64,000 nt of DNA, taken from assembly GCA_030390025.1 (NCBI GenBank), contig CM059432.1, positions 7,998,001-8,062,000 of the forward strand, written 5' to 3'. How positions within the stretch are numbered: position 1 is the first letter of the stretch; each line of letters starts with the position of its first letter. The translations under genes and the position numbers were made by a program. The stretch comes from Squalus acanthias (Eukaryota). Shown in pieces: positions 1 through 64,000 of the stretch. Under the pieces are notes generated by a model. It saw nothing but the letters and a program-made list of their open reading frames with translations, had not been told where the DNA came from and did not search any database.

Positions 1-230
1 CACTCCCGAAGATCGCGGCTGGGGCACGAGTGGGGCGCTGTGCACGTCGATGACGTCATCGCCGGTGGCGCAGCACCGCGGGGCGCTACCGGTTACCGCC
101 GTCGCTAACCTCCCGCTGAATTTCGCGGGAGGCGTAGGCGGCGCCGCACCCGGGCGCTAGTTGCTTTGTGCCCCGTTAGCGCCCTCTTAGGGCGCTAATG
201 GGAGGCGCAAAGCAACCGAATTTTTCCCCC
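1..230. mobile_element. Right part of a GC-rich Harbinger-type MITE (cut by window edge)
   Basis: Ends GCAAAGCAACCGAATTTTTCCCCC, like the elements ending at 26917, 37367 and 49633; repeated TAGCGC/GCGCTA motifs; TGACGTCA at 51-58. Confidence 0.75.
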
Positions 231-239
231 TCAGTCATA

Positions 240-1600
240 GGGCTGGATTTTGTCATTGGGGGTGGGCTGGGGGCGTGTCAGGTGGTCGGCGTGTCAGGAC
301 CCCGCCTCCGATGTGAGGCGGGACAAAAGTGCGATTTTGCCCCAATTGGGCAATTGATTTCCAGCGTGTGGGAACCCCTGGCCCAATGAGTCTTTTGATA
401 CTGAAACTCGCCTCCGATGACGTCATCTATGCAGCTGGATTTAAGACCTGCAAGCAGCCTTGGTTCTTTTTCAGCCTTACAACTTTATCAACATACTTCT
501 GAGGGATTCCTACTGCTACTATGTCCAGCGCCAGACCAAAGTGTGCACCCAGATTCGATGAGGCCTCCCTCCAAGCTCTGGTGAAGGGAGCAAGAGCAAA
601 TAAGGAAGTGCTCTTTCCTTCCTCAGGGAGGAAAAAAGCCTCCACAACAGACCAAAGCTGTGTGGCTGCAAGTGGTACAGGAGGTGAATGCAATTTCAAT
701 GTGCAGCAGAACCTGGCTGCAGTGCAGAAAGAGGTTTCATGACCTTCTCCGCACAGGAAAAGTGAGTATTCCATCCCCATGACGCTCAATCTGATCCCCA
801 TCGCCTCTCATCACCAGCACTCTGCTTTGTCAACCTCCTCCTCCACATCCCACTTCACCCTTACATCCCTGCACCCTTACCCATTCCCTCTCTCTGTATG
901 TTGACATTCACTTAACTATTCGACTATGCAGCCCTCACACTCCCTATCACTGTGATAACAACTTACAACACACAAGGAGGGCCCTTGGTCTTGGCACCTC
1001 ACTCCATCTTTGTGTCCTTCTAGGCATCTATGCTATGGATTCTCTACACTCACTCCTTCATTTTCACTCAAACTCCACTGCAGGAAAAGACAGCCCACAA
1101 TAAGAGGGAGAGGATGAGGACAGGAGGAGGGCCACCCTCAATAGCCCAGCTCACCACTGTAGAGGAGGAGGCCCTGGAGATCGTGGGAGTGGAGGAGGAT
1201 GCGCAAGTGGGGGACGGACAGACGGGCGCATCAGAGCAAGCTGGTGACAGAATAGTTTTTCATCTGTCTCATTGACATTGCATGAGTGACTGATTTTGAT
1301 TCTGATGCTCTAACAGATAGACTTCTCTGCACAATTCAATGTGCATACAACGTTTATCTCACATGTCTAACTCTTTCCTTTACTCCCCCACAGGACCAGT
1401 GACAGCCCCCTCCCCACTGTCCAGGAGGAAAGGAAATAAATGGTTCCCATGCTGCTGGTTTATACCTCAGTTGAGGAAGCGCTTAGTCAAGGTGGGGAGA
1501 GGGGTTTCCCAGGAGGCCACACTGGAGATGGGTCTCATGCTTCAAACTTCCACAACAATGAGTAGGCCTGCTAAAAGTTCCCCCAGACCTGAGACAAGAT
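240..1600 (+). mobile_element. PIF/Harbinger element, internally deleted and right-truncated copy of the 58209-63995 family
   Basis: Left TIR GGGCTGGATTTTGTC at 240, identical to 58209. Colinear with 58209-59404, then jumps to sequence matching ~63436-63615. Confidence 0.85.
521..1430 (+). pseudogene. Harbinger Myb/SANT-like DNA-binding gene: exon 1 521-761, exon 2 1084-1243, start of exon 3 at 1394; frameshifted and truncated
   Basis: MSSARPKCAPRFDEASLQALV...(+1 fs)...AVWLQVVQEVNAISMCSRTWLQCRKRFHDLLRTGK | EKTAHNKRERMRTGGGPP. GT donors at 762 and 1244, CAG acceptors; trihelix W...W.QC.K.F.DL and TGGGP motifs. Confidence 0.8.
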
Positions 1601-1604
1601 CTTC

Positions 1605-1910
1605 TTTTCCAGGGTTCTCTAATAACCTTTTCTCTGTCAAGTTATTCGTACAGAGTATCCCTAATGATCCAACAACTTTCCTATAACTGGCGCCGATGCT
1701 CATGGGTCTATTATTTCCTAGTTCTGACTTATTGTCCTTTTTTAATATTGGTACAACATGAGCCTCCCTCCAGTCCCAAGGAATGATCCCAGACTCCAGT
1801 GAGCTATTAAATCTATGAGGAAGGGGCGCACTTGGCACAGCTCCCATTCCATTGAGTAAACTTGGGCAAATGCTGTCTGGACCAGCAGCTCCATCTGATT
1901 CTCTCCAGTG
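1605..1910 (-). mobile_element. Old CR1 LINE RT fragment
   Basis: SSLESGIIPWDWREAHVVPILKKDNKSELGNNRPMS, a decayed version of the DW..ANV.P.FKKG...NYRPVS motif. Confidence 0.7.
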
Positions 1911-1932
1911 TTACATCTGCACCCACTTCAAC

Positions 1933-2170
1933 ATAGAATCATAGAACCATCGAGTCATTCAGCACAGAAGGAGGCCATTCAGCCCATCGTGCCTGTGCCG
2001 GCTCACTGAAAGCAATGAGTCCCACTCTCCCTGCTCTTTCCCCATATCCCTGCAAATATTTCCCTTTCAAGTAAACATCCAATTCCCTTTTGAAAGTTAC
2101 GACTGAATCTGCTTCCACCGCCCTTTCAGGCAGCGCATTCCAGATCACAACAACTCGCTGCGTAAAAAAA
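1933..2170 (-). mobile_element. CR1 LINE 3' end
   Basis: IWNALPERAVEADSVVTFKRELD ORF2 C-terminus plus 3' UTR and tail. Confidence 0.8.
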
Positions 2171-2269
2171 TGTCAAAACATTTACAAATTCAGTGTCAAG
2201 TACACATGTCCTGAGGTCGTGAAAGGCACTGTGTATGTGCAAAGTTCTTTCTGTATTGGTGGCATTTAA

Positions 2270-2595
2270 TTTTTTTTAATCGTTCATGGGCCAGCATTTA
2301 TTGCCCATCCCTAATTGCCCTTGAGAAGGTGGTGGTGAACCGCCTTCTTGAACCGCTGCAGTCCGTGTGGTGAAGATTTCCCCCACGGTGCTGTTAGGGA
2401 GGGAGTTCTAGGATTTTGACCCAGCGACGATGAAGAAACAGCCGATATATTTCCATGTCAGGATGGTGTGTGACTTGGAGGTGGTGGTGTTCCCATGCGC
2501 CTGCTGCCCTTGTCCTTCTAGGTGGTAGAGGTTGCCGGTTTGGGAGGTGCTGTCAAAGAAGCCTTGGCGAGTTGCTGCAGTGCATCTTGTAGTGC
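2270..2595 (-). mobile_element. 3' end of a second CR1/L2-group LINE family (here 'family B')
   Basis: Same sequence as 6035-6695, 21315-21950, 34395-35085 and 55420-55715. Confidence 0.75.
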
Positions 2596-3377
2596 TGCCT
2601 TTTCTTTGAGCAACATTTATGCGAACCTAAAAGTCCTGCGTCAACATATATATAAAACGTAACAATCTTATGTTGACATTTCTAATGGGAAAGCCCGATG
2701 TCAACCTTTGCCTGTCATGCTGTAACGAGAGGCCCCCATCATTATATTCCACAGTTGTACTCTGCTGCTCCCATCACTCACTTCCTTCACCTTGTTGCAA
2801 AGCTTTACTCTCTCTTCCATCAGCCTTGTCATTCACCTCTGGCTTAACGTCTTTTTACACAAAGGTTTGCATTGGTGCACGTCAGTCTTTATACCAGATG
2901 GAGTTCAGTATCTGAAGAATTATCATGGGGAGCTAAAGACTGATTCGGAGCAGGCTGCTTCCATTACTAAATAAGAGAAAGGCTCAGAATAGGTTCGAAT
3001 AAGTCCATTCAGATGCCAAACTAGAGTATATAAAAAATTTAATAAGAGAAGGAAATAAAATGGAGAAGAACATGTCAAGTTTTGTTTGATAGCCTTGCTG
3101 TGAAGCGCCTTGGGACATTTTACTATGTTAAAGGTGCTATATAAATGCAAGTGTGCACCTGTGTCTAGTGTACGTCGGTCACATCTCAAAGTGTCAAACA
3201 TATATGAAAACAGAAAGAAAGCCAGCGTTATGAATTCGGGTCGCTCGTAGCTCCCTTCTTGGATTCAGCGGTGTAATTTGCTCCCGGAGGCTGTCTCAGC
3301 ACCTTGCCTTTACATCAGTTGACTCATACTGCACTATATTGACTTGTACAGTCGCAAGACCAGGAGAGGAATAATAG

Positions 3378-3815
3378 ATCAACAACAACAACATCTTGCA
3401 TTTATAGAGCGCCTTTAATGCAGTAAAACATCCCAAGGCACTTCACAGGAGTGACTATCAAACAAAATTTGACACTGAGCCACATAGAGAGATATTAGGG
3501 CAGGTGACCAAAAGCTTGATCAAAGAGGTAGGTTTTATGCAGCGTCTTAAAGGAGGAGAGAGAGGCAGGGAGGTGGAGAGGTTTAGGGAGGGAATTCCAG
3601 AGCTTAGGGCCTTGGCAGCTGAAGACACGGCCACCAATGGTGGAGCGATTATAATCAGGGATGCTCAAGAGGGCAGAATTGGAAGAGCGCCGAGATCTTG
3701 GCGGGTTGTGGGGCTGGAGGAGATTACAGAGATAAGGTGGGGGGGAGGGGGGGGGCGAGGGCGAGGTCATGCAGGGATGAGAAAACAAGGATGAGAATTT
3801 TAAAATTGAGGCCTC
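3378..3815 (-). mobile_element. L2 LINE 3' end
   Basis: YLCNLLQPHNPPR..RSSNSALL...GGRVFSCQGPKLWNSLP...FKTL.KTYLF; (TTG)n tail. Other copies ~22533-22872, 32425-32946, 33425-33675, 43190-43350, 51150-51385, 54270-54830. Confidence 0.85.
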
Positions 3816-4569
3816 TTGTGATCTGGATCTCTGCGTTTCTTGCACATGTATTTCTTCAATCTCTCCGAAGGCAGACTGAGTTAGACTGAATAAACTGCTT
3901 TATTCCACAGCAAGGTGAAAGGTACAAAGCGATAAATATAAATGGAGTCACTCGGTTCAACTGGTACAAGTTATTTTTACATAACAATACAAAATAAAGT
4001 ACAGGCGGTGCTTCCCCCCGCACTGGTGGGTCATTGTACTTAACGTTTAACAGAGTAATCTCTCTGCATCTTGTACTGTAGCCCAAGGCAGAATGTCTTT
4101 TCTTGCAGTTTCCTGCCTTTTCAACTTTCCTGCCAATCTACAGGAACGCAGCTCAATAATTGACCTCCAGTTGACCCTGAATGTGCTTATTTAGCCCACT
4201 TTGCACACAGGAAATACCTGTGCTGTGTCCTTAAAGGGCAACCCAGATCTATATCTTAGAAACTAAACGTGCTCCAGATCCCAGACTATGTGTAAGCAAT
4301 GCCACATAACAGCTAGTTAAATTACATTCAATCTAAACGCAATGAGAAGTCTTGCATTTGTTGTATGCACTTTTTGTCCACGAGTCTTAAGCCTCATGAT
4401 TTTTGATTAATATTTTGGTATTAATCACTCAAAGTTACCTTTTTTAACAGAAACTCGCTTTGTAAGCATTTATCATGGGAATTGCTATGTAAACATGTTT
4501 AAGGGGGAAACCTTACACGAACATGCAAACATTTCACAATCACACCTCATTGATGAACCAACTAGCAGA

Positions 4570-5030
4570 GAGGTCAATAAACAGGGGCATAGATTTCAAG
4601 TAATTGGTAGAAGGATTAGAGGGGAGTTGAGGAGAAATTTTTTCTCCCAGAGGGTGGTGGGGTCTGGAACTCACTGCCTGAAAGGGTGGTAGAGGCAGAA
4701 ACCCTCATCACATTTAAAAAGTACTTGGATGTGCACTTGAAGTGCCGTAACCTACAGGGCTATGGACCAAGAGCTGGAAAGTGGGATTAGGCTGGAGAGC
4801 TCTTTTTCGACCGGCACAGACACGATGGGCTGAATGGCCTCCTTCTGTGCCGTAAATTTCGATGATTCTATCTCTTCGAAAGTTAAAAGCTATTGTACTT
4901 GAAGAGGATTCATTTGCACGGGTTATGCGGAGAACAACTGGAATGTGCGACTAAATCGGACAGCTCTTTCAAAGAGCTGGCACAGGCACGATGGGCCGAA
5001 TGGCCTCCTTCTGTGCTGTAAGATTCTAGT
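4570..5030 (+). mobile_element. Two CR1 3'-end fragments
   Basis: GHRFQVIGRRIRGELRRNFFSQRVV; two 3' UTRs ending ...GAATGGCCTCCTTCTGTGC. Confidence 0.75.
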
Positions 5031-6034
5031 GCTGCCAAACCTAGGACCTTCCGCACCCCCGTCCAATGCTATCAAGCACATGCTCTCAACCTCCCCCTCC
5101 CTGTTAACAGAATCCTTTAGTGATCCAAGTCCAATACTCCGCCCTCAGTTCTGCCAAGTTCCAGGTTCTCCTAACAGCGGGGCACCAAAATTCTTGAGAC
5201 TGGGAGGGCATTGCAGAAGCATAAGGTGGTCAGGGAGGGGCAAGACCTCGATTCCATTGGGTCTCCATCTCTCTTTCTGCAGGTCCATAAAGAATGATTG
5301 AAGTGTGGCGGGCACTCTTTCCCTCCCCTCCCCCCCATTTCCCCACCCATGCCGACATCAGAAGAGGAGGCTGGATGAACAGACCATCAGAAATTCCCCC
5401 CGTTCCACCTGCTCTGACGCCAATGCTAAGCACACTTGGTGGGAATGAACAGGGCGGTCTTGCTGATGGAGAGGATGTGGGGTCGGAAGCTCAGCTCAGG
5501 GTCAAATCGGATGGTGAGCGTTGCGAACAGTCTGGTTCCACCTGAGACAGTGGCCAGGGAGTGGGGGCAAAGGAATGGAATCACAGGCGAGGGTATGGAG
5601 TTTGTGGCAATGATAAATTAACGCTTTTTAATAAAATATCTTTAGCGTTCAGCCAGAAGGGTCCCGAGCTGCCAGCCCCCCCCCCCCCACCCCCCACCCC
5701 ACGACAGGATACAAGTTGCCTCTCAATTCCTGGACACCCACCTACACCTACTGTGTTGGAAAATCCCTTTGATCATTCTCTCGGAAAAGAGAGGCCCCAG
5801 AAAAGGCTGGAGTAGAAAAAGACAGGAAGCTGAAGGGAGCGAAGGTTCGTGCCCTGGGCAGTCTTCGAGGATGCAAAGGAGTTATCTGGTTACGTTACGT
5901 AGGGCAGCCCCATGATGTGGGGGAACAGTAGCTTGTTCATTATTTGTAACATTATAGAATCTTACAGCACAGAAGGAGGCCACTCGGCCAATCATGCCTT
6001 CGTCACCTCATTGAAAGAGCTTCGTTGTTTTTTT

Positions 6035-6695
6035 AAAATTCATTCTCGGGATGTGGGCGTCGCTGGCAAGGCCAGCATTTATTGCCCATCCCTAATTGCC
6101 CTTGAGAAGGTGGTGGTGAGCCACCTTCTTGAACCGTTGCAGTCCATGTGGTGAAGGTACTCCCACAGTGCTGTTTTGTAGAGAGTTTCAGGATTTTGAC
6201 CCAGCGACGATGAAGGAACGGCGATATATTTCTAAGTCAGGATGGTGTGTGACTTGGAGGGGAACTTGGAGGTGGTGGTGTTCCCATGCGCCTGCTGCCC
6301 TTGTCCTTCCAGGTGGTAGAGGTCGCGGGTTTGGGAGGTGCTGTCGAAGAAGCCTTGGTGAGTTGCTGCAGTGCATCTTGTAGATGGTACACACTGCAGC
6401 TACGGTGCGCCGGTGGTGGAGGGAGTGAATGTTTAAGGTGGTGGATGGGGTGCCAATCAAGTGGCATGATGGTGTCGAGCTTCTTGAGTGTTGTTGGAGC
6501 TGCACTCATCCAGGCAAGTGGAGAGTATTCCATCACACTCCTTACTTGTGCCTTGTAGATGGTGGAAAGGCTTTGGGGAGTCAGGAGGTGAGTCACTCAC
6601 CGCAGAATACCTAGCCTCTGACCTGCTCTTGCAGCCACAGTATTTATGTGAGTGGTCCAGTTAAGTTTCTGGTCAATGGTGACCCCCCAAGATGT
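6035..6695 (-). mobile_element. LINE family B 3' portion
   Basis: HLLTPQSLSTIYKAQVRSVMEYSPLAWMSAAPTTLKKLDTI (RT thumb region) and IHSLHHRRTVAAVCTIYKMH; tail GGCAATAAATGCTGGCCTTGCCAGCGACGCCCACATCC. Confidence 0.8.
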
Positions 6696-6709
6696 TGGTG
6701 GGTTTGGAC

Positions 6710-9700
6710 TTGACTTGGACGTGGGTGTACAGGGCACAACTTCAAAATTTGCAGGTGACACAAAACTTGGATGTATAGTGAACAGTGAGGAGAATAGTGA
6801 TAGACTTCAAGAGGACATAAAGAATTTGAGTATAAGAGTAAAGACGTCTTACTGCAATTATATAGGGCCCTGGTGAGACCACACCTGGAGTATTGTGTAC
6901 AATTTTGGTCTCCTTACCTGAGGAAGGATATACTTGCCATAGAGGGAGTGTAACGAACGTTCACCAGACTGGTTCCTTGGATGGGGGATTGTCCTATGAG
7001 GAGAGATTGAGGAGACTAGATCTATATTCTCTCGCATTGAGAAGAATGAGAGGTGATCTCATTGAAACATACAAAATTCTTACAGGGCTTGACAGGGTAG
7101 ATGTAGGGAGGATCTTTCCCCTGGCTGAGGAGTCTAGAACTCGTGTCTCAGAATAAGGGGTCGGCTGTTTAGGACTGAGATGAGGAGAAATTTCTTCACT
7201 CAGAGGGTGGTGAATCTTTGGAATTCTCTGCCCCAGAGGGTTGTGGAGGCTCAGTCATTGAGTAGATTGATAGACTTTTGGATATTAAGGGAATCAAGGG
7301 ATATGGGGATAGTGCACCAAAATGGAGTTGAGGTCGAAGATCAGCCATGATCTTATTGAATGGCGGAAATAAAGAAACATAGAAGATAGGAGCAGGAGTA
7401 GGCCATTCGGCCCCTCGAGCCTGCTCCGCCATTCGATGAGATCATGGCTGATCATCCAAACTCAGTACCCTGTACCTGCCTTCTCCCCATATCCCTTGAT
7501 ACCTTTAGCTTTAAGAAATATATCTAACTCATTCTTGAATATATTTAATGACTTGGCCTCAACTACCTTCTGTGGTAGAGAATTCCACAGGTTCACCACT
7601 CCCTGGGTGAAGAAATTCCTCCTCATTTCTGTCCTTCAGCGACTGGTGCACAAGGACACCCAGGTCTCGTTGCACTTCCCCTTCTCCCAATCTATTGTCA
7701 TTCAGGTCTGGACAAACGAGCAGGCTCGAGGGACCGAATGGCCGACTCCTGCTCTTATTTCTTATGTTCTTATGGTGGAATAGGCGGACACGTGGCAGAT
7801 GAAATTTAATGCAGAAACGTGCAAAGTGATAAATTTTGGTAGGAAGAAGGAGGAGGCAATATAAAGTAAAGGGTACAAATCTAAAGGGGCTGCATGAACA
7901 GAGAGACCTGGGGGTATATGTGCACAAATCGTTGAAGGTGGCAGGGCAGGTTGAGATAGTGATTAAAAAAGCATACGGGATCCTGGGCTTCATGAATAGA
8001 GGCATAGGCTGCGATTTTGCCTACCGAGGTGGGTCTGGTGCAGCCAGGGTCGGTGGTGGGGTATGACCCCGCTGCTGGCTCCAGCCCGCTCTGTGAAATG
8101 ATTTTACGCTGATTGGGCTTGTTAAGCCCACCCAGCGCGATTCCCAGCCAATTGAAGGAAGCGGGTCTGATGACGTCATTTGATGGCACATCATCAGCCG
8201 GTTTCCTTAAAGGGACCATGCGCAAATTGATTTTGACATTTGTGCTGTCGGTGTTCTACAGCATTGAGGAGCTGCAAACACTGACAAGCACTTCACAGAG
8301 GTGCACGGCTGCACCCAGGCTCTCCCATGACTCCCTCCATATGCTTATGGAGGGAGTCACAGCACACAGGGAGATCCTCTTCCCTTCCCATGGGCGGAAG
8401 AGACCTTCCCATGAGATCTCAGTAGATCACGAAATGTTACTGCAAAGCCACACTCAACCTCATCCTGCTGTGCCACTCATCACATCCCCATCACTCTGCC
8501 TTCCCTACCCTACTCCTGCACATCCTTACTCACACCAACTTACCTTGCACCTCCACCCATCCCTCTCCATCTACATTATCACTTCCCCATCTCACTAGCC
8601 ACCCCTCACACTCACCCTCATCCTAGTCCAATCATACCAACTAACAACACACAAGGGTAGGCACTTGGGTGTTTTAGCCAATGCTCATGTGAAGTTTCTG
8701 TTAATGTGGTGTCAAACATTGAAATCTTTATTTTCAACACTTCGCGTTCTTGGACAGATTTGTGTGCACCTTCGGAAGTGGTTTAGTGAGTTGAAGTGAA
8801 TGGTGAGATATAACGGTACCCCCAGCAATGGCGACGAGTGTAAAAGGAATGGCTTAGGCATTGTAGGGATGCTTTATGGTGTTGGTGTGGGGTGGTGCCA
8901 ACCTGGCACATCACGTCGCAGCCAGGGTGTACAGTGTCAAGTGAAGTAAATCTGGCCATGGTGATTCCATCCCTGACCTCCCGGGCAGCAATGTGGTCAG
9001 GTGCTGATGCCCTGTGTCCTGCGCAGCATCAGGGTGATAGCGGAGAAGTTTGGTGTGGATGTTGGTGCTGCTGGTGTTGGGGCTGATAGTGGTGGGATTC
9101 TGAGGACCAAGGTGAGATATTTTCAAGGGCACCGATGCTGATGGAATAGATGGCAGGTGAGGTTGAGATGACAGAAGCGATCTGTCAATGGTGAGAAAGG
9201 TTGTTCCAATGGATTTTCACTGGATAGAGAGTTTGCTCCAAACACTTGCAAGCTGCATAAAGCTCAATCTGTCTTTCAAATGCAGTAAGCAACAGCTTCT
9301 AACTTTGGTTCCCTACCCGCTGTCAAAAAAATTTTTTTCCCCAGCTGACTCGCCACCAAACGCTCCCGCTGACCCCCTGAAAAATTCTCCCATAGAGTAC
9401 AAAAGTAAGGAAGTTATGATGAGCCTTTATAAAATACTTGTCCGACCCCAACTGGAGTATTGTGTCCAGTTCTGGGCACCGCACTTTATGAAGGATTTGA
9501 AGGCCTTAGAGAGGGTGCAGAAAAGATTTACAAAAATGGTTCCAGGGATGAGGAACTTCATAAGATCATAAGACGTAGGAGCAGGAGTAGGTCATTTGGC
9601 CCTCGAGCCTGCTCTGCCATTCAATAAGATCATGGCCGATTCAGTTACGTGGATAGACTGGAGAAGCTGTGGGGTTGTTCTCCTTAGAGCAGAGAAGTTT

Positions 9701-10090
9701 GAGAGGAGATTTAATAGAGGTGTTCAAAATCATGAGGGGTCTAGACAGAGTAGATAGAGAGAAACTGTTCCCATTGGCTGAAGGGTCGAGAACCAGAGGA
9801 CACAGATTTAAGGTGATTGGCAAAAGAACCAAAGACAACATGAGGAAAAACCTTTTTATGCAGCGAGTGGTTAGGATCTGGAATTCACTGCCTGAAAGGG
9901 GGGTGGAGGCAGATTCAATCGTGGCTTTCAAAAGGGAATTGGATAAGTACCTGAAGGAAAAAAATTTGCAGGGTTGTGGGGAAAGAGCGGGGGAGTGGGA
10001 CTAGCTGAAGTGCTCTTGCAGAGAGCCGGCACGGGCTCGACGCGCTGAATGGCCTCCTTCTGTGCTGTAACCATTCTATGATTCCAATGG
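6710..10090. mobile_element. Cluster of nested CR1 fragments (both strands); one plus-strand copy is split by the Harbinger at 8007-9391
   Basis: [48 protein letters not shown] motifs; host sequence AATAGAGGC-ATA-GAGTACAAAAG rejoins across the insertion. Confidence 0.8.
8007..9391 (+). mobile_element. Non-autonomous Harbinger element (second subfamily) with ATA target-site duplication
   Basis: TSD ATA at 8004-8006 and 9392-9394 inside a CR1. Myb remnant RCTAAPRLSHDSLHMLMEGVTAHREILFPSHGRKRPS (~8300-8420). Minus-strand remnant DHIAAREVRDGITMARF (~8948-8998). TIRs degenerate. Confidence 0.8.
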
Positions 10091-10507
10091 TAATAAGAAA
10101 TAGGAGCAGGAGTAGGCCATTCGGCTCCTTGAGCCATTGCATGTCAAGGGGCGGTGGTTAGACTTTCTCTTGCTGGAGCTGGTCATTGCCTGGCACTTGT
10201 GTGGCGCAAATGTTACCTGCCACTTATCAGCCCAAGCCTGAATGTTGTCCCGGTCTTGCTGCAGTCGGTACGGACTGCTTCATTATCTGAGGAGTTGCGA
10301 ATGGCACTGAACACTGTGCAATCAGAAGCGAACATCCCCACTTTTGACCTTATGATGGAGGGAAGGTCATTGATGAAGCAGCTGAAGATGGTTGGGCCTT
10401 GGAGACTGCCCTGAGAAACTCCTGCAGCGATGTCCTGGGGCTGAGATGATTGGCCTGCAAGTTAACAACCACAACAATTTTCGCTTGAAATGAGAGCCAG
10501 GCCACTC

Positions 10508-12190
10508 AGGAGAGAAGAGGATCTGGTAAGAGGGAGGAGCTGAGGGAAATCCTTATTAGTCGGGAAAAGGTATTGGGGAAATTGATGGGACTGAAGGCTG
10601 AAAAATCCCCGGGGCCTGATGGACTGCATCCCAGAGTACTTAAGGAGGTGGCCTTGGAAATAGTGGATGCATTGACGATCATTTTCCAACATTCCTTAGA
10701 CTCTGGATCAGTTCCGATGGAGTGGAGGGTGGCCAATGTAACCCCTCTTTTTAAAAAAGGAGGGAGGGAGAAAGCAGGGAATTATAGACCGGTCAGCCTG
10801 ACATCGGTCGTGGGTAAAATGATGGAAGCAATTATTAAAGATGTCATAACAGACCATTTGGAAAGTGGCGACATGATAGGTCCAAGTCAGCATGGATTTG
10901 TGAAAGGGAAATCATGCTTGACAAATCTTCTGGAATTTTTTGAGGATGTTTCCAATAGGGTGGACAGGGGGGAACAAGTAGATGTGGTGTATTTGGACTT
11001 TCAGAAGGCCTTCGACAAGGTCCCACACAAGAGATTGGTGAGCAAAGTTAAAGCACATGGGATTGGGGGTAATGTGTTGACGTGGATTGAGAACTGGTTG
11101 GCACACAGGAAACAAAGAGTAGGAGTAAATGGGTACTTTTCAGAATGGCAGGCAGTGACCAGCGGGGTACCGCAGGGTTCGGTGCTGGGACCCCAGCTGT
11201 TTACATTATATATTAATGATTTGGACGAAGGGATTAAATGTAATATCTCCAAATTTGCGGATGACACTAAATTGGGAGGCAGTGTGAACAATGAGGAGGA
11301 TGCTAGGAGGATACAGAGTGACTTGGACAGGTTGGGTGAATGGGCAAATGTATGGCAGATGAAGTACAATGTGGATAAATGTGAGGTTATCCACTTTGGT
11401 GGTAAAAATACAGAGGCGGACTATTACCTGAATGGTGGCAGATTAGGGAAAGGGGACGTGCAACGAGACCTGGGCGTCATGGTACATCAGTCACTGAAGG
11501 TGGGAATGCAAGTGCAGCAGGCAGTCAAGAAAGCAAACGGAATGATGGCCTTCATAGCAAGGGGATTTGAGTACAGGAGTAGGGAGGTGATGCTACAGTT
11601 GTACAGGGCCTTGGTGAGGCCACACCTGGAGTATTGTGCGCAGTTTTGGTCTCCTAACTTAAGGAAGGACATTCTTGCTATTGAGGGAGTGCAGCGAAGG
11701 TTCACTAGATTGATTCCTGGAATGGCCGGACTGACATATCAAGAAAGATTGGGTCAACTGAACTTGTATCCTCTGGAGTTCAGAAGAATGAGGGGGGATC
11801 TTATAGAGACATTTAAAATCCTGACTGGTTTAGACAAATTAGATGCGGGCAGAATGTTCCCAATGGTAGGGAAAACTAGAACCAGGGGTCACAGTCTAAG
11901 GATTAAGGGGAAGCCATTTAGGACTGAGCTGAGGAGGAACTTCTTCACCCAGAGAGTGGTGAATCTATGGAATTCTCTTCCACAGAAGGTTGTTGAGGCC
12001 AGTTCGCTAAATATATTCAAAAGGGAGTTAGATATAACACTCACAACTAAGGGGATCAAGGGGTATGGCGAGAAAGCAGGAATGGGGTACTGAGGTAGCA
12101 TGTTCAGCCATGAACGCATTGAATGGCGGTGCAGGCTCGAAGGACCGAATGGTCTACTCCTGTACCTATTTTCTATGTTTCTATGTTTCT
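10508..12190 (+). mobile_element. 5'-truncated young CR1 LINE
   Basis: Uninterrupted ORF2 frame, 3' UTR hairpin region, tail TTTCTATGTTTCTATGTTTCT. Confidence 0.95.
10573..12093 (+). CDS. CR1 ORF2 reverse transcriptase domain (5'-truncated, no endonuclease)
   Basis: 506 aa with [61 protein letters not shown]. Confidence 0.9.
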   Translation: MGKLMGLKAEKSPGPDGLHPRVLKEVALEIVDALTIIFQHSLDSGSVPMEWRVANVTPLFKKGGREKAGNYRPVSLTSVVGKMMEAIIKDVITDHLESGDMIGPSQHGFVKGKSCLTNLLEFFEDVSNRVDRGEQVDVVYLDFQKAFDKVPHKRLVSKVKAHGIGGNVLTWIENWLAHRKQRVGVNGYFSEWQAVTSGVPQGSVLGPQLFTLYINDLDEGIKCNISKFADDTKLGGSVNNEEDARRIQSDLDRLGEWANVWQMKYNVDKCEVIHFGGKNTEADYYLNGGRLGKGDVQRDLGVMVHQSLKVGMQVQQAVKKANGMMAFIARGFEYRSREVMLQLYRALVRPHLEYCAQFWSPNLRKDILAIEGVQRRFTRLIPGMAGLTYQERLGQLNLYPLEFRRMRGDLIETFKILTGLDKLDAGRMFPMVGKTRTRGHSLRIKGKPFRTELRRNFFTQRVVNLWNSLPQKVVEASSLNIFKRELDITLTTKGIKGYGEKAGMGY

Positions 12191-13439
12191 AAGTTAGGAA
12201 ACACTTCATTCATGCAAAGAGTGGTAGAAGTGTGTAACTCTCTCGCACAAAAAGCAGTAGATACTAGCTCAATTAATCATCTTAACTCTTAGCTCGATAG
12301 CTTTTTGCTAGCCAAGGGTATGAAGGGATATGGAGCCAAGGGAGGAGGCTGAGTTAGGATACAGATCAGGCATGATCTCATTGAATGGCGGAACAGGCTC
12401 GAGGGGCTGAATGGCCTCCTCCTGTTCCTATGCATCAATGAAGCCCTGAGTTTATTTTCCAGATGCTTAGAGTTAACTCCCGCTCGTGTGCTGAGAATAC
12501 TTGGCCGTCAGTTGCTTTGTTGTTAAGGGAATCGCCATGGCAGCCTGTTGCCCTTGTCCTGAGACACCACATCTCCACCAATCAGACCTTTTGGAGTGGA
12601 CTGTAAAGTGAATAATAGTTTATACTTTCCCCTTGTTCTGCTTCTCTGCCTGCAAGTGTAAAGGTTGTGGCAGAGAAGCGATTAAAGGAAGAGTAATGGG
12701 TTAAAAAGAATTGAGTTGCAAACCATTTTTGCAGCAATATCAAGAATAAGTTATTTCCTCGTTTTTTCTGAATTCTTTGCATTCCTTTCAGAGTTTCCAA
12801 TAGTTTCACTGGAAAGATTAGGCAGCGGTCTTGGCTCGAGCTCCCTTATATTTGAGCAGATGTCGTGCTTCAGAGGATGTGAGTAAAGTTCCTTCAGAGG
12901 CGATTTCCTGATGAGCAAAGTACAATGGATAATTGTGCAGCATTAACAAATGTCAGCCTTTCACTTCTCATTGCTAAGTACCGTAGTGTGAGCTGGCAAA
13001 ATGGACCCTCATACTTGGAACTACTGTAAGGTGCACTCCCTAAGGAGTAGCGCTTTGTATATCGATTGCGCGCTAACCCAGTGTTCATTGTTTTTTTCAG
13101 CGCACAGCCCATTCTCGAAATATTAGGACCCATTCTGTGTGAGAAAGCCGCTGAGCAGCCAATCAGAAAACCTGCAGTAATAGTGCTGGCTCATCTGATA
13201 AACCTCTTCATAGCCACATGAACGTTATAAATAATGCTCCGGGTGCCATTCTTGCTCTGCACCGAACACGTTGGAGTTGCAAGGCGTAGAAAAGTTTCAC
13301 TGATGAGGCACAAGGTGTAGAGAGGCTTGCTTCACTGATCAAAGTTACAAATGATGTGGAGATGCCGGTGTTGGACTGGGGTGGACAAAAGTGAGAAGTC
13401 GCACAACACCAGGTTATAGTCCAACAGTTTTATTTGAAA

Positions 13440-13476
13440 TCACAAGCTTTCGGAGCGCTGCTCCTTCGTCAGGTGA
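13440..13476 (-). ncRNA. Minimal type I hammerhead ribozyme motif
   Basis: Minus strand TCAC-CTGACGA-AGGAGC-AGC-GCTCC-GAAAGCTT-GTGA: stem I, CUGANGA core, stem II, GAAA with palindromic AAGCTT in place of stem III. Confidence 0.75.
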
Positions 13477-13635
13477 AGTGAAGAAATGCATATGGGCACA
13501 GCATATATAGACAGAGAACACTGCCAGACGATTACAGTTAATCTTTCTAACTGCCCGGCAGTTAGAAAGATTAACTGTAGTCGTCTGGCAGTGTTCTCTG
13601 ACTATATATGCTGTGCCCATATGCATTTCTTCACT

Positions 13636-13672
13636 TCACCTGCCGAAGGAGCAGCGCTCCGAAAGCTTGTGA
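13636..13672 (+). ncRNA. Hammerhead motif with core substitution (CTGCCGA), probably inactive
   Basis: Inverted copy of 13440-13476 with A>C in the CUGANGA box. Confidence 0.6.
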
Positions 13673-13717
13673 TTTCAAATAAAGCTGTTGGACTATAACC
13701 TGGTGTTGTGCGACTTC

Positions 13718-14240
13718 TCAAAGTTACAAATGGCATCGTGCGTGACTCTGCTCGTGGTGCACTATCCCTCCTCGTCCTTCTCAACCTCTCTGCAGCCTTT
13801 GGCACGGTTGACCACACCATCCTCCTCCAACGCCTCTCCTCCGTCGTCCAGCTGGGTGGGACTGCCCTCGCCTGGTTCCATCCTTATCTATCCAGTTGTA
13901 GCCGGAGAATCTCCTGCAACGGCTTCTCTTCCCGCTCCTGCACCGTTGCCTCTGGTGTCCCCCAAGGATCTATCCTTGCTCCCCTCCCCCAATTTCCCAT
14001 CTACTGGCTGCCCTTTGGCGTGACATCATCCAAAAAATATAGCGTTAGATTCCACACATACACTGACGACACCTCACCACCACCTCTCGCTGACCCCTCC
14101 ACTGCCTCTGATTTGTCACGTTGCTTGTCCGACATCCAATATTGAATGTACAGAAATTTCCTCCAGTTAATTATTGGGACGACCGAAGCCATTGTCTTCG
14201 GCCCCCGCCACAAACTCCGCTCCCTAGACACCGACTCCAT
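13718..14240 (+). mobile_element. L2 LINE RT fragment
   Basis: LLVLLNLSAAFGTVDHTILLQRL...LAWFHPYLS...SGVPQGSILAP...FHTYTDDT. Confidence 0.85.
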
Positions 14241-14244
14241 CGCT

Positions 14245-16600
14245 GGTTTGGCTGATGCCGGGCGAATTGTGCTGGAAATACCTGCCCCATGAGTATGCAC
14301 TCAAGCATCCTGAAGCCACCCCATGCTCAGACTGTAAAGGAATAGCCATATTCAGAAAAATACACCAGCCTATGAACAGAATTCTGACTTTATTAAAACA
14401 TGACAGACAGGGTTTAAAAATCTAAAAGCCTCAACAACACAAAGCTGTAAACACCATACAAGCTTTTGAGATAAAGATCAGTTGTTGACACTGAAACAAA
14501 AGCCTCATTGAAACAAATGGTTGGAGGTTCCTAGAAGTCTGAAGTTTTGGAATCCCCAGTTAAGATGTCATAAACCAACACTTTGAAATGAATCATATGC
14601 CTTCATAAATATGACATCAAATGAAACAGGAGACATAATTCTTAATACAACCAATTGAAATAGCTAGGAAAACAATCATGTACTCGGTTGAAGTGTTTAT
14701 AATTTACATGTAAAAAGATACAAACAGAAGACTTTCATAAATATGACATCAATAGATGCACCAAGCAATCACATTGTTTATGTGTTAAACTTGGAACAGA
14801 TAGGAGACACAAAGTCTGTTTAAAACCAGCTGAGGTGATTTAAGAATTGAATAGAAGACCTTCGTAAGAATGGCATCAAATAGATATATCTGTTATAACT
14901 GTTTTTTATGATAAGTTTTGAACACCTAAAGGTAGAGACACAAGTCTGCAAGTTAATGGCTGAATTGACAGTAAGAATAGAAAGAAGTCAACAGAAATAT
15001 AACTAGAGATAATTAGCTTACATCAGCAGGAAACTTCAAAGGATATACCACTGAAAAAAGGGTATAAAAGATTGGACTTTCAAATGGGAAAACAGAATTC
15101 GCTGGAAGGGGCAAGCGATTCTCAATTTCAGAGGCAAGCTCTGTAAGTTTTCAACTCTTTGAGTCTCGGGTGATCAAAGGTACTTGTATTTGATTTTGGT
15201 GGATATCCTGGATTAAGACTAAGTAGAAATGTAAAAATGTAACTAAGTTAAGGTTTGAGAATAAGGATCTCTGAGAATAAGAATTGTAAGCTATTTGTTT
15301 TAGAACTGTTAATGTTGCGACTGAATCACCAGCTGTTAACTACATGTCGGTTCTTTAATAAATCTATATATTTTTAGAATTGTCTCACATAGTACTTCTA
15401 TATCAAACTCGCGAACTCAATCTCTATACACTCTTTGGTGAGAGTTGCAGAATTTTCCGGACCCTCATAATTTCCGGAAGGTTGCAGTCTAGTTAAACTT
15501 ATTAAAATTGCTATCTGGAGGATGGTAACATCTTCAGGTCGTTCCTTTCCTTTAGGGAGAGATAGTCTGGACCTTTAGACCCAATTAAGCGTCTTATAGG
15601 ATTCGGCTATCTCTAACTTTAGTTGAAGGTGAACGTCTGGGGAATACGCCTGATCCGGGGTGGCCCGAAAAGGGGCTAGGACTAGTAATTATCCCTTCAA
15701 GACCTGGACTCATTAGCTGTAGATGCTAGTCCCGAGACCCACCTCGAGAGACCCACGAAGGAAGAGGCCCGCTCAACCATAAAGCAACTACAAAGTGGCC
15801 GGTCTTCTGGCCCCGGCCGTATGACCCCCGAACTTCTCAAATACACTATTGAGCCATTGAGCGCAGCACTGCATCAAATCTTTGTTCAGGTTTGGAGTTC
15901 TGGGAAGTTGCCAGTGGAATGAAGGGATCATTATCTCGCTCTATAAAGGAATAGGCCCACACACCGAGTTATAGACCAACAACCCTCCTTTCTGTTCCAG
16001 GAAATGTCTTTTCCTACATCCTACTTGCTCGGCTTGAGCCAGTCCTAACAAAGCACCATCGCCCTGAGCAATCATGTTTCACCGATGAGTGATCTACAGT
16101 GGACTTGCTCATACTTGCTCTCCGCCTATTGTCTGACATTCCTGGCAAATTCAAATGCAGCTGCAGGCGTGGACTTCAAGGCAGCCTTTGATTCTGTTGA
16201 GAGAGAGCCCTCTACGGAAGGCACCGGCTATCCTTGACATCCGCCTGAGTCTAACTCACGATCCACGTAATGATGCCGGAGTACGGTTCCGACAGGCGTC
16301 CCACAAGCCTGAGAGGTTCTGCACCAGAGTAAGGCAGGGATAGATCCTGGCTCCAACCCTGTCCTGTCATGCAATAGACCGCATCCTTGACTGCACCTCT
16401 GTAAATATCAGCGTTGCCGTCGATCAGATCTCTGTTTCCTGGATGACACGGATGATGTCGCCCTCTTCGGTCGCCCAATCTCAGAGACACAGCGAGGCAG
16501 CTGCCTTTGGGCTACTGATTTTTTATGAAAGTGCTGCAATAAAGGGTAGCCAGGTTGATGGAGAAAATGTGGAAGCAGTGGATTACTTCATCTACCTAGA
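14245..16600 (+). mobile_element. Decayed RTE-like LINE RT region, split by a solo LTR
   Basis: Frame runs across the LTR (HPEATPCSD|LDSLAVDAS...PTKEEARSTIKQLQSGRSSGPGRMTPELLK...YRPTTLLSVPG.VF..ILLARL...RPEQS.F); GVRQG-like motif near 16330. Confidence 0.65.
14333..15699 (+). mobile_element. Solo LTR (1367 bp), 4-bp TSD AGAC
   Basis: TG...CA ends; AGAC at 14329-14332 and 15700-15703; TATAAA 15063-15068; AATAAA 15357-15362; homologous to 37597-38731. Confidence 0.85.
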
Positions 16601-16604
16601 TATC

Positions 16605-17475
16605 CCAACGCGCTTTACAACCAATGAAGTGCGTTTTGAAGTGTAGTCACTGTTGCAATGTAGGAAACGCGGCTGCCAATTTGCACACAGCAAGCTCCCA
16701 CAAACAGCAATGCGATAATGACCACATAATCTGTTTTAGTGATGTTGGTTGAGGGATAAATATTGGCCAGGACTCCCCTGCTCTTCTTCGAATAGTGCTG
16801 TTGCATCTTTTACGTCCACCTGAGAGAGCAGACAGGGCCTCGGTTTAACATCTCATCTGAAAGACCGCACCTCCGACACTGTGGCACTCCCTCAGCACTG
16901 TGCTGGAGCATCAGGCTGCATTATGTGTTCAAGTCTCTGGAGTGGGATTTAATTTCTGGAGGAGAACACTTAACTTTTTTCTCCTGATAATAACAAACCT
17001 CTTCCTCATTTACAGCCAAGCACAGGGAATCGGAGTTGACTGCATTGACTCTCCTTCCATGCAGTCTGAACCTGTGCTTACTTGAGCATCTAATCTAGGC
17101 TGACACTCGGTACAACTGAGGGAGTGCTGCACTGTCGGAGGTACCGTCTTTCGGATGAGACGTTAAACCGAGGCCCCATCTGCTCTCTCAGGTGGACGTA
17201 AAAGATCCCAGGGCCACTATTTCGAAGAAGAGCAGGGGAGTTCTCCCCGGTGTCCTGGGCCAATATTTATCCCTCAACCAACATCACTGAAACAGATTAT
17301 CTGGTCATTATCACATTGCTGCTTGTGGGAGCTTGCTGTGCGCAAATTGGCTGCTGTGTTTCCCACATTACAACAGTGACTACACTTCAAAAAGTACTTC
17401 ATTGGCTGCAAAGCGCTTTGGGAAGTCCTGAGGTCGTGAAAGGCGCTATAGAAACGCAAGACTTTCTTTCTTGCC
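16605..17475. mobile_element. Two Deu-domain tRNA-SINE copies (16605-16930 minus; ~17090-17475 plus)
   Basis: Match the full copy at 44441-44880 (GGATGAGACGTTAAACCGAGG...AAAAGATCCC...GAAGAGCAGGGGAGTTCTCCC). Confidence 0.75.
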
Positions 17476-17489
17476 TTTTTTTCTCTGAA

Positions 17490-17600
17490 GGGTGATCTTC
17501 AGCCCCAAATAGAACGATCTTCCTCTGCTGCATCTCCTGCAGCAGGACCTCCAACTCTTCAGCATAAAAGGGAGCAGCATTGTTCATATGTCTTCATGCT
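17490..17600 (-). pseudogene. Relic of a Harbinger Myb/SANT N-terminus
   Basis: AAPFYAEELEVLLQEMQQRKIVLFG resembles the (R)..F...ELE.L...V..R..VLFG start of Myb/SANT-like trihelix domains. Confidence 0.5.
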
Positions 17601-17979
17601 ACCACTGTTCACAATCAGACCCCTTTCCTGTCACCACAATAACCTCCCATTTAACGGTGAATTGCAGCCCTTTAAGACCGGCTGCCAAATGTGCTACAAG
17701 CCAAGCTCTCTGGGAAAGCTTTTCATGTGTCAGGAAACTATTCTAATTCGGGGGAGGGTGTCCCTCCCCCCCCCCATTGTAAACTTTGGTGTAGACGGCT
17801 CCACCCTATACATTTAGGTGTCAGCCATGGCTCAGTGGGCACCACTCTCGCCTCCGTATCAGTGTGGTTGTGGGTTCATAGTCCTACTCTGGTTAGACTT
17901 GAGCACAAAAGATCCAGGCTGGAACTTCAGTCCAATACTGAGGGAGTGCTGCACTGTCAGGAGGTGCCATCTTTCGATG

Positions 17980-18385
17980 GGATGTGGGCATCACTGGCGA
18001 GGCCAGCATTTATTGCCCATCCCCAATTGCCCTAGAGACGGTGGTGGTGAGCCGCCTTCTTGAACCGCTGAGTGGCTCGCTAGGCCATTTCAGAGGGCAG
18101 TTAAAAGTCAACCACATTGCTGTGGGTCTGGAGTCACATACAGGCCAGACCGGGTAAGGACGGCAGATTTCCTTCCCTAAAGGACATTAGTGAACCAGAT
18201 GGGGTTTTATATAACAATCTGGTGGTTACATGGTCACCATTTTTATTTTTATTCCAGATTTATTTAACTGAATTGAATTTCCCTAATTGCCGCTGTGGAA
18301 TTTAAATTATCGCTCTAAAACTTGGATTACTTAGTCCAGGTCTACTTGGATTAGTAATCCAGTAACATAACCACTATGCTACCAT
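17980..18385 (-). mobile_element. tRNA-derived SINE (second family) sharing its tail with LINE family B
   Basis: Reverse complement of the SINE at 52035-53358; another copy ~43973-44280. Confidence 0.7.
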
Positions 18386-18719
18386 GGGAACTCGCTGTGT
18401 GTAAATTGGCCGCTGCATTTCCTACATTACAGCAGTGACTACACTTGGAAAAAAAAAAGTACTTCATTGGCTGTAAAGTGCTTTGGGACATTCTGAGGTC
18501 GTGAAAGGCGCCGTAGAAATGCAAGTTTTTCTTTCTATGCTGCCCGCATTTGTGCTATTCTCGCTTTAGCATGTACGCTAGCTCGAAAACACTGAGCAAA
18601 TTCAACCTCGAATGACCATTTCATTCATCTGGCAGATATTAAAGCTCATTTTTTTTTGTACTGGTTTAAGATGACAGGCCAATTACTTGCATAGGTTTTT
18701 TTTTGCCTTCCCGTTCCAG

Positions 18720-19165
18720 CAAGTACACAACATTCTGGAAAGAACACTTTAGTAGCTCATTTCCTAAAGTTGTGGTTGCATTGGCAGCCGGCCTCCGCTG
18801 CTTCTACCGTGGAGACCTTTAGAGTTTTCCATATATGGAGTGGGAATATGTGGCGTAGTTCTGTGCCTAATGGGGCTTCCACTCAGTGCAAGGGCGAAGA
18901 ATAAGTATGCACTTAGGTGGTTTGCACATCTGTGTGTATGTGTAAATTGCACATGTTATGGACCGAGCTGTGCTTCTGACATGCTGGAGGGTAATTACAA
19001 ACAGATTGCTTACACGGTCTGAAGAAATGTACAGTTTGACTGTTGACTGATGACAGCAGAAGAAAATGGTGCATCTGTTTCACTTTGCTTCAAGTGACAG
19101 CCTCAGCACTCCGAGACCACACTCTCTCCGTGTTGCCTTGGCAATAAAGGCTTTTTTTAATATCA
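18720..19165 (+). CDS. Probable terminal exon of an unidentified host gene (coding 18720-18752, QVHNILERTL*, if phase 0) plus 3' UTR
   Basis: Polypyrimidine acceptor TTTTTTTTTGCCTTCCCGTTCCAG ending 18719; tandem TAG TAG; ~390 nt non-repetitive sequence; AATAAA 19143-19148 then T-rich tract. Confidence 0.5.
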
Positions 19166-19595
19166 GCTTACTGGAACTGGTGCACAGGAACATAGGAACA
19201 GGAGGAGGCCATTGAGCCCCTCGATCCTGTTCAGCCATTCAATGCGATCATGGCTGATCTGTGACCTAACTCCACATATCCGCCGTTGCCCCATATCCCT
19301 TAATAGCTTTGGTTCACAAGAATCTATCGATCCCAGATTTAAAATTAACAATTGATCTAGCATCAACTGCTTTTGTGGAAGACAGTTCCCAACTTCTACC
19401 ACCCTTTGTGTATAGAAGTGTTTCCTAATTTCACTCCTGAAAGGTCTGGTTCTAATTTTTAGACTATGCCCCCTAGTCCCAGAAACCCCAACCAGCGGAA
19501 ATAGTTTCTCTCTCTCGACCCTATCTGTTCCCCTTAATATCCTGAAAACTTCGATCAAATCACCCCTTAACCTTCTAAATTCCAGAGAATACAAC

Positions 19596-19756
19596 CAATG
19601 TTCCCCGTAATTTTTTTTGGGGCAGTGTGGCCCCTTTAACGGGCTGTGCGGCCCATTCAAAAGTCCGCGCATGTGCGTTTATTTCAATTTAAAAGCCGGC
19701 TCACTGGCTGGGCGGGACCCCTGGAGCGCGGGCCATGCAGCTTAAAGACAACATTG
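19596..19756. mobile_element. hAT-type MITE (161 bp), 8-bp TSD AATACAAC
   Basis: TIR CAATGTT/AACATTG; AATACAAC at 19588-19595 and 19757-19764; host CR1 rejoins. Confidence 0.8.
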
Positions 19757-20003
19757 AATACAACCCTAATTTGTAATTTAACCCTTGGAGTCCGGGTATC
19801 ATTCTGGCCCATCTTCGCTGCACTCCCTCCAAGGCCAATATATCCTTCCTAAGGTGTGGTGCCCAGAACTGCTCACAGTGCTCCAGGTGTGGCCTAACCA
19901 GGGTTTTGTACAGTAGCAGCATAACTTCTAGCCTTTTCGATTATGTTCTGTATCTGTCCATGACATTTTACTGATCGATGTACCTGGACCCCCAAGTCTC
20001 TTT

Positions 20004-20062
20004 GGGGGAAAAATTCGTTAGTGACCATAACTAGAGACCCAAATGCACCAAATTTTTAGCCC
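20004..20062. mobile_element. 59-bp Harbinger-type mini-element, TSD TTT
   Basis: GGGGGAAAAATT...AATTTTTAGCCC; TTT at 20001-20003 and 20063-20065; host CR1 AAGTCTC-TTT-GGACCTCC rejoins. Confidence 0.75.
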
Positions 20063-21314
20063 TTTGGACCTCCACTGTTTCTAGCTTCTCACCATTTAGA
20101 ACGTACCCTGTTCTATCCTTTTTAGATCCAAAGTGGATGACCTCACACTTGCCTGCGTTGAAATCCATTTGCCACAGTTTTGCCCATTCACTTAATCTAT
20201 TAATATCTCTTTGTAATTTTATGCTTCCATCTACACTGCTTGCAATGCCGCCTACCTTTGGCACATGTGGGATGGAAATATGCAGGCAAGATTGTCACAT
20301 GTCTAGCCCTTCCTTTTCTGACGGTGGGGTAGATTTTAAACTTGCTGTCCTGGGTGTCAAACATGACTGTCGCCTGTCTAGGAACTGCTCACATTTTCAC
20401 ACAATCACACGTCGCAGAAAAGAGCCAGACTCGTTCCTTTTCCAAGGGGGTCCCGACGACCCCCCCCCCACCCGCCCCTCCCCAACCCCCTCCCTCCCAC
20501 CGCCAGATTGGCATATGTCCTCCGCCATTCGTGACCCCAGGGAAGGCGGACATCTGAGATGTACCCCATGTGGCGTGGTCACCCACAAACACCAGCAGGA
20601 TCAGCGCCGAGGGTCCACTTACGTGGATGTGAGCCCATGCGGATTTTTCTTTACCCTCGATGCTTGGATCAAAAGTTCCTTCCATTGCAAATAAAAAACG
20701 CCAAGTTGTGGGTCTTTGTGCCACAGCCCATTAATTCAGCAGAAACCTAAACAAAAGATTATTTCACATAAACGTTATTAGCCTTTAAAAGTGTGTTACT
20801 GTTTCCATCTGCAGTTTTGGCAGCAGCCTCACTGTAAATATGGAATAATTGGGAAGGATCTGGGGCTAGGATTTTCTGCTCAACTGTTTTTTGTTTCAAG
20901 AAGGTCTTCGACACAATGGGAGTGATTGAGAAGTTGAAATTCCAAACTTGTGTCAGAACTAGGTTTGAATGCTTTCATCTCGGCTTGACTGTGCTTGAGG
21001 TTCCCTCCCACACAGTGGGACTGCCAGGATTAGCAGTGAACAGAACTGTCCCTTCAAAAATGAATCCCTTTTTCTTCAGCTCCAACTACCTCACGCCAGT
21101 CGAGCCGGAGAATGGAATCAATCAGGGCTAAGGCAAAAAATGGAAATTTGCTATCAGACAAGGTCTGCCCGTTCTGTTGGTTGAAATATTTATGTATATA
21201 TTTTTTTGATGAGTATTTGTATCCACCGAGGTGATGGGTGGAGGACATTTCTATTTTGGGCATCTAGCAACAACATTACGCACTCCTCCACCAGGTGTGG
21301 CACAAAGCAGTCAA

Positions 21315-21950
21315 GCATAAATACTGTGGCAACAAGAGCAGGTCAGAGGCTAGGTATTCTGTGGCGAGTGTCTCACCTCCTGACTCCCCAAAGCCTTTCC
21401 ACCATCTATAAGGCACAAGTCAGGAGTGTGATGGAATACTCTCCACCTGCCTGGATGAGTGCAGCTCCAACAACACTCAAGAAGCTCAACACCATCCAGG
21501 ACAAAGCAGGCCCGCTTGATTGGCACCCCATCCACCACCTTATACATTCACTCCCTCCACCACCGGCGCACCGTGGCTGCAGTGTGTACCATCTACAAGA
21601 TGCACTGCAGCAACTCGCCAAGGCTTCTTCGGCAGCACCTCCCCAACCCGCGACCTCTTCCACCTAGAAGGACAAGGGCAGCAGGCACATGGGAACACCA
21701 CCACCTCCAAATTCCCCTCCAAGTCACACACCATCCTGACTTAGAAGTATATCGGGCCGATCCTTCATCGTCGCTGGGTCAAAATCCCGGAACTCCCTCC
21801 CTAACCGCACTGTGGGAGTACCTTCACCACACGGACTGCAGCGGTTCAAGAAGGCGGCTCACCACCACCTTCTCAAGGGCAACTAGGGATGGGCAATAAA
21901 TGCTGGCATTGCCAGCGACGCCCACATCCCATAAGCGAATAAAAAAAAAG
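21315..21950 (+). mobile_element. LINE family B 3' portion with A-rich tail
   Basis: HINTVATRAGQRLGILWRVSHLLTPQSLSTIYKAQVRSVMEYS-type motif; same tail as 6035-6695. Confidence 0.8.
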
Positions 21951-23204
21951 GTTCCCTCTGCGTTAAGGCAGAAATGTGCTTTCCGCTCAATCGAAGTAAA
22001 GCACTTCTGCCTCTCTCACACACACGCGCAAAACCTTGATTTTCACCCTGCCCAGTTGATGGGAAACGGTGCGGGCGGACGTTTAAAATGGAGGCGCCTC
22101 CCGCCATTATAACTTGCGGATTTTCAAAAGTGTGGTGGCCGGTCAGTGCATGCGAGCGAATGCCCCCTTAAATATTTAAATGCCAGAGTCCGATGATAAA
22201 TGACAGATCCCGATGCTATTTTTAACTGAAATGCGTGAATCCCGCACATTCCCGGATCGGGGTCGGAAAAGGGGCAAGTTCATCTTTCTTTCAAAGGTTT
22301 CCTTGTAGGCCAGCAGGGGCAACAGTGCTCATCCTGGCCCCACAAGGACACCTTCCATCCCCCGACAGCGATCGTCTTCAAATGGCCTCAGCATCAGGAC
22401 ATTTAAATAAGGCCTGTGGTGTTAAAAATTGCCCAGGCCTCAGGCTGGCACTGATGTGGGGGCTTCGCCCCCGCTCTGGCCCCCCGCCCACCACACTCCC
22501 GCCCCAGGTTAAAATCAGGGCTAAATGCGCCCAACAACAACTTGTATTTATACAGCGCCTTTAATGTGGTAAAACGTCCCAAGGCGCTTCACAGGAGCGA
22601 TTATCAAACAAAATTTGACACCGAACCACATAAAGAGATATTAGGGCAGGTGAGTTAGGTTTTAAGGAGCGTCTTAAACTAGGAGAGAAAGGTTTAGGGA
22701 GGGAATACCAGAGCTTAGAACCTAGGCAGCTGAAGGCTGAACGGCGGAGCGATGAAAATCGGGGACGTACAAGAGGCCAGAATTGGAGGAGCGCAGAGGC
22801 TTGTGGGGCTGGAGGAGGTTACAGAGATAGGGAGGGGGCGAGGCCATGGAGCGATTTGAAAACAAGGATGCCCACACGCACTGCACCAACCAATTCGCAG
22901 GCCAGCCATCCTTATGGTACATCTGCCAATTTGTGCTGAAATGTAATCCATGCACATTAGAAGCTGGATTGTGACCGCCTAACGTACTTCACTTAGGACC
23001 TTTACAGCCAGAAGAGAGGGGAAACTTTCATAGAACATAGAAAAAACATAGAAAAATAGGAGCAGGAGTAGGCCATTCGGCCCTTTGAGCCTGCTCCGCC
23101 ATTCAATATGATCATGGCTGATCCTCTATCTCAATACCATATTCCCGCTCTCTCCCCATACCCCTTGACGCCTTTTGTGTCTAGATCCTTCATCCTATCC
23201 ATCT

Positions 23205-23720
23205 ACAAAAGCAAAACACTGTGGATGCTGGAAATCTCAAATAAAAGCAGGGAATGACGGAAACACTCAGCAGGTCAGGCGGCATCTGTGGAGAGAGAGA
23301 AACAGAGTTAACGTTTCAGGTCGATGACCTTTCGTCAGAACTGGAAAAGTTAGAGATGTAACAGATTTTAAGCAAGTGTAGGGGCAGGGAAAGGCGCGGG
23401 AGGGGAGGAAAGAACGAAAGGGAAGGTCTGTGATAGGGTGGAAGGCAGGAGAGATTAAATGACAAAAGGGATGTTGGTGCGAGGCAAAAGGAGATGATAA
23501 TGGGACAAGTAGAGAAACCAAAGCTGGGCCTGGAGGAGGTGTAACTGGGAATGGCAGAATCATCAACAGCTGCTGTCCACGAAAATGAGGGCAGAGGTTC
23601 TGATCTGAAATTGTTGAACTCATAATCGAAAGATGAGGTTCTGTTCCTCGAGCTTTCGTTGAGCTTCACTGGAAAAGTGTAGGAGGCCAAGGACAGAGAG
23701 GTCAGAGTGGGAGTGGGAGT
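23205..23720 (-). mobile_element. Penelope-like element 3' part (GIY-YIG C-terminal remnant plus terminal region)
   Basis: SLSVLGLLH..EAQRKLEEQ.LIF...EFNNFRS remnant; terminal segment shared with 34200-34390 and 43860-43970. Confidence 0.8.
23306..23342 (-). ncRNA. Minimal hammerhead ribozyme motif in Penelope terminus
   Basis: AGTT-CTGACGA-AAGGTC-ATC-GACCT-GAAACGTT-AACT. Confidence 0.75.
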
Positions 23721-23819
23721 TAACTGACCTCAGTTAAAAGTAGTGAAATGGCATAATCATCTCTCCTAGCTGTAAGTCACCCAGTCTATCCTGACTTCCA
23801 ATGTTGCAGGTAAACTTAA

Positions 23820-24588
23820 GGGCTGGATTTTGTCTTGGGGTCGGGTTGGGGTCGTGTTAGCCGACATTTCGTGTTGCCCCCCCCCCGACTCCAGATTAAT
23901 GTGGATGAATGATGCAATTTTCAGTTAATTGCCGAATTGAGTTCCAGCATGTGGGAACCCATGAACCAATTAGTGGTTTCAGTCTGAAAGTCACCTCTGA
24001 TGATGTCATCATTGCAGGTCAGAGACTGACTGCCTGGTCTCAGAGACTGCCTGGCTTTTGGTGTGAGAGGACCTGGATGCAAAATGCGCAGCAGCTCTAA
24101 GGACAGAGAGAGAGAGAGAGAAGGAATTTTTTTTGCATCCAGGTCCTCTCACAGCAAAGGCCAGGCAGTCTCTGAAGACATTCAATGCAGCAGCATCAGA
24201 GGCGACTTTCAGACCTAATACTACTACTACCTTCATCACATCTCGGTTGTAATAGTGGACCTGCAGCCGATAGTCAGCTGTCCACTTGTGCTCCCGCCAG
24301 GTTTCACTGGCGTGTTTCACATCAGGCGTACTTCATGTCGGAAAAGGGTTAAACTAGCTAAAACGTTTCAAAGTGGCATTACAGAGCCAATTTAGGGATA
24401 GTTAAGAGCATGATTGGCCTCTCGTGCCTCTTGGAGGCGGGACGGAGTCGGGAACCCCGCGACCCATTTTGTCAAAATTGCGTGGAGGCGTGTTGGAGTC
24501 GGGATGGGGTCGGGGACCCTCGAATCTGCAACTTTAACCCCCCACACACCTCCAAACCTGACTCCACGGGTCATTGAAAATCCAGCCC
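23820..24588. mobile_element. Harbinger MITE related to the 58209-63995 family
   Basis: Perfect 12-bp TIR GGGCTGGATTTT/AAAATCCAGCCC; ends resemble 240-430 and 63700-63995; flanks TAA/ATA do not match. Confidence 0.8.
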
Positions 24589-25760
24589 ATATGACTGTAC
24601 TGCCTTACAGCCTTGGCTGGAGCTATGCAGTTGGCAGGCTTGCCTTTAATATTGGAAGCCAATAAATATGATGCAGGGTCCTCTCAGAAGGATTGTAAAA
24701 AGCTGAGCAGGCTGGGGCTCTTTTCTCTAGAAAAGAGAAGGCAGAGAGGTGACCTGATAGAGGTCTTTAAAATTATGAAGGGATTCGATAGGGTAGATGT
24801 AGAGAAGATTTTTCACTAGTGAGGGAGTCTAAAACTAAGGGCCATCAATATAAGATAGTCACTAATAAATCAATAAGAAATTCAGGAGAAACTTCTTTAC
24901 TCAGAGAGTGGTGAGAATGTGGAGGTGAATAGCATTTTAAGGGGAAGCTTGATAAGTACATGAGGAAGAAAGGAATAGAAGGATAAGCTGATCGGGTGAG
25001 ATAAAGTAAGGTGGGAGGAGGCTCGTGTGGCACATAAACTCTGGCATGCAAATGTTGGGCCGAATGGCCTGTTTCTGTGCTGTAAAATTCTATGTAATTC
25101 TATACAGTTTTCCAGTCCCCACCTTGATCTCACCTGGGAAACTCTCTACGCCACATTAATGCTGAGGGCAAAAATAATTTCCTGGTGTCCAAGTCAAAGT
25201 TTATTCTTCAATCAGTACTGCCAAACACAGATGCACTGGTCATGCATCACATTATCTCTTTGTGGGAGTGCTGCACTGTCGGAGGTACCGTCTTTCACAA
25301 TGAGATGTTAACACTTTCAGGCGGATATCAAAGATCCCGTGGCACTATTTCAAAGAAGAGCAGGGGAGTTTTTCCCCCCGTGCTCCTGGCTTAATACTTA
25401 TTCTTCAACCAACATTATCACATTGCTGTTTATGGGAGCTTGCTGTGCACATTTTGGCTACCGGGTTTCCTAGGTTACGACAGTGACTGCACTTCAAAAA
25501 ATACTTCATTGGCTGTGAAGCGCTTTGGGACGTCCTGAGGTGGTGAAAGACGCTATAGAAATTCAAGTCTTTGGGTCATTGCTGTTAGTGACAAAAACGT
25601 ATCACACACAATCAGTTTTCCACTTCATTTGTGTGGGTACAGAATTATGAAAAATACACGGGCTCACCTTGTTCTGAAATGTAATCCTCAGTCGTGTTCA
25701 AGTGCTTCCTAACTCTGTGTGGAAGTTTTTAAGTAAAAGCATATCACGGAAGCGCTGAAT

Positions 25761-25990
25761 TTGGAAGCAATGGCAACAGCCAGTCCTGGAAGTAGTAGGG
25801 CTCCATGGTTTTCCGATTGGTCCCTGGAGATCTTGTTGGAGCCAGCAAAGTCCCGTTCTCTGCCAATGCGCACCATAATCTCAAGATCAACCGCTCGGGC
25901 AGTGCGACAGGCGATGGACAGTAACATAATTGCAGCAGATGTGTCGAGGTTGGCGACCCATCTTGACTTCATAATACTGATTGATGTGAG
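25761..25990 (+). pseudogene. Decayed Myb/SANT-like relic
   Basis: RAPWFSDWSLEILLEPAKSR...AVRQA...IAADVS resembles the RAPRFSD..LE.L start of Harbinger Myb proteins. Confidence 0.45.
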
Positions 25991-26028
25991 GCATGTATGG
26001 CATGTGCAGTAAAGCTCACAGACACAAA

Positions 26029-26917
26029 GGGGGAGAAATTCGGTATCGCCCCGTTTGGGGCGCAATTATCGGCCGGGCGTAAAGTTTAGCGCCTGGCACT
26101 AATTATCGCTTCTGACTGCAAACTTGGCTTCTATTGCCCCTGGAGGTGATTGGAGCGCTAAATCAGGTGCTACACACCTCTCTTAAGGCGCTAACACCGA
26201 GGAGTGAGGCGCTACCTCAGAGCGCTGGCGAAGCTCATGTGATGTCAGTCAGCAATGGAACACAGACACACTGGCGCCGGCCAGTTCTTAAAGAGGAGGG
26301 TCGATCTTGTTCTCCATTCATACCCTGCTCATTGCAGCCTTGAATCTCGGCCTGGAGAGACCTGTACATCAAATCTGCTGGAAAGAACAATGGAGAGGCC
26401 CAGGGAAAGAGCTCAGAGTGCAGCCCCCACAGTCTCCTCTAAATCGATACAAGGAAGGGCAAATCAAAATGAACCTGCAAAGTGCTGCTCAGTACCCAAA
26501 ACTCCTTCACACAGCGTTGAATCTCTCCAGAAGTCTCTCTCTCTCTCTCTCTCAGAATGCGTGATGCAAAAATGTCGCCGACAAAAAAAAAGGCAGGAAG
26601 CGGTCGCCTTTAAATAGCGCTCCCCCAGTCCCTTCCCGACTGCAAAACGCTCCCCTCAACCTGTCGTTGCTAGCGGCAGGCGGTAAGGCAGGGGGGGCCA
26701 CTCAATATCCAGTCCGGGGCGCTACCGGGGCGTTGCATGCTCGACTGACATCACGATCTGCGGGCGCAGGAGATCGTGGGGGCAGTGTTTAGCGCCACCG
26801 CAAAATGTCTGGTCCATTTCGCGAGCGAGTCAAACATCGCCGCGCCCGGGCGCTAGTTGCTTTGCGCCCCATTAGCGCCCTCTAACGGGAGGCGCAAAGC
26901 AACCGAATTTTTCCCCC
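26029..26917. mobile_element. GC-rich Harbinger-type MITE (~890 bp)
   Basis: TIR GGGGGAGAAATTCGGT/ACCGAATTTTTCCCCC; colinear with 36475-37367; internal MERPRERA remnant. Confidence 0.85.
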
Positions 26918-27579
26918 CACAATCTTACAGTTCTCTTGACTGCGTCCCATCGACACTCATGATGCTGCGAGGTACTGTTTGCAATAACTCCCTTCGCCTC
27001 GGAACGTTTCTTCTCCAGCATCCTTCAGGCTGGGAAATCCAGGCGGGCAAATGTCATTCTTAGCAAAGCCCCCCCAGTTCATTTTGTGTTCAGGCAATCA
27101 GTCAAAGGAGTCAATCAAATCCATGGCCGTAGGGATGGCACTGAGTTGAGAGGTTTTCCTGCGTGCAATGCCCACCTGGTCAGGTGAATTAACTTAGCAC
27201 TTTCTGACACCTGCTGCCATCACTCGGATAAGCTTTTTCCATCTCTGTTTGAAATAGAAGATTAAGCCGTCATCACAACGCTCTCGGCGACCTCTCCTGG
27301 AGCGAAGGGTAAGTCTAAACAGAGCAGAAACCTCGTGGCTTCCTTGATATGTTAAGATAAACATTTTCTAGATGGTCTCATATTTCCCGAGATATGATTC
27401 TCCACCTGCCCAGGCAACTTATAAAATAATAACCTTGTTAATCCCTTCCTACGTTGCAGGACCATCAGAGTCAGTTTGAAATTCAGGAAGACGTCAATCT
27501 TGTCTGTTGGATTATACTCTGGAGGAATAACACATTGAATAGAATTTGACAAATTCCTTATTAATCTGGCCAAAGCCCT

Positions 27580-27915
27580 TCAGCGATCTCCCCTCAGCCT
27601 TGATGACTGTTGGCGCAATGCTTGCAAGAACTGCAACGTACCAAATGGATTCCTTATAGAGGACCCCACAGTACAACCTGAGAGGTTAAACCTTCCTCGC
27701 AAACAGTGGATGACCAGCAACCGCCTCAGAACCGGTCACGGTAGATGCTGCCACCTTCTCCATAGATGGAAGATGAAAGCATCCCCATCATGCGACTGTG
27801 GAGCTCCTAATCAGACCTTGGAGCACATCATTGAGCACTGCCCTCTGAGGAAATTCGCAGGCAGCCTACAAGATATCCATGCTGTTACACCGGAAGCTCT
27901 GGCCTAGATATCTGA
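27580..27915 (+). mobile_element. 3' end of an Ingi/Vingi-like (I-group) LINE
   Basis: W..NRLRTGHGRC.HLLHRW....PSCDCGAPNQTLEHIIEHCP, a C-terminal CCHC knuckle. Confidence 0.65.
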
Positions 27916-29267
27916 CTTAAGGGCCCAGAAATTAGGCTCCTTGGCTTCCCGCGGGTGCAAGGATCCCGCGCGCACCTACCTACCGCGCCTGCCGTTGACC
28001 TCTGGGCCCACGAGGACTTCAGCTCCTGGGCCTGCTCCAAGTGCCGGCGCAGTGCGTGCGTGTCCCAGGGGCGTAGTTAGTGCGATGCGTCCCCTGGGAT
28101 CACGTGGGCCATGGAGAGCCAATGGCAGCAGACCATCTTTCATTCATAGATTTCACAGGAAGACCGATGACACAGACAGCTGGGAGTGCGGATGAGGTTT
28201 ATGCAGCGCTCTGGCACAACGTGTGAAAGAGCAAACGCCGAACAGTTTCTGCTCAATGCTACTCCGACCACAAGGATGACTTTGAAAACAGTCAAGGCAC
28301 TGCTCAGAATCTCTTCGAAAAATATGGTCCCTTGCACTTTACAAATCTGTACCGGTGAAGCGACAGACCTGGGAACGTTCAGAGAGGACAGCGCGGCGCT
28401 AATTATTATGTTACCATATGCTGGCCTTTCTTGGAAAAGTAACACCTCGAGCCAAGCCGATCAACTGCTCTGTGGCAAAGAACAAGCTCCAAAGCTTGGC
28501 CGAGGTTGGTCAAACGAGGTGGAACAAATTGTACAGAGTATGCCAAACACAACTAAAATGAAGGATTCTCACAAGTGCAGATCGGAATTTGCTCGTTAAG
28601 TCACTCGATAGGGGATAACGGCATTTGTTTACAAAAGCCATAAAACTCCGCACTTAAGGATCCCATTTGCTCAGCTCGGGAACAATCCCAACAGCCAAAC
28701 GGTGCCTCTGACTAAAAGTGACAGCTGCGCAGTGTCGGATCATTCCTGCTGCTTGTTTCTGTTGCTTCAGCAACCTGACCTCTCTATTGGCCGACTGCAG
28801 TTTCTAAAAACTTTCAATGGTTCCCTTTTTTTTTGCTGGAAACCGGGCTCAGCTCCAAGCCATGTCTGGCAGTTTAAGTAAGCAGGCCTCACTATAAAGG
28901 TCCCTCCCCAGACTCGGTTGGGTAAGGAAAGCAAGTCGGCAAGGAGACAGGCCAGCTTCCCTTTCCCCCTCCGTCTTTTCAAGGGTAAGTTTGTTCCTGT
29001 TATTTTGTCGTCCTGACCAATTGACATTAACCTTTCATTTTTTATTTTTACTGGCGTGCCTTCTAAAGTAGTTGTCGTCATAGGTGGTCACCAGAAGGAT
29101 GATCAGACTCCATCTCCTCTCTCCCCTCACCTCACCTCCCAGCCCCGTCCCAAACCTATTTTCTGCGAGTATACCCTTAAAACTACTACCTAAAATTCCC
29201 CACAAAACAGAGCAAAGCCCTCAGGAACCAGACCAATCACATAAGATACGAAACAAAGGCACCAAAT

Positions 29268-30405
29268 CATAGAATCATAGAAATTTATGGCACAGAAGGA
29301 GGCCATTCGGCCCACCGTGTTTGTGCCGGCCAAAAAAGAGCTATCCGGCCTAATCCCACTTTCCAGCTCTTGGTCCGTAGCCCTGGAGGTTACGGCACTT
29401 CAAGTGCACATCCAAGTACTTTTTAAATGCGATGAGGGTTTCTGCCTCTACCACCCTTTCAGGCAGCGAGTTCCAGACCCCCACCACCCTCTGGGTGAAA
29501 AAAGTTCTCCTCAACTCCCCTCTAATCCTTCTACCAACTGCTTTAAATCTCTGCCCCCTGGTATTGACCTCTCTGCTAAGGGAAATAGGTCCTTCCTATC
29601 CACTCTATCTCGGCCCCTCATAATTTTATACACCTCAATTAAGTCTCCCCTCAGCCTCCTCTGTTCCAAAGAAAACAACCCCAGCCTAGCCAATCTTTCC
29701 TCATAGCTAAAATTCTCCAGTCCTGGCAACATCCTTATATATCTCCTCTGTACCCTCTCAAGTGCAATCACATCTTTCCTGTAGTGTGGTGACCAGAACT
29801 GTGCACAGTACTCTAGCTGTGGCCTAACTAGTGTTTTATACAGCTCAAGAATAACCTCCCTGCTCTTATATTCTACGCCTCAGCTAATAAAGGAAAATAT
29901 CCCATATGCCTTCTTAACCACCTTATCTACCTGTCCTGCTATCTTCAGGGATCTGTGGACATGCACACCAAGATCCCTCTGATCCTCTGCATTTCTCAGT
30001 GTCCTACCATTTATTGTCTATTCCCTTGCCTTGTTAGCCTTTTCCAAATGCATTACCTCGCACTTAGGGATGGGCAATAAATGCTGGCCTTGCCAGCGAC
30101 GCCCAGATCCCATAAGCAAATTAAAAAAAAATTCTCCGGATTGAATTCCATTTGTCACTTTTCTGGCCACCTGACCAGTCCATTGATATCTTCCTGCAGT
30201 CTACAGCTTTCTTCATCACTATCAACCACACAGCCAATTTTAGTATCATCTGCAAACTTCTTAATCATGCCCCCTACATTAAAGTCTAAATCATTGATAT
30301 ATACCGCAAAAAGCAAGGGACCTAGTACTGAGCCCTGCGGAACCTCACTGGAACAGCCTTCCAGTCACAAAAACACGCGTCGACCATTACCCTTTGTTTC
30401 CTGCC
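29268..30405 (-). mobile_element. CR1 LINE fragments (minus), with a short family-B tail inserted near 30065-30130
   Basis: [55 protein letters not shown] sequence near 30320-30345. Confidence 0.85.
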
Positions 30406-30437
30406 ATCGGCTTGAAACCTTAACTCTGTTTCTCTCT

Positions 30438-31338
30438 CTCCACAGAGACTGTCTGACCCACTGGGTGTATCTCCACAGAGACTGTCTGACCCACTGGGTG
30501 TATCTCCACAGAGACTGTCTGACCCACTGGGTGTATCTCCACAGAGACTGTCTGACCCACTGGGTGTATCTCCGCAGAGACTGTCTGACCCACTGGGTCT
30601 ATCTCCACAGAGACTGTCTGACCCACTGGGTGTATCTCCACAGAGACTGTCTGACCCACTGGGTGTATCTCCACAGAGACTGTCTGACCCACTGGGTGTA
30701 TCTCCACAGAGACTGTCTGACCCACTGGGTGTATCTCCACAGAGACTGCCTGACTCACTGGGTGTATCTCCACAGAAACTGTCTGACCCACTGGGTGTAT
30801 CTCCACAGAGACTGTCTGACCCACTGGGTGTATCTCCACAGAGACTGCCTGACTCACTGGGTGTATCTCTCCACAGAGACTGTCTGACCCACTGGGAGTA
30901 TCTCCACAGAGACTGTCTGACCCACTGGGTGTATCTCTCCACAGAGACTGTCTGACCCACTGGGTGTATCTCCACAGAGACTGTCTGACCCACTGGGCGT
31001 ATCTCCACAGAGACTGTCTGACCCACTGGGTGTATCTCCACAGAGACTGACTGACCCACTGGGTGTATCTCCACAGAGACTGTCTGACCCACTGGGTGTA
31101 TCTCCACAGAGACTGTCTGACCCACTGGGTGTATCTCCGCAGAGACTGTCTGACCCACTGGGTGTATCTCCACAGAGACTGTCTGACCCACTGGGTGTAT
31201 CTCCACAGAGACTGTCTGACCCACTGGGTGTATCTCCGCAGAGACTGTCTGACCCACTGGGTGTATCTCCACAGAGACTGTCTGACCCACTGGGTGTATC
31301 TCCACAGAGACTGTCTGACCCACTGGGTGTATCTCCAC
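30438..31338. repeat. 33-bp minisatellite, about 27 copies (CTCCACAGAGACTGTCTGACCCACTGGGTGTAT)
   Basis: Head-to-tail near-identical units, no spacers; two units carry an extra CT. Confidence 0.95.
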
Positions 31339-33679
31339 ACTTTTTTGAGTTCAGTTTTCCAGCATCCGCAGCCATTTTTTGCTTTTTGAGCTAAGCTGAC
31401 TCCCCTGTCAGGTTGTATCCTTGGAATTCCACAGCAGTGGGAATGGTTTATGTCGTGAAAACATCCGTACCTCAGAAAAAATATTCTCCCAGGCTGCCTT
31501 TCAGCTTACTGACGGCCAGTATTTTAGCCGGGGAACGGCGAGCTCCGTGCCAGCTGCAAACTTTGTCAAATTTCAAGCCCAGACGTTGTTTTTCTCTTTC
31601 CCACCTTAACCTAATTAAAGCTCTTCTCAGAGAAACCAATTATTTTTAAATCACGGCATCTGTAGCAGTTTTGCCAAATCTTTTAATTCATTATCAGCTT
31701 CCCCCGAGGTTTTTCGCCCCCATCCTGAAACTGCTCAAGTGCTTGCTGATCTTCTATCCGCCCCTCGCAGACCGAGATTAGTTCTGATTAGTGTCAGCCG
31801 TGGCTCAGTTGGCCATTCTCTCGCCGCTGAGGTCAGAGGTTGTGGACACCTGAAAACACAGATTTAGATAATTGGCAAAAGATAAAACCCGGTGGGGAGT
31901 GGGGGGGGAGATGAGGTCATTTTTTTTTTACGCAGCGAGTTGTTGTGATCTGGAACGCGCTGCCTGAAAGGGCGGTGGAAGCAGATTCAATAGTGAGTTT
32001 CAAAAGGGAATCGGATAAATACTTGAAAAGGAAAATTTAGCAGGGCTGTGGGGAAAGAGCAGGAAAGTGGGACTAATTGGAGAGCTCTTTCAAAGAACCA
32101 GCACAGGCACGATGGGCCGAATGGCCTCCTTCTGTGCAGTAAGATTCTAGTTTGCTTCTTTCTATACTGTTTAAGACTTTGCAAAATATAACGCCTTTCA
32201 TTACCTCAGGACGCCCCAAAGCGCCTTCTAGCCAATGAAGTACTTTTTGAAGTGTAGTCACTGTTGCAATGTAGGAAACACGGCAGCCAATAATTAAAGT
32301 CTAATAATTATCAGCGTAATTACACTTTTAACGTCATGATATTTGTTAATGACTGCCAATCCACCTCTCTTGCCCCAAAAGTAATCAATTATAAGTATGG
32401 AGTCTACTTCCTACAGGTTGTAAACTTGAGGTGATCCAAAACTCGGCTGCCCGTGTCCTAACTCGCACCAAGTCCCGTTCACCCATCACCCCACTGTGCT
32501 CGCTGACCTACATTGGCTCCCGGTAAAGCAACACCTCGATTTTAAAATTCTCAACCTTGTTTTCAAATCCCTCCATGGCCTCGCCTCTCCCTATCTCTGT
32601 AATCTCCTTCAACCCCACAACCCCCCGAGATATCTGCACTCCTCTAATTCTGCCCTCTTGAGCTTCCCTGATTATAATCGCTCAACCATTGGCGGCCGTG
32701 TCTTCAGCTGCCAAGGCCCTAAGCTCTGGAATTCCCTCCCTAACCCTCTCCGCCTCTCTACCTCTCTTTCCTCCTTTAAGACGCTCCTTAAAACCGACCT
32801 CTTTGACCCAGCTTTTGGTCACCTGCCCTAATATCTCCTTCTTTGGCTCGGTGTCAAATTTTGTTTGATAATCGCTCCTGTGAAGCACCTTGGGACGTTT
32901 TACTACGCTAAAGGCGCTATATAAATACAAGTTGTTGTTGTTGTTGTGAATTGTTTTTAGGAGAGTTAAAAAATGTCAATATTTGTATTTCTGTACCTGA
33001 TTTGACTAATTCACCCTCTTTCCTTCTCCGTCATTCCTCTGTTTCTTTCTCAATCCTAAAATCTCATTGGTTAAGGAGATCCGCTGCTGGCCCTGTCGTT
33101 CACCAAGGTCCCAGATGCCCTGATGCCCTCGCAACTTTGTGGGCAAAACGTTTAAAACCTATACGTACAATTGTAATTTGTGACCTACGGGGCAGGCTGT
33201 GAGATGTCCCGCTCCAGCAAAATCTGGCTCCGTGTGTATCTGACAATATTATTTTGTTTTTAACTGTGAACTCACTGTTACTTCTAAACTTATATTATTC
33301 TCTTGTCACATCCACCAGATGCTGGTAATGACACCTCATTGTAAAATGAGCAACTCAATCAGAAGAACCACAAATAACAATGGTGAAATAGCAATTTACT
33401 TGCACTTCTATCAACTTAATAAACTGCAACAACAACATCTTGCATTCATATAGCACCTTTAATGTAGTAAAACGTCCCAAGGCGCTTCACAGGTGCAATT
33501 ATCAAACAAAATTTGACACCCAGCCACATAAGGAGAAATTAGGGCAGGTGACCAAAAGCTTGGTCAAAGAGGTAGATTTTAAGGAGCGTCTTAAAGGAGG
33601 AAAGAGAGGCGGAGAGGTTTAGGCAGGGAATTCAGAGCTTAGGGCCCAGGCAGCTGAAGGCAGGGCCGCCAATGGTAGG

Positions 33680-34390
33680 GCAATGCGGTCTCCTCTACAT
33701 TGGGGAGACCAAACACAGGTTGGGTGATCGCTTTGCGGAACACCTCCGTTCAGTCCGCAAGCGTGACCCCGAGCTTCCGGTCGCCTGTCACTTTAATTCA
33801 CCGGCCCACTCCCACTCTGAACCTCTCTGTCCTCGGCCTCCTCCACTGTTCCAATGAAGCTCAACGTAAGCTCGAGGAACAGCACCTCATCTTTCGATTA
33901 GGCACTTTACAGCCTTCTGGACTCAACATTGAGTTCAACAATTTCAGACCATAACCTCTGCCCCCATTTTTTCGGACAGCAGGTGTTGGTAATGATTCTG
34001 CCATACCCATTTACAGCTCCTCCAGACCCATCTTTTGTTTCTTTACTTGTCGCATTACCATCTCCTTTTGCCTCGCACCATCATCCCTTTTGTCATTTAA
34101 TCTCTCCTGCCTTCCACCCGATCACAGCTTTGGGAGGTGCTGTCAAAGAAGCCTTGGCGAGTTGCTGCAGTGCATCTTGTGTCCTCTCACCCTCGCCACC
34201 ACCCACCACTTGCATAAAAACTGTTAAATCTAATACATAAAACAAAAGCAAAATACTGCGGATATCTGAAATAAAAACAGAAAATGCTGGAAATACTCAG
34301 CAGGTCAGGCAGCATCTGTGGAGCGAGAAACAGAGTTAACGTTCCAGGTCGATGACCTTTCATCAGAAGTGGAAGATGATAGAGATGTTT
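33680..34390 (+). mobile_element. Penelope-like element: GIY-YIG endonuclease remnant (+) followed by an inverted terminal segment
   Basis: CGLLYIGETKHRLGDRFAEHLRSVR...PVACHFN...H; RKLEEQHLIFRLGTLQPSGLNIEF. Minus-strand hammerhead 34334-34370 with GGAAC replacing GAAAC. Confidence 0.85.
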
Positions 34391-34394
34391 TATT

Positions 34395-35085
34395 TTTCAT
34401 TCATTCATGGGACGTGGGCATCGCTGGCAAGGCCAGCATTTATTGTCTATCCCTAATTGCCCTTGAGAAGGTGGTGGTGAGCCGCCTTCTTGTACCGCTG
34501 TAGTCCGTGTGGTGAAGGTGGTCCCACAGTGCTGTTAGGGAGGGAGTTCCAGGATTTTGACCCAGTGACGATGAAGGAACGGCGATATATTTCTAAGTCA
34601 GGATGGTGTGTGACTTGGAGGGGAACTTGCAGGTGGTGGTGTTCCCATGCGCCTGCTGCCCTTGTCCTTCTAGGTGGAAGAGGTCCCGGGTTTGGGCGGT
34701 GCTGCCGAAGAAGCCTTGGCAAGTTGCTGCAGTGCATCTTGTAGATGGTACACACTGCAGCCACGGTACACCGGTGGTGGAGGGAGTGAATGTTTAAGGT
34801 GGTGGATGGGGTGCCAATCAAGCAGGCTGCTTTGTCCTGGATGGTTTCGAGCTTCCTGAGTGTTTTGTTGGAACTGCACTCATCCAGGCAAGTGGAGAGT
34901 ATTCCATCACACTCCTTACTTGTGCCTTGTAAATGGTGGAAAGGCTTTGGGGAGTCATGAGGTGAATCACTCAACGCAGAATACCTAGCCTCTGACCTGC
35001 TCTTGCAGCCACAGTATTTATGTGGCTGATCCAGTTAAGTTTCTGGTCAATGGTGACCGCAAGGATGTTGATGGGGGATTTGACT
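34395..35085 (-). mobile_element. LINE family B 3' portion
   Basis: Same as 6035-6695. Confidence 0.8.
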
Positions 35086-35104
35086 ATGGTAATCCTGTTG
35101 AATT

Positions 35105-35565
35105 TAAAGAAAGAAAGAAGACTTGCATTTCTATCGCGCCTTTCACGGCCACCAGGCATCTCAAAGCACTTTACAGCCAATGAAGTACTTTTTGAAGTAG
35201 TCACTGTTGTAATGTAGGAAACGCAGCAGCCAATTTGCACACAGCAAGCTCCCACAAACAGCAATGTGATCATGACCAGATAATCTGTTTTTGTGATGTT
35301 AATTGAGGGATAAATATTTGCCAGGACACCAGGGATAACTCCCCTGCTCTTCTTCGTAATAGTGCCGTGGGATCTTTGACATCCACCTGAGGGGACAGAC
35401 AGGGTCATCAGCAAGACAGCACCTCTGACAGTGCAGCACTCCCTCAGCACTGCACTGGAGGGACAACCTAGCTTTATGTATCATCAGTCTCTGGAGTGGG
35501 ACTTGAATCCACAAACTTCGAGAACTCAGTTGTGAGTGTGCTACCCACTGAGCCACGGCTGACAC
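35105..35565 (-). mobile_element. Near full-length Deu-domain tRNA SINE
   Basis: Reverse complement of 44441-44880 including head GTCAGCCGTGGCTCAGTGG. Confidence 0.75.
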
Positions 35566-36474
35566 GCTAGCAGGTTTTAAGCAAGTACAGAGGCAGGGAA
35601 TTGGGGGAAGGAGGGGGCGGGAAATGAAGGGAAGGGAAGGGAGGAAATAACAAAGGGAATGTCTGTGATGGGAGGGAGGGCAGGAGGGATTAAACGACAA
35701 CATTCGCTAACTTCTTCCAGTTCTGATGGAAGGGGTTTTCCAGCATTTTCTGTTTTCATTTCCGATTTCCAGCATCCGCTGTATTTTGCTTTTGCAATGT
35801 TGTCAAGCAGTCAGCTTCAAGCATATTTACAGGGTAACACGCAAGTGGAGAGAGTGTGATACGCTCAGAAATTGTTCCCCATACAGTTCACTCCACTCTG
35901 ACCCTGTCTCACTTTGAACAATTTATCAGGGTTCCCGCTTCCTGTTGACAATGTGAAGTTCCATTAGTCCCACACACTCAGGATCACTGCTGAATGTCCC
36001 TGCCTTATTTCACAATGATCTTACTGTCAACTGTAAAGTGGCTCCTTATGAAAGCATCTGTGAGAAAATGACATTTACTCAAGGCAAAGGGTATTATTGC
36101 AACTCCTCGGTATTTTTTGCTTTTTCAATATGTTTATAGATTGGCTTGCCTCACCGCTTCCTCACACTTGCCCTGAAAAGTGTTTGCCGCTTCTTCTAAA
36201 TGGCACTGTCATCATTGTGGAAAATAACTTCTTTCAGGATGATTCTATTGCAAAAATCTGGTTCACCTTGAGTGCTTCTATGAGGCAATCCGATTGAAGG
36301 CCAGGTACAGTTACCCTGCGATTGGAATTGTCCGTGGGGAAACAAGGGAGCAATGGAACGACTCGCATTTCTGTAGCACCTTTCACGACCTCAGGACGTC
36401 CCAAAGCGCTTTACCGCCAATGAAGTACTGTCACTGTTGTAATGTAGGAAATGCAGCCGTTCCTCAGACACATT

Positions 36475-37367
36475 GGGGGAGAAATTCAGTATCGCCCCAT
36501 TTGGAGTGCAATTATCGGCCGGGCGCAAAGATTAGCACCTGGCGCTAATTATTGCCTCCGACTGCAAACTTGACTTTTATCGCCCCTGGAGGTGATTGGA
36601 GCGCTAAATCAGGCGCTACACACCTGTCTTAAGGTGCAAAGGCCGAGCAGCGAGGCGCTACCTCAGAGCGCTGGCGAAGCTCATGTGATGTCAGTCAGCA
36701 ATGGAACACAGACACAATGGCGCCAGACAGTTCTTAAAGGGAAGGGTTGATCTTGCTCTCCATCCACATCCTGCTCATTGCAGCCTTGAATCTCGGCCTG
36801 GAGAGACCTGTACATCAAATCTGCTGGAAAGAACAATGCAGAGGCCCAGGGAAAGAGCTCAGAGTGCAGCCCCCACAGTCTCTTCTAAATCGATACAAGG
36901 AAGGGCAAATCAAAATGAACCTGCAAAGGGCTGCTCAGTACCCAAAACTCCTTCACACAGCATTGAATCTCTCCAGAAGTCTCTTTCTCTCTCTCTCAGA
37001 ATGCGTGGTTCAAAAATGTCACCAACAATAAAAGGCAGGAAGCGGTCACCTTTAAATAGCGCTCCCCCAGTCCCTTCCTGACTGCAAAACGCTCCCCTCA
37101 ACCTGTCGTTGCTAGCGTCAGGCGGTAAGGCAGGGGGCGCCACTCAATATCCGCTCCGGGGCGATACCGGGGCGTTGCGCACTCGACTGACGTCACGATC
37201 TGCCAGTGCAGGAGATCGTGGCGGTAGTGTTTAGCGCCGCCGCAAAATGTCTAGTTAATTTCACGAGCGGCGCAAACTTCGCCGCGCCTGGGCGCTAGTT
37301 GCTTTGCGCCCCATTAGCGCCCTCTTAAGGCGCTAACGGGAGGCGCAACCAACTGAATTTTTCCCCC
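36475..37367. mobile_element. GC-rich Harbinger-type MITE, TSD ATT
   Basis: TIR GGGGGAGAAATTCAGT/ACTGAATTTTTCCCCC; ATT at 36472-36474 and 37368-37370. Confidence 0.85.
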
Positions 37368-37596
37368 ATTGAGCTACCATTGCCTGTCAGCTTAGAATGT
37401 GGTTGAGGATGAGTAAATGCATCTGTAGTATAACCTGATCTGTTTGGCATCCATCTTTCAACCCTCCAGAAAACATAAATGCAATAAATGCGCCTCTGAA
37501 TCAGAAGGTCGTGGGTCCAAGTCCCACTCCACAAAATTTTGGCTGACACTCCCAGTGCAGTACCGAGGGAGTGCTGCACTATCGGAAGTGCCGTGT

Positions 37597-38731
37597 TGTG
37601 AAGAAATAAGCCATATAACCTATTCAGAAAAATACACTATCTTATGAAAGAATTCTGGCCTTATTAAAACATGACAAACTGGGTTTGGAAATTTAGAAAC
37701 CTAAGTATGAAATAGCTATGAAAGCATTCTGGCTATTGAGATAAGACAGTTGTTGACCCTGAATAAATAACCTTATTGAAACAGAAGGTGAAGGGCTCCG
37801 ACAAGCTGAAGTTTTGGGAACGAAACAATGGTTCACCCTGGATAAGGTGTTCTAATTTACACTTCGTAAAGAAGCACATAAGATAAGGAACATCTGCCCT
37901 CGTAAAGATGACATAAAGTAAGGAACACCTGCCGTCACACTGTTTTTATATGGTAAACTTAGAACACCTAGAGATGAGACATGAGCCTGGCTGAGGTGGC
38001 AGTAAGAGTTGCAGAGGTCGTCAGAAAAATGACTAGAGATAATTAGCTTGCATCAGCAGAAAACCTTAAAGGAAATACCACTGGAAAAGGGTATAAATAT
38101 TGAACTCTCAAATGGGATAACAGACTCGCTTTAATCGAGCAAAGCGATTCTCGGCTTCAGAGGCGGCTCTGTAGTCTCCAACTCTTTATACCTCGGGGAT
38201 CAAAGGTATTTGATATTGGGGGATATCCTGCCTGTATAAGAACTTTAAGAACTCTAATATTGTAGCGAAGTTAAGATTTAAAAGTAAGATTCTCTGATAA
38301 TAAGATCGTAAGTTTCTCTTTTTGGAACTGTTAATGTTGCGATTGACTCACCAACTGTAAATTGCATGTCGGTTCTTTAATAAATCTATATATTTTTAGA
38401 ATTGTCTCACATAAGATTTCTGTATCAAACTCGCAAACTCAATCTTTGTACGCTCTTTGGTGAGGAGTCGCTGAATTCTGGGGGAGTTTTCCGGACACTC
38501 ATAATATCCGGAACGTTACAGTCTAGCTAAACTTATTAAAAGCGCTATCTGGAGGACGGTAACATTCTTGGGTTGTTCCTTTCCTTTAGGGAGAGATGGT
38601 TCGGACCTTTAGACCCAATTAAGCGTCTTTAGGATTCGGCTACCTCAAACTTTAGTTGAAAGTGAACGTCTGAGAAATACGCCTGATCCGGGGTAGCCCT
38701 AAAGGGGCTCGGACTAGTAATTATCCCTTCA
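37597..38731 (+). mobile_element. Solo LTR (1135 bp) inserted in a Deu SINE
   Basis: TGTGAAG...CCCTTCA; TSD GTGT/GTCT (1 mismatch; host SINE reads GCC-GTCT-TTCGG); TATAAA 38092-38097; AATAAA 38379-38384. Confidence 0.85.
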
Positions 38732-39389
38732 GTCTTTCGGATAGGACATTAAACCAAGGCCTCGTCTGCTCTCTCAGGTGGACGTAAACGACTCCATAGC
38801 ACTATTTCAAACAAGAGCAGGGGAGTTCTCCCCGGTGTCCCGGCCAATATTTATCCCCAAAACAGATTATCTCATTGCTGTTTGTGGGAGCTTGCTGTGC
38901 GCAAATTGGCTGCCGCGTTTCCTACATTAAAACAGTGACTACACTTCAAATAGTAATTTATTGGCTGTAAAGCACTTTTGTCGTCATAAGGTTGTGAAAG
39001 GCGCTATAAAAATGCAAGTCTTTCTTCTTTCTTTATGAGAGGAAGAGGAGCAGGAGGCGATAACATTCTTTCTGGTGGACTGATGATAATGATGATGTTG
39101 AGGAAGAGGACACACTCCGCGGAGTCCCAGGAGCAGAATATTGCCCCATGTTCCTCTGCCCAATCTACTTCCATATCACTGGCTGCATCATTTGCTTTTT
39201 TCAGTCCCAGGCACCAGCTCAGATACTTTAAATGAGGAGGCATTAGAGAAGATGTGATTCCCAGAGGATCAGGGAGCCAGAGGAAGAGCGAGAGGCCAAG
39301 GATGCGGCACTTTGCCAGCGGAAGCCAAAGAGGAAATGCTGCCCATTGAGGTGTGGGATCCAGAACTCATGGATATTTGCCTGAAAAGA

Positions 39390-40090
39390 ACATAAGCACA
39401 TAAGAAATAGGAGCAGGAGTAGGCCATTCGGCCCCTCGAGCCTGCTCCGCCATTCAATAAGATCATGGCTGATCTGATCTTGGCTTCAACTCCACTTTCC
39501 CACCCGCTCCCCATAACCCTTGACTCCCCTGTAGCTCAAATATATGTCTATCTCAGCCTTGAATATAGTCAATGACTCCGCCTCCACAGCTCTCTGGGGT
39601 AGAGAATTCCAAAGATTCATCACCCTCTGAGAGAAGAAATTCCTCCTCATCTCCGTCTTAAATGGGCGACCCCTTATTTTGAGACTATGCCCCCTAGTTC
39701 TAGATACCCCGACTAGGGGAAACATCCTCCCTGCATCGACCCTGTCAAGCCCCCTCAGAATCTTATATGTTTCAATAAGATCACCTCTCATTCTTCTAAA
39801 CTCCTATGAGTATAGGCCCAACCTGCTCAACCTTTCCTCATAAGACAACCCTTTCATCTCAGGAATCAACCTCGTGAACCTTCTCTGAACAGCCTCCAAT
39901 GCAAGTTTATCCCTCCTTAAATAAGGAGGCCAAAACTGTACGCAGTGCTTCAGGTGTGGTCTCACCAATACCCTGTACAGTTGTAGCAAGACTTCCCTAC
40001 ATTTATACTCCATCCCCCTTGCAATAAAGGCCAACATTCCATTTGCCTTCCTAATTACTTGCTGTACCTGCATGCTAACTTTTTGTGGAT
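39390..40090 (-). mobile_element. CR1 LINE 3' portion
   Basis: QVIRKANGMLAFIARGMEYK...[11 protein letters not shown]...3' UTR. Confidence 0.9.
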
Positions 40091-40419
40091 GCTTAAGGAA
40101 CATCGTACCTGAGTGCAGGCTCTGAGGTCAGTCTCTGAGGATGCGGGGCGACCGACAGCTGTGATTCAGGGCCTACAACCTTACTTTGCAGGAAATTCAG
40201 GGGAGCATCAGAGAGGCCATTGCAGGAGGGAGGGAGCGAGGGGTGGTGGGGGGGTGGAAGGCAGTGTGCCTGGAGGATGGACCAATGGTGGGCGTGTGGG
40301 AGGTGGCTTAAGTGGAGCACAAACACCGGCATGGATCTGTTGGGCTGAATGGCATGTTTGTTTGCTGTAAATACAAAATAATAGACTCCAGGACAATCCT
40401 GGGGCGTTGGCAACCCCTA

Positions 40420-42700
40420 TTCCCTAGATTCTAGAATGGTCCCAGCGGATTGGAAGGTAGCAAATGTAACATCGCTATTCAAGAAAGGAGGGAGAGAGAA
40501 AACAGGGATCTACAGGCCAGTTAGCCTGACATCTCTCGTTGGGAAAATGCTGGAATCCATTGTTGAGGAAGTGGTATCAGGGCACTTAGAAAATCATAAC
40601 ATGATTAGGCAGAGTCAACATGGTTTTATGAAAGGGAAATCATGTTTGACAAATGTATTAGTTTTTTGAGGATGTAACTAGCAGGGTAGATAAAGGGGAA
40701 CCAGTGGATGTAGTATATTTGGATTTCCAAAAGGCATTCAATAAGTTGCCACATAAAAGGCTATTACACAAGATTAGGGCTCATGGGGTTGGGGGTAATA
40801 TAATAGCATGGATAGAGGATTGGTTAACGGACAGAAAACAGAGAGTAGAGATAAAAGGATCTTTTTCAGATTGGCAGGCTGTAACTAGTGGGGTGCCGCA
40901 AGGATCAGTGTTGGGGCCTCAGCTATTTACAATCTATATTAATGACCTAGATGAAGGGACCGAGTGTAATGTATCCAAGTTTGCTTATGATACAAAGCTA
41001 GGTGGGACAGTAAGCCGTGAGGAGAACACAAAGGGGGAGAAATTCCCCTCCTTTGCGCCTCCCGTGGGGGGCGCTAACGGGGCGCAAAGGCCTTTTCGCC
41101 CGTGCGCGGCACTGACCTCGCCACCTGCCAAATTCGGCGGGAGGTTAGCGGCGACGCTACGAGTTTGCGCCACGATCTCCTGCGCCCGGAGATCATGACG
41201 TCATCTCCGGGCGCATCACCCCGGTAGCGCCCCGGCACAAACATTCCCCTTCGCCCCCTGCAGCAGCGCCGGGCGATGGCAGCGAGTGCTGCAGGGGACA
41301 CGAGCAGGGCAGCCGGCCGCTAGCGGGGCGCCATTTTATGGTGAGGTGGCCGGCCGCCCTGAAAAAATGTCTGATTTTAAAAAAAACTATTTTTTTTGTA
41401 CTTCCGGACGCGGGGTCCGTGCCGCGATCGGTCAGCCCGGCACTCTGCTTGAGTGCCGGACTGATCGCGTGGCACCCCCGCTCCCCGGTGGTCCAGGTAA
41501 GTTTTTAAAAAACTGCAAGAGTTCGCAGGTTGGGGCCCTTCCCTTTAATTCAGGGAAGAGCCCCAGCAACGATTCAGCGCTATGTGTCCCCAGTGCATGG
41601 CGCTGCTGAGCTGTGCGCCCCAGGTCATGAACCTTCCCCCCTCTTGCACTCCAAGAAGGACGTGGAGCACTTGATTTGGTGCTCCACCTCCCCCATGGAG
41701 CAATAACTGGGAATTTCAGAGAGGCCGGAAGAGGTGAGCACCTGGCGCCAAATTTTCCAGCTTTTCTGGTTTAGCGCCCCCAACAGGGCTCGAGGGGAAT
41801 TTCTAGCCCAAAGAGTCTGCCAAGGGATATAGATAGACTCAGTGAGTGGGCAGTAAGGTGGCAGATGGAGTATAATGTAGGGAAATGTGAGGTTACTCAC
41901 TTTGGTAGGAAGAATAGAAAAACAGAATACTTTTTAAATGGTGAGAAACTTTCAAATGTTGGTGTTCAGAGAGATTTGGGTGTCCTCGTGCAAGAAACAC
42001 AGAAAGCTAGAATGCAGGTACAGCAAGCAATAAGGAAGGCAAATGGCATGTTGGCTTTTATTGCAAAGGGGGTTGGAGTATAAGAGTGAGGAAGTCTTGC
42101 TACAATTATACAGGGCCTTGGTGAGACCACACCTGGAGTACTGTGCACAGTTTTGGTCTCCTTATCTAAGGAAAGATATACTTGCCTTGGAGGCGGTACA
42201 ACAAAGGTTCACTAGATTGATTCCTGGGATGAGAGGGCTGTCCTATGATGAGAGATTGTGTAGAATGGGCCTATACTCTCTGGAGTTTAGAAGAATGAGA
42301 GGTGATCTAATTGAAACATGCAAGATTCTGAAGGGGATTGACAGGGTAGATGTTGAGAGGTTGTTTCCCCTGGGCTGGAGAGTCTAGAACTAGGGGGCAT
42401 AGTCTCAGGATAAGGGGTAGGCCATTTCAGACTGAGATGAGGAGGAATTTCTTCACTCAGACGGTTGTGAATCTTTGGAATTCTCTGCCCCAGAGGGCTG
42501 TGGATGCTGAGTCATTGAGTATATTCAAGGCTGAGATAGATAGATTTTTGGACTCATGGGGAATCAAGGGATATGGAGACCGAGCGGGAAAGTGGAGTTG
42601 AGGTCGATGATCAGCCATGATCTTATTGAATGGCGGAGCAGGCTCGAGGGGCCGTATGGCCTACTCCTGCTCCTAATTGTTATGTTCTTATGTTCTTATC
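40420..42700 (+). mobile_element. CR1 LINE (RT to tail), frameshifted, split by a MITE
   Basis: [34 protein letters not shown]; tail TTATGTTCTTATGTTCTTAT. Confidence 0.9.
41033..41809. mobile_element. Harbinger-type MITE, TSD AAA
   Basis: TIR GGGGGAGAAATTCCCCTC/GAGGGGAATTTCTAGCCC; AAA at 41030-41032 and 41810-41812; host CR1 rejoins. Confidence 0.9.
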
Positions 42701-43355
42701 TGACCCCCTGCCCCCACCCTCCAAATATGTAGAAAATAAAGTTAAAACATCAAAAAGGTGGAGGGTGGTGATAGGCTTGTGAAGGGAAAGTGCCTTAATC
42801 CATTGAAGTTTAAATTGAACTATTTTACGTGCGTGGATAAGGAAGGGGTGTGAAGCGACAGGCGGGAGTATTGAAACGTTCCCGACTGACTGACGGTATT
42901 TGCGGGATTTTTTTTGTTAGTCTGTTAAGAAAACTGTGAAGACAAAACTCAGCTCAGACCTCGCCACGGGCAGAAGCGCGGTGGAGCGGACGGTAAATCC
43001 ACCAATCCCAAAGGCAAGGTGGTTATCATTACTTGAAGCAGCCCGCTGGTGTTTGAAACATTTTTTAAAAATTCATTCTCGGGGATGTGGGCGTCGCTGG
43101 CAAGGCCGCCATTTATTGCCCATCCCCTAGTTGTGGGCCTCGTTGAAACGTTGGCAGCTGTTGGATACCAACCGCGTGGCTTGCCAAGCCGCTACAACAA
43201 CAACAGCAACAGCAACAACTTATCTCTATATAACGTCTTTACCGTAGCAAAACGTCCCAAGGCGCTTCACAGGGCCGTTAACGGACAAAATTGGACACCG
43301 AGCTACATAAGGAGATATTAGGACAGATGGTCAAAAGCTTGGTCAATGAGGGCAG

Positions 43356-43972
43356 TTGGGTGACCGCTTTGCGGAACACCTCCGTTCAGTCCATAAGGGT
43401 GATCCCGAGCTTCCGGTCGCTTGTCACTTTAATTCACCTCTCCACGCCCACTCAGACCTCACCGTCCTCGGCCTCTTGAATTGTTCCATGGAAGCTCAGC
43501 GTAAGCTCGAGGAACAGCACCTCATCTTCCGATTCGACACTTTACAGCCTTCCGGACTCAATATCGAGTTCAATAATTTCAGATCATAACCTCGGCCCCT
43601 ACCACACATATATATACATTTTATCCACCCTTTTGGTCGTGCCTTTTCCCTTTTTTTTCTCTCTCTCCCCCCACGGCAGCTGTCTCTCATTCTGCCAGCA
43701 TTTCACACTTCACACTTTCAGCCACCTTTTGTTTCTTAACCTGTCCTATTACCATCTCGTCTTGCCTTGAGCATCTCTTAATGTCTCTACTTACCATAGA
43801 CCACCCCTTTTGTTCTTTTATTCCTCCCCCCCAGCCTCCCCCTTGCTTTTCTATCTGTTTCATTTCCTGCCTTTTTCTCAGATCTGACGAAGGGTTTCGA
43901 CCTGAAACGTTAACTCTGTTTCTCTCTCACGGATGTTGCCTGGCCTGCTGAGTTTTTCCAGCGTTTTCTGTT
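43356..43972 (+). mobile_element. Penelope-like element 3' part with hammerhead motif (43880-43915)
   Basis: GDRFAEHLRSVHK...RKLEEQHLIFR..TLQPSGLNIEFNNFRS; CTGACGA-AGGGT-TTCG-ACCT-GAAACGTT. Confidence 0.85.
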
Positions 43973-44440
43973 GAGAGTCAACCATGTTGGTGTGGGACTG
44001 GAGTCACATGTAGGTCCAGACCGGGTAAGGACGGCAGGTTTCCTTCCCCTTCAAGGATACAAATGAATCAGATGGGTTTTTATGACAATCCGACTGCTTC
44101 TTAGTCACTTTTTGTTGATACCAGTTTTTTATTTACAGATTTTCTTTCTTTAAAAAAAAAACGGAAATTCAAATTCTCAAACTGCCATGGTGGAATTTGA
44201 ACTCAAAACTCTCAGGGTTATTGTGCCAGGCCTGGCTGGCGTATTAGCCCAGTAACACAAACCATTACACTCTAGTGCCATAGCTCTGGGGTACACACCT
44301 ACGTGAGTGGCACATGTCCCGATCCTCTCCCAGGGCTCTTCCTGGATTATTACAAAAATGAGTTAAAAAACTCTCCATCTCCTAAAGGACCCCAATTCCT
44401 GGTGTAACGAGGATAATGGTCGTTCTCTGGAATTGTCAAT

Positions 44441-44880
44441 GTCAGCCGTGGCTCAGTGGGTAGCGCTCCCGCTCTCTGAGTCAGAAGGTTGTGGGTTCAG
44501 AGTCCCACTCCAGAGACTTGAGCACACAAATGCTAGGCTGACACTCCAGGGCAGGGCTGTGGGAGTGTTGCACTGTCGGAGGTGTTGTCTTTCAGATGAG
44601 ACCTAAATTGAGGCCCCGTCTGCTCTCTCAGGTGGACGTAAAAGATCCACGGCCACTATTTCGAAGAAGTGCACAGAGTCCTTCTATCCCTCAATCAACA
44701 TCATGAAAAGAGATTATCTGCTCATTATCGCATTGCTGTTTGTGGGAGTTTGCAGTGAGCAAGCTGGCTGCTGCGTTTCTCTACATTACAACAGTGACTA
44801 CACTTCAAAAGTACTTCATTGGCTGTAAAGCATGTTGGAATGTCCTGAGGTCATGAAGGGTGCTGTATAAATCCAAATCT
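44441..44880 (+). mobile_element. Full-length tRNA-head, Deu-domain SINE (SacSINE1/AmnSINE1-like) with L2-like tail
   Basis: A-box TGGCTCAGTGG, B-box-like GGTTCAGAGTCC, central GATGAGAC..AAAAGATCC..GAAGAAG domain. Further copies ~25260-25570, 37490-39030, 47985-48670, 57840-58180. Confidence 0.75.
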
Positions 44881-45599
44881 TTACTGATTATCACTGTCTG
44901 GAAGAGTTTTGGGGCTTTTCCTAGGGTCCCCATAGATCTCTCACCAGCCCGAAGCTGGGGAGAATTCCATTGAGGGCTATTGAGAAACATAATGGAGTAA
45001 CCGGGGAACTCCTCCAGACACCCCCCACTTTGATGTGGGGTTGTGAGGGCAGGATTTTCCCACAACATTGGAATTTCTCATAAGGGCAGAACCGGGCACG
45101 GAATCCAGTGAAATTCTACTCCAGCCGGGGAATTTGTTCCAGTTTACTGGTCCCGTCAGGATACAGGATTGTTTTGGTTTCGATTTAAATGTGATGAACT
45201 TTTGACTCTTGGGCTAATGGAAAAGCCGGCCTGTGAGTTGTTGAGCAGACACTTCTGTCAGTTAACCACAAAAACCCAGACTTTTGTCTGCTGCTGAAGA
45301 ACAGCAACGGAAAACAGACGTAGGAACAGGAAAAGGTCACGACCTGGGACACTGCAACAACAACAACAACAAAAACCGAGAGAGGAGGCCCCTTTCAAGG
45401 AAGTCGGAAGGCGTGAGACTAAGCCTCAAGACTGACTAAAAAGGGGAATGATCCGCGCTATCGACAGGAGAGGCAACATGAAGAAGACAAGGAGGGGATC
45501 GCTTCGGCAGGCACTCCCGGCCTACTCCCCAGGACAACGGTCTGGTCAATCCCGTGTCCTTAACCGTATTCCACAATTGCGAGTATTGCTTCAAGCTGT

Positions 45600-47215
45600 T
45601 CATAGAAATCGTAGAAATTTATGGCAGAGAAGGGGGCCATTCGGCCCGTTGTGTCTGTGCCGGCCGACAAAGAGCTATCCAGCCCAATCCCACTTTCCAG
45701 CTCTTGGTCCGTAGCCCTGTAGGTTACGGCACTTCAAGTGCATATCCAAGTACTTTTTAAATGTGGTGAGGGTTTCTGCCTCTACCACCCTTTCAGGCAG
45801 TGAATTCCAGACCCCCTCTGACCCCGCCGTCGATCAAAACGATTTTAACCTTTGACCCGCCTCCAAACCCGCCCTCTCAGTGCCGATAAAATCACGGCCA
45901 GTGAGTGGGCAGTAAGGTGGCAGATGGAGTATAATGTAGGGAAATGTGAGGTTATTCACTTTGGTAGGAAGTATAGAAAAACAGAATATTTTTTAAATGA
46001 TGAGCAACTTTCAAATTTTGGTGTTCAGAGAGATTTGGGTGTCCTTGTGCAAGAAACACAGAAAGCTAGAATGCAGGTATAGCAAGCAATAAGGAAGGCA
46101 AATGGCATGTTGGCCTTTATTGCAAAGGGGTTGGAGTATAAGAGTAAAGAAGTCTTGCTGCAATTGTACAGGGCCTTGGTGAGACCACACCTTGAGTACT
46201 GTGCACAGTTTTGGTCTCCTTATCTAGGGAAGGATATACTTGCCTTGGAGATGGTGCAACGAAGGTTCACAAGATTGATTCCTGGGATGAGAGGGCTGTC
46301 CTATGATGAGAGATTGTGTAGAATGAGCCTATATTCTCTGGAGTTTAGAAGAATGAGAGGTGATCTCATTGAAATATACTAGATTCTGAAGGGGATTGAC
46401 AGGGTAGATGCTGAGAGGTTGTTTCTCCTGGTTGGAGTGTCTTGAACTAGGGGGCATAGTCTCAGGATAAGGGGTAGGCCATTTAAGACCGAGATGAGGA
46501 GACATTTCTTCACTCAGAGGGTTGTGAATCTTTGGAATTCTCTGCCCCAGAGGGCTGTGAATGCTGAGTCTTTGAGAGTATATTCAAGGCTGAGATAGAT
46601 AGATTTTTGGACTCTGGGGAATCAAGGGATATGGAGATCTGGCGGGAAAGTGGAGTTGAGGTCGATTATCAGCCATGATCTTATTGAATGGCGGAGCAGG
46701 CTCGAGGGGCCGAATGGCCTATTCCTGCTCTTATTTCTTATGTTCTTATGTTCTCATGCGCATATCCAAGTACCTTTTTAAATGTGTTGAGGGTTTCTGC
46801 CTCTACCACCCTTTCAGGCAGTGACTTCCAGACCCCCACCACCCTCAGAGTGAAAAAAGTTCTCCTCAACTCCCCTCTAATCCTTCTAACAATTACTTTA
46901 AATCTGTGCCCCCTGGTTATTGACCACTCTGCTAAGGGAAATAGGTCCTTCCTATCCACTCTATCTGGGCCCCTCATAACTTTATACACCTCAATTAAGT
47001 CTCCCCTCAGCCTCTTCTGTTCCAAAGAAAACAATCCCACCCTATCCAATCTTTGCTCATAGCCAAAATTCCCAGCCCAGGCAACATCCTCGTAAATCTC
47101 CTCTGCACCCACTCTAGCGCAATCACATCCTTCCTGTAATGTGGTGACCAGAACTGTACGCAGTACTCTAGCTGTGGCTTAACTAGTGTTTTATACAGTT
47201 CAAGCATAACCTCCG
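45600..47215. mobile_element. CR1 cluster: plus copy 45900-46750 among minus-strand CR1 pieces
   Basis: SEWAVRWQMEYNVGKCEVIHFG...; closely similar to 41840-42700. Confidence 0.85.
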
Positions 47216-48980
47216 CGTTGCTTATTGTTGTCTGGCAATCAATAACATGCTTAGTAATCTTAGTACTAGTTTCTGTGGCTGTTGTATCCACTCACGATTT
47301 TAAAGACCTCTATTAGGCCTATTAAAGAAAGCTTTAAAGGGACAAATCTTGGTTACTTTTCTAACAAATAGTGGAACAAAATAAAATCTAACGTTTTGTC
47401 ACTCGCATTGCCGTTTTTCAGAAATCTCTATGAAAACTCATTTGGAATTAAGGTGGAATGTACTCTGTAATCATAGAAAGATGCAGCACAGAAGGAGACC
47501 ATTCGGCCCATCGTGCCTGTGCCGGCTCTTTGAAAGAGCGACCCAATTAGTCCCACTCCCACTGCTCTTTCCCCATAGCCCTGCAAATTTTTCCTTTTCA
47601 AGTATTTATCCAATTCCCTTTTGAAAGTTACTATTGAATCTGCTTCCACCGCCCTTCCAGGCAGCGCATTCCAGATCACAACAACTCGCTGCGTTAAAAA
47701 AAATTCTCCTCATCCCCCCCTCTAGTTCTTTTGCCAATTATCTTAAATCTGTGTCCTTAGTTTCCGTCCTTCCTGCCGATGAAAACAGTCTCTCCTTATT
47801 TAGTCCAACAAAACGGCTCATAATTTTCAACATCTTGTTCCATTTATTACTGAATGGAAGGCTGTAGTCACTATTGCTGATCCTGGAGCAGACTAATGCC
47901 TCGGTTATTTTGTGGTGCATTGCGAAAGCAGCAGGTGCACATTGTCTTGGAGGATGTGATGTTACTTAAGTCCGTCATATCTGCGTCAGCCGTGGCTCAG
48001 TGAGCAGCATTCTTGCCTCTGAGCCAGAAGATCATGAGTTCAAAGTCCCACTCCAGGGACTTCAGCACAGAATCTTGCAGTGCTGCCCTGTGGGAGGTGC
48101 CTGTCTTTCGGATGAGACGTTAAACCGCGGCCCCGTCTGCTCTCCCAGGTGGAGGTAGAACATCCCATGGCCAATATTTCAAAGAAGAGGCGGGGAATGC
48201 TCCCTGGTGTCCTGTGACCAATGTTTATCCCTCATCCAGCACCAAAAAACAGACAATCCGATCGTTATCACATTGATGTTTGCGGTCCGACTCCAGAGAC
48301 TTGAGCACAAAAATCTAGGTTAACACTCCAGTGCAGTGCTGAGGGAGCGCTGTCCTTTCGAATGAGACGTTAAACTGAGGTCCCATCTGCCCTCTCAGGT
48401 GACATAAAAGATCCTATGGCAATCTTCGAAGAAGAGCAAGGGAGTTCTCCCTGGTATCCTGCCCAGTATTTATCCCTCAATCAGCATAACTAAAAACATC
48501 ATTAAAACAGATTATCTGGTCATTATCACATTGCTGTTTTTGGGAGCTTGCTGTGCGCAAATTGGCTGCCGTATTTCCTACATTACAACAGTGACTACAC
48601 TTCAAAAATGCTTCATTGAGGCGACCTAAGGTTGTGAAAGGCACTATAGACATGCAAGTCTTTCTTTCTTTTTAATGGTTATAATGCCTTGGCTTGCTCT
48701 GAATTGAAGTGTTTTTTTTTTGGCTCCTCTCCTCGAGTTACTGGTTCATACTGAGTACATCTCCATGGCCCAAAGCCAGGGGAGCATTTTTCATGTGTAA
48801 TTCTAGACAGCAACAAGTGTCAGCCAGCTATTACACCAAGAGGGGTATCACAGCAAAGCTTAATTGGAAAAGAACCAGAGGAGAGGTTTTTTTTTACGCA
48901 GCGAGTTGTTGTGATCCGGAACGCGCTGCCTGAAAGGGCGGTGGAAGCAGATTCAAGAGTAACTTTCAAAAGGAAATTTT

Positions 48981-49633
48981 GGGCGAAAAATTGAGTTAAC
49001 TTCGCCAGGGCGCTACTTTTAGCGCCCCGGAAAAATTAGCGCCCCCGCGACCGAAATTGAGTGGTAGCGCCCCAAGAGGGAAGCGGGGCGCCGCGGTATT
49101 GCAGGCCTTCCACCCCTTCTTAAAGGGAAGGGGCCTTGCGCAGCACGACACGGGGCCCAGCTGGGCAAAAGAGCCCGGCACTAAAGAGAAGTTCCGGGTT
49201 CATGGAGTGCAGCCGGCACTCTGCGGGGGGGCAAGTAAGGAGGCCGGGGACGGGAGTGGAGGCAGGTGCTGGAAGGCGGCCAGCAACAAAAATGGCCGCT
49301 CGGCACCTCGCCTTTAAATAGCGCTGCCCCGGCTGCAGGTAGGCCCCCCTGACCCCGTCAGACATAGCGTCCGGTGGTAAGTCAGGGGGCGCTACTGAAG
49401 ATCACGGCCGTGGCGCGAGCGGGGCGCGCGCGGGGCGCTGCGCACGACAATGACGTCATCGCCAGCAGCGCAGCGCCGCGGGGCGCTAACGGTTAGCGCT
49501 GCCGCTAACCTCCCACTGAATTTCGCAGGGAGGCGTTGGCGGTGCCGCGCTCGGGCGCTCGTTGCTTTGCGCCCCTCGTTCGTGCCCTAAGAGGGCGGTA
49601 CCGGGAGGCGCAAAGCAACCAAATTTTTCCCCC
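48981..49633. mobile_element. GC-rich Harbinger-type MITE, TSD TTT
   Basis: GGGCGAAAAATTG...CAAATTTTTCCCCC; TTT on both sides; right half matches 1-230; sits in a CR1 3' end. Confidence 0.85.
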
Positions 49634-50214
49634 TTTACATTTACTTGAAAAGGAAAGAAATTTGCAGGGCTATGGGGAAAGAGCAGGGGAGTGGGACTAA
49701 TTGGAGAGCTCTACCAAAGAGCCGGCACAGGCACGATGGGCCGAATGGCCTCCTTCTGTGCTGTGGGATTCTCTGCTAGATTCCAGCATCTTCCCCACAA
49801 TTGAATCACCTTCTTCTTGACAAACGCGTAGCTTAGCTAAGGCGCAATCCAGACATTGGCAACAGACTCACAGTCAAGTCACTCCGAATACAGAAAGCAC
49901 CTGTTAGTTACATCGATGTAGCATCTGATCATAAATGTAGCAAATTTCTATACTTACCAGATGTTGCACAATTTCCTGCCTGAATCCTGCAAGTTTGTAT
50001 AGAAGTCCTGGAGGCAAAGCCTGGCTTTCTGGCCACATCCGAGCAATAACAAATCACTTGCACTGGCAATTTAATTCAGTGGAGCGACTAATCTAGGGGC
50101 AGGAGGTGCAATATGCTTCTTTTATTAAAAACAAAATGGGAACATCACAAACTTGTATCAGGGACATAATTAACAACAAACTAACCTAATCTCATGACAG
50201 ATAGAAAGTGCAGA

Positions 50215-50930
50215 ATAAGAACATAAGAATTAGGAGCAGGAGTCGGCCATCCGGCCCCTCGATCCTGCTCCGCCATTCAATAAGATCATGGCCGATCTTT
50301 GACCTCGACTCCACTTTCCTGCCCGATCTCCATTTCCCTTGATTCCCCTAGAGTCCAAAAATCTACCGATCTCAGCCTTGAATATACTCAACGACTGAGC
50401 CTCCACAGCTCTCTGGGGTAGATTCACCACCCTCCGAGTGAAGAAATTTCTCCTCATCTCAGTCCTAAATGGCCGACCCCTTATCCTGTGACTATGACCC
50501 CGAGTTCTAGATTCCCCAGCCAGGGAAAACAACCTCTCAGCATCTACCCCGTCAATCCCCTTCAGAATCTTAAATATTTCAATGAGATCACCTCTCATTC
50601 TTCTAAACTCCAGAGAGTATAGATAGAAGGTGCAGATATTAAAGGGTTATGTGATTTGTCAACACCTTACAAGAGGTGACATGAGGAAAAACATTTTTAC
50701 ACAGCGAGTTGTTATGATCTGGAATGCGCTGCCCGAAAGGGCGGTGGAAACAGATTCAATAGTAACTTTCAAAAGGGAATTTGATAAACATTTGAAGGGT
50801 AAAGATTTGCAGGGCAATGGGGAAAGAGCAGGGGGAGTGGGACCAATTGGAGCGCTCTTTCAAAGAGCAGGCACAGGCACGATGGGCCGAATGGCCTCCT
50901 TCAGTGCTGTATCATTCTATGATTCTATGA
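50215..50930. mobile_element. Two CR1 3' ends (minus 50215-50620, plus 50670-50930)
   Basis: ORF2 C-terminal motifs and 3' UTRs. Confidence 0.8.
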
Positions 50931-52034
50931 AAGTACTCACAGTTGGTGGCAATTTTCACCCAACCCACCCATCGGGAAACTGACGGGATTGGGTGCAACG
51001 CTGGTTTCACTCCCCACCTGACCTTAGACGTCAGTGGAGAATAATATTGGGCGGAGAGCAAAACTGGCGTTCCACCTGACCCAGTGGGTTTCCTGCCCAA
51101 AGAGTCAGGTTAAAATTAACACTTCCACCGTCTCCATAGCACTGCGGAACCCCATATTGGCCCTAAGCTCTGGAATTTCCTCTCTAAACCTCTCCGCCTC
51201 TCGACCTCTCTCTCCACCTTTAAGACGCTCCTTAAAACCTCCCTCTTTGACCAAGCTTTTGTTCGCCTGCCCTAATATCTCCTTATGTGGCTCGGTGTCA
51301 AATTTTGTTTGGTAATCGCTCCTGTGCAGCGCCTTGGGACGTTTTTCCTATGTTAAAGGCGCTCTATAAATGCAGGTTGTTGTTGAAAGATATGGAGATG
51401 TCTAATGGATTGAATGAATATGCATTCAAAAATATGTAAACGAGCTACATTCCAGCTCTAAATTCGAATCTTTTAAGAAGTCAGTTTTACCTGAGCTTGA
51501 ATCCTGCCAGCATCCATCATCCCTAATTGTGATTAAATTGTTGTTGAATGCTGCAGCTCCTCTGTTCTTAAATCAATGTCAAAACAAGCTGCCCCAGACC
51601 TACTTTATTGTAAGACAATGTAAAAATAAATTGTGGCCTTAATTAGATTAAGGCTGTGCACAGGACACGCTCTACCTGCAGGGGTGTTTTTGCGGTCGAT
51701 GTTTGGCGTCACATGCCCTTGGCTCGAGCTTTGAATTAAACATCTGACATTTTGCTTTGATTATTGGTGAAGTTGGATCCTCTGAAAATCGGACTTGAAT
51801 TTTGCTCCCAATCGTATGAAATATCTGTGCGTCAAAAGCCATTGCGATTGAAATGCTGCTGATTTCTATTTTTAGTGCACTGGTTCACCCACTTGTGTAA
51901 AATTCTTTTATGCACGTTCTAACACACAGTGAAACCTGCACATTGCGGACATCTAAGAGACTGGCATTAGCTGTCCACTTTTTGCAGGTGTCCTTGTTTT
52001 CCAAAATGGCTACAGTGCGCACTGGAATGAGTAC

Positions 52035-53358
52035 GGTAGCATAGTGGTTATGTCACTGGACTAGTAAGCCAGAGGCCTGGACTAATGATCTGGGATCGTA
52101 CGTGAGTTCAAATCCCACCATGGTAGCTGGGGAATTTAAATTCAGTTACATTAAGTTAATTACATAGAAAGATAGCAGCAGGTAGTAGGCCATTCGACCC
52201 CTCGAGCCTGCTCCGCCACTCAACACAATCATGGCTGATCATCCAAATTCAGTACCCTGTCCCTGCCTTCTCCCCATATCCCTTGGTCCCTTTAGCCTTA
52301 AGAAATATATCTAACTCCTTCTTGAATATATTTAATGAATTGGCCTCAACTGCCTTGTGTGGGAGAGAATTCCACAGGTTCACCACTCTCTGGGTGAAGA
52401 AATTCCTCCTCATCTCAGTCCTAAATGGCTTACCCCTTATCCTTAGACTGTGACCTCTGGTTCTGGACTCCCCCGCCATCGGGAACATCCTTCCTGCGTC
52501 TAGTCCTGTTAGAATTTTATAAGTTTCAATGAGATCCCCTCTCATTCTTCTAAACTCTAGCGAATATAAGCCCAATCGACCCAATCTCTCTTCATACGTC
52601 ATTCCTGCCATCCCAGGTATCAGTCTGGTGAATCTTCGCTGCACACCCTCCATGGCAAGAACATCCTTTCTCAGATAAGGCGACCAAAACTGCACACAAT
52701 ACTCAAGGTGTGGTCTCACCAAGGCCCAGTACAACTGCAGCAAGACATCCTTGCTCCTGTACTCAAATCCTCTCGCTATGAAGGCCAACATACCATTTGC
52801 CTTCTTAACCGCCTGCTGCACCTGCATACTTACCTTCAGCGACTGGTGCACAAGGACACCCAGGTCTCGTTGCACCTCCCCTTTTCCCAATCTATCGCCG
52901 TTCAGATAATAATCTGTCTTCCTGTTTTTGCCACCAAAGTGGATAACCTCGCACTTATCCACATTATACTGCATCTGCCATGCATCTGCCCAATCACCCA
53001 ACCTGTCCAAATCATACTGGAGTTTCTCTGCATCCTCTGGCTAGTAATGGTGACCATGAAACTACTGGAATTGTCATAAAAACCCATCTAGTTCACTAAT
53101 GTCCTTTAGGGAAGGAAATCTGCCGTCCTTACCTGGTCTGGCCTATATGTGACTCCAGACCCACAGCAATGTGGTTGACTCTTAACTGCTCCACTGAAAT
53201 GGCCCAGCGAGACACTCAGTTGTAACAAACTGCTACAAAAAAAGTACTGCAGCGGTTCAAGAAGGCGGCTCACCACCACCCTTCTCAAGAGCAATTAGGG
53301 ATGGGCAATAAATGCTGGCCTTGCCAGGATACCCACATCCCATGAAAGAATGAATAAA
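52035..53358 (+). mobile_element. tRNA-derived SINE (second family) split by a minus-strand CR1
   Basis: Head GGTAGCATAGTGG...GAGTTCAAATCCC (A/B boxes); body resumes ~53040; tail matches LINE family B. Confidence 0.75.
52162..53037 (-). mobile_element. 5'-truncated CR1 with open 253-aa ORF2 C-terminal half
   Basis: ORF 52249-53010, same subfamily as 10573-12093. Confidence 0.9.
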
Positions 53359-56300
53359 AACTATCTGCTTGAAGAATCAGCTGAGATGCCAACAAGGCTG
53401 GGAACTTAAGTCTGGAAGCCGATATAACAACAAAACCAAGTACAGTACTTGTAGAGTGGATCTTGTTCCTAACGGCACTCGCAGAGGACGGAGAACTGTA
53501 CCGCATGGGGTTGGGAGCGTGCATCATCTGGCTCTGCGTTTGGTCGGGTGATCGCGTATCCTCTGGGTCCGTGTGGGGTCGCGTCTGGGTCTGCGTGGGG
53601 TCGGATACGGCATATTCTCTGTCGTGTGTTGTCAACAAGGTTGTTTTTGGAAGCAGGGACAGGGGCCTTGGGGTGATTCAAACCCCGGATACCGGCATGG
53701 ACTGAAAGGAATCCAGTAATAATCCAGCGATCGTCAGACTCAGATAGAATCACAGAATGGTTGCAGCACAGAAGGAGGCCATTCGATCCCATCGAGCCCG
53801 TGCTGGCTCTCTGCAAGAGCACTTCAGCCAGTCCCACTCCCCCGCCCTTTCCCCGTAGCCCTGCAAATTTTTCTCCTTCAGGTACTTATCCAACTCCCTT
53901 TTAAAAGCCACGATTGAATCTGCCTCCACCACCCTCTCAGGCAGTGCAATCCAGATCCTAACCACTCGCTGCGTAAAAAAGTTTTCCCTCATGTCGCCTT
54001 TTGGTTCTTCTGCCAATCACCTTAAATCTGTGACAGTCGGTACTTTCAGCATTTTGAAATGTGACGTCAAGTCTTGTCCCTTGTTTTAAGTTGTAAAGGG
54101 TTTGGTGCATCGAAGGCTGTCCGTTGTTCATGATCTGTAAGTGTCCGTAATTTCAGAGCGCCGCTTGTATATTGTACCATGTAACTTATTTGGATCTCTC
54201 AGTAAGTGCCCGTTTATACAGGTTCCACTGTAATCCTAAACCTTTTTATTTTAAACAGAATAAAATGCTTTGCAGCAACAGCAACAGCAACGTGTATTTA
54301 TACAGCGCCTTTAACGTAGTAAAACGTCCCAAGGTGCTCACAGGAGTGATTATCAAACAAAATTTAACACCAAGCCACACAAGGAGATATTAGGACAGGC
54401 GACCAAAAGCTTGGTCAAAGAGGGAGGTTTTAAGGAGCGTCTTAAAGGAGGAGAGAGAGAGGTAAAATCATAGAATCACAGAATATGGTTACAGCACGGA
54501 AGAAGGCCATTCGACCCGTCGAGCCCGTGCCAGCTCTCTGCAAGAGCACTTCAGCCAGTCCCACTCCCCCCTGCCCTTTCCCCGATAGGTAGAGAGGCGG
54601 AGAGGTTTAGGGAGGGAATTCCAGAGCTTAGGGCCCAGGCAGCTGAAGGCACGGCCGCCAATGGTGGAGCGATTAAAATCAGGGATGCTCAAGAGGCCAG
54701 AATTAGAGGAGCGCAGAGATCGCGGGGGGTTGTAGGGCTGGAGGATTGTAAGGCTGGTGGAGATTACAGGGGCAAGGCCATGGAGGGAATTGAACACAAG
54801 GATGAGAATTTTAAAATCTAGGCGTTGGAGATTGGGCAGTAGTTTGCAAGGACAGAGGGGTCGAGGGTTGTTTTTTGAGGAGATGGGTGATGACAGCAGA
54901 TTTGAAGGAGAGGAGGACAGCACCTGAGGAAAGAGAACCGTTAACAATATCAGCTAACACGGGAGCCAGGAAGGGAAGTTGCATGGTCAGCAGTTTAGTG
55001 GGAATAGGGTCGAGGGATCAGGAGGTGGATCTCGTGAACAAGATGAGCTCGGAGAGGGCATGAGGGGAGATAGGAGAGAAACTCGAGAAGCAAATCAATC
55101 GTGTCACCCCCTTTTAAAAAGACAATCAGATAGCAGCTGACTAGAATTAAACTGCAATCACGAATATATCAAAAGATATGTTACACGTTACCTGCTACCT
55201 GAGAGGTATCAAGATTTTGATGCAAATAACATACACAGGAATTTTGCATTAGCACAGTGCCTTAAAAACAGCAACAACTGGAACTTCCATTCTGTGAAAT
55301 GTCGACATCCCCATAATGCAGTTGTAGAGTCTGGTGAGGGAGCTAGCATCAATGTAAGTACAATGGGCCAAATGGCCTCCTTTTGCCTCCAGGTATCAAT
55401 AATTGATAATAGATTTTATTTTATTCGCTTATGGGATCTGGGCATCACTGGCAAGGCCAGCATTTATTGCCCATCCCGAGTTGCCCTTGAGAAGGTGGTG
55501 GTGAGCTGCCTTCTTGAACCGCTGCAGTCCGTGTGGTGAAGGTGCTCCCACAGTGCTGTTAGGGAGGGAGTTCCAGGATTTTGACCCAGCGACGATGAAG
55601 GAACGGGGCGATATATTTCTAAGTCAGGATGGCGTGTGACTTGGAGGGGAACTTGGAGGTGGTGGTGTTCCCATGTGCCTGCTGCCCTTGTCTTTCTCGG
55701 TGGAAGAGGTCGCAGATAAACATGCAAAAGCATCTTTTAGCTTCTTCAGAATTTTAGTTTCATTCCAAGTGGCTGGTATTTGCTCGTCTTTATTGAACAG
55801 AATGACATAGGTTGTTATGCAAAGTGTTTTATTTTCGCACAATGTATTTTAACAGTCAGAATCACCAAAAACTGGCAAGCTGGTAAGAACGTAAGAAATA
55901 GGAGCAGGAATAGGCCATACGGCCCCCTCGAGCCTGCTCTGCCATTCAATGGGATCATGGCCGATCTGCGACCTCAACTCCACTTTCCCGCCTGTCTCCA
56001 TATCCCTCGATTCCCCTAGAGTCCAAAAATCGATCTATCTCAGCCTTGAATATACTCAACGATTCTACATTCACAGCCCTCTGGGGCAGAGAATTCCAAA
56101 GATTCACAACCCTCTGAGTGAAGAAATTCCTCCTCATCTCGGTCTTAAATGGCCGACCCCTTATCTTGGTGTTTGTGATACTATAACATGCAGCGTGATG
56201 GATTGCTGAGTGCAACACAGACCATTCTGGATTATCTGCCAGAACTACACTCGGCATAAGTGACGCTTGTTGAAAACTGGCGTCCAGTTTGGAAAGTGTA

Positions 56301-56452
56301 ATCGGGCTGCAGACCTCACTTTTAAAGCTAGAGTCAGCAATGTGGCCCGTCGGAAGAGCCGAATGTGAAATGATTTAAATATATATATATATATTTTTCA
56401 TTTGTTTGCCCTCTAGAAACTTTGGTAGTGTGACAGTATGCAGGTGGCACCT

Positions 56453-57835
56453 ATAAGAACATAAGAACATAAGAAATAGGAGCAGGAGATGGTCATTTGG
56501 CCCCTCGAGCCTGCTCTGCCATTTAATGAGATCATGGCTGATCTGATCTTGGGCTCAGCTCCCACTTCCCTGTCCGCTCCCCATAACCCTTGACTCCCTT
56601 ATCGTTCAAAAATCTGTCTATCTCCACCTTAAATATATTCAATGACCCAGCCTCCACAGCTCTCTGGGGAAGAGAATTCCAAAGATTCACGACCCTCTGA
56701 GAGAAGAAATTCCTCCTCATTTCCGATTTAAAAGGGTGTCCCCTTATTCTGAAATTATGCCCCCTAGTTGTAGATTCCCCCACGAGGGGAAACATCCTCC
56801 CTGCATCTACCCTGTCAATCCCCCTTCAGAATCTTATATGTTTCAATAAGATCCCCTCTCAATCTTCTAAACTCCAATGAGCATAGGCCCAACCTGCTCA
56901 ACCTTTCTTCATAAGACAACCCGTGCTCTCACCAACGCCCTGTACAGTTGTAACAGGACTTCCCTACTTTTATACTCCATTCCCTTTGCAATAAAGGCCA
57001 ACACTCCATTTGTCTTCCTAATTACTTGCTGCACCTGCATGCTAACTTTTTGTGATTCATGTACAAGGACTCCCAGATCCCTCTGTACCTCAGCATTTTA
57101 TAATCTCTCCCCATTTAAATAATATTTTGCTTTTTTATTTTTCCTACCAAAGTGGATAACCTCGCATTTTCCCACATTAAACTCCATCTGCCAGATTTTT
57201 GCCCACTCACTTAGCCTATCTATATCCATTTGGAGATTCTTTGCGTCCTCCACACAATTAGCTTTCCCACCTATCTTTGTATCATCAGCAAATTTGGCTA
57301 CATTACACTCAGTCCCTTCATCCAAGTCATTAATATAGATTGTAAATAGTTGAGGCCCCAGCACTGATCCCTGCAGCACCCCACTAGTTACAGTTTGCCA
57401 ACCTGAAAATTACCCATTTATCCTGACTCTCTGTTTTGTTAGTTAGCCAATCCTCTATCCATGCTAATATATTACCCCCAACCCCATGAGCTCTTATCTT
57501 GTATAGTAACCTTTTATGTGGCACCTTATCGAATGCCTTCTGGAAATCCAAATACACCACATCTACTGGTTCCCCTTTATCCACCCTGCTCGTTACATCC
57601 TCAAAGAACTCCAGCAAAGTTGTCAAACATGATTTCCCTTTCATAAAACCATGCTGACTCTGCTTGACTATATTATGATTTTCTAAATGTCCTGCTATCA
57701 CTTCCTTAATGATGGACTCCAGCATTTTCCCAATAACAGATGTTAGGCTAACTGGTCGATAGTTGCCTGCTTTCTGTCTCCCTCCTTTCTTAAATAGGGG
57801 CGTTACATTTGTGGTTTTCCAGTCCGCTGGGACCT
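56453..57835 (-). mobile_element. CR1 LINE, decayed RT to tail
   Basis: [41 protein letters not shown]. Confidence 0.9.
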
Positions 57836-59284
57836 CTCCTACATTACAACAGTGACTACACTTCAAGAGTACTTCATTGGCTTTGGGATGTCCTGAGGTC
57901 ATGAAAGGCGCTATATAATTCTTTCTTTCTTTCTTTCTTTCATTCTTTCTTTCTTGTTACCTAGCCAATATTTATCCCTCGACCAACATGACAAAAACAG
58001 ATTATCTGGTCATTATCACATTGCTGTTTGTGGGAGCTTGCTGTGCGCAAATTGGCTGCCGTGTTTCCCACATTACAACAGTGACCACACTTCAAAAAAT
58101 ACTTCATTGGCTGTAAGGCACTTTGAGATGTCCGGTGGTCATGAAAGGCGCTGTAGAAATACAAGTCTTTCTTTCTGTCTTCTTTCTATATTTCCTCTTA
58201 GATCTTATGGGCTGGATTTTGTCAGTGTGGGTGGGCTGGGGCATGTCAGGTGGGATTCATGTCAGGACCCCGACTCCTAACTGAAGTGTTGAAAAATTGC
58301 GATTTTCCCCTAATTGGGCAATTGATTTCCTGCGTGTGGGAACCACTGGCCCAATGAGTCTTTTCATACAGAAAGTCGCCTCCGATGACGTCATCAATGC
58401 TGTTGGATTTAAGGCCTGCAAGCAGCCTTGATTCTTCTGGAGACTGGAAACGCTTTGGACATTGTATGAAGGACTTCATTTACCGACCATGTCCACGATC
58501 AAGCAAAAGTGTGCACCTCGCTTTGATGAGCCCTCCCTCCAAGCTCTGGTGCAGGGAGCAAGATCTAATAAGGAGGTGCTCTTCCCTTCCTCAGGGGGAA
58601 AAAAAGCCACCACAACAGACTAAAGCTGTGTGGCTGCAAGTGGCCCAGGAGGCCAATGCCATCTCTATGTGACGCAGAACCTGGCTGCAGTGCAGGAAGA
58701 GGTTTCAAGACCTTCTCCGCACAGGAAAAGTGAGTATGACTTGCCAATCACCCTCAATCTGATCCCCATCGCCTCTCCTCACCAGCACTCAGCTTTGCCA
58801 ACATCTTCCTCCACATCCCACTTGACACTGACATCCCTGCACCCTTACCCATTCTCTCTCTCTCTCTATGGTCACATTCACTTAACTATTCGACCATGCA
58901 GCCCTCACACTCCCTATCACTGTGACGCAATGACAGCAACTTACAACACACGGGAAGGGCCCTTTGTCTCCTTCTAAGCATCTATGCTATGGATTCTTTA
59001 CACTCACTCCTTCATTCTCACTCAAACTCCACTTGTATCCCTCATTGCAGGAAAAGAGAGCCCACAATAAGTGGGAAAGAGTGAGGACAGGAGGAGGGCC
59101 ACCCTCAGTAGCCCAGCTCACCACCTCGGAGGAGGCGGCCCTGGAAATTGCCGGGATTGAGGAGGATTCCCAAGTGGGGGACGGACAGGCGGGCGCATCA
59201 CAGCAAGCTGGTGACAGAATAGTTTGGCATCTCTCTCATTGACATTGCATGAGTGACTGATAATGATTCTGATGCTCGAACAGA

Positions 59285-62032
59285 TTGACTTATGATCATC
59301 TGCACAATTCAATGTGCATGCAACCTTTACCTCACATCTCTAACTCTTTCCTTCACTCCCCCACAGGACCATCGAGAGCCCCCGTCCCCACTGTCCAGGA
59401 GGAAGAGCCTGAGCTTCCAGACTCCTCAGAGGAAGCTGCAACCTCTGAGGACACTCCGTCAGCAGAATTAAGTGCACCCAGCACCAGCGCAGAAACTCAC
59501 ACCTCGGTGGGACCTTTGGGACACAGAGTAGAGTTGTCACCTGGTGTATCACAGCTCACAAGTGAGCATCAGCAGATGGTGGAGACAGGGACAGCAGTGG
59601 AGAGTCCTCGTCGCATTGGAGAAGATGCTCTCAGCTCGGCTCCGCTTCATGTCGACCCTGTGCCTCCGGGTCCATCCAGAAGAAGAGCAGTGCTGGAACT
59701 CCAGGAAGAGGTGCAGGAGTCTCTGGCAGGTTTTGTCTCCAGGGTCGCTGCGAGTGGGCAAGCAACCTTAGATCTGGTCCTGTGTAACGAGACAGGATTA
59801 ATTAAAAATGTCCTAGTAAAGGATCCCCTTGGAATGAGTGACCATAACATGGTTGAATTCCATATTCAATTAGAGGGTGAGAAGGTTGGATCTCAAACAA
59901 GCGTGCTAAGCTTGAATAAAGGAGACTATGAAGGTATGCGAGCGGAATTGAGTAGAGTGGATTGGGAAAATAGATTAAAGGGTAAGACGACACATGATCA
60001 GTGGTGTACATTCAAGGAGTTATTTTACAACTTCCAAAAAATATATATTCCACTGAAAAGAAAAGGGTGTAAAAGAAAGGACAGTCATCCGTGGCTAAGT
60101 AAAGAAATTAAGGATAGTATTCGACTAAAAACAAGGGCATATAAGGTAGCGAAATCTAGTGGGAGGACAGAGGATTGGGAAAACTTTAAAAGGCAGCAAA
60201 AAATAACAAAAAGATTGATTAAGAAAGGGAAGATAGATTATGAAAGTAAATTAGCAAAAAATATAAAAACAGATAGTAAGAGTTTTTATAGTTATATAAA
60301 AAGAAAAAGGGTGGCTAAAGTAAATGTTGGTCCCTTAGAGGATGAGACCGGGAAATTAATGGTGGGAAATATGGAGATGGCAAAAACACTGAATGAATAT
60401 TTTGTATCAGTCTTTACAGTAGAGGACACTAAGAATATCCCAACACTGGACAAACAGGGGGCTATAGGGGGAGAGGAGCTAAACACGATCAAAATCACTA
60501 AGGAAGTGGTACTCGGTAAAATAATGGGACTCAAGGCGGATAAATCACCTGGACCTGATGGCTTACATCCTAGAGTCTTGAAGGAAGTGGCGGTAGGGAT
60601 TGTAGATGCATTGGTAATAATTTTTCAAAACTCCCTGGATTCCGCTCAGGTCCTGGCAGACTGGAAAACTGCTAATGTAACACCCTTATTTAAAAAGGGC
60701 AGTAGACAGAAGGCTGGTAACTATAGACCGGTTAGCCTAACATCTGTGGTAGGTAAAATTTTGGAGTCCATTATTAAGGGAACAGTAACAGGACATTTGG
60801 ATAATCATAATTTAATAGGACAAAGTCAGCATGGTTTTACGAAGGGGAAGTCATGTTTGACAAATTTGCTGGAGTTCTTTGAGGAAGTAACATATAGAGT
60901 GGATAAAGGGGAACCAGTGGACGTAGTGTATTTAGACTTCCAAAAGGCATTTGACAAGGTGCCACACAAACGATTATTGCTTAAGGTAAAAAATCACGGG
61001 ATTGGGGGTAATATTCTGGCATGGATAGAGGATTGGCTATCTAACAGAAAGCAAAGAGTTGGGATAAATGGTTCATTCTCAGACTGGCAATCAGTAACTA
61101 GTGGTGTTCCACAGGGGTCAGTGCTGGGTCCCCAACTCTTTACAATCTATATTAACGATTTGGAGGAAGGGACCAAGTGTAACATATCAACATTTGCAGA
61201 TGATACTAAGATGGGAGGGAAAGTAGTGAGTGAGGAGGACATAAAAAACCTGCAAGGGGACATAGACAGGCTAAGTAAGTGGGCAGAGATTTGGCAGATG
61301 GAATACAACACTGGAAAGTGTGAGGTGATGCACTTTGGCAGGAAAAATCCTAGAGCAATTTATTATCTTAATGGCAAGAAACTGGAGAGTACTGAAGTGC
61401 AAAGGGATCTGGGGGTCCTGGTGCACGAAACTCAAAAGGTTAGTATGCAGGTGCAGCAAGTGATTAAGAAGGCAAATGGAATGTTGGCTTTCATTGCTAG
61501 GGGGATAGAATATAAAAATAGGGAGGTATTGCTTCAGTTGTACAAGGTATTGGTGAGACCGCACCTGGAATACTGCATACAGTTTTGGTGTCCTTACTTA
61601 AGGAAAGACATCCTTGCTCTCGAGGCAGTGCAAAAAAGGTTCACTCGGTTAATCCCGGGGATGAGGGGGTGGTCATATGAGGAGAGGTTGGGTAGATTGG
61701 GACTCTACTCATTGGAGTTCAGAAGAATGAGAGGCGATCTTATTGAAACATATAAGATTGTGAAGGGGTTGGATCGGGTGGATGCGGGGAGGATGTTCCC
61801 GATGACGGGTGAGACTAGAACTAGGGGACATAGTCTTAGAATAAGGGGCTGCTCTTTCAAAACTGAGATGAGGAGGAACTACTTCACTCAGAGGGTGGTA
61901 GGTCCATGGAATATGCTGCCACAAAAAGCTGTAGAAGCTACATCATTAAATAAATTTAAAACAGAAATAGACAGTTTCCTAGAAGTAAAGGGCATTAAGG
62001 GTTACGGGGAGCGGGCAGGAATTTGGACATGA
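59285..62032 (+). CDS. Chimeric ORF: Harbinger Myb exon 3 fused in frame to CR1 ORF2 reverse transcriptase
   Basis: 915-codon frame without stops; first ~150 aa are intron/Myb exon 3, the rest CR1 ORF2. Expression not shown. Confidence 0.55.
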   Translation: MTYDHLHNSMCMQPLPHISNSFLHSPTGPSRAPVPTVQEEEPELPDSSEEAATSEDTPSAELSAPSTSAETHTSVGPLGHRVELSPGVSQLTSEHQQMVETGTAVESPRRIGEDALSSAPLHVDPVPPGPSRRRAVLELQEEVQESLAGFVSRVAASGQATLDLVLCNETGLIKNVLVKDPLGMSDHNMVEFHIQLEGEKVGSQTSVLSLNKGDYEGMRAELSRVDWENRLKGKTTHDQWCTFKELFYNFQKIYIPLKRKGCKRKDSHPWLSKEIKDSIRLKTRAYKVAKSSGRTEDWENFKRQQKITKRLIKKGKIDYESKLAKNIKTDSKSFYSYIKRKRVAKVNVGPLEDETGKLMVGNMEMAKTLNEYFVSVFTVEDTKNIPTLDKQGAIGGEELNTIKITKEVVLGKIMGLKADKSPGPDGLHPRVLKEVAVGIVDALVIIFQNSLDSAQVLADWKTANVTPLFKKGSRQKAGNYRPVSLTSVVGKILESIIKGTVTGHLDNHNLIGQSQHGFTKGKSCLTNLLEFFEEVTYRVDKGEPVDVVYLDFQKAFDKVPHKRLLLKVKNHGIGGNILAWIEDWLSNRKQRVGINGSFSDWQSVTSGVPQGSVLGPQLFTIYINDLEEGTKCNISTFADDTKMGGKVVSEEDIKNLQGDIDRLSKWAEIWQMEYNTGKCEVMHFGRKNPRAIYYLNGKKLESTEVQRDLGVLVHETQKVSMQVQQVIKKANGMLAFIARGIEYKNREVLLQLYKVLVRPHLEYCIQFWCPYLRKDILALEAVQKRFTRLIPGMRGWSYEERLGRLGLYSLEFRRMRGDLIETYKIVKGLDRVDAGRMFPMTGETRTRGHSLRIRGCSFKTEMRRNYFTQRVVGPWNMLPQKAVEATSLNKFKTEIDSFLEVKGIKGYGERAGIWT

Positions 62033-62270
62033 GTCTAGGTTCGGATCGGTCATGGCCCTGTGGGTAGTGGAGCGGGCCCAGGGACCGTGTAGCCTGATTC
62101 TGCTCCTATTTCGTGTGTGCAATTCTGTTAGATGCAGGAGATGGTTCTGTGATAGATAGTAGATTGGCGGTTAGGATCAGATCAGCCATGATCTTATTGA
62201 ATGGCGGAGCAGGCTCGAGGGGCCGATTGGCCTACTCCTGCTCCTATTTCTTATGTTCTTATGTTCTTAT
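59742..62270 (+). mobile_element. 5'-truncated young CR1 LINE with uninterrupted ORF2 (endonuclease C-terminal part plus RT)
   Basis: LDLVL, SDH (APE C-terminus), full RT motifs to stop at 62032; tail TTATGTTCTTATGTTCTTAT. Confidence 0.95.
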
Positions 62271-62338
62271 GAATGGAGGAGTCCATCGCTAACATGAGCA
62301 GAGCCTTTATGGAGGCATTGGCGCATGAATGCATCACC

Positions 62339-62443
62339 ATGGAAAGGATGGCAACCTCCTTGGAAAGGATGGCTACCTCCATGGTAAGGCTGGCTACCAT
62401 AGAGGAGAGGATGGTTACGGTAGAGGAGAGGATGGCTACATCC
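62339..62443 (+). repeat. 5 x 21-bp tandem repeat encoding heptads (MERMATS-like)
   Basis: ATGGAAAGGATGGCAACCTCC / TTGGAAAGGATGGCTACCTCC / ATGGTAAGGCTGGCTACCATA / GAGGAGAGGATGGTTACGGTA / GAGGAGAGGATGGCTACATCC. Confidence 0.85.
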
Positions 62444-63241
62444 ATGGAGGAGCTTAGTCGCCAGGGTATGGAAAACATGGTAATTGTTCAGAATAGACTG
62501 ACATCTCTTGAGGAGCGATGGTCAGCTATTGAGCAAACAAACCAGACCTTCATGCAAGTCCTCTGGAGTAGGACTTCCAGTGCAGAAACGGGTCCTCATG
62601 CACCCCCTGCAGTGCAGCAAGGTGCTGTCCAGCCACTTGCTAGCTCTGAAGTGGGGCTGACCCATGAGAGGGATGTTGGTGGCATACAACAAGGAAGTGG
62701 GGGCTCCTCTCCAAGTCCTCACACGACCATGCCACTGCAGAGCCCTCGGTCAGAGTCCCACCAGAGTCCCCACCCAACTGAGATCGGCATCCCAACCGCT
62801 GCCCATCCGCAGGAGCAGCAGACTGTTGCCAAGCCCTCACAGGTTCGCAACCCCAGAGGACACCCGCCAAAGGTGTCGAGACAGGAGCAGCAAGAAAGTG
62901 AGCAAGGGGCCTCCACATCTGCTGAAGCCACAGGGGAAGCACCACGTAGGAGCACGCGTAAGAGGAAGATAATGCACAAGTAGTCACAAGGGTAGTCACT
63001 TGGGTGTAATGTTGTGTTTAATTTCGAAAAGCCATCAGTTGCTTATTGTCATAAAAAATTCTGATGGCAAACTGTTGCAGTTGTGGTGTGTGTTCTTTCG
63101 CTAATGGGACTTCCATATTGAGGGCTTAGGGCGACTTGCAATTGTCAGTATGGTGGTCAGAGTGATAGGAATCCGCACGTTCGTGGCCATTGTCGATGGT
63201 CTGATAAGAAGGTGCGAGGCAAAAGTGTTTGATTGTGCAGG

Positions 63242-63468
63242 CTAAGCAAATCTGGCCAACATGAGTGCGTCCCTTGCATCCCGGGCAGCAATATGGTCGC
63301 GCGCTGACGCCTTCTGGCCTGTGCAGCTTCAGGTGGGTGAGCAGCAGCTTGGCGCTCCTGTTGTTGCTGCTGCTGTTCGTGGTGCTGTTGTTCATGGTTC
63401 TGCTGCTGCCATGGCTGGTCTTCGTCCGAATCTGATGTCCAGGAGGAAAGGAAATAAATGGTTCCCAT
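63242..63468 (-). pseudogene. Collapsed Harbinger (HARBI1-like) transposase: N-terminus joined out of frame to C-terminus, no DDE core
   Basis: MGTIYFLSSWTSDSDEDQPWQQQ...ARRRQR then DHIAARDARDALMLARFA* (63298-63242); convergent to the Myb gene, where Harbinger nucleases lie. Confidence 0.6.
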
Positions 63469-64000
63469 GCTTCTGGTATATGCCTCAGTTGAGGAAGCGC
63501 TCATTCAAGGTGGCGAGAGGAGTTTCCCAGGAGGTCACACTGGAGATGGGTGTCAGGCTCCAAACTTCCACAACAATGGGTATGCCTGCTAAAAGTTCCC
63601 CCAGACCTGAGACAACAAAGTTCTGCCACCTGCAAATGATGATTGCTGAAAACTCCTTTTTAATGGTGGAGCTGCAGCTGTTAGTAAGCAGTCCACTTGA
63701 AGCCGCCAGGATTCACTGGCGTGTTCCAGAGGAGACGTGCAGGACGTGGGAAAAGTGGTAAATTCAGAAAGGCCTCTCAAAATGGGATTATAGAGGCACT
63801 TAACTGGTTGTTAAGGGCCTTAAGGGCCTATCCCGCCTCTTGGAGGCGGGATGGAAACGGGGTCAGAAAACACGCATTTGGAAAATTGCTCGGAGGCGGG
63901 ATGGAGGTGGGATCGGGCCCGCACGCCAGTTTTTGCGATTTTACCACCTCACACGCCTCCAATCCCGCCTCCTCGGGCCTGGCAAAATCGAGCCCAAAGT

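Follow-up and report, generated by a model that had tools for sequence, protein, structure and literature searches.

We report a deletion scar in the transposase gene that is common, to the base, to two Harbinger-type transposon copies (A and B) of a known kind, both within a 64-kb window of the Squalus acanthias genome (the window is the whole stretch of DNA analysed). Harbingers need two proteins, and elements with the DNA-binding half alone test how transposon parasites persist. This helper-only arrangement has already been published, in the available parts of the respective papers, for sea kraits and Caenorhabditis inopinata; new here is one scar found in two families whose Myb genes differ strongly. 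Should it have spread by recombination, the scar would cleanly mark exchange between Harbinger families, termed rare in a fish survey; if vertical descent with a selected Myb holds true, the helper-only lineage would be much older than the published ones. The initial annotation had proposed an old Myb-only lineage, a proposal partly contradicted by the dead Myb genes and an unalignable spacer.

Self-comparison of the window, which is crowded with CR1-type LINE fragments, identified three related Myb-bearing elements and a MITE with B-type ends. The closest named relatives of their Myb genes were shark and ray proteins. Positions are those of the window.

240-1597, no strand: copy C, a truncated B-like element (83% to the left part of B, BLASTN)
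8007-9391, no strand: copy A, a 1.4-kb non-autonomous Harbinger-type element inside a CR1 LINE
23820-24588, no strand: non-coding MITE with B-type ends (70-72% to both B ends)
58209-63995, no strand: copy B, a Harbinger-type element, ~3.3 kb without its CR1 insert

Copy B, with terminal inverted repeats identical at 15/17 positions and unequal flanking triplets, was annotated as follows.

58489-62983, plus strand: three-exon Myb/SANT gene, dead (PF13873 match, Heptranchias collinearity)
59757-62271, plus strand: 5'-truncated CR1 LINE in Myb exon 3 (edges approximate; repeats common to other CR1s)
63242-63468, minus strand: collapsed transposase remnant of 227 nt, junction at 63301/63300

The Myb exons lie at 58489-58729, 59051-~59215, and 59372-~59756 plus 62272-62983. 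The gene matched PF13873 above the cut-off (E 9e-6, 26.0 bits) and was collinear over all three exons with a Heptranchias protein (P0014 / XP_067827223.1). Its lesions are a +1 frameshift (58594-58606), a stop (58670-58672), and the CR1, which is read in frame from Myb exon 3 as a 919-aa, reverse-transcriptase-like, stop-to-stop frame. Also in exon 3 (62310-62440), a 21-nt repeat encodes a heptad, coiled-coil-like stretch. The transposase remnant consists of 56 N-terminal codons (63468-63301) fused out of frame to a final 59 nt.

Copy C, 93% alike to B 63436-63615, retains Myb exons 1 and 2 (PF13873 E 3e-7, 30.8 bits). A deletion through a 13-nt microhomology (1418-1430) begins in Myb exon 3, ends at transposase codon 11, and took out most of exon 3 and the whole junction region. 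A +1 frameshift in a G/A run of Myb exon 1 is common to B (58594-58606) and C (626-638); the run is 13 nt long in both, and the reading frame of relatives requires 12. This may reflect common descent, two separate slippage events, or recoding. Restoration of the frame by splicing of a 46-nt intron was dismissed because conserved Myb residues would be lost with it.

Copy A has a 3-bp target duplication, ATA (8004-8006 / 9392-9394), inside a 5-nt repeat that makes TAG or CAT equally possible, and degenerate terminal repeats. Its flanks rejoin as CR1 coding sequence (69-75% to other CR1 copies). Three parts were recognised.

8290-8433, plus strand: Myb exon 1 remnant (first helix only), with an internal deletion and a frameshift
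8440-8675, plus strand: Myb intron 1 remnant fused to post-stop sequence (8-nt microhomology near 8649-8656)
8941-9125, minus strand: collapsed transposase remnant, junction at 9001/9000 (position transferred from B)

In tBLASTn, Myb proteins of sharks and rays matched the exon 1 remnant (best E 3e-7), which had no Pfam match. Exons 2 and 3 were lost via the 8-nt microhomology deletion, most of the Myb domain is missing, and 8650-8672 is a 23-nt match to B 62985-63007. Intron 1 of A aligned to B at 67% and to C at 74%.

The flank strings quoted in the initial annotation were found at both loci on the minus strand, and its gapless alignment of A and B across the junction held (89-nt core, 69 identical, 20 differences). 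BLASTN aligned A 8944-9078 with B 63244-63377 at 74% (E ~1e-17), the junction gave a local score of 94 (maximum 32 in 500 shuffles), and the whole remnants were identical at 116/156 positions (z 22.7 with stricter scoring). When the two sides of the join were scored apart over 13 offsets, each matched best at offset 0, with 26/33 on the N side and 43/54 on the C side; A and B are therefore joined in one register to the base, unless indels compensate each other. A 20-nt core motif occurred twice in the window, against 0.01 expected. The two Myb N-termini are both present and strongly different, as had been claimed (43-50% identical over 30 codons). Searches for the junction motif returned none in viral contigs and five loci in metagenome contigs, none of which (0/5) resembled the window outside the motif; these five were dropped as chance matches. 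A search of the open literature returned no shark Harbinger paper with a shared collapse junction, with subscription journals, Repbase and bioRxiv supplements outside the scope of that search.

The join is a real deletion scar, not contiguous sequence. Contigs of four out of 24 sequencing runs (X4 and X16 from organism D, X1 from organism A, and X21; X16 is taken as RNA by guess only) were aligned to 62450-64000 at 80% likeness. X1, X4 and X16 covered 30/30 bins of the B family, and X21 was uninformative (86 reads aligned, 93% running on unlike). Of the 24 runs, 15 contained half or more of the words sampled from B (best 0.71; five organism labels and two unlabelled), and from these 15 the contigs of X1 and X4 were aligned. 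Loose ends start exactly at 63301 in 24 contigs of X4 and 32 of X1, contig counts that are not copy numbers. They extend B's N-terminal frame on the minus strand as MEARRRRRYP, and the consensuses of the two runs differ at a single, synonymous site. Five consecutive arginines occurred in 21/200000 random 30-mers of equal composition. With a median loose length of 14 letters, these contigs may stem from intact elements or from other derivatives. The aligned runs thus contain B-like N-termini (80% alike or more) that are not collapsed. Contigs also crossed the join in 3/4 runs, one of them (record 22) reaching from 63201 to 63336, and a variant at 63293 sits 41-44 letters from contig ends; with two organisms represented, the collapsed form was thus amplified, and in more than one organism. 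On the N side, then, the deletion put forward in the initial annotation is borne out, with its breakpoint at 63301 and an in-frame, arginine-rich continuation.

That nothing was deleted, with the segment either contiguous in complete elements or unrelated to a transposase, is highly improbable. It would account for the failure of either flank to match any database protein, and for the count of zero C-side loose ends among the 24 of 1345 rows listed. It leaves unaccounted for the loose ends that carry five arginines in frame from one base in two runs, the near-complete agreement of those runs, and the position of the segment opposite a Myb gene, the expected place of a transposase. Coelacanth Harbinger transposases likewise carry arginine-rich runs ahead of the core (PMC9179366 supplement, searched part); MEARRRRRYP itself was absent from that part.

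The final 59 nt are the putative transposase C-terminus, judging from their position, their stop codon and the short helix of this type in which such proteins end. Full-length transposases were sought with the N-terminal frame (124 candidates, none at E<=10) and the C-terminal frames (52 candidates, no matches), both weak tests. An Atlas search with the B-family N-terminus gave no usable match, the remnant flanks had no Pfam match, and the 64-kb window held no uncollapsed continuation of the N-terminal frame and, in a motif scan of all six frames, no catalytic motifs. The missing core was also considered as an intron and this was dismissed, as neither strand shows GT..AG at the ends and DNA runs contain the join. 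In X1, other derivatives join Myb exon 3 to just past B's N-side breakpoint (62636 to 63301 and 62638 to 63310), and more joints connect 63129/63130 to 63474/63477 (among 15 of 43 joints listed).

Identity between A and B varied along the element: left arm, 62-64%; Myb exon 1, 60-67%; intron 1, 67-74% (inflated by its pyrimidine-rich composition); remnant, 74%; transposase 5' region, 66%; right end, 64%. The spacer between the stop codons was unalignable between A and B (z -0.2), and along the junction diagonal the matches fall past the stop from 12/15 to 5, 3, 1, 4 and 3 of 15. Over 29 Myb residues, A matched B at 13, C at 15, and three shark or ray proteins at 13, 13 and 17 (3/6 database proteins were in register; P0002, P0005 and P0006 were off register and left out). 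Both results speak against the single vertical lineage claimed for A and B: the Myb of A is no nearer to that of B than to other shark and ray Mybs, and a supposedly neutral remnant outconserves the arms, Myb exon 1 and the neighbouring spacer.

The remnant itself differs by ~20% in a neutral-like manner (N side, pS 0.30 and pN 0.26; C side, 0.15 and 0.17, with B-family majority letters), and C-side differences fall 3/3/3 on the codon positions (majority letters), with no third-position excess. Its synonymous differences number 4-5/20, against ~0.45 in Myb exon 1 (binomial p 0.02-0.06), a paucity that would point to more recent shared ancestry in the remnant. The core had 20/89 differences, against 36/90 (p 0.015) or 31/90 (p 0.10) in Myb exon 1, p-values that are biased because the core block was chosen as the best match. 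All of these lineage tests rest on one A copy and small counts. A single origin of the junction is nevertheless probable, and likelier than two. The single loss of the core claimed in the initial annotation is probable to that extent; the old Myb-only lineage attached to it is unsupported.

None of the three Myb genes in the window is intact, nor is either of the two in junction-bearing copies (A and B). Copy A lacks exons 2 and 3 and most of the Myb domain. The picture of a lineage diversifying with a working Myb gene finds no support in these copies. Between B and C, 132 Myb codons gave pS 0.28, pN 0.09 and dN/dS 0.28 (p 2e-5), and CpG decay was excluded as the cause of the synonymous excess, the signal persisting without CpG sites. 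The Myb gene was therefore under past purifying selection in the B/C family. The deletion in C removed the junction region, so this selection is not assignable to junction-bearing masters; the check for purifying selection proposed in the initial annotation came out positive for the family and is not tied to the copies with the junction.

The selection signal lies on both sides of the frameshift common to B and C (dN/dS 0.33 before, 0.14 after); with selected-looking differences on either side, the +1 shift might be read through by recoding. B-C pN equals the divergence of the introns and the transposase 5' region (0.08), and pS is three times higher. The Myb introns and transposase 5' region of B and C are 7-9% apart (58730-59370 vs 762-1393), their synonymous sites 23%, and their left arms 20%. 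Across 30 Myb codons, A against B/C gave dN/dS of 0.63-0.71, not significant. In B Myb exon 3, 11/13 listed majority differences were non-synonymous (40 of 494 rows listed overall), as expected of a neutral branch (p 0.006 against dN/dS 0.3); any inserted copy decays so. No indel rows fell in this exon among the 12 of 24 listed. Close relatives of the B-family Myb protein were sought among 3 candidates with no match, and an Atlas search with B Myb exon 3 gave leads under 0.9 only. Four ray species contribute members to the 90% cluster of the Myb-like protein P0009, which might be a Harbinger Myb gene that became domesticated.

We tentatively favour, at somewhat short of an even chance, one deletion whose junction then passed between two families by recombination. 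A and B would be dead, non-autonomous members of two Harbinger-type families in which the Myb and transposase genes are convergent. Such a transfer would account both for a remnant that outlasted its neighbouring spacer and for its few synonymous changes. An internal deletion in the ancestor of one family would have fused the 56 codons out of frame to the final 59 nt, a step observed on its N side and presumed on its C side. The collapsed form, which is abundant, would have kept its ends and been mobilised by transposase supplied in trans on the way to high copy number. The other family may then have gained the junction by recombination or by template switching in gap repair. Both limits of the exchange would fall inside the transposase termini, presumably the stretch of greatest likeness between the families. 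The outcome would be one origin of the junction, with arms, Myb gene and spacer from different families. The 13-nt and 8-nt microhomology deletions of C and A, respectively, were counted in favour of this explanation. In fish, four non-congruent Myb/transposase pairs were read as recombination, and recombination between Harbinger sublineages was termed rare (PMC9179366, available part). Counted against it was the lack of a sharp near-identity block at the junction (bins of 11-12/15 matches). The A family was represented by a single copy, and since intron 1 is conserved like the remnant and B-C rates are equally uneven, rate differences alone could mimic mosaicism.

Two other histories compete with exchange by recombination. 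Vertical descent, in which one old deletion came first, the collapsed lineage then split to give A and B, and the arms and Myb evolved faster than introns and remnant, is possible, if rather unlikely; in its strong form the Myb gene would also have remained functional all along. It would explain the register kept on both sides, the neutral-like remnant, intron 1 conservation close to that of the remnant, and the junction-spanning contigs in two organisms; the Myb gene of B, full length with just three lesions, the low B-C dN/dS, and exon 3 free of indels among the 12 of 24 indel rows listed also fit. Against simple vertical descent, the remnant outlasted the spacer beside it, and likeness stops at the stop codon. 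The Myb of A is as distant from B's as from those of other families, all three Myb genes are broken (B and C with a common frameshift), the A-B/C comparison was not significant, and the listed exon 3 differences are mostly non-synonymous. Uncollapsed N-termini are also at least 80% like B, and A's N side is 77-79% like B's. Two independent deletions at one conserved microhomology, with the termini kept by selection in autonomous families, seem doubtful. Likeness that ends at the stop codon and recurrent microhomology deletions agree with this, and the X1 joints near the same N-side point (15/43 joints listed) suggest a hot spot. Both ends would however need to coincide to the base, and the required microhomology was not seen, the uncollapsed C side not being recovered; ~20% difference with few synonymous changes for a Myb pS of ~0.45 and no third-position excess also argues against separate events.

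The fuller version of vertical descent, an old multi-species shark lineage that lost its transposase once, kept a selected Myb gene, and diverged in arms and Myb to family level while living on the transposases of intact relatives, is improbable. Uncollapsed members of their own family would most simply mobilise the collapsed elements in trans, and the nuclease of another family, invoked in the initial annotation, would be unnecessary.

B and C qualify as PHIS / Harbinger-type by their Myb/SANT genes (PF13873); the Myb of A was recognised by tBLASTn to shark and ray proteins alone. Short terminal inverted repeats are present in B and the MITE, and the pair in A is degenerate. The DDE transposase ORF of an autonomous element is reduced in B to the 227-nt remnant. 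The TWA target duplication of PIF/Harbinger in the strict sense was not found (A has ATA), and the elements were filed as Harbinger-type (PHIS) without a subgroup on that account. Read as C-ATA-G, the site of A is no exact fit to TWA, CWG or C|TNA|G (PMC4482050, PMC9179366, available parts). Of the traits of solo-ORF variants, the internal transposase deletion, retained ends and multiple copies are present, and an intact Myb ORF is present in 0/2 junction-bearing copies.

In other systems, as cited in the available parts of PMC13668399 and PMC9179366, the Myb protein binds the element ends and carries the transposase into the nucleus. The Harbinger-Snek solo-ORF variants of sea kraits encode the DNA-binding protein only (452 intact in L. 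colubrina) and were ascribed to large deletions and considered probably non-autonomous (PMC8437027, available part). Like the elements described here, they are multi-copy, Myb-side-only variants of a vertebrate Harbinger; unlike them, they form one young family with intact Myb ORFs, whereas all three copies here are broken, and the available part of that paper makes no mention of a junction common to diverged families. In C. inopinata, MADF-only derivatives (Harbinger-1M_cIno and -2M_cIno) expanded with DDE proposed in trans, and no DDE source exists for a second, older family that bears MADF (PMC13668399, available part). That work demonstrated an insertion that was active, MADF genes that were intact and expressed, and a single DDE locus; the interest here lies in one junction in two families. 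The available parts of PMC5741667 and PMC9921582 held nothing further on Myb- or MADF-only Harbingers.

The PHIS elements of fish (PIF/Harbinger, NuwaI, NuwaII) likewise pair a Myb/SANT gene with a transposase, and share with ours short terminal inverted repeats starting GG(G), a 3-bp duplication, and a Myb that diverges far more between families than the transposase (PMC4482050, PMC9179366, available parts); unlike them, the copies here have no DDE domain. Abundant Harbingers are hereby documented in cartilaginous fish, against the report of none detected in elephant shark by one survey (PMC4482050, PMC9179366, available parts). Shark and ray Myb-like proteins of RefSeq/UniRef, among them XP_067827223.1 (Heptranchias perlo) and XP_067897782.1 (Heterodontus francisci), are just 47-53% identical to the query domain.

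Several further features of the window were recorded. Strongly decayed Myb-like exon 1 fragments lie at 17435-17593 (minus strand) and 25779-25877 (plus strand), with weak tBLASTn matches (E 0.04-0.6) and without the junction motif. The terminal inverted repeats of the MITE at 23820-24588 are 12/12 identical, and its flanking triplets are unequal, with no matching target duplication. A second, GC-rich MITE-like family has copies 70-85% alike at 21-231, 26838-26917, 37169-37367, 41032-41236 and 49421-49634. Young CR1 copies with long unbroken reverse-transcriptase-like frames occupy 59757-62271 and 10489-12093, and a tandem array of ~36 copies of a 33-nt unit (30294-31488) has long open frames on both strands.
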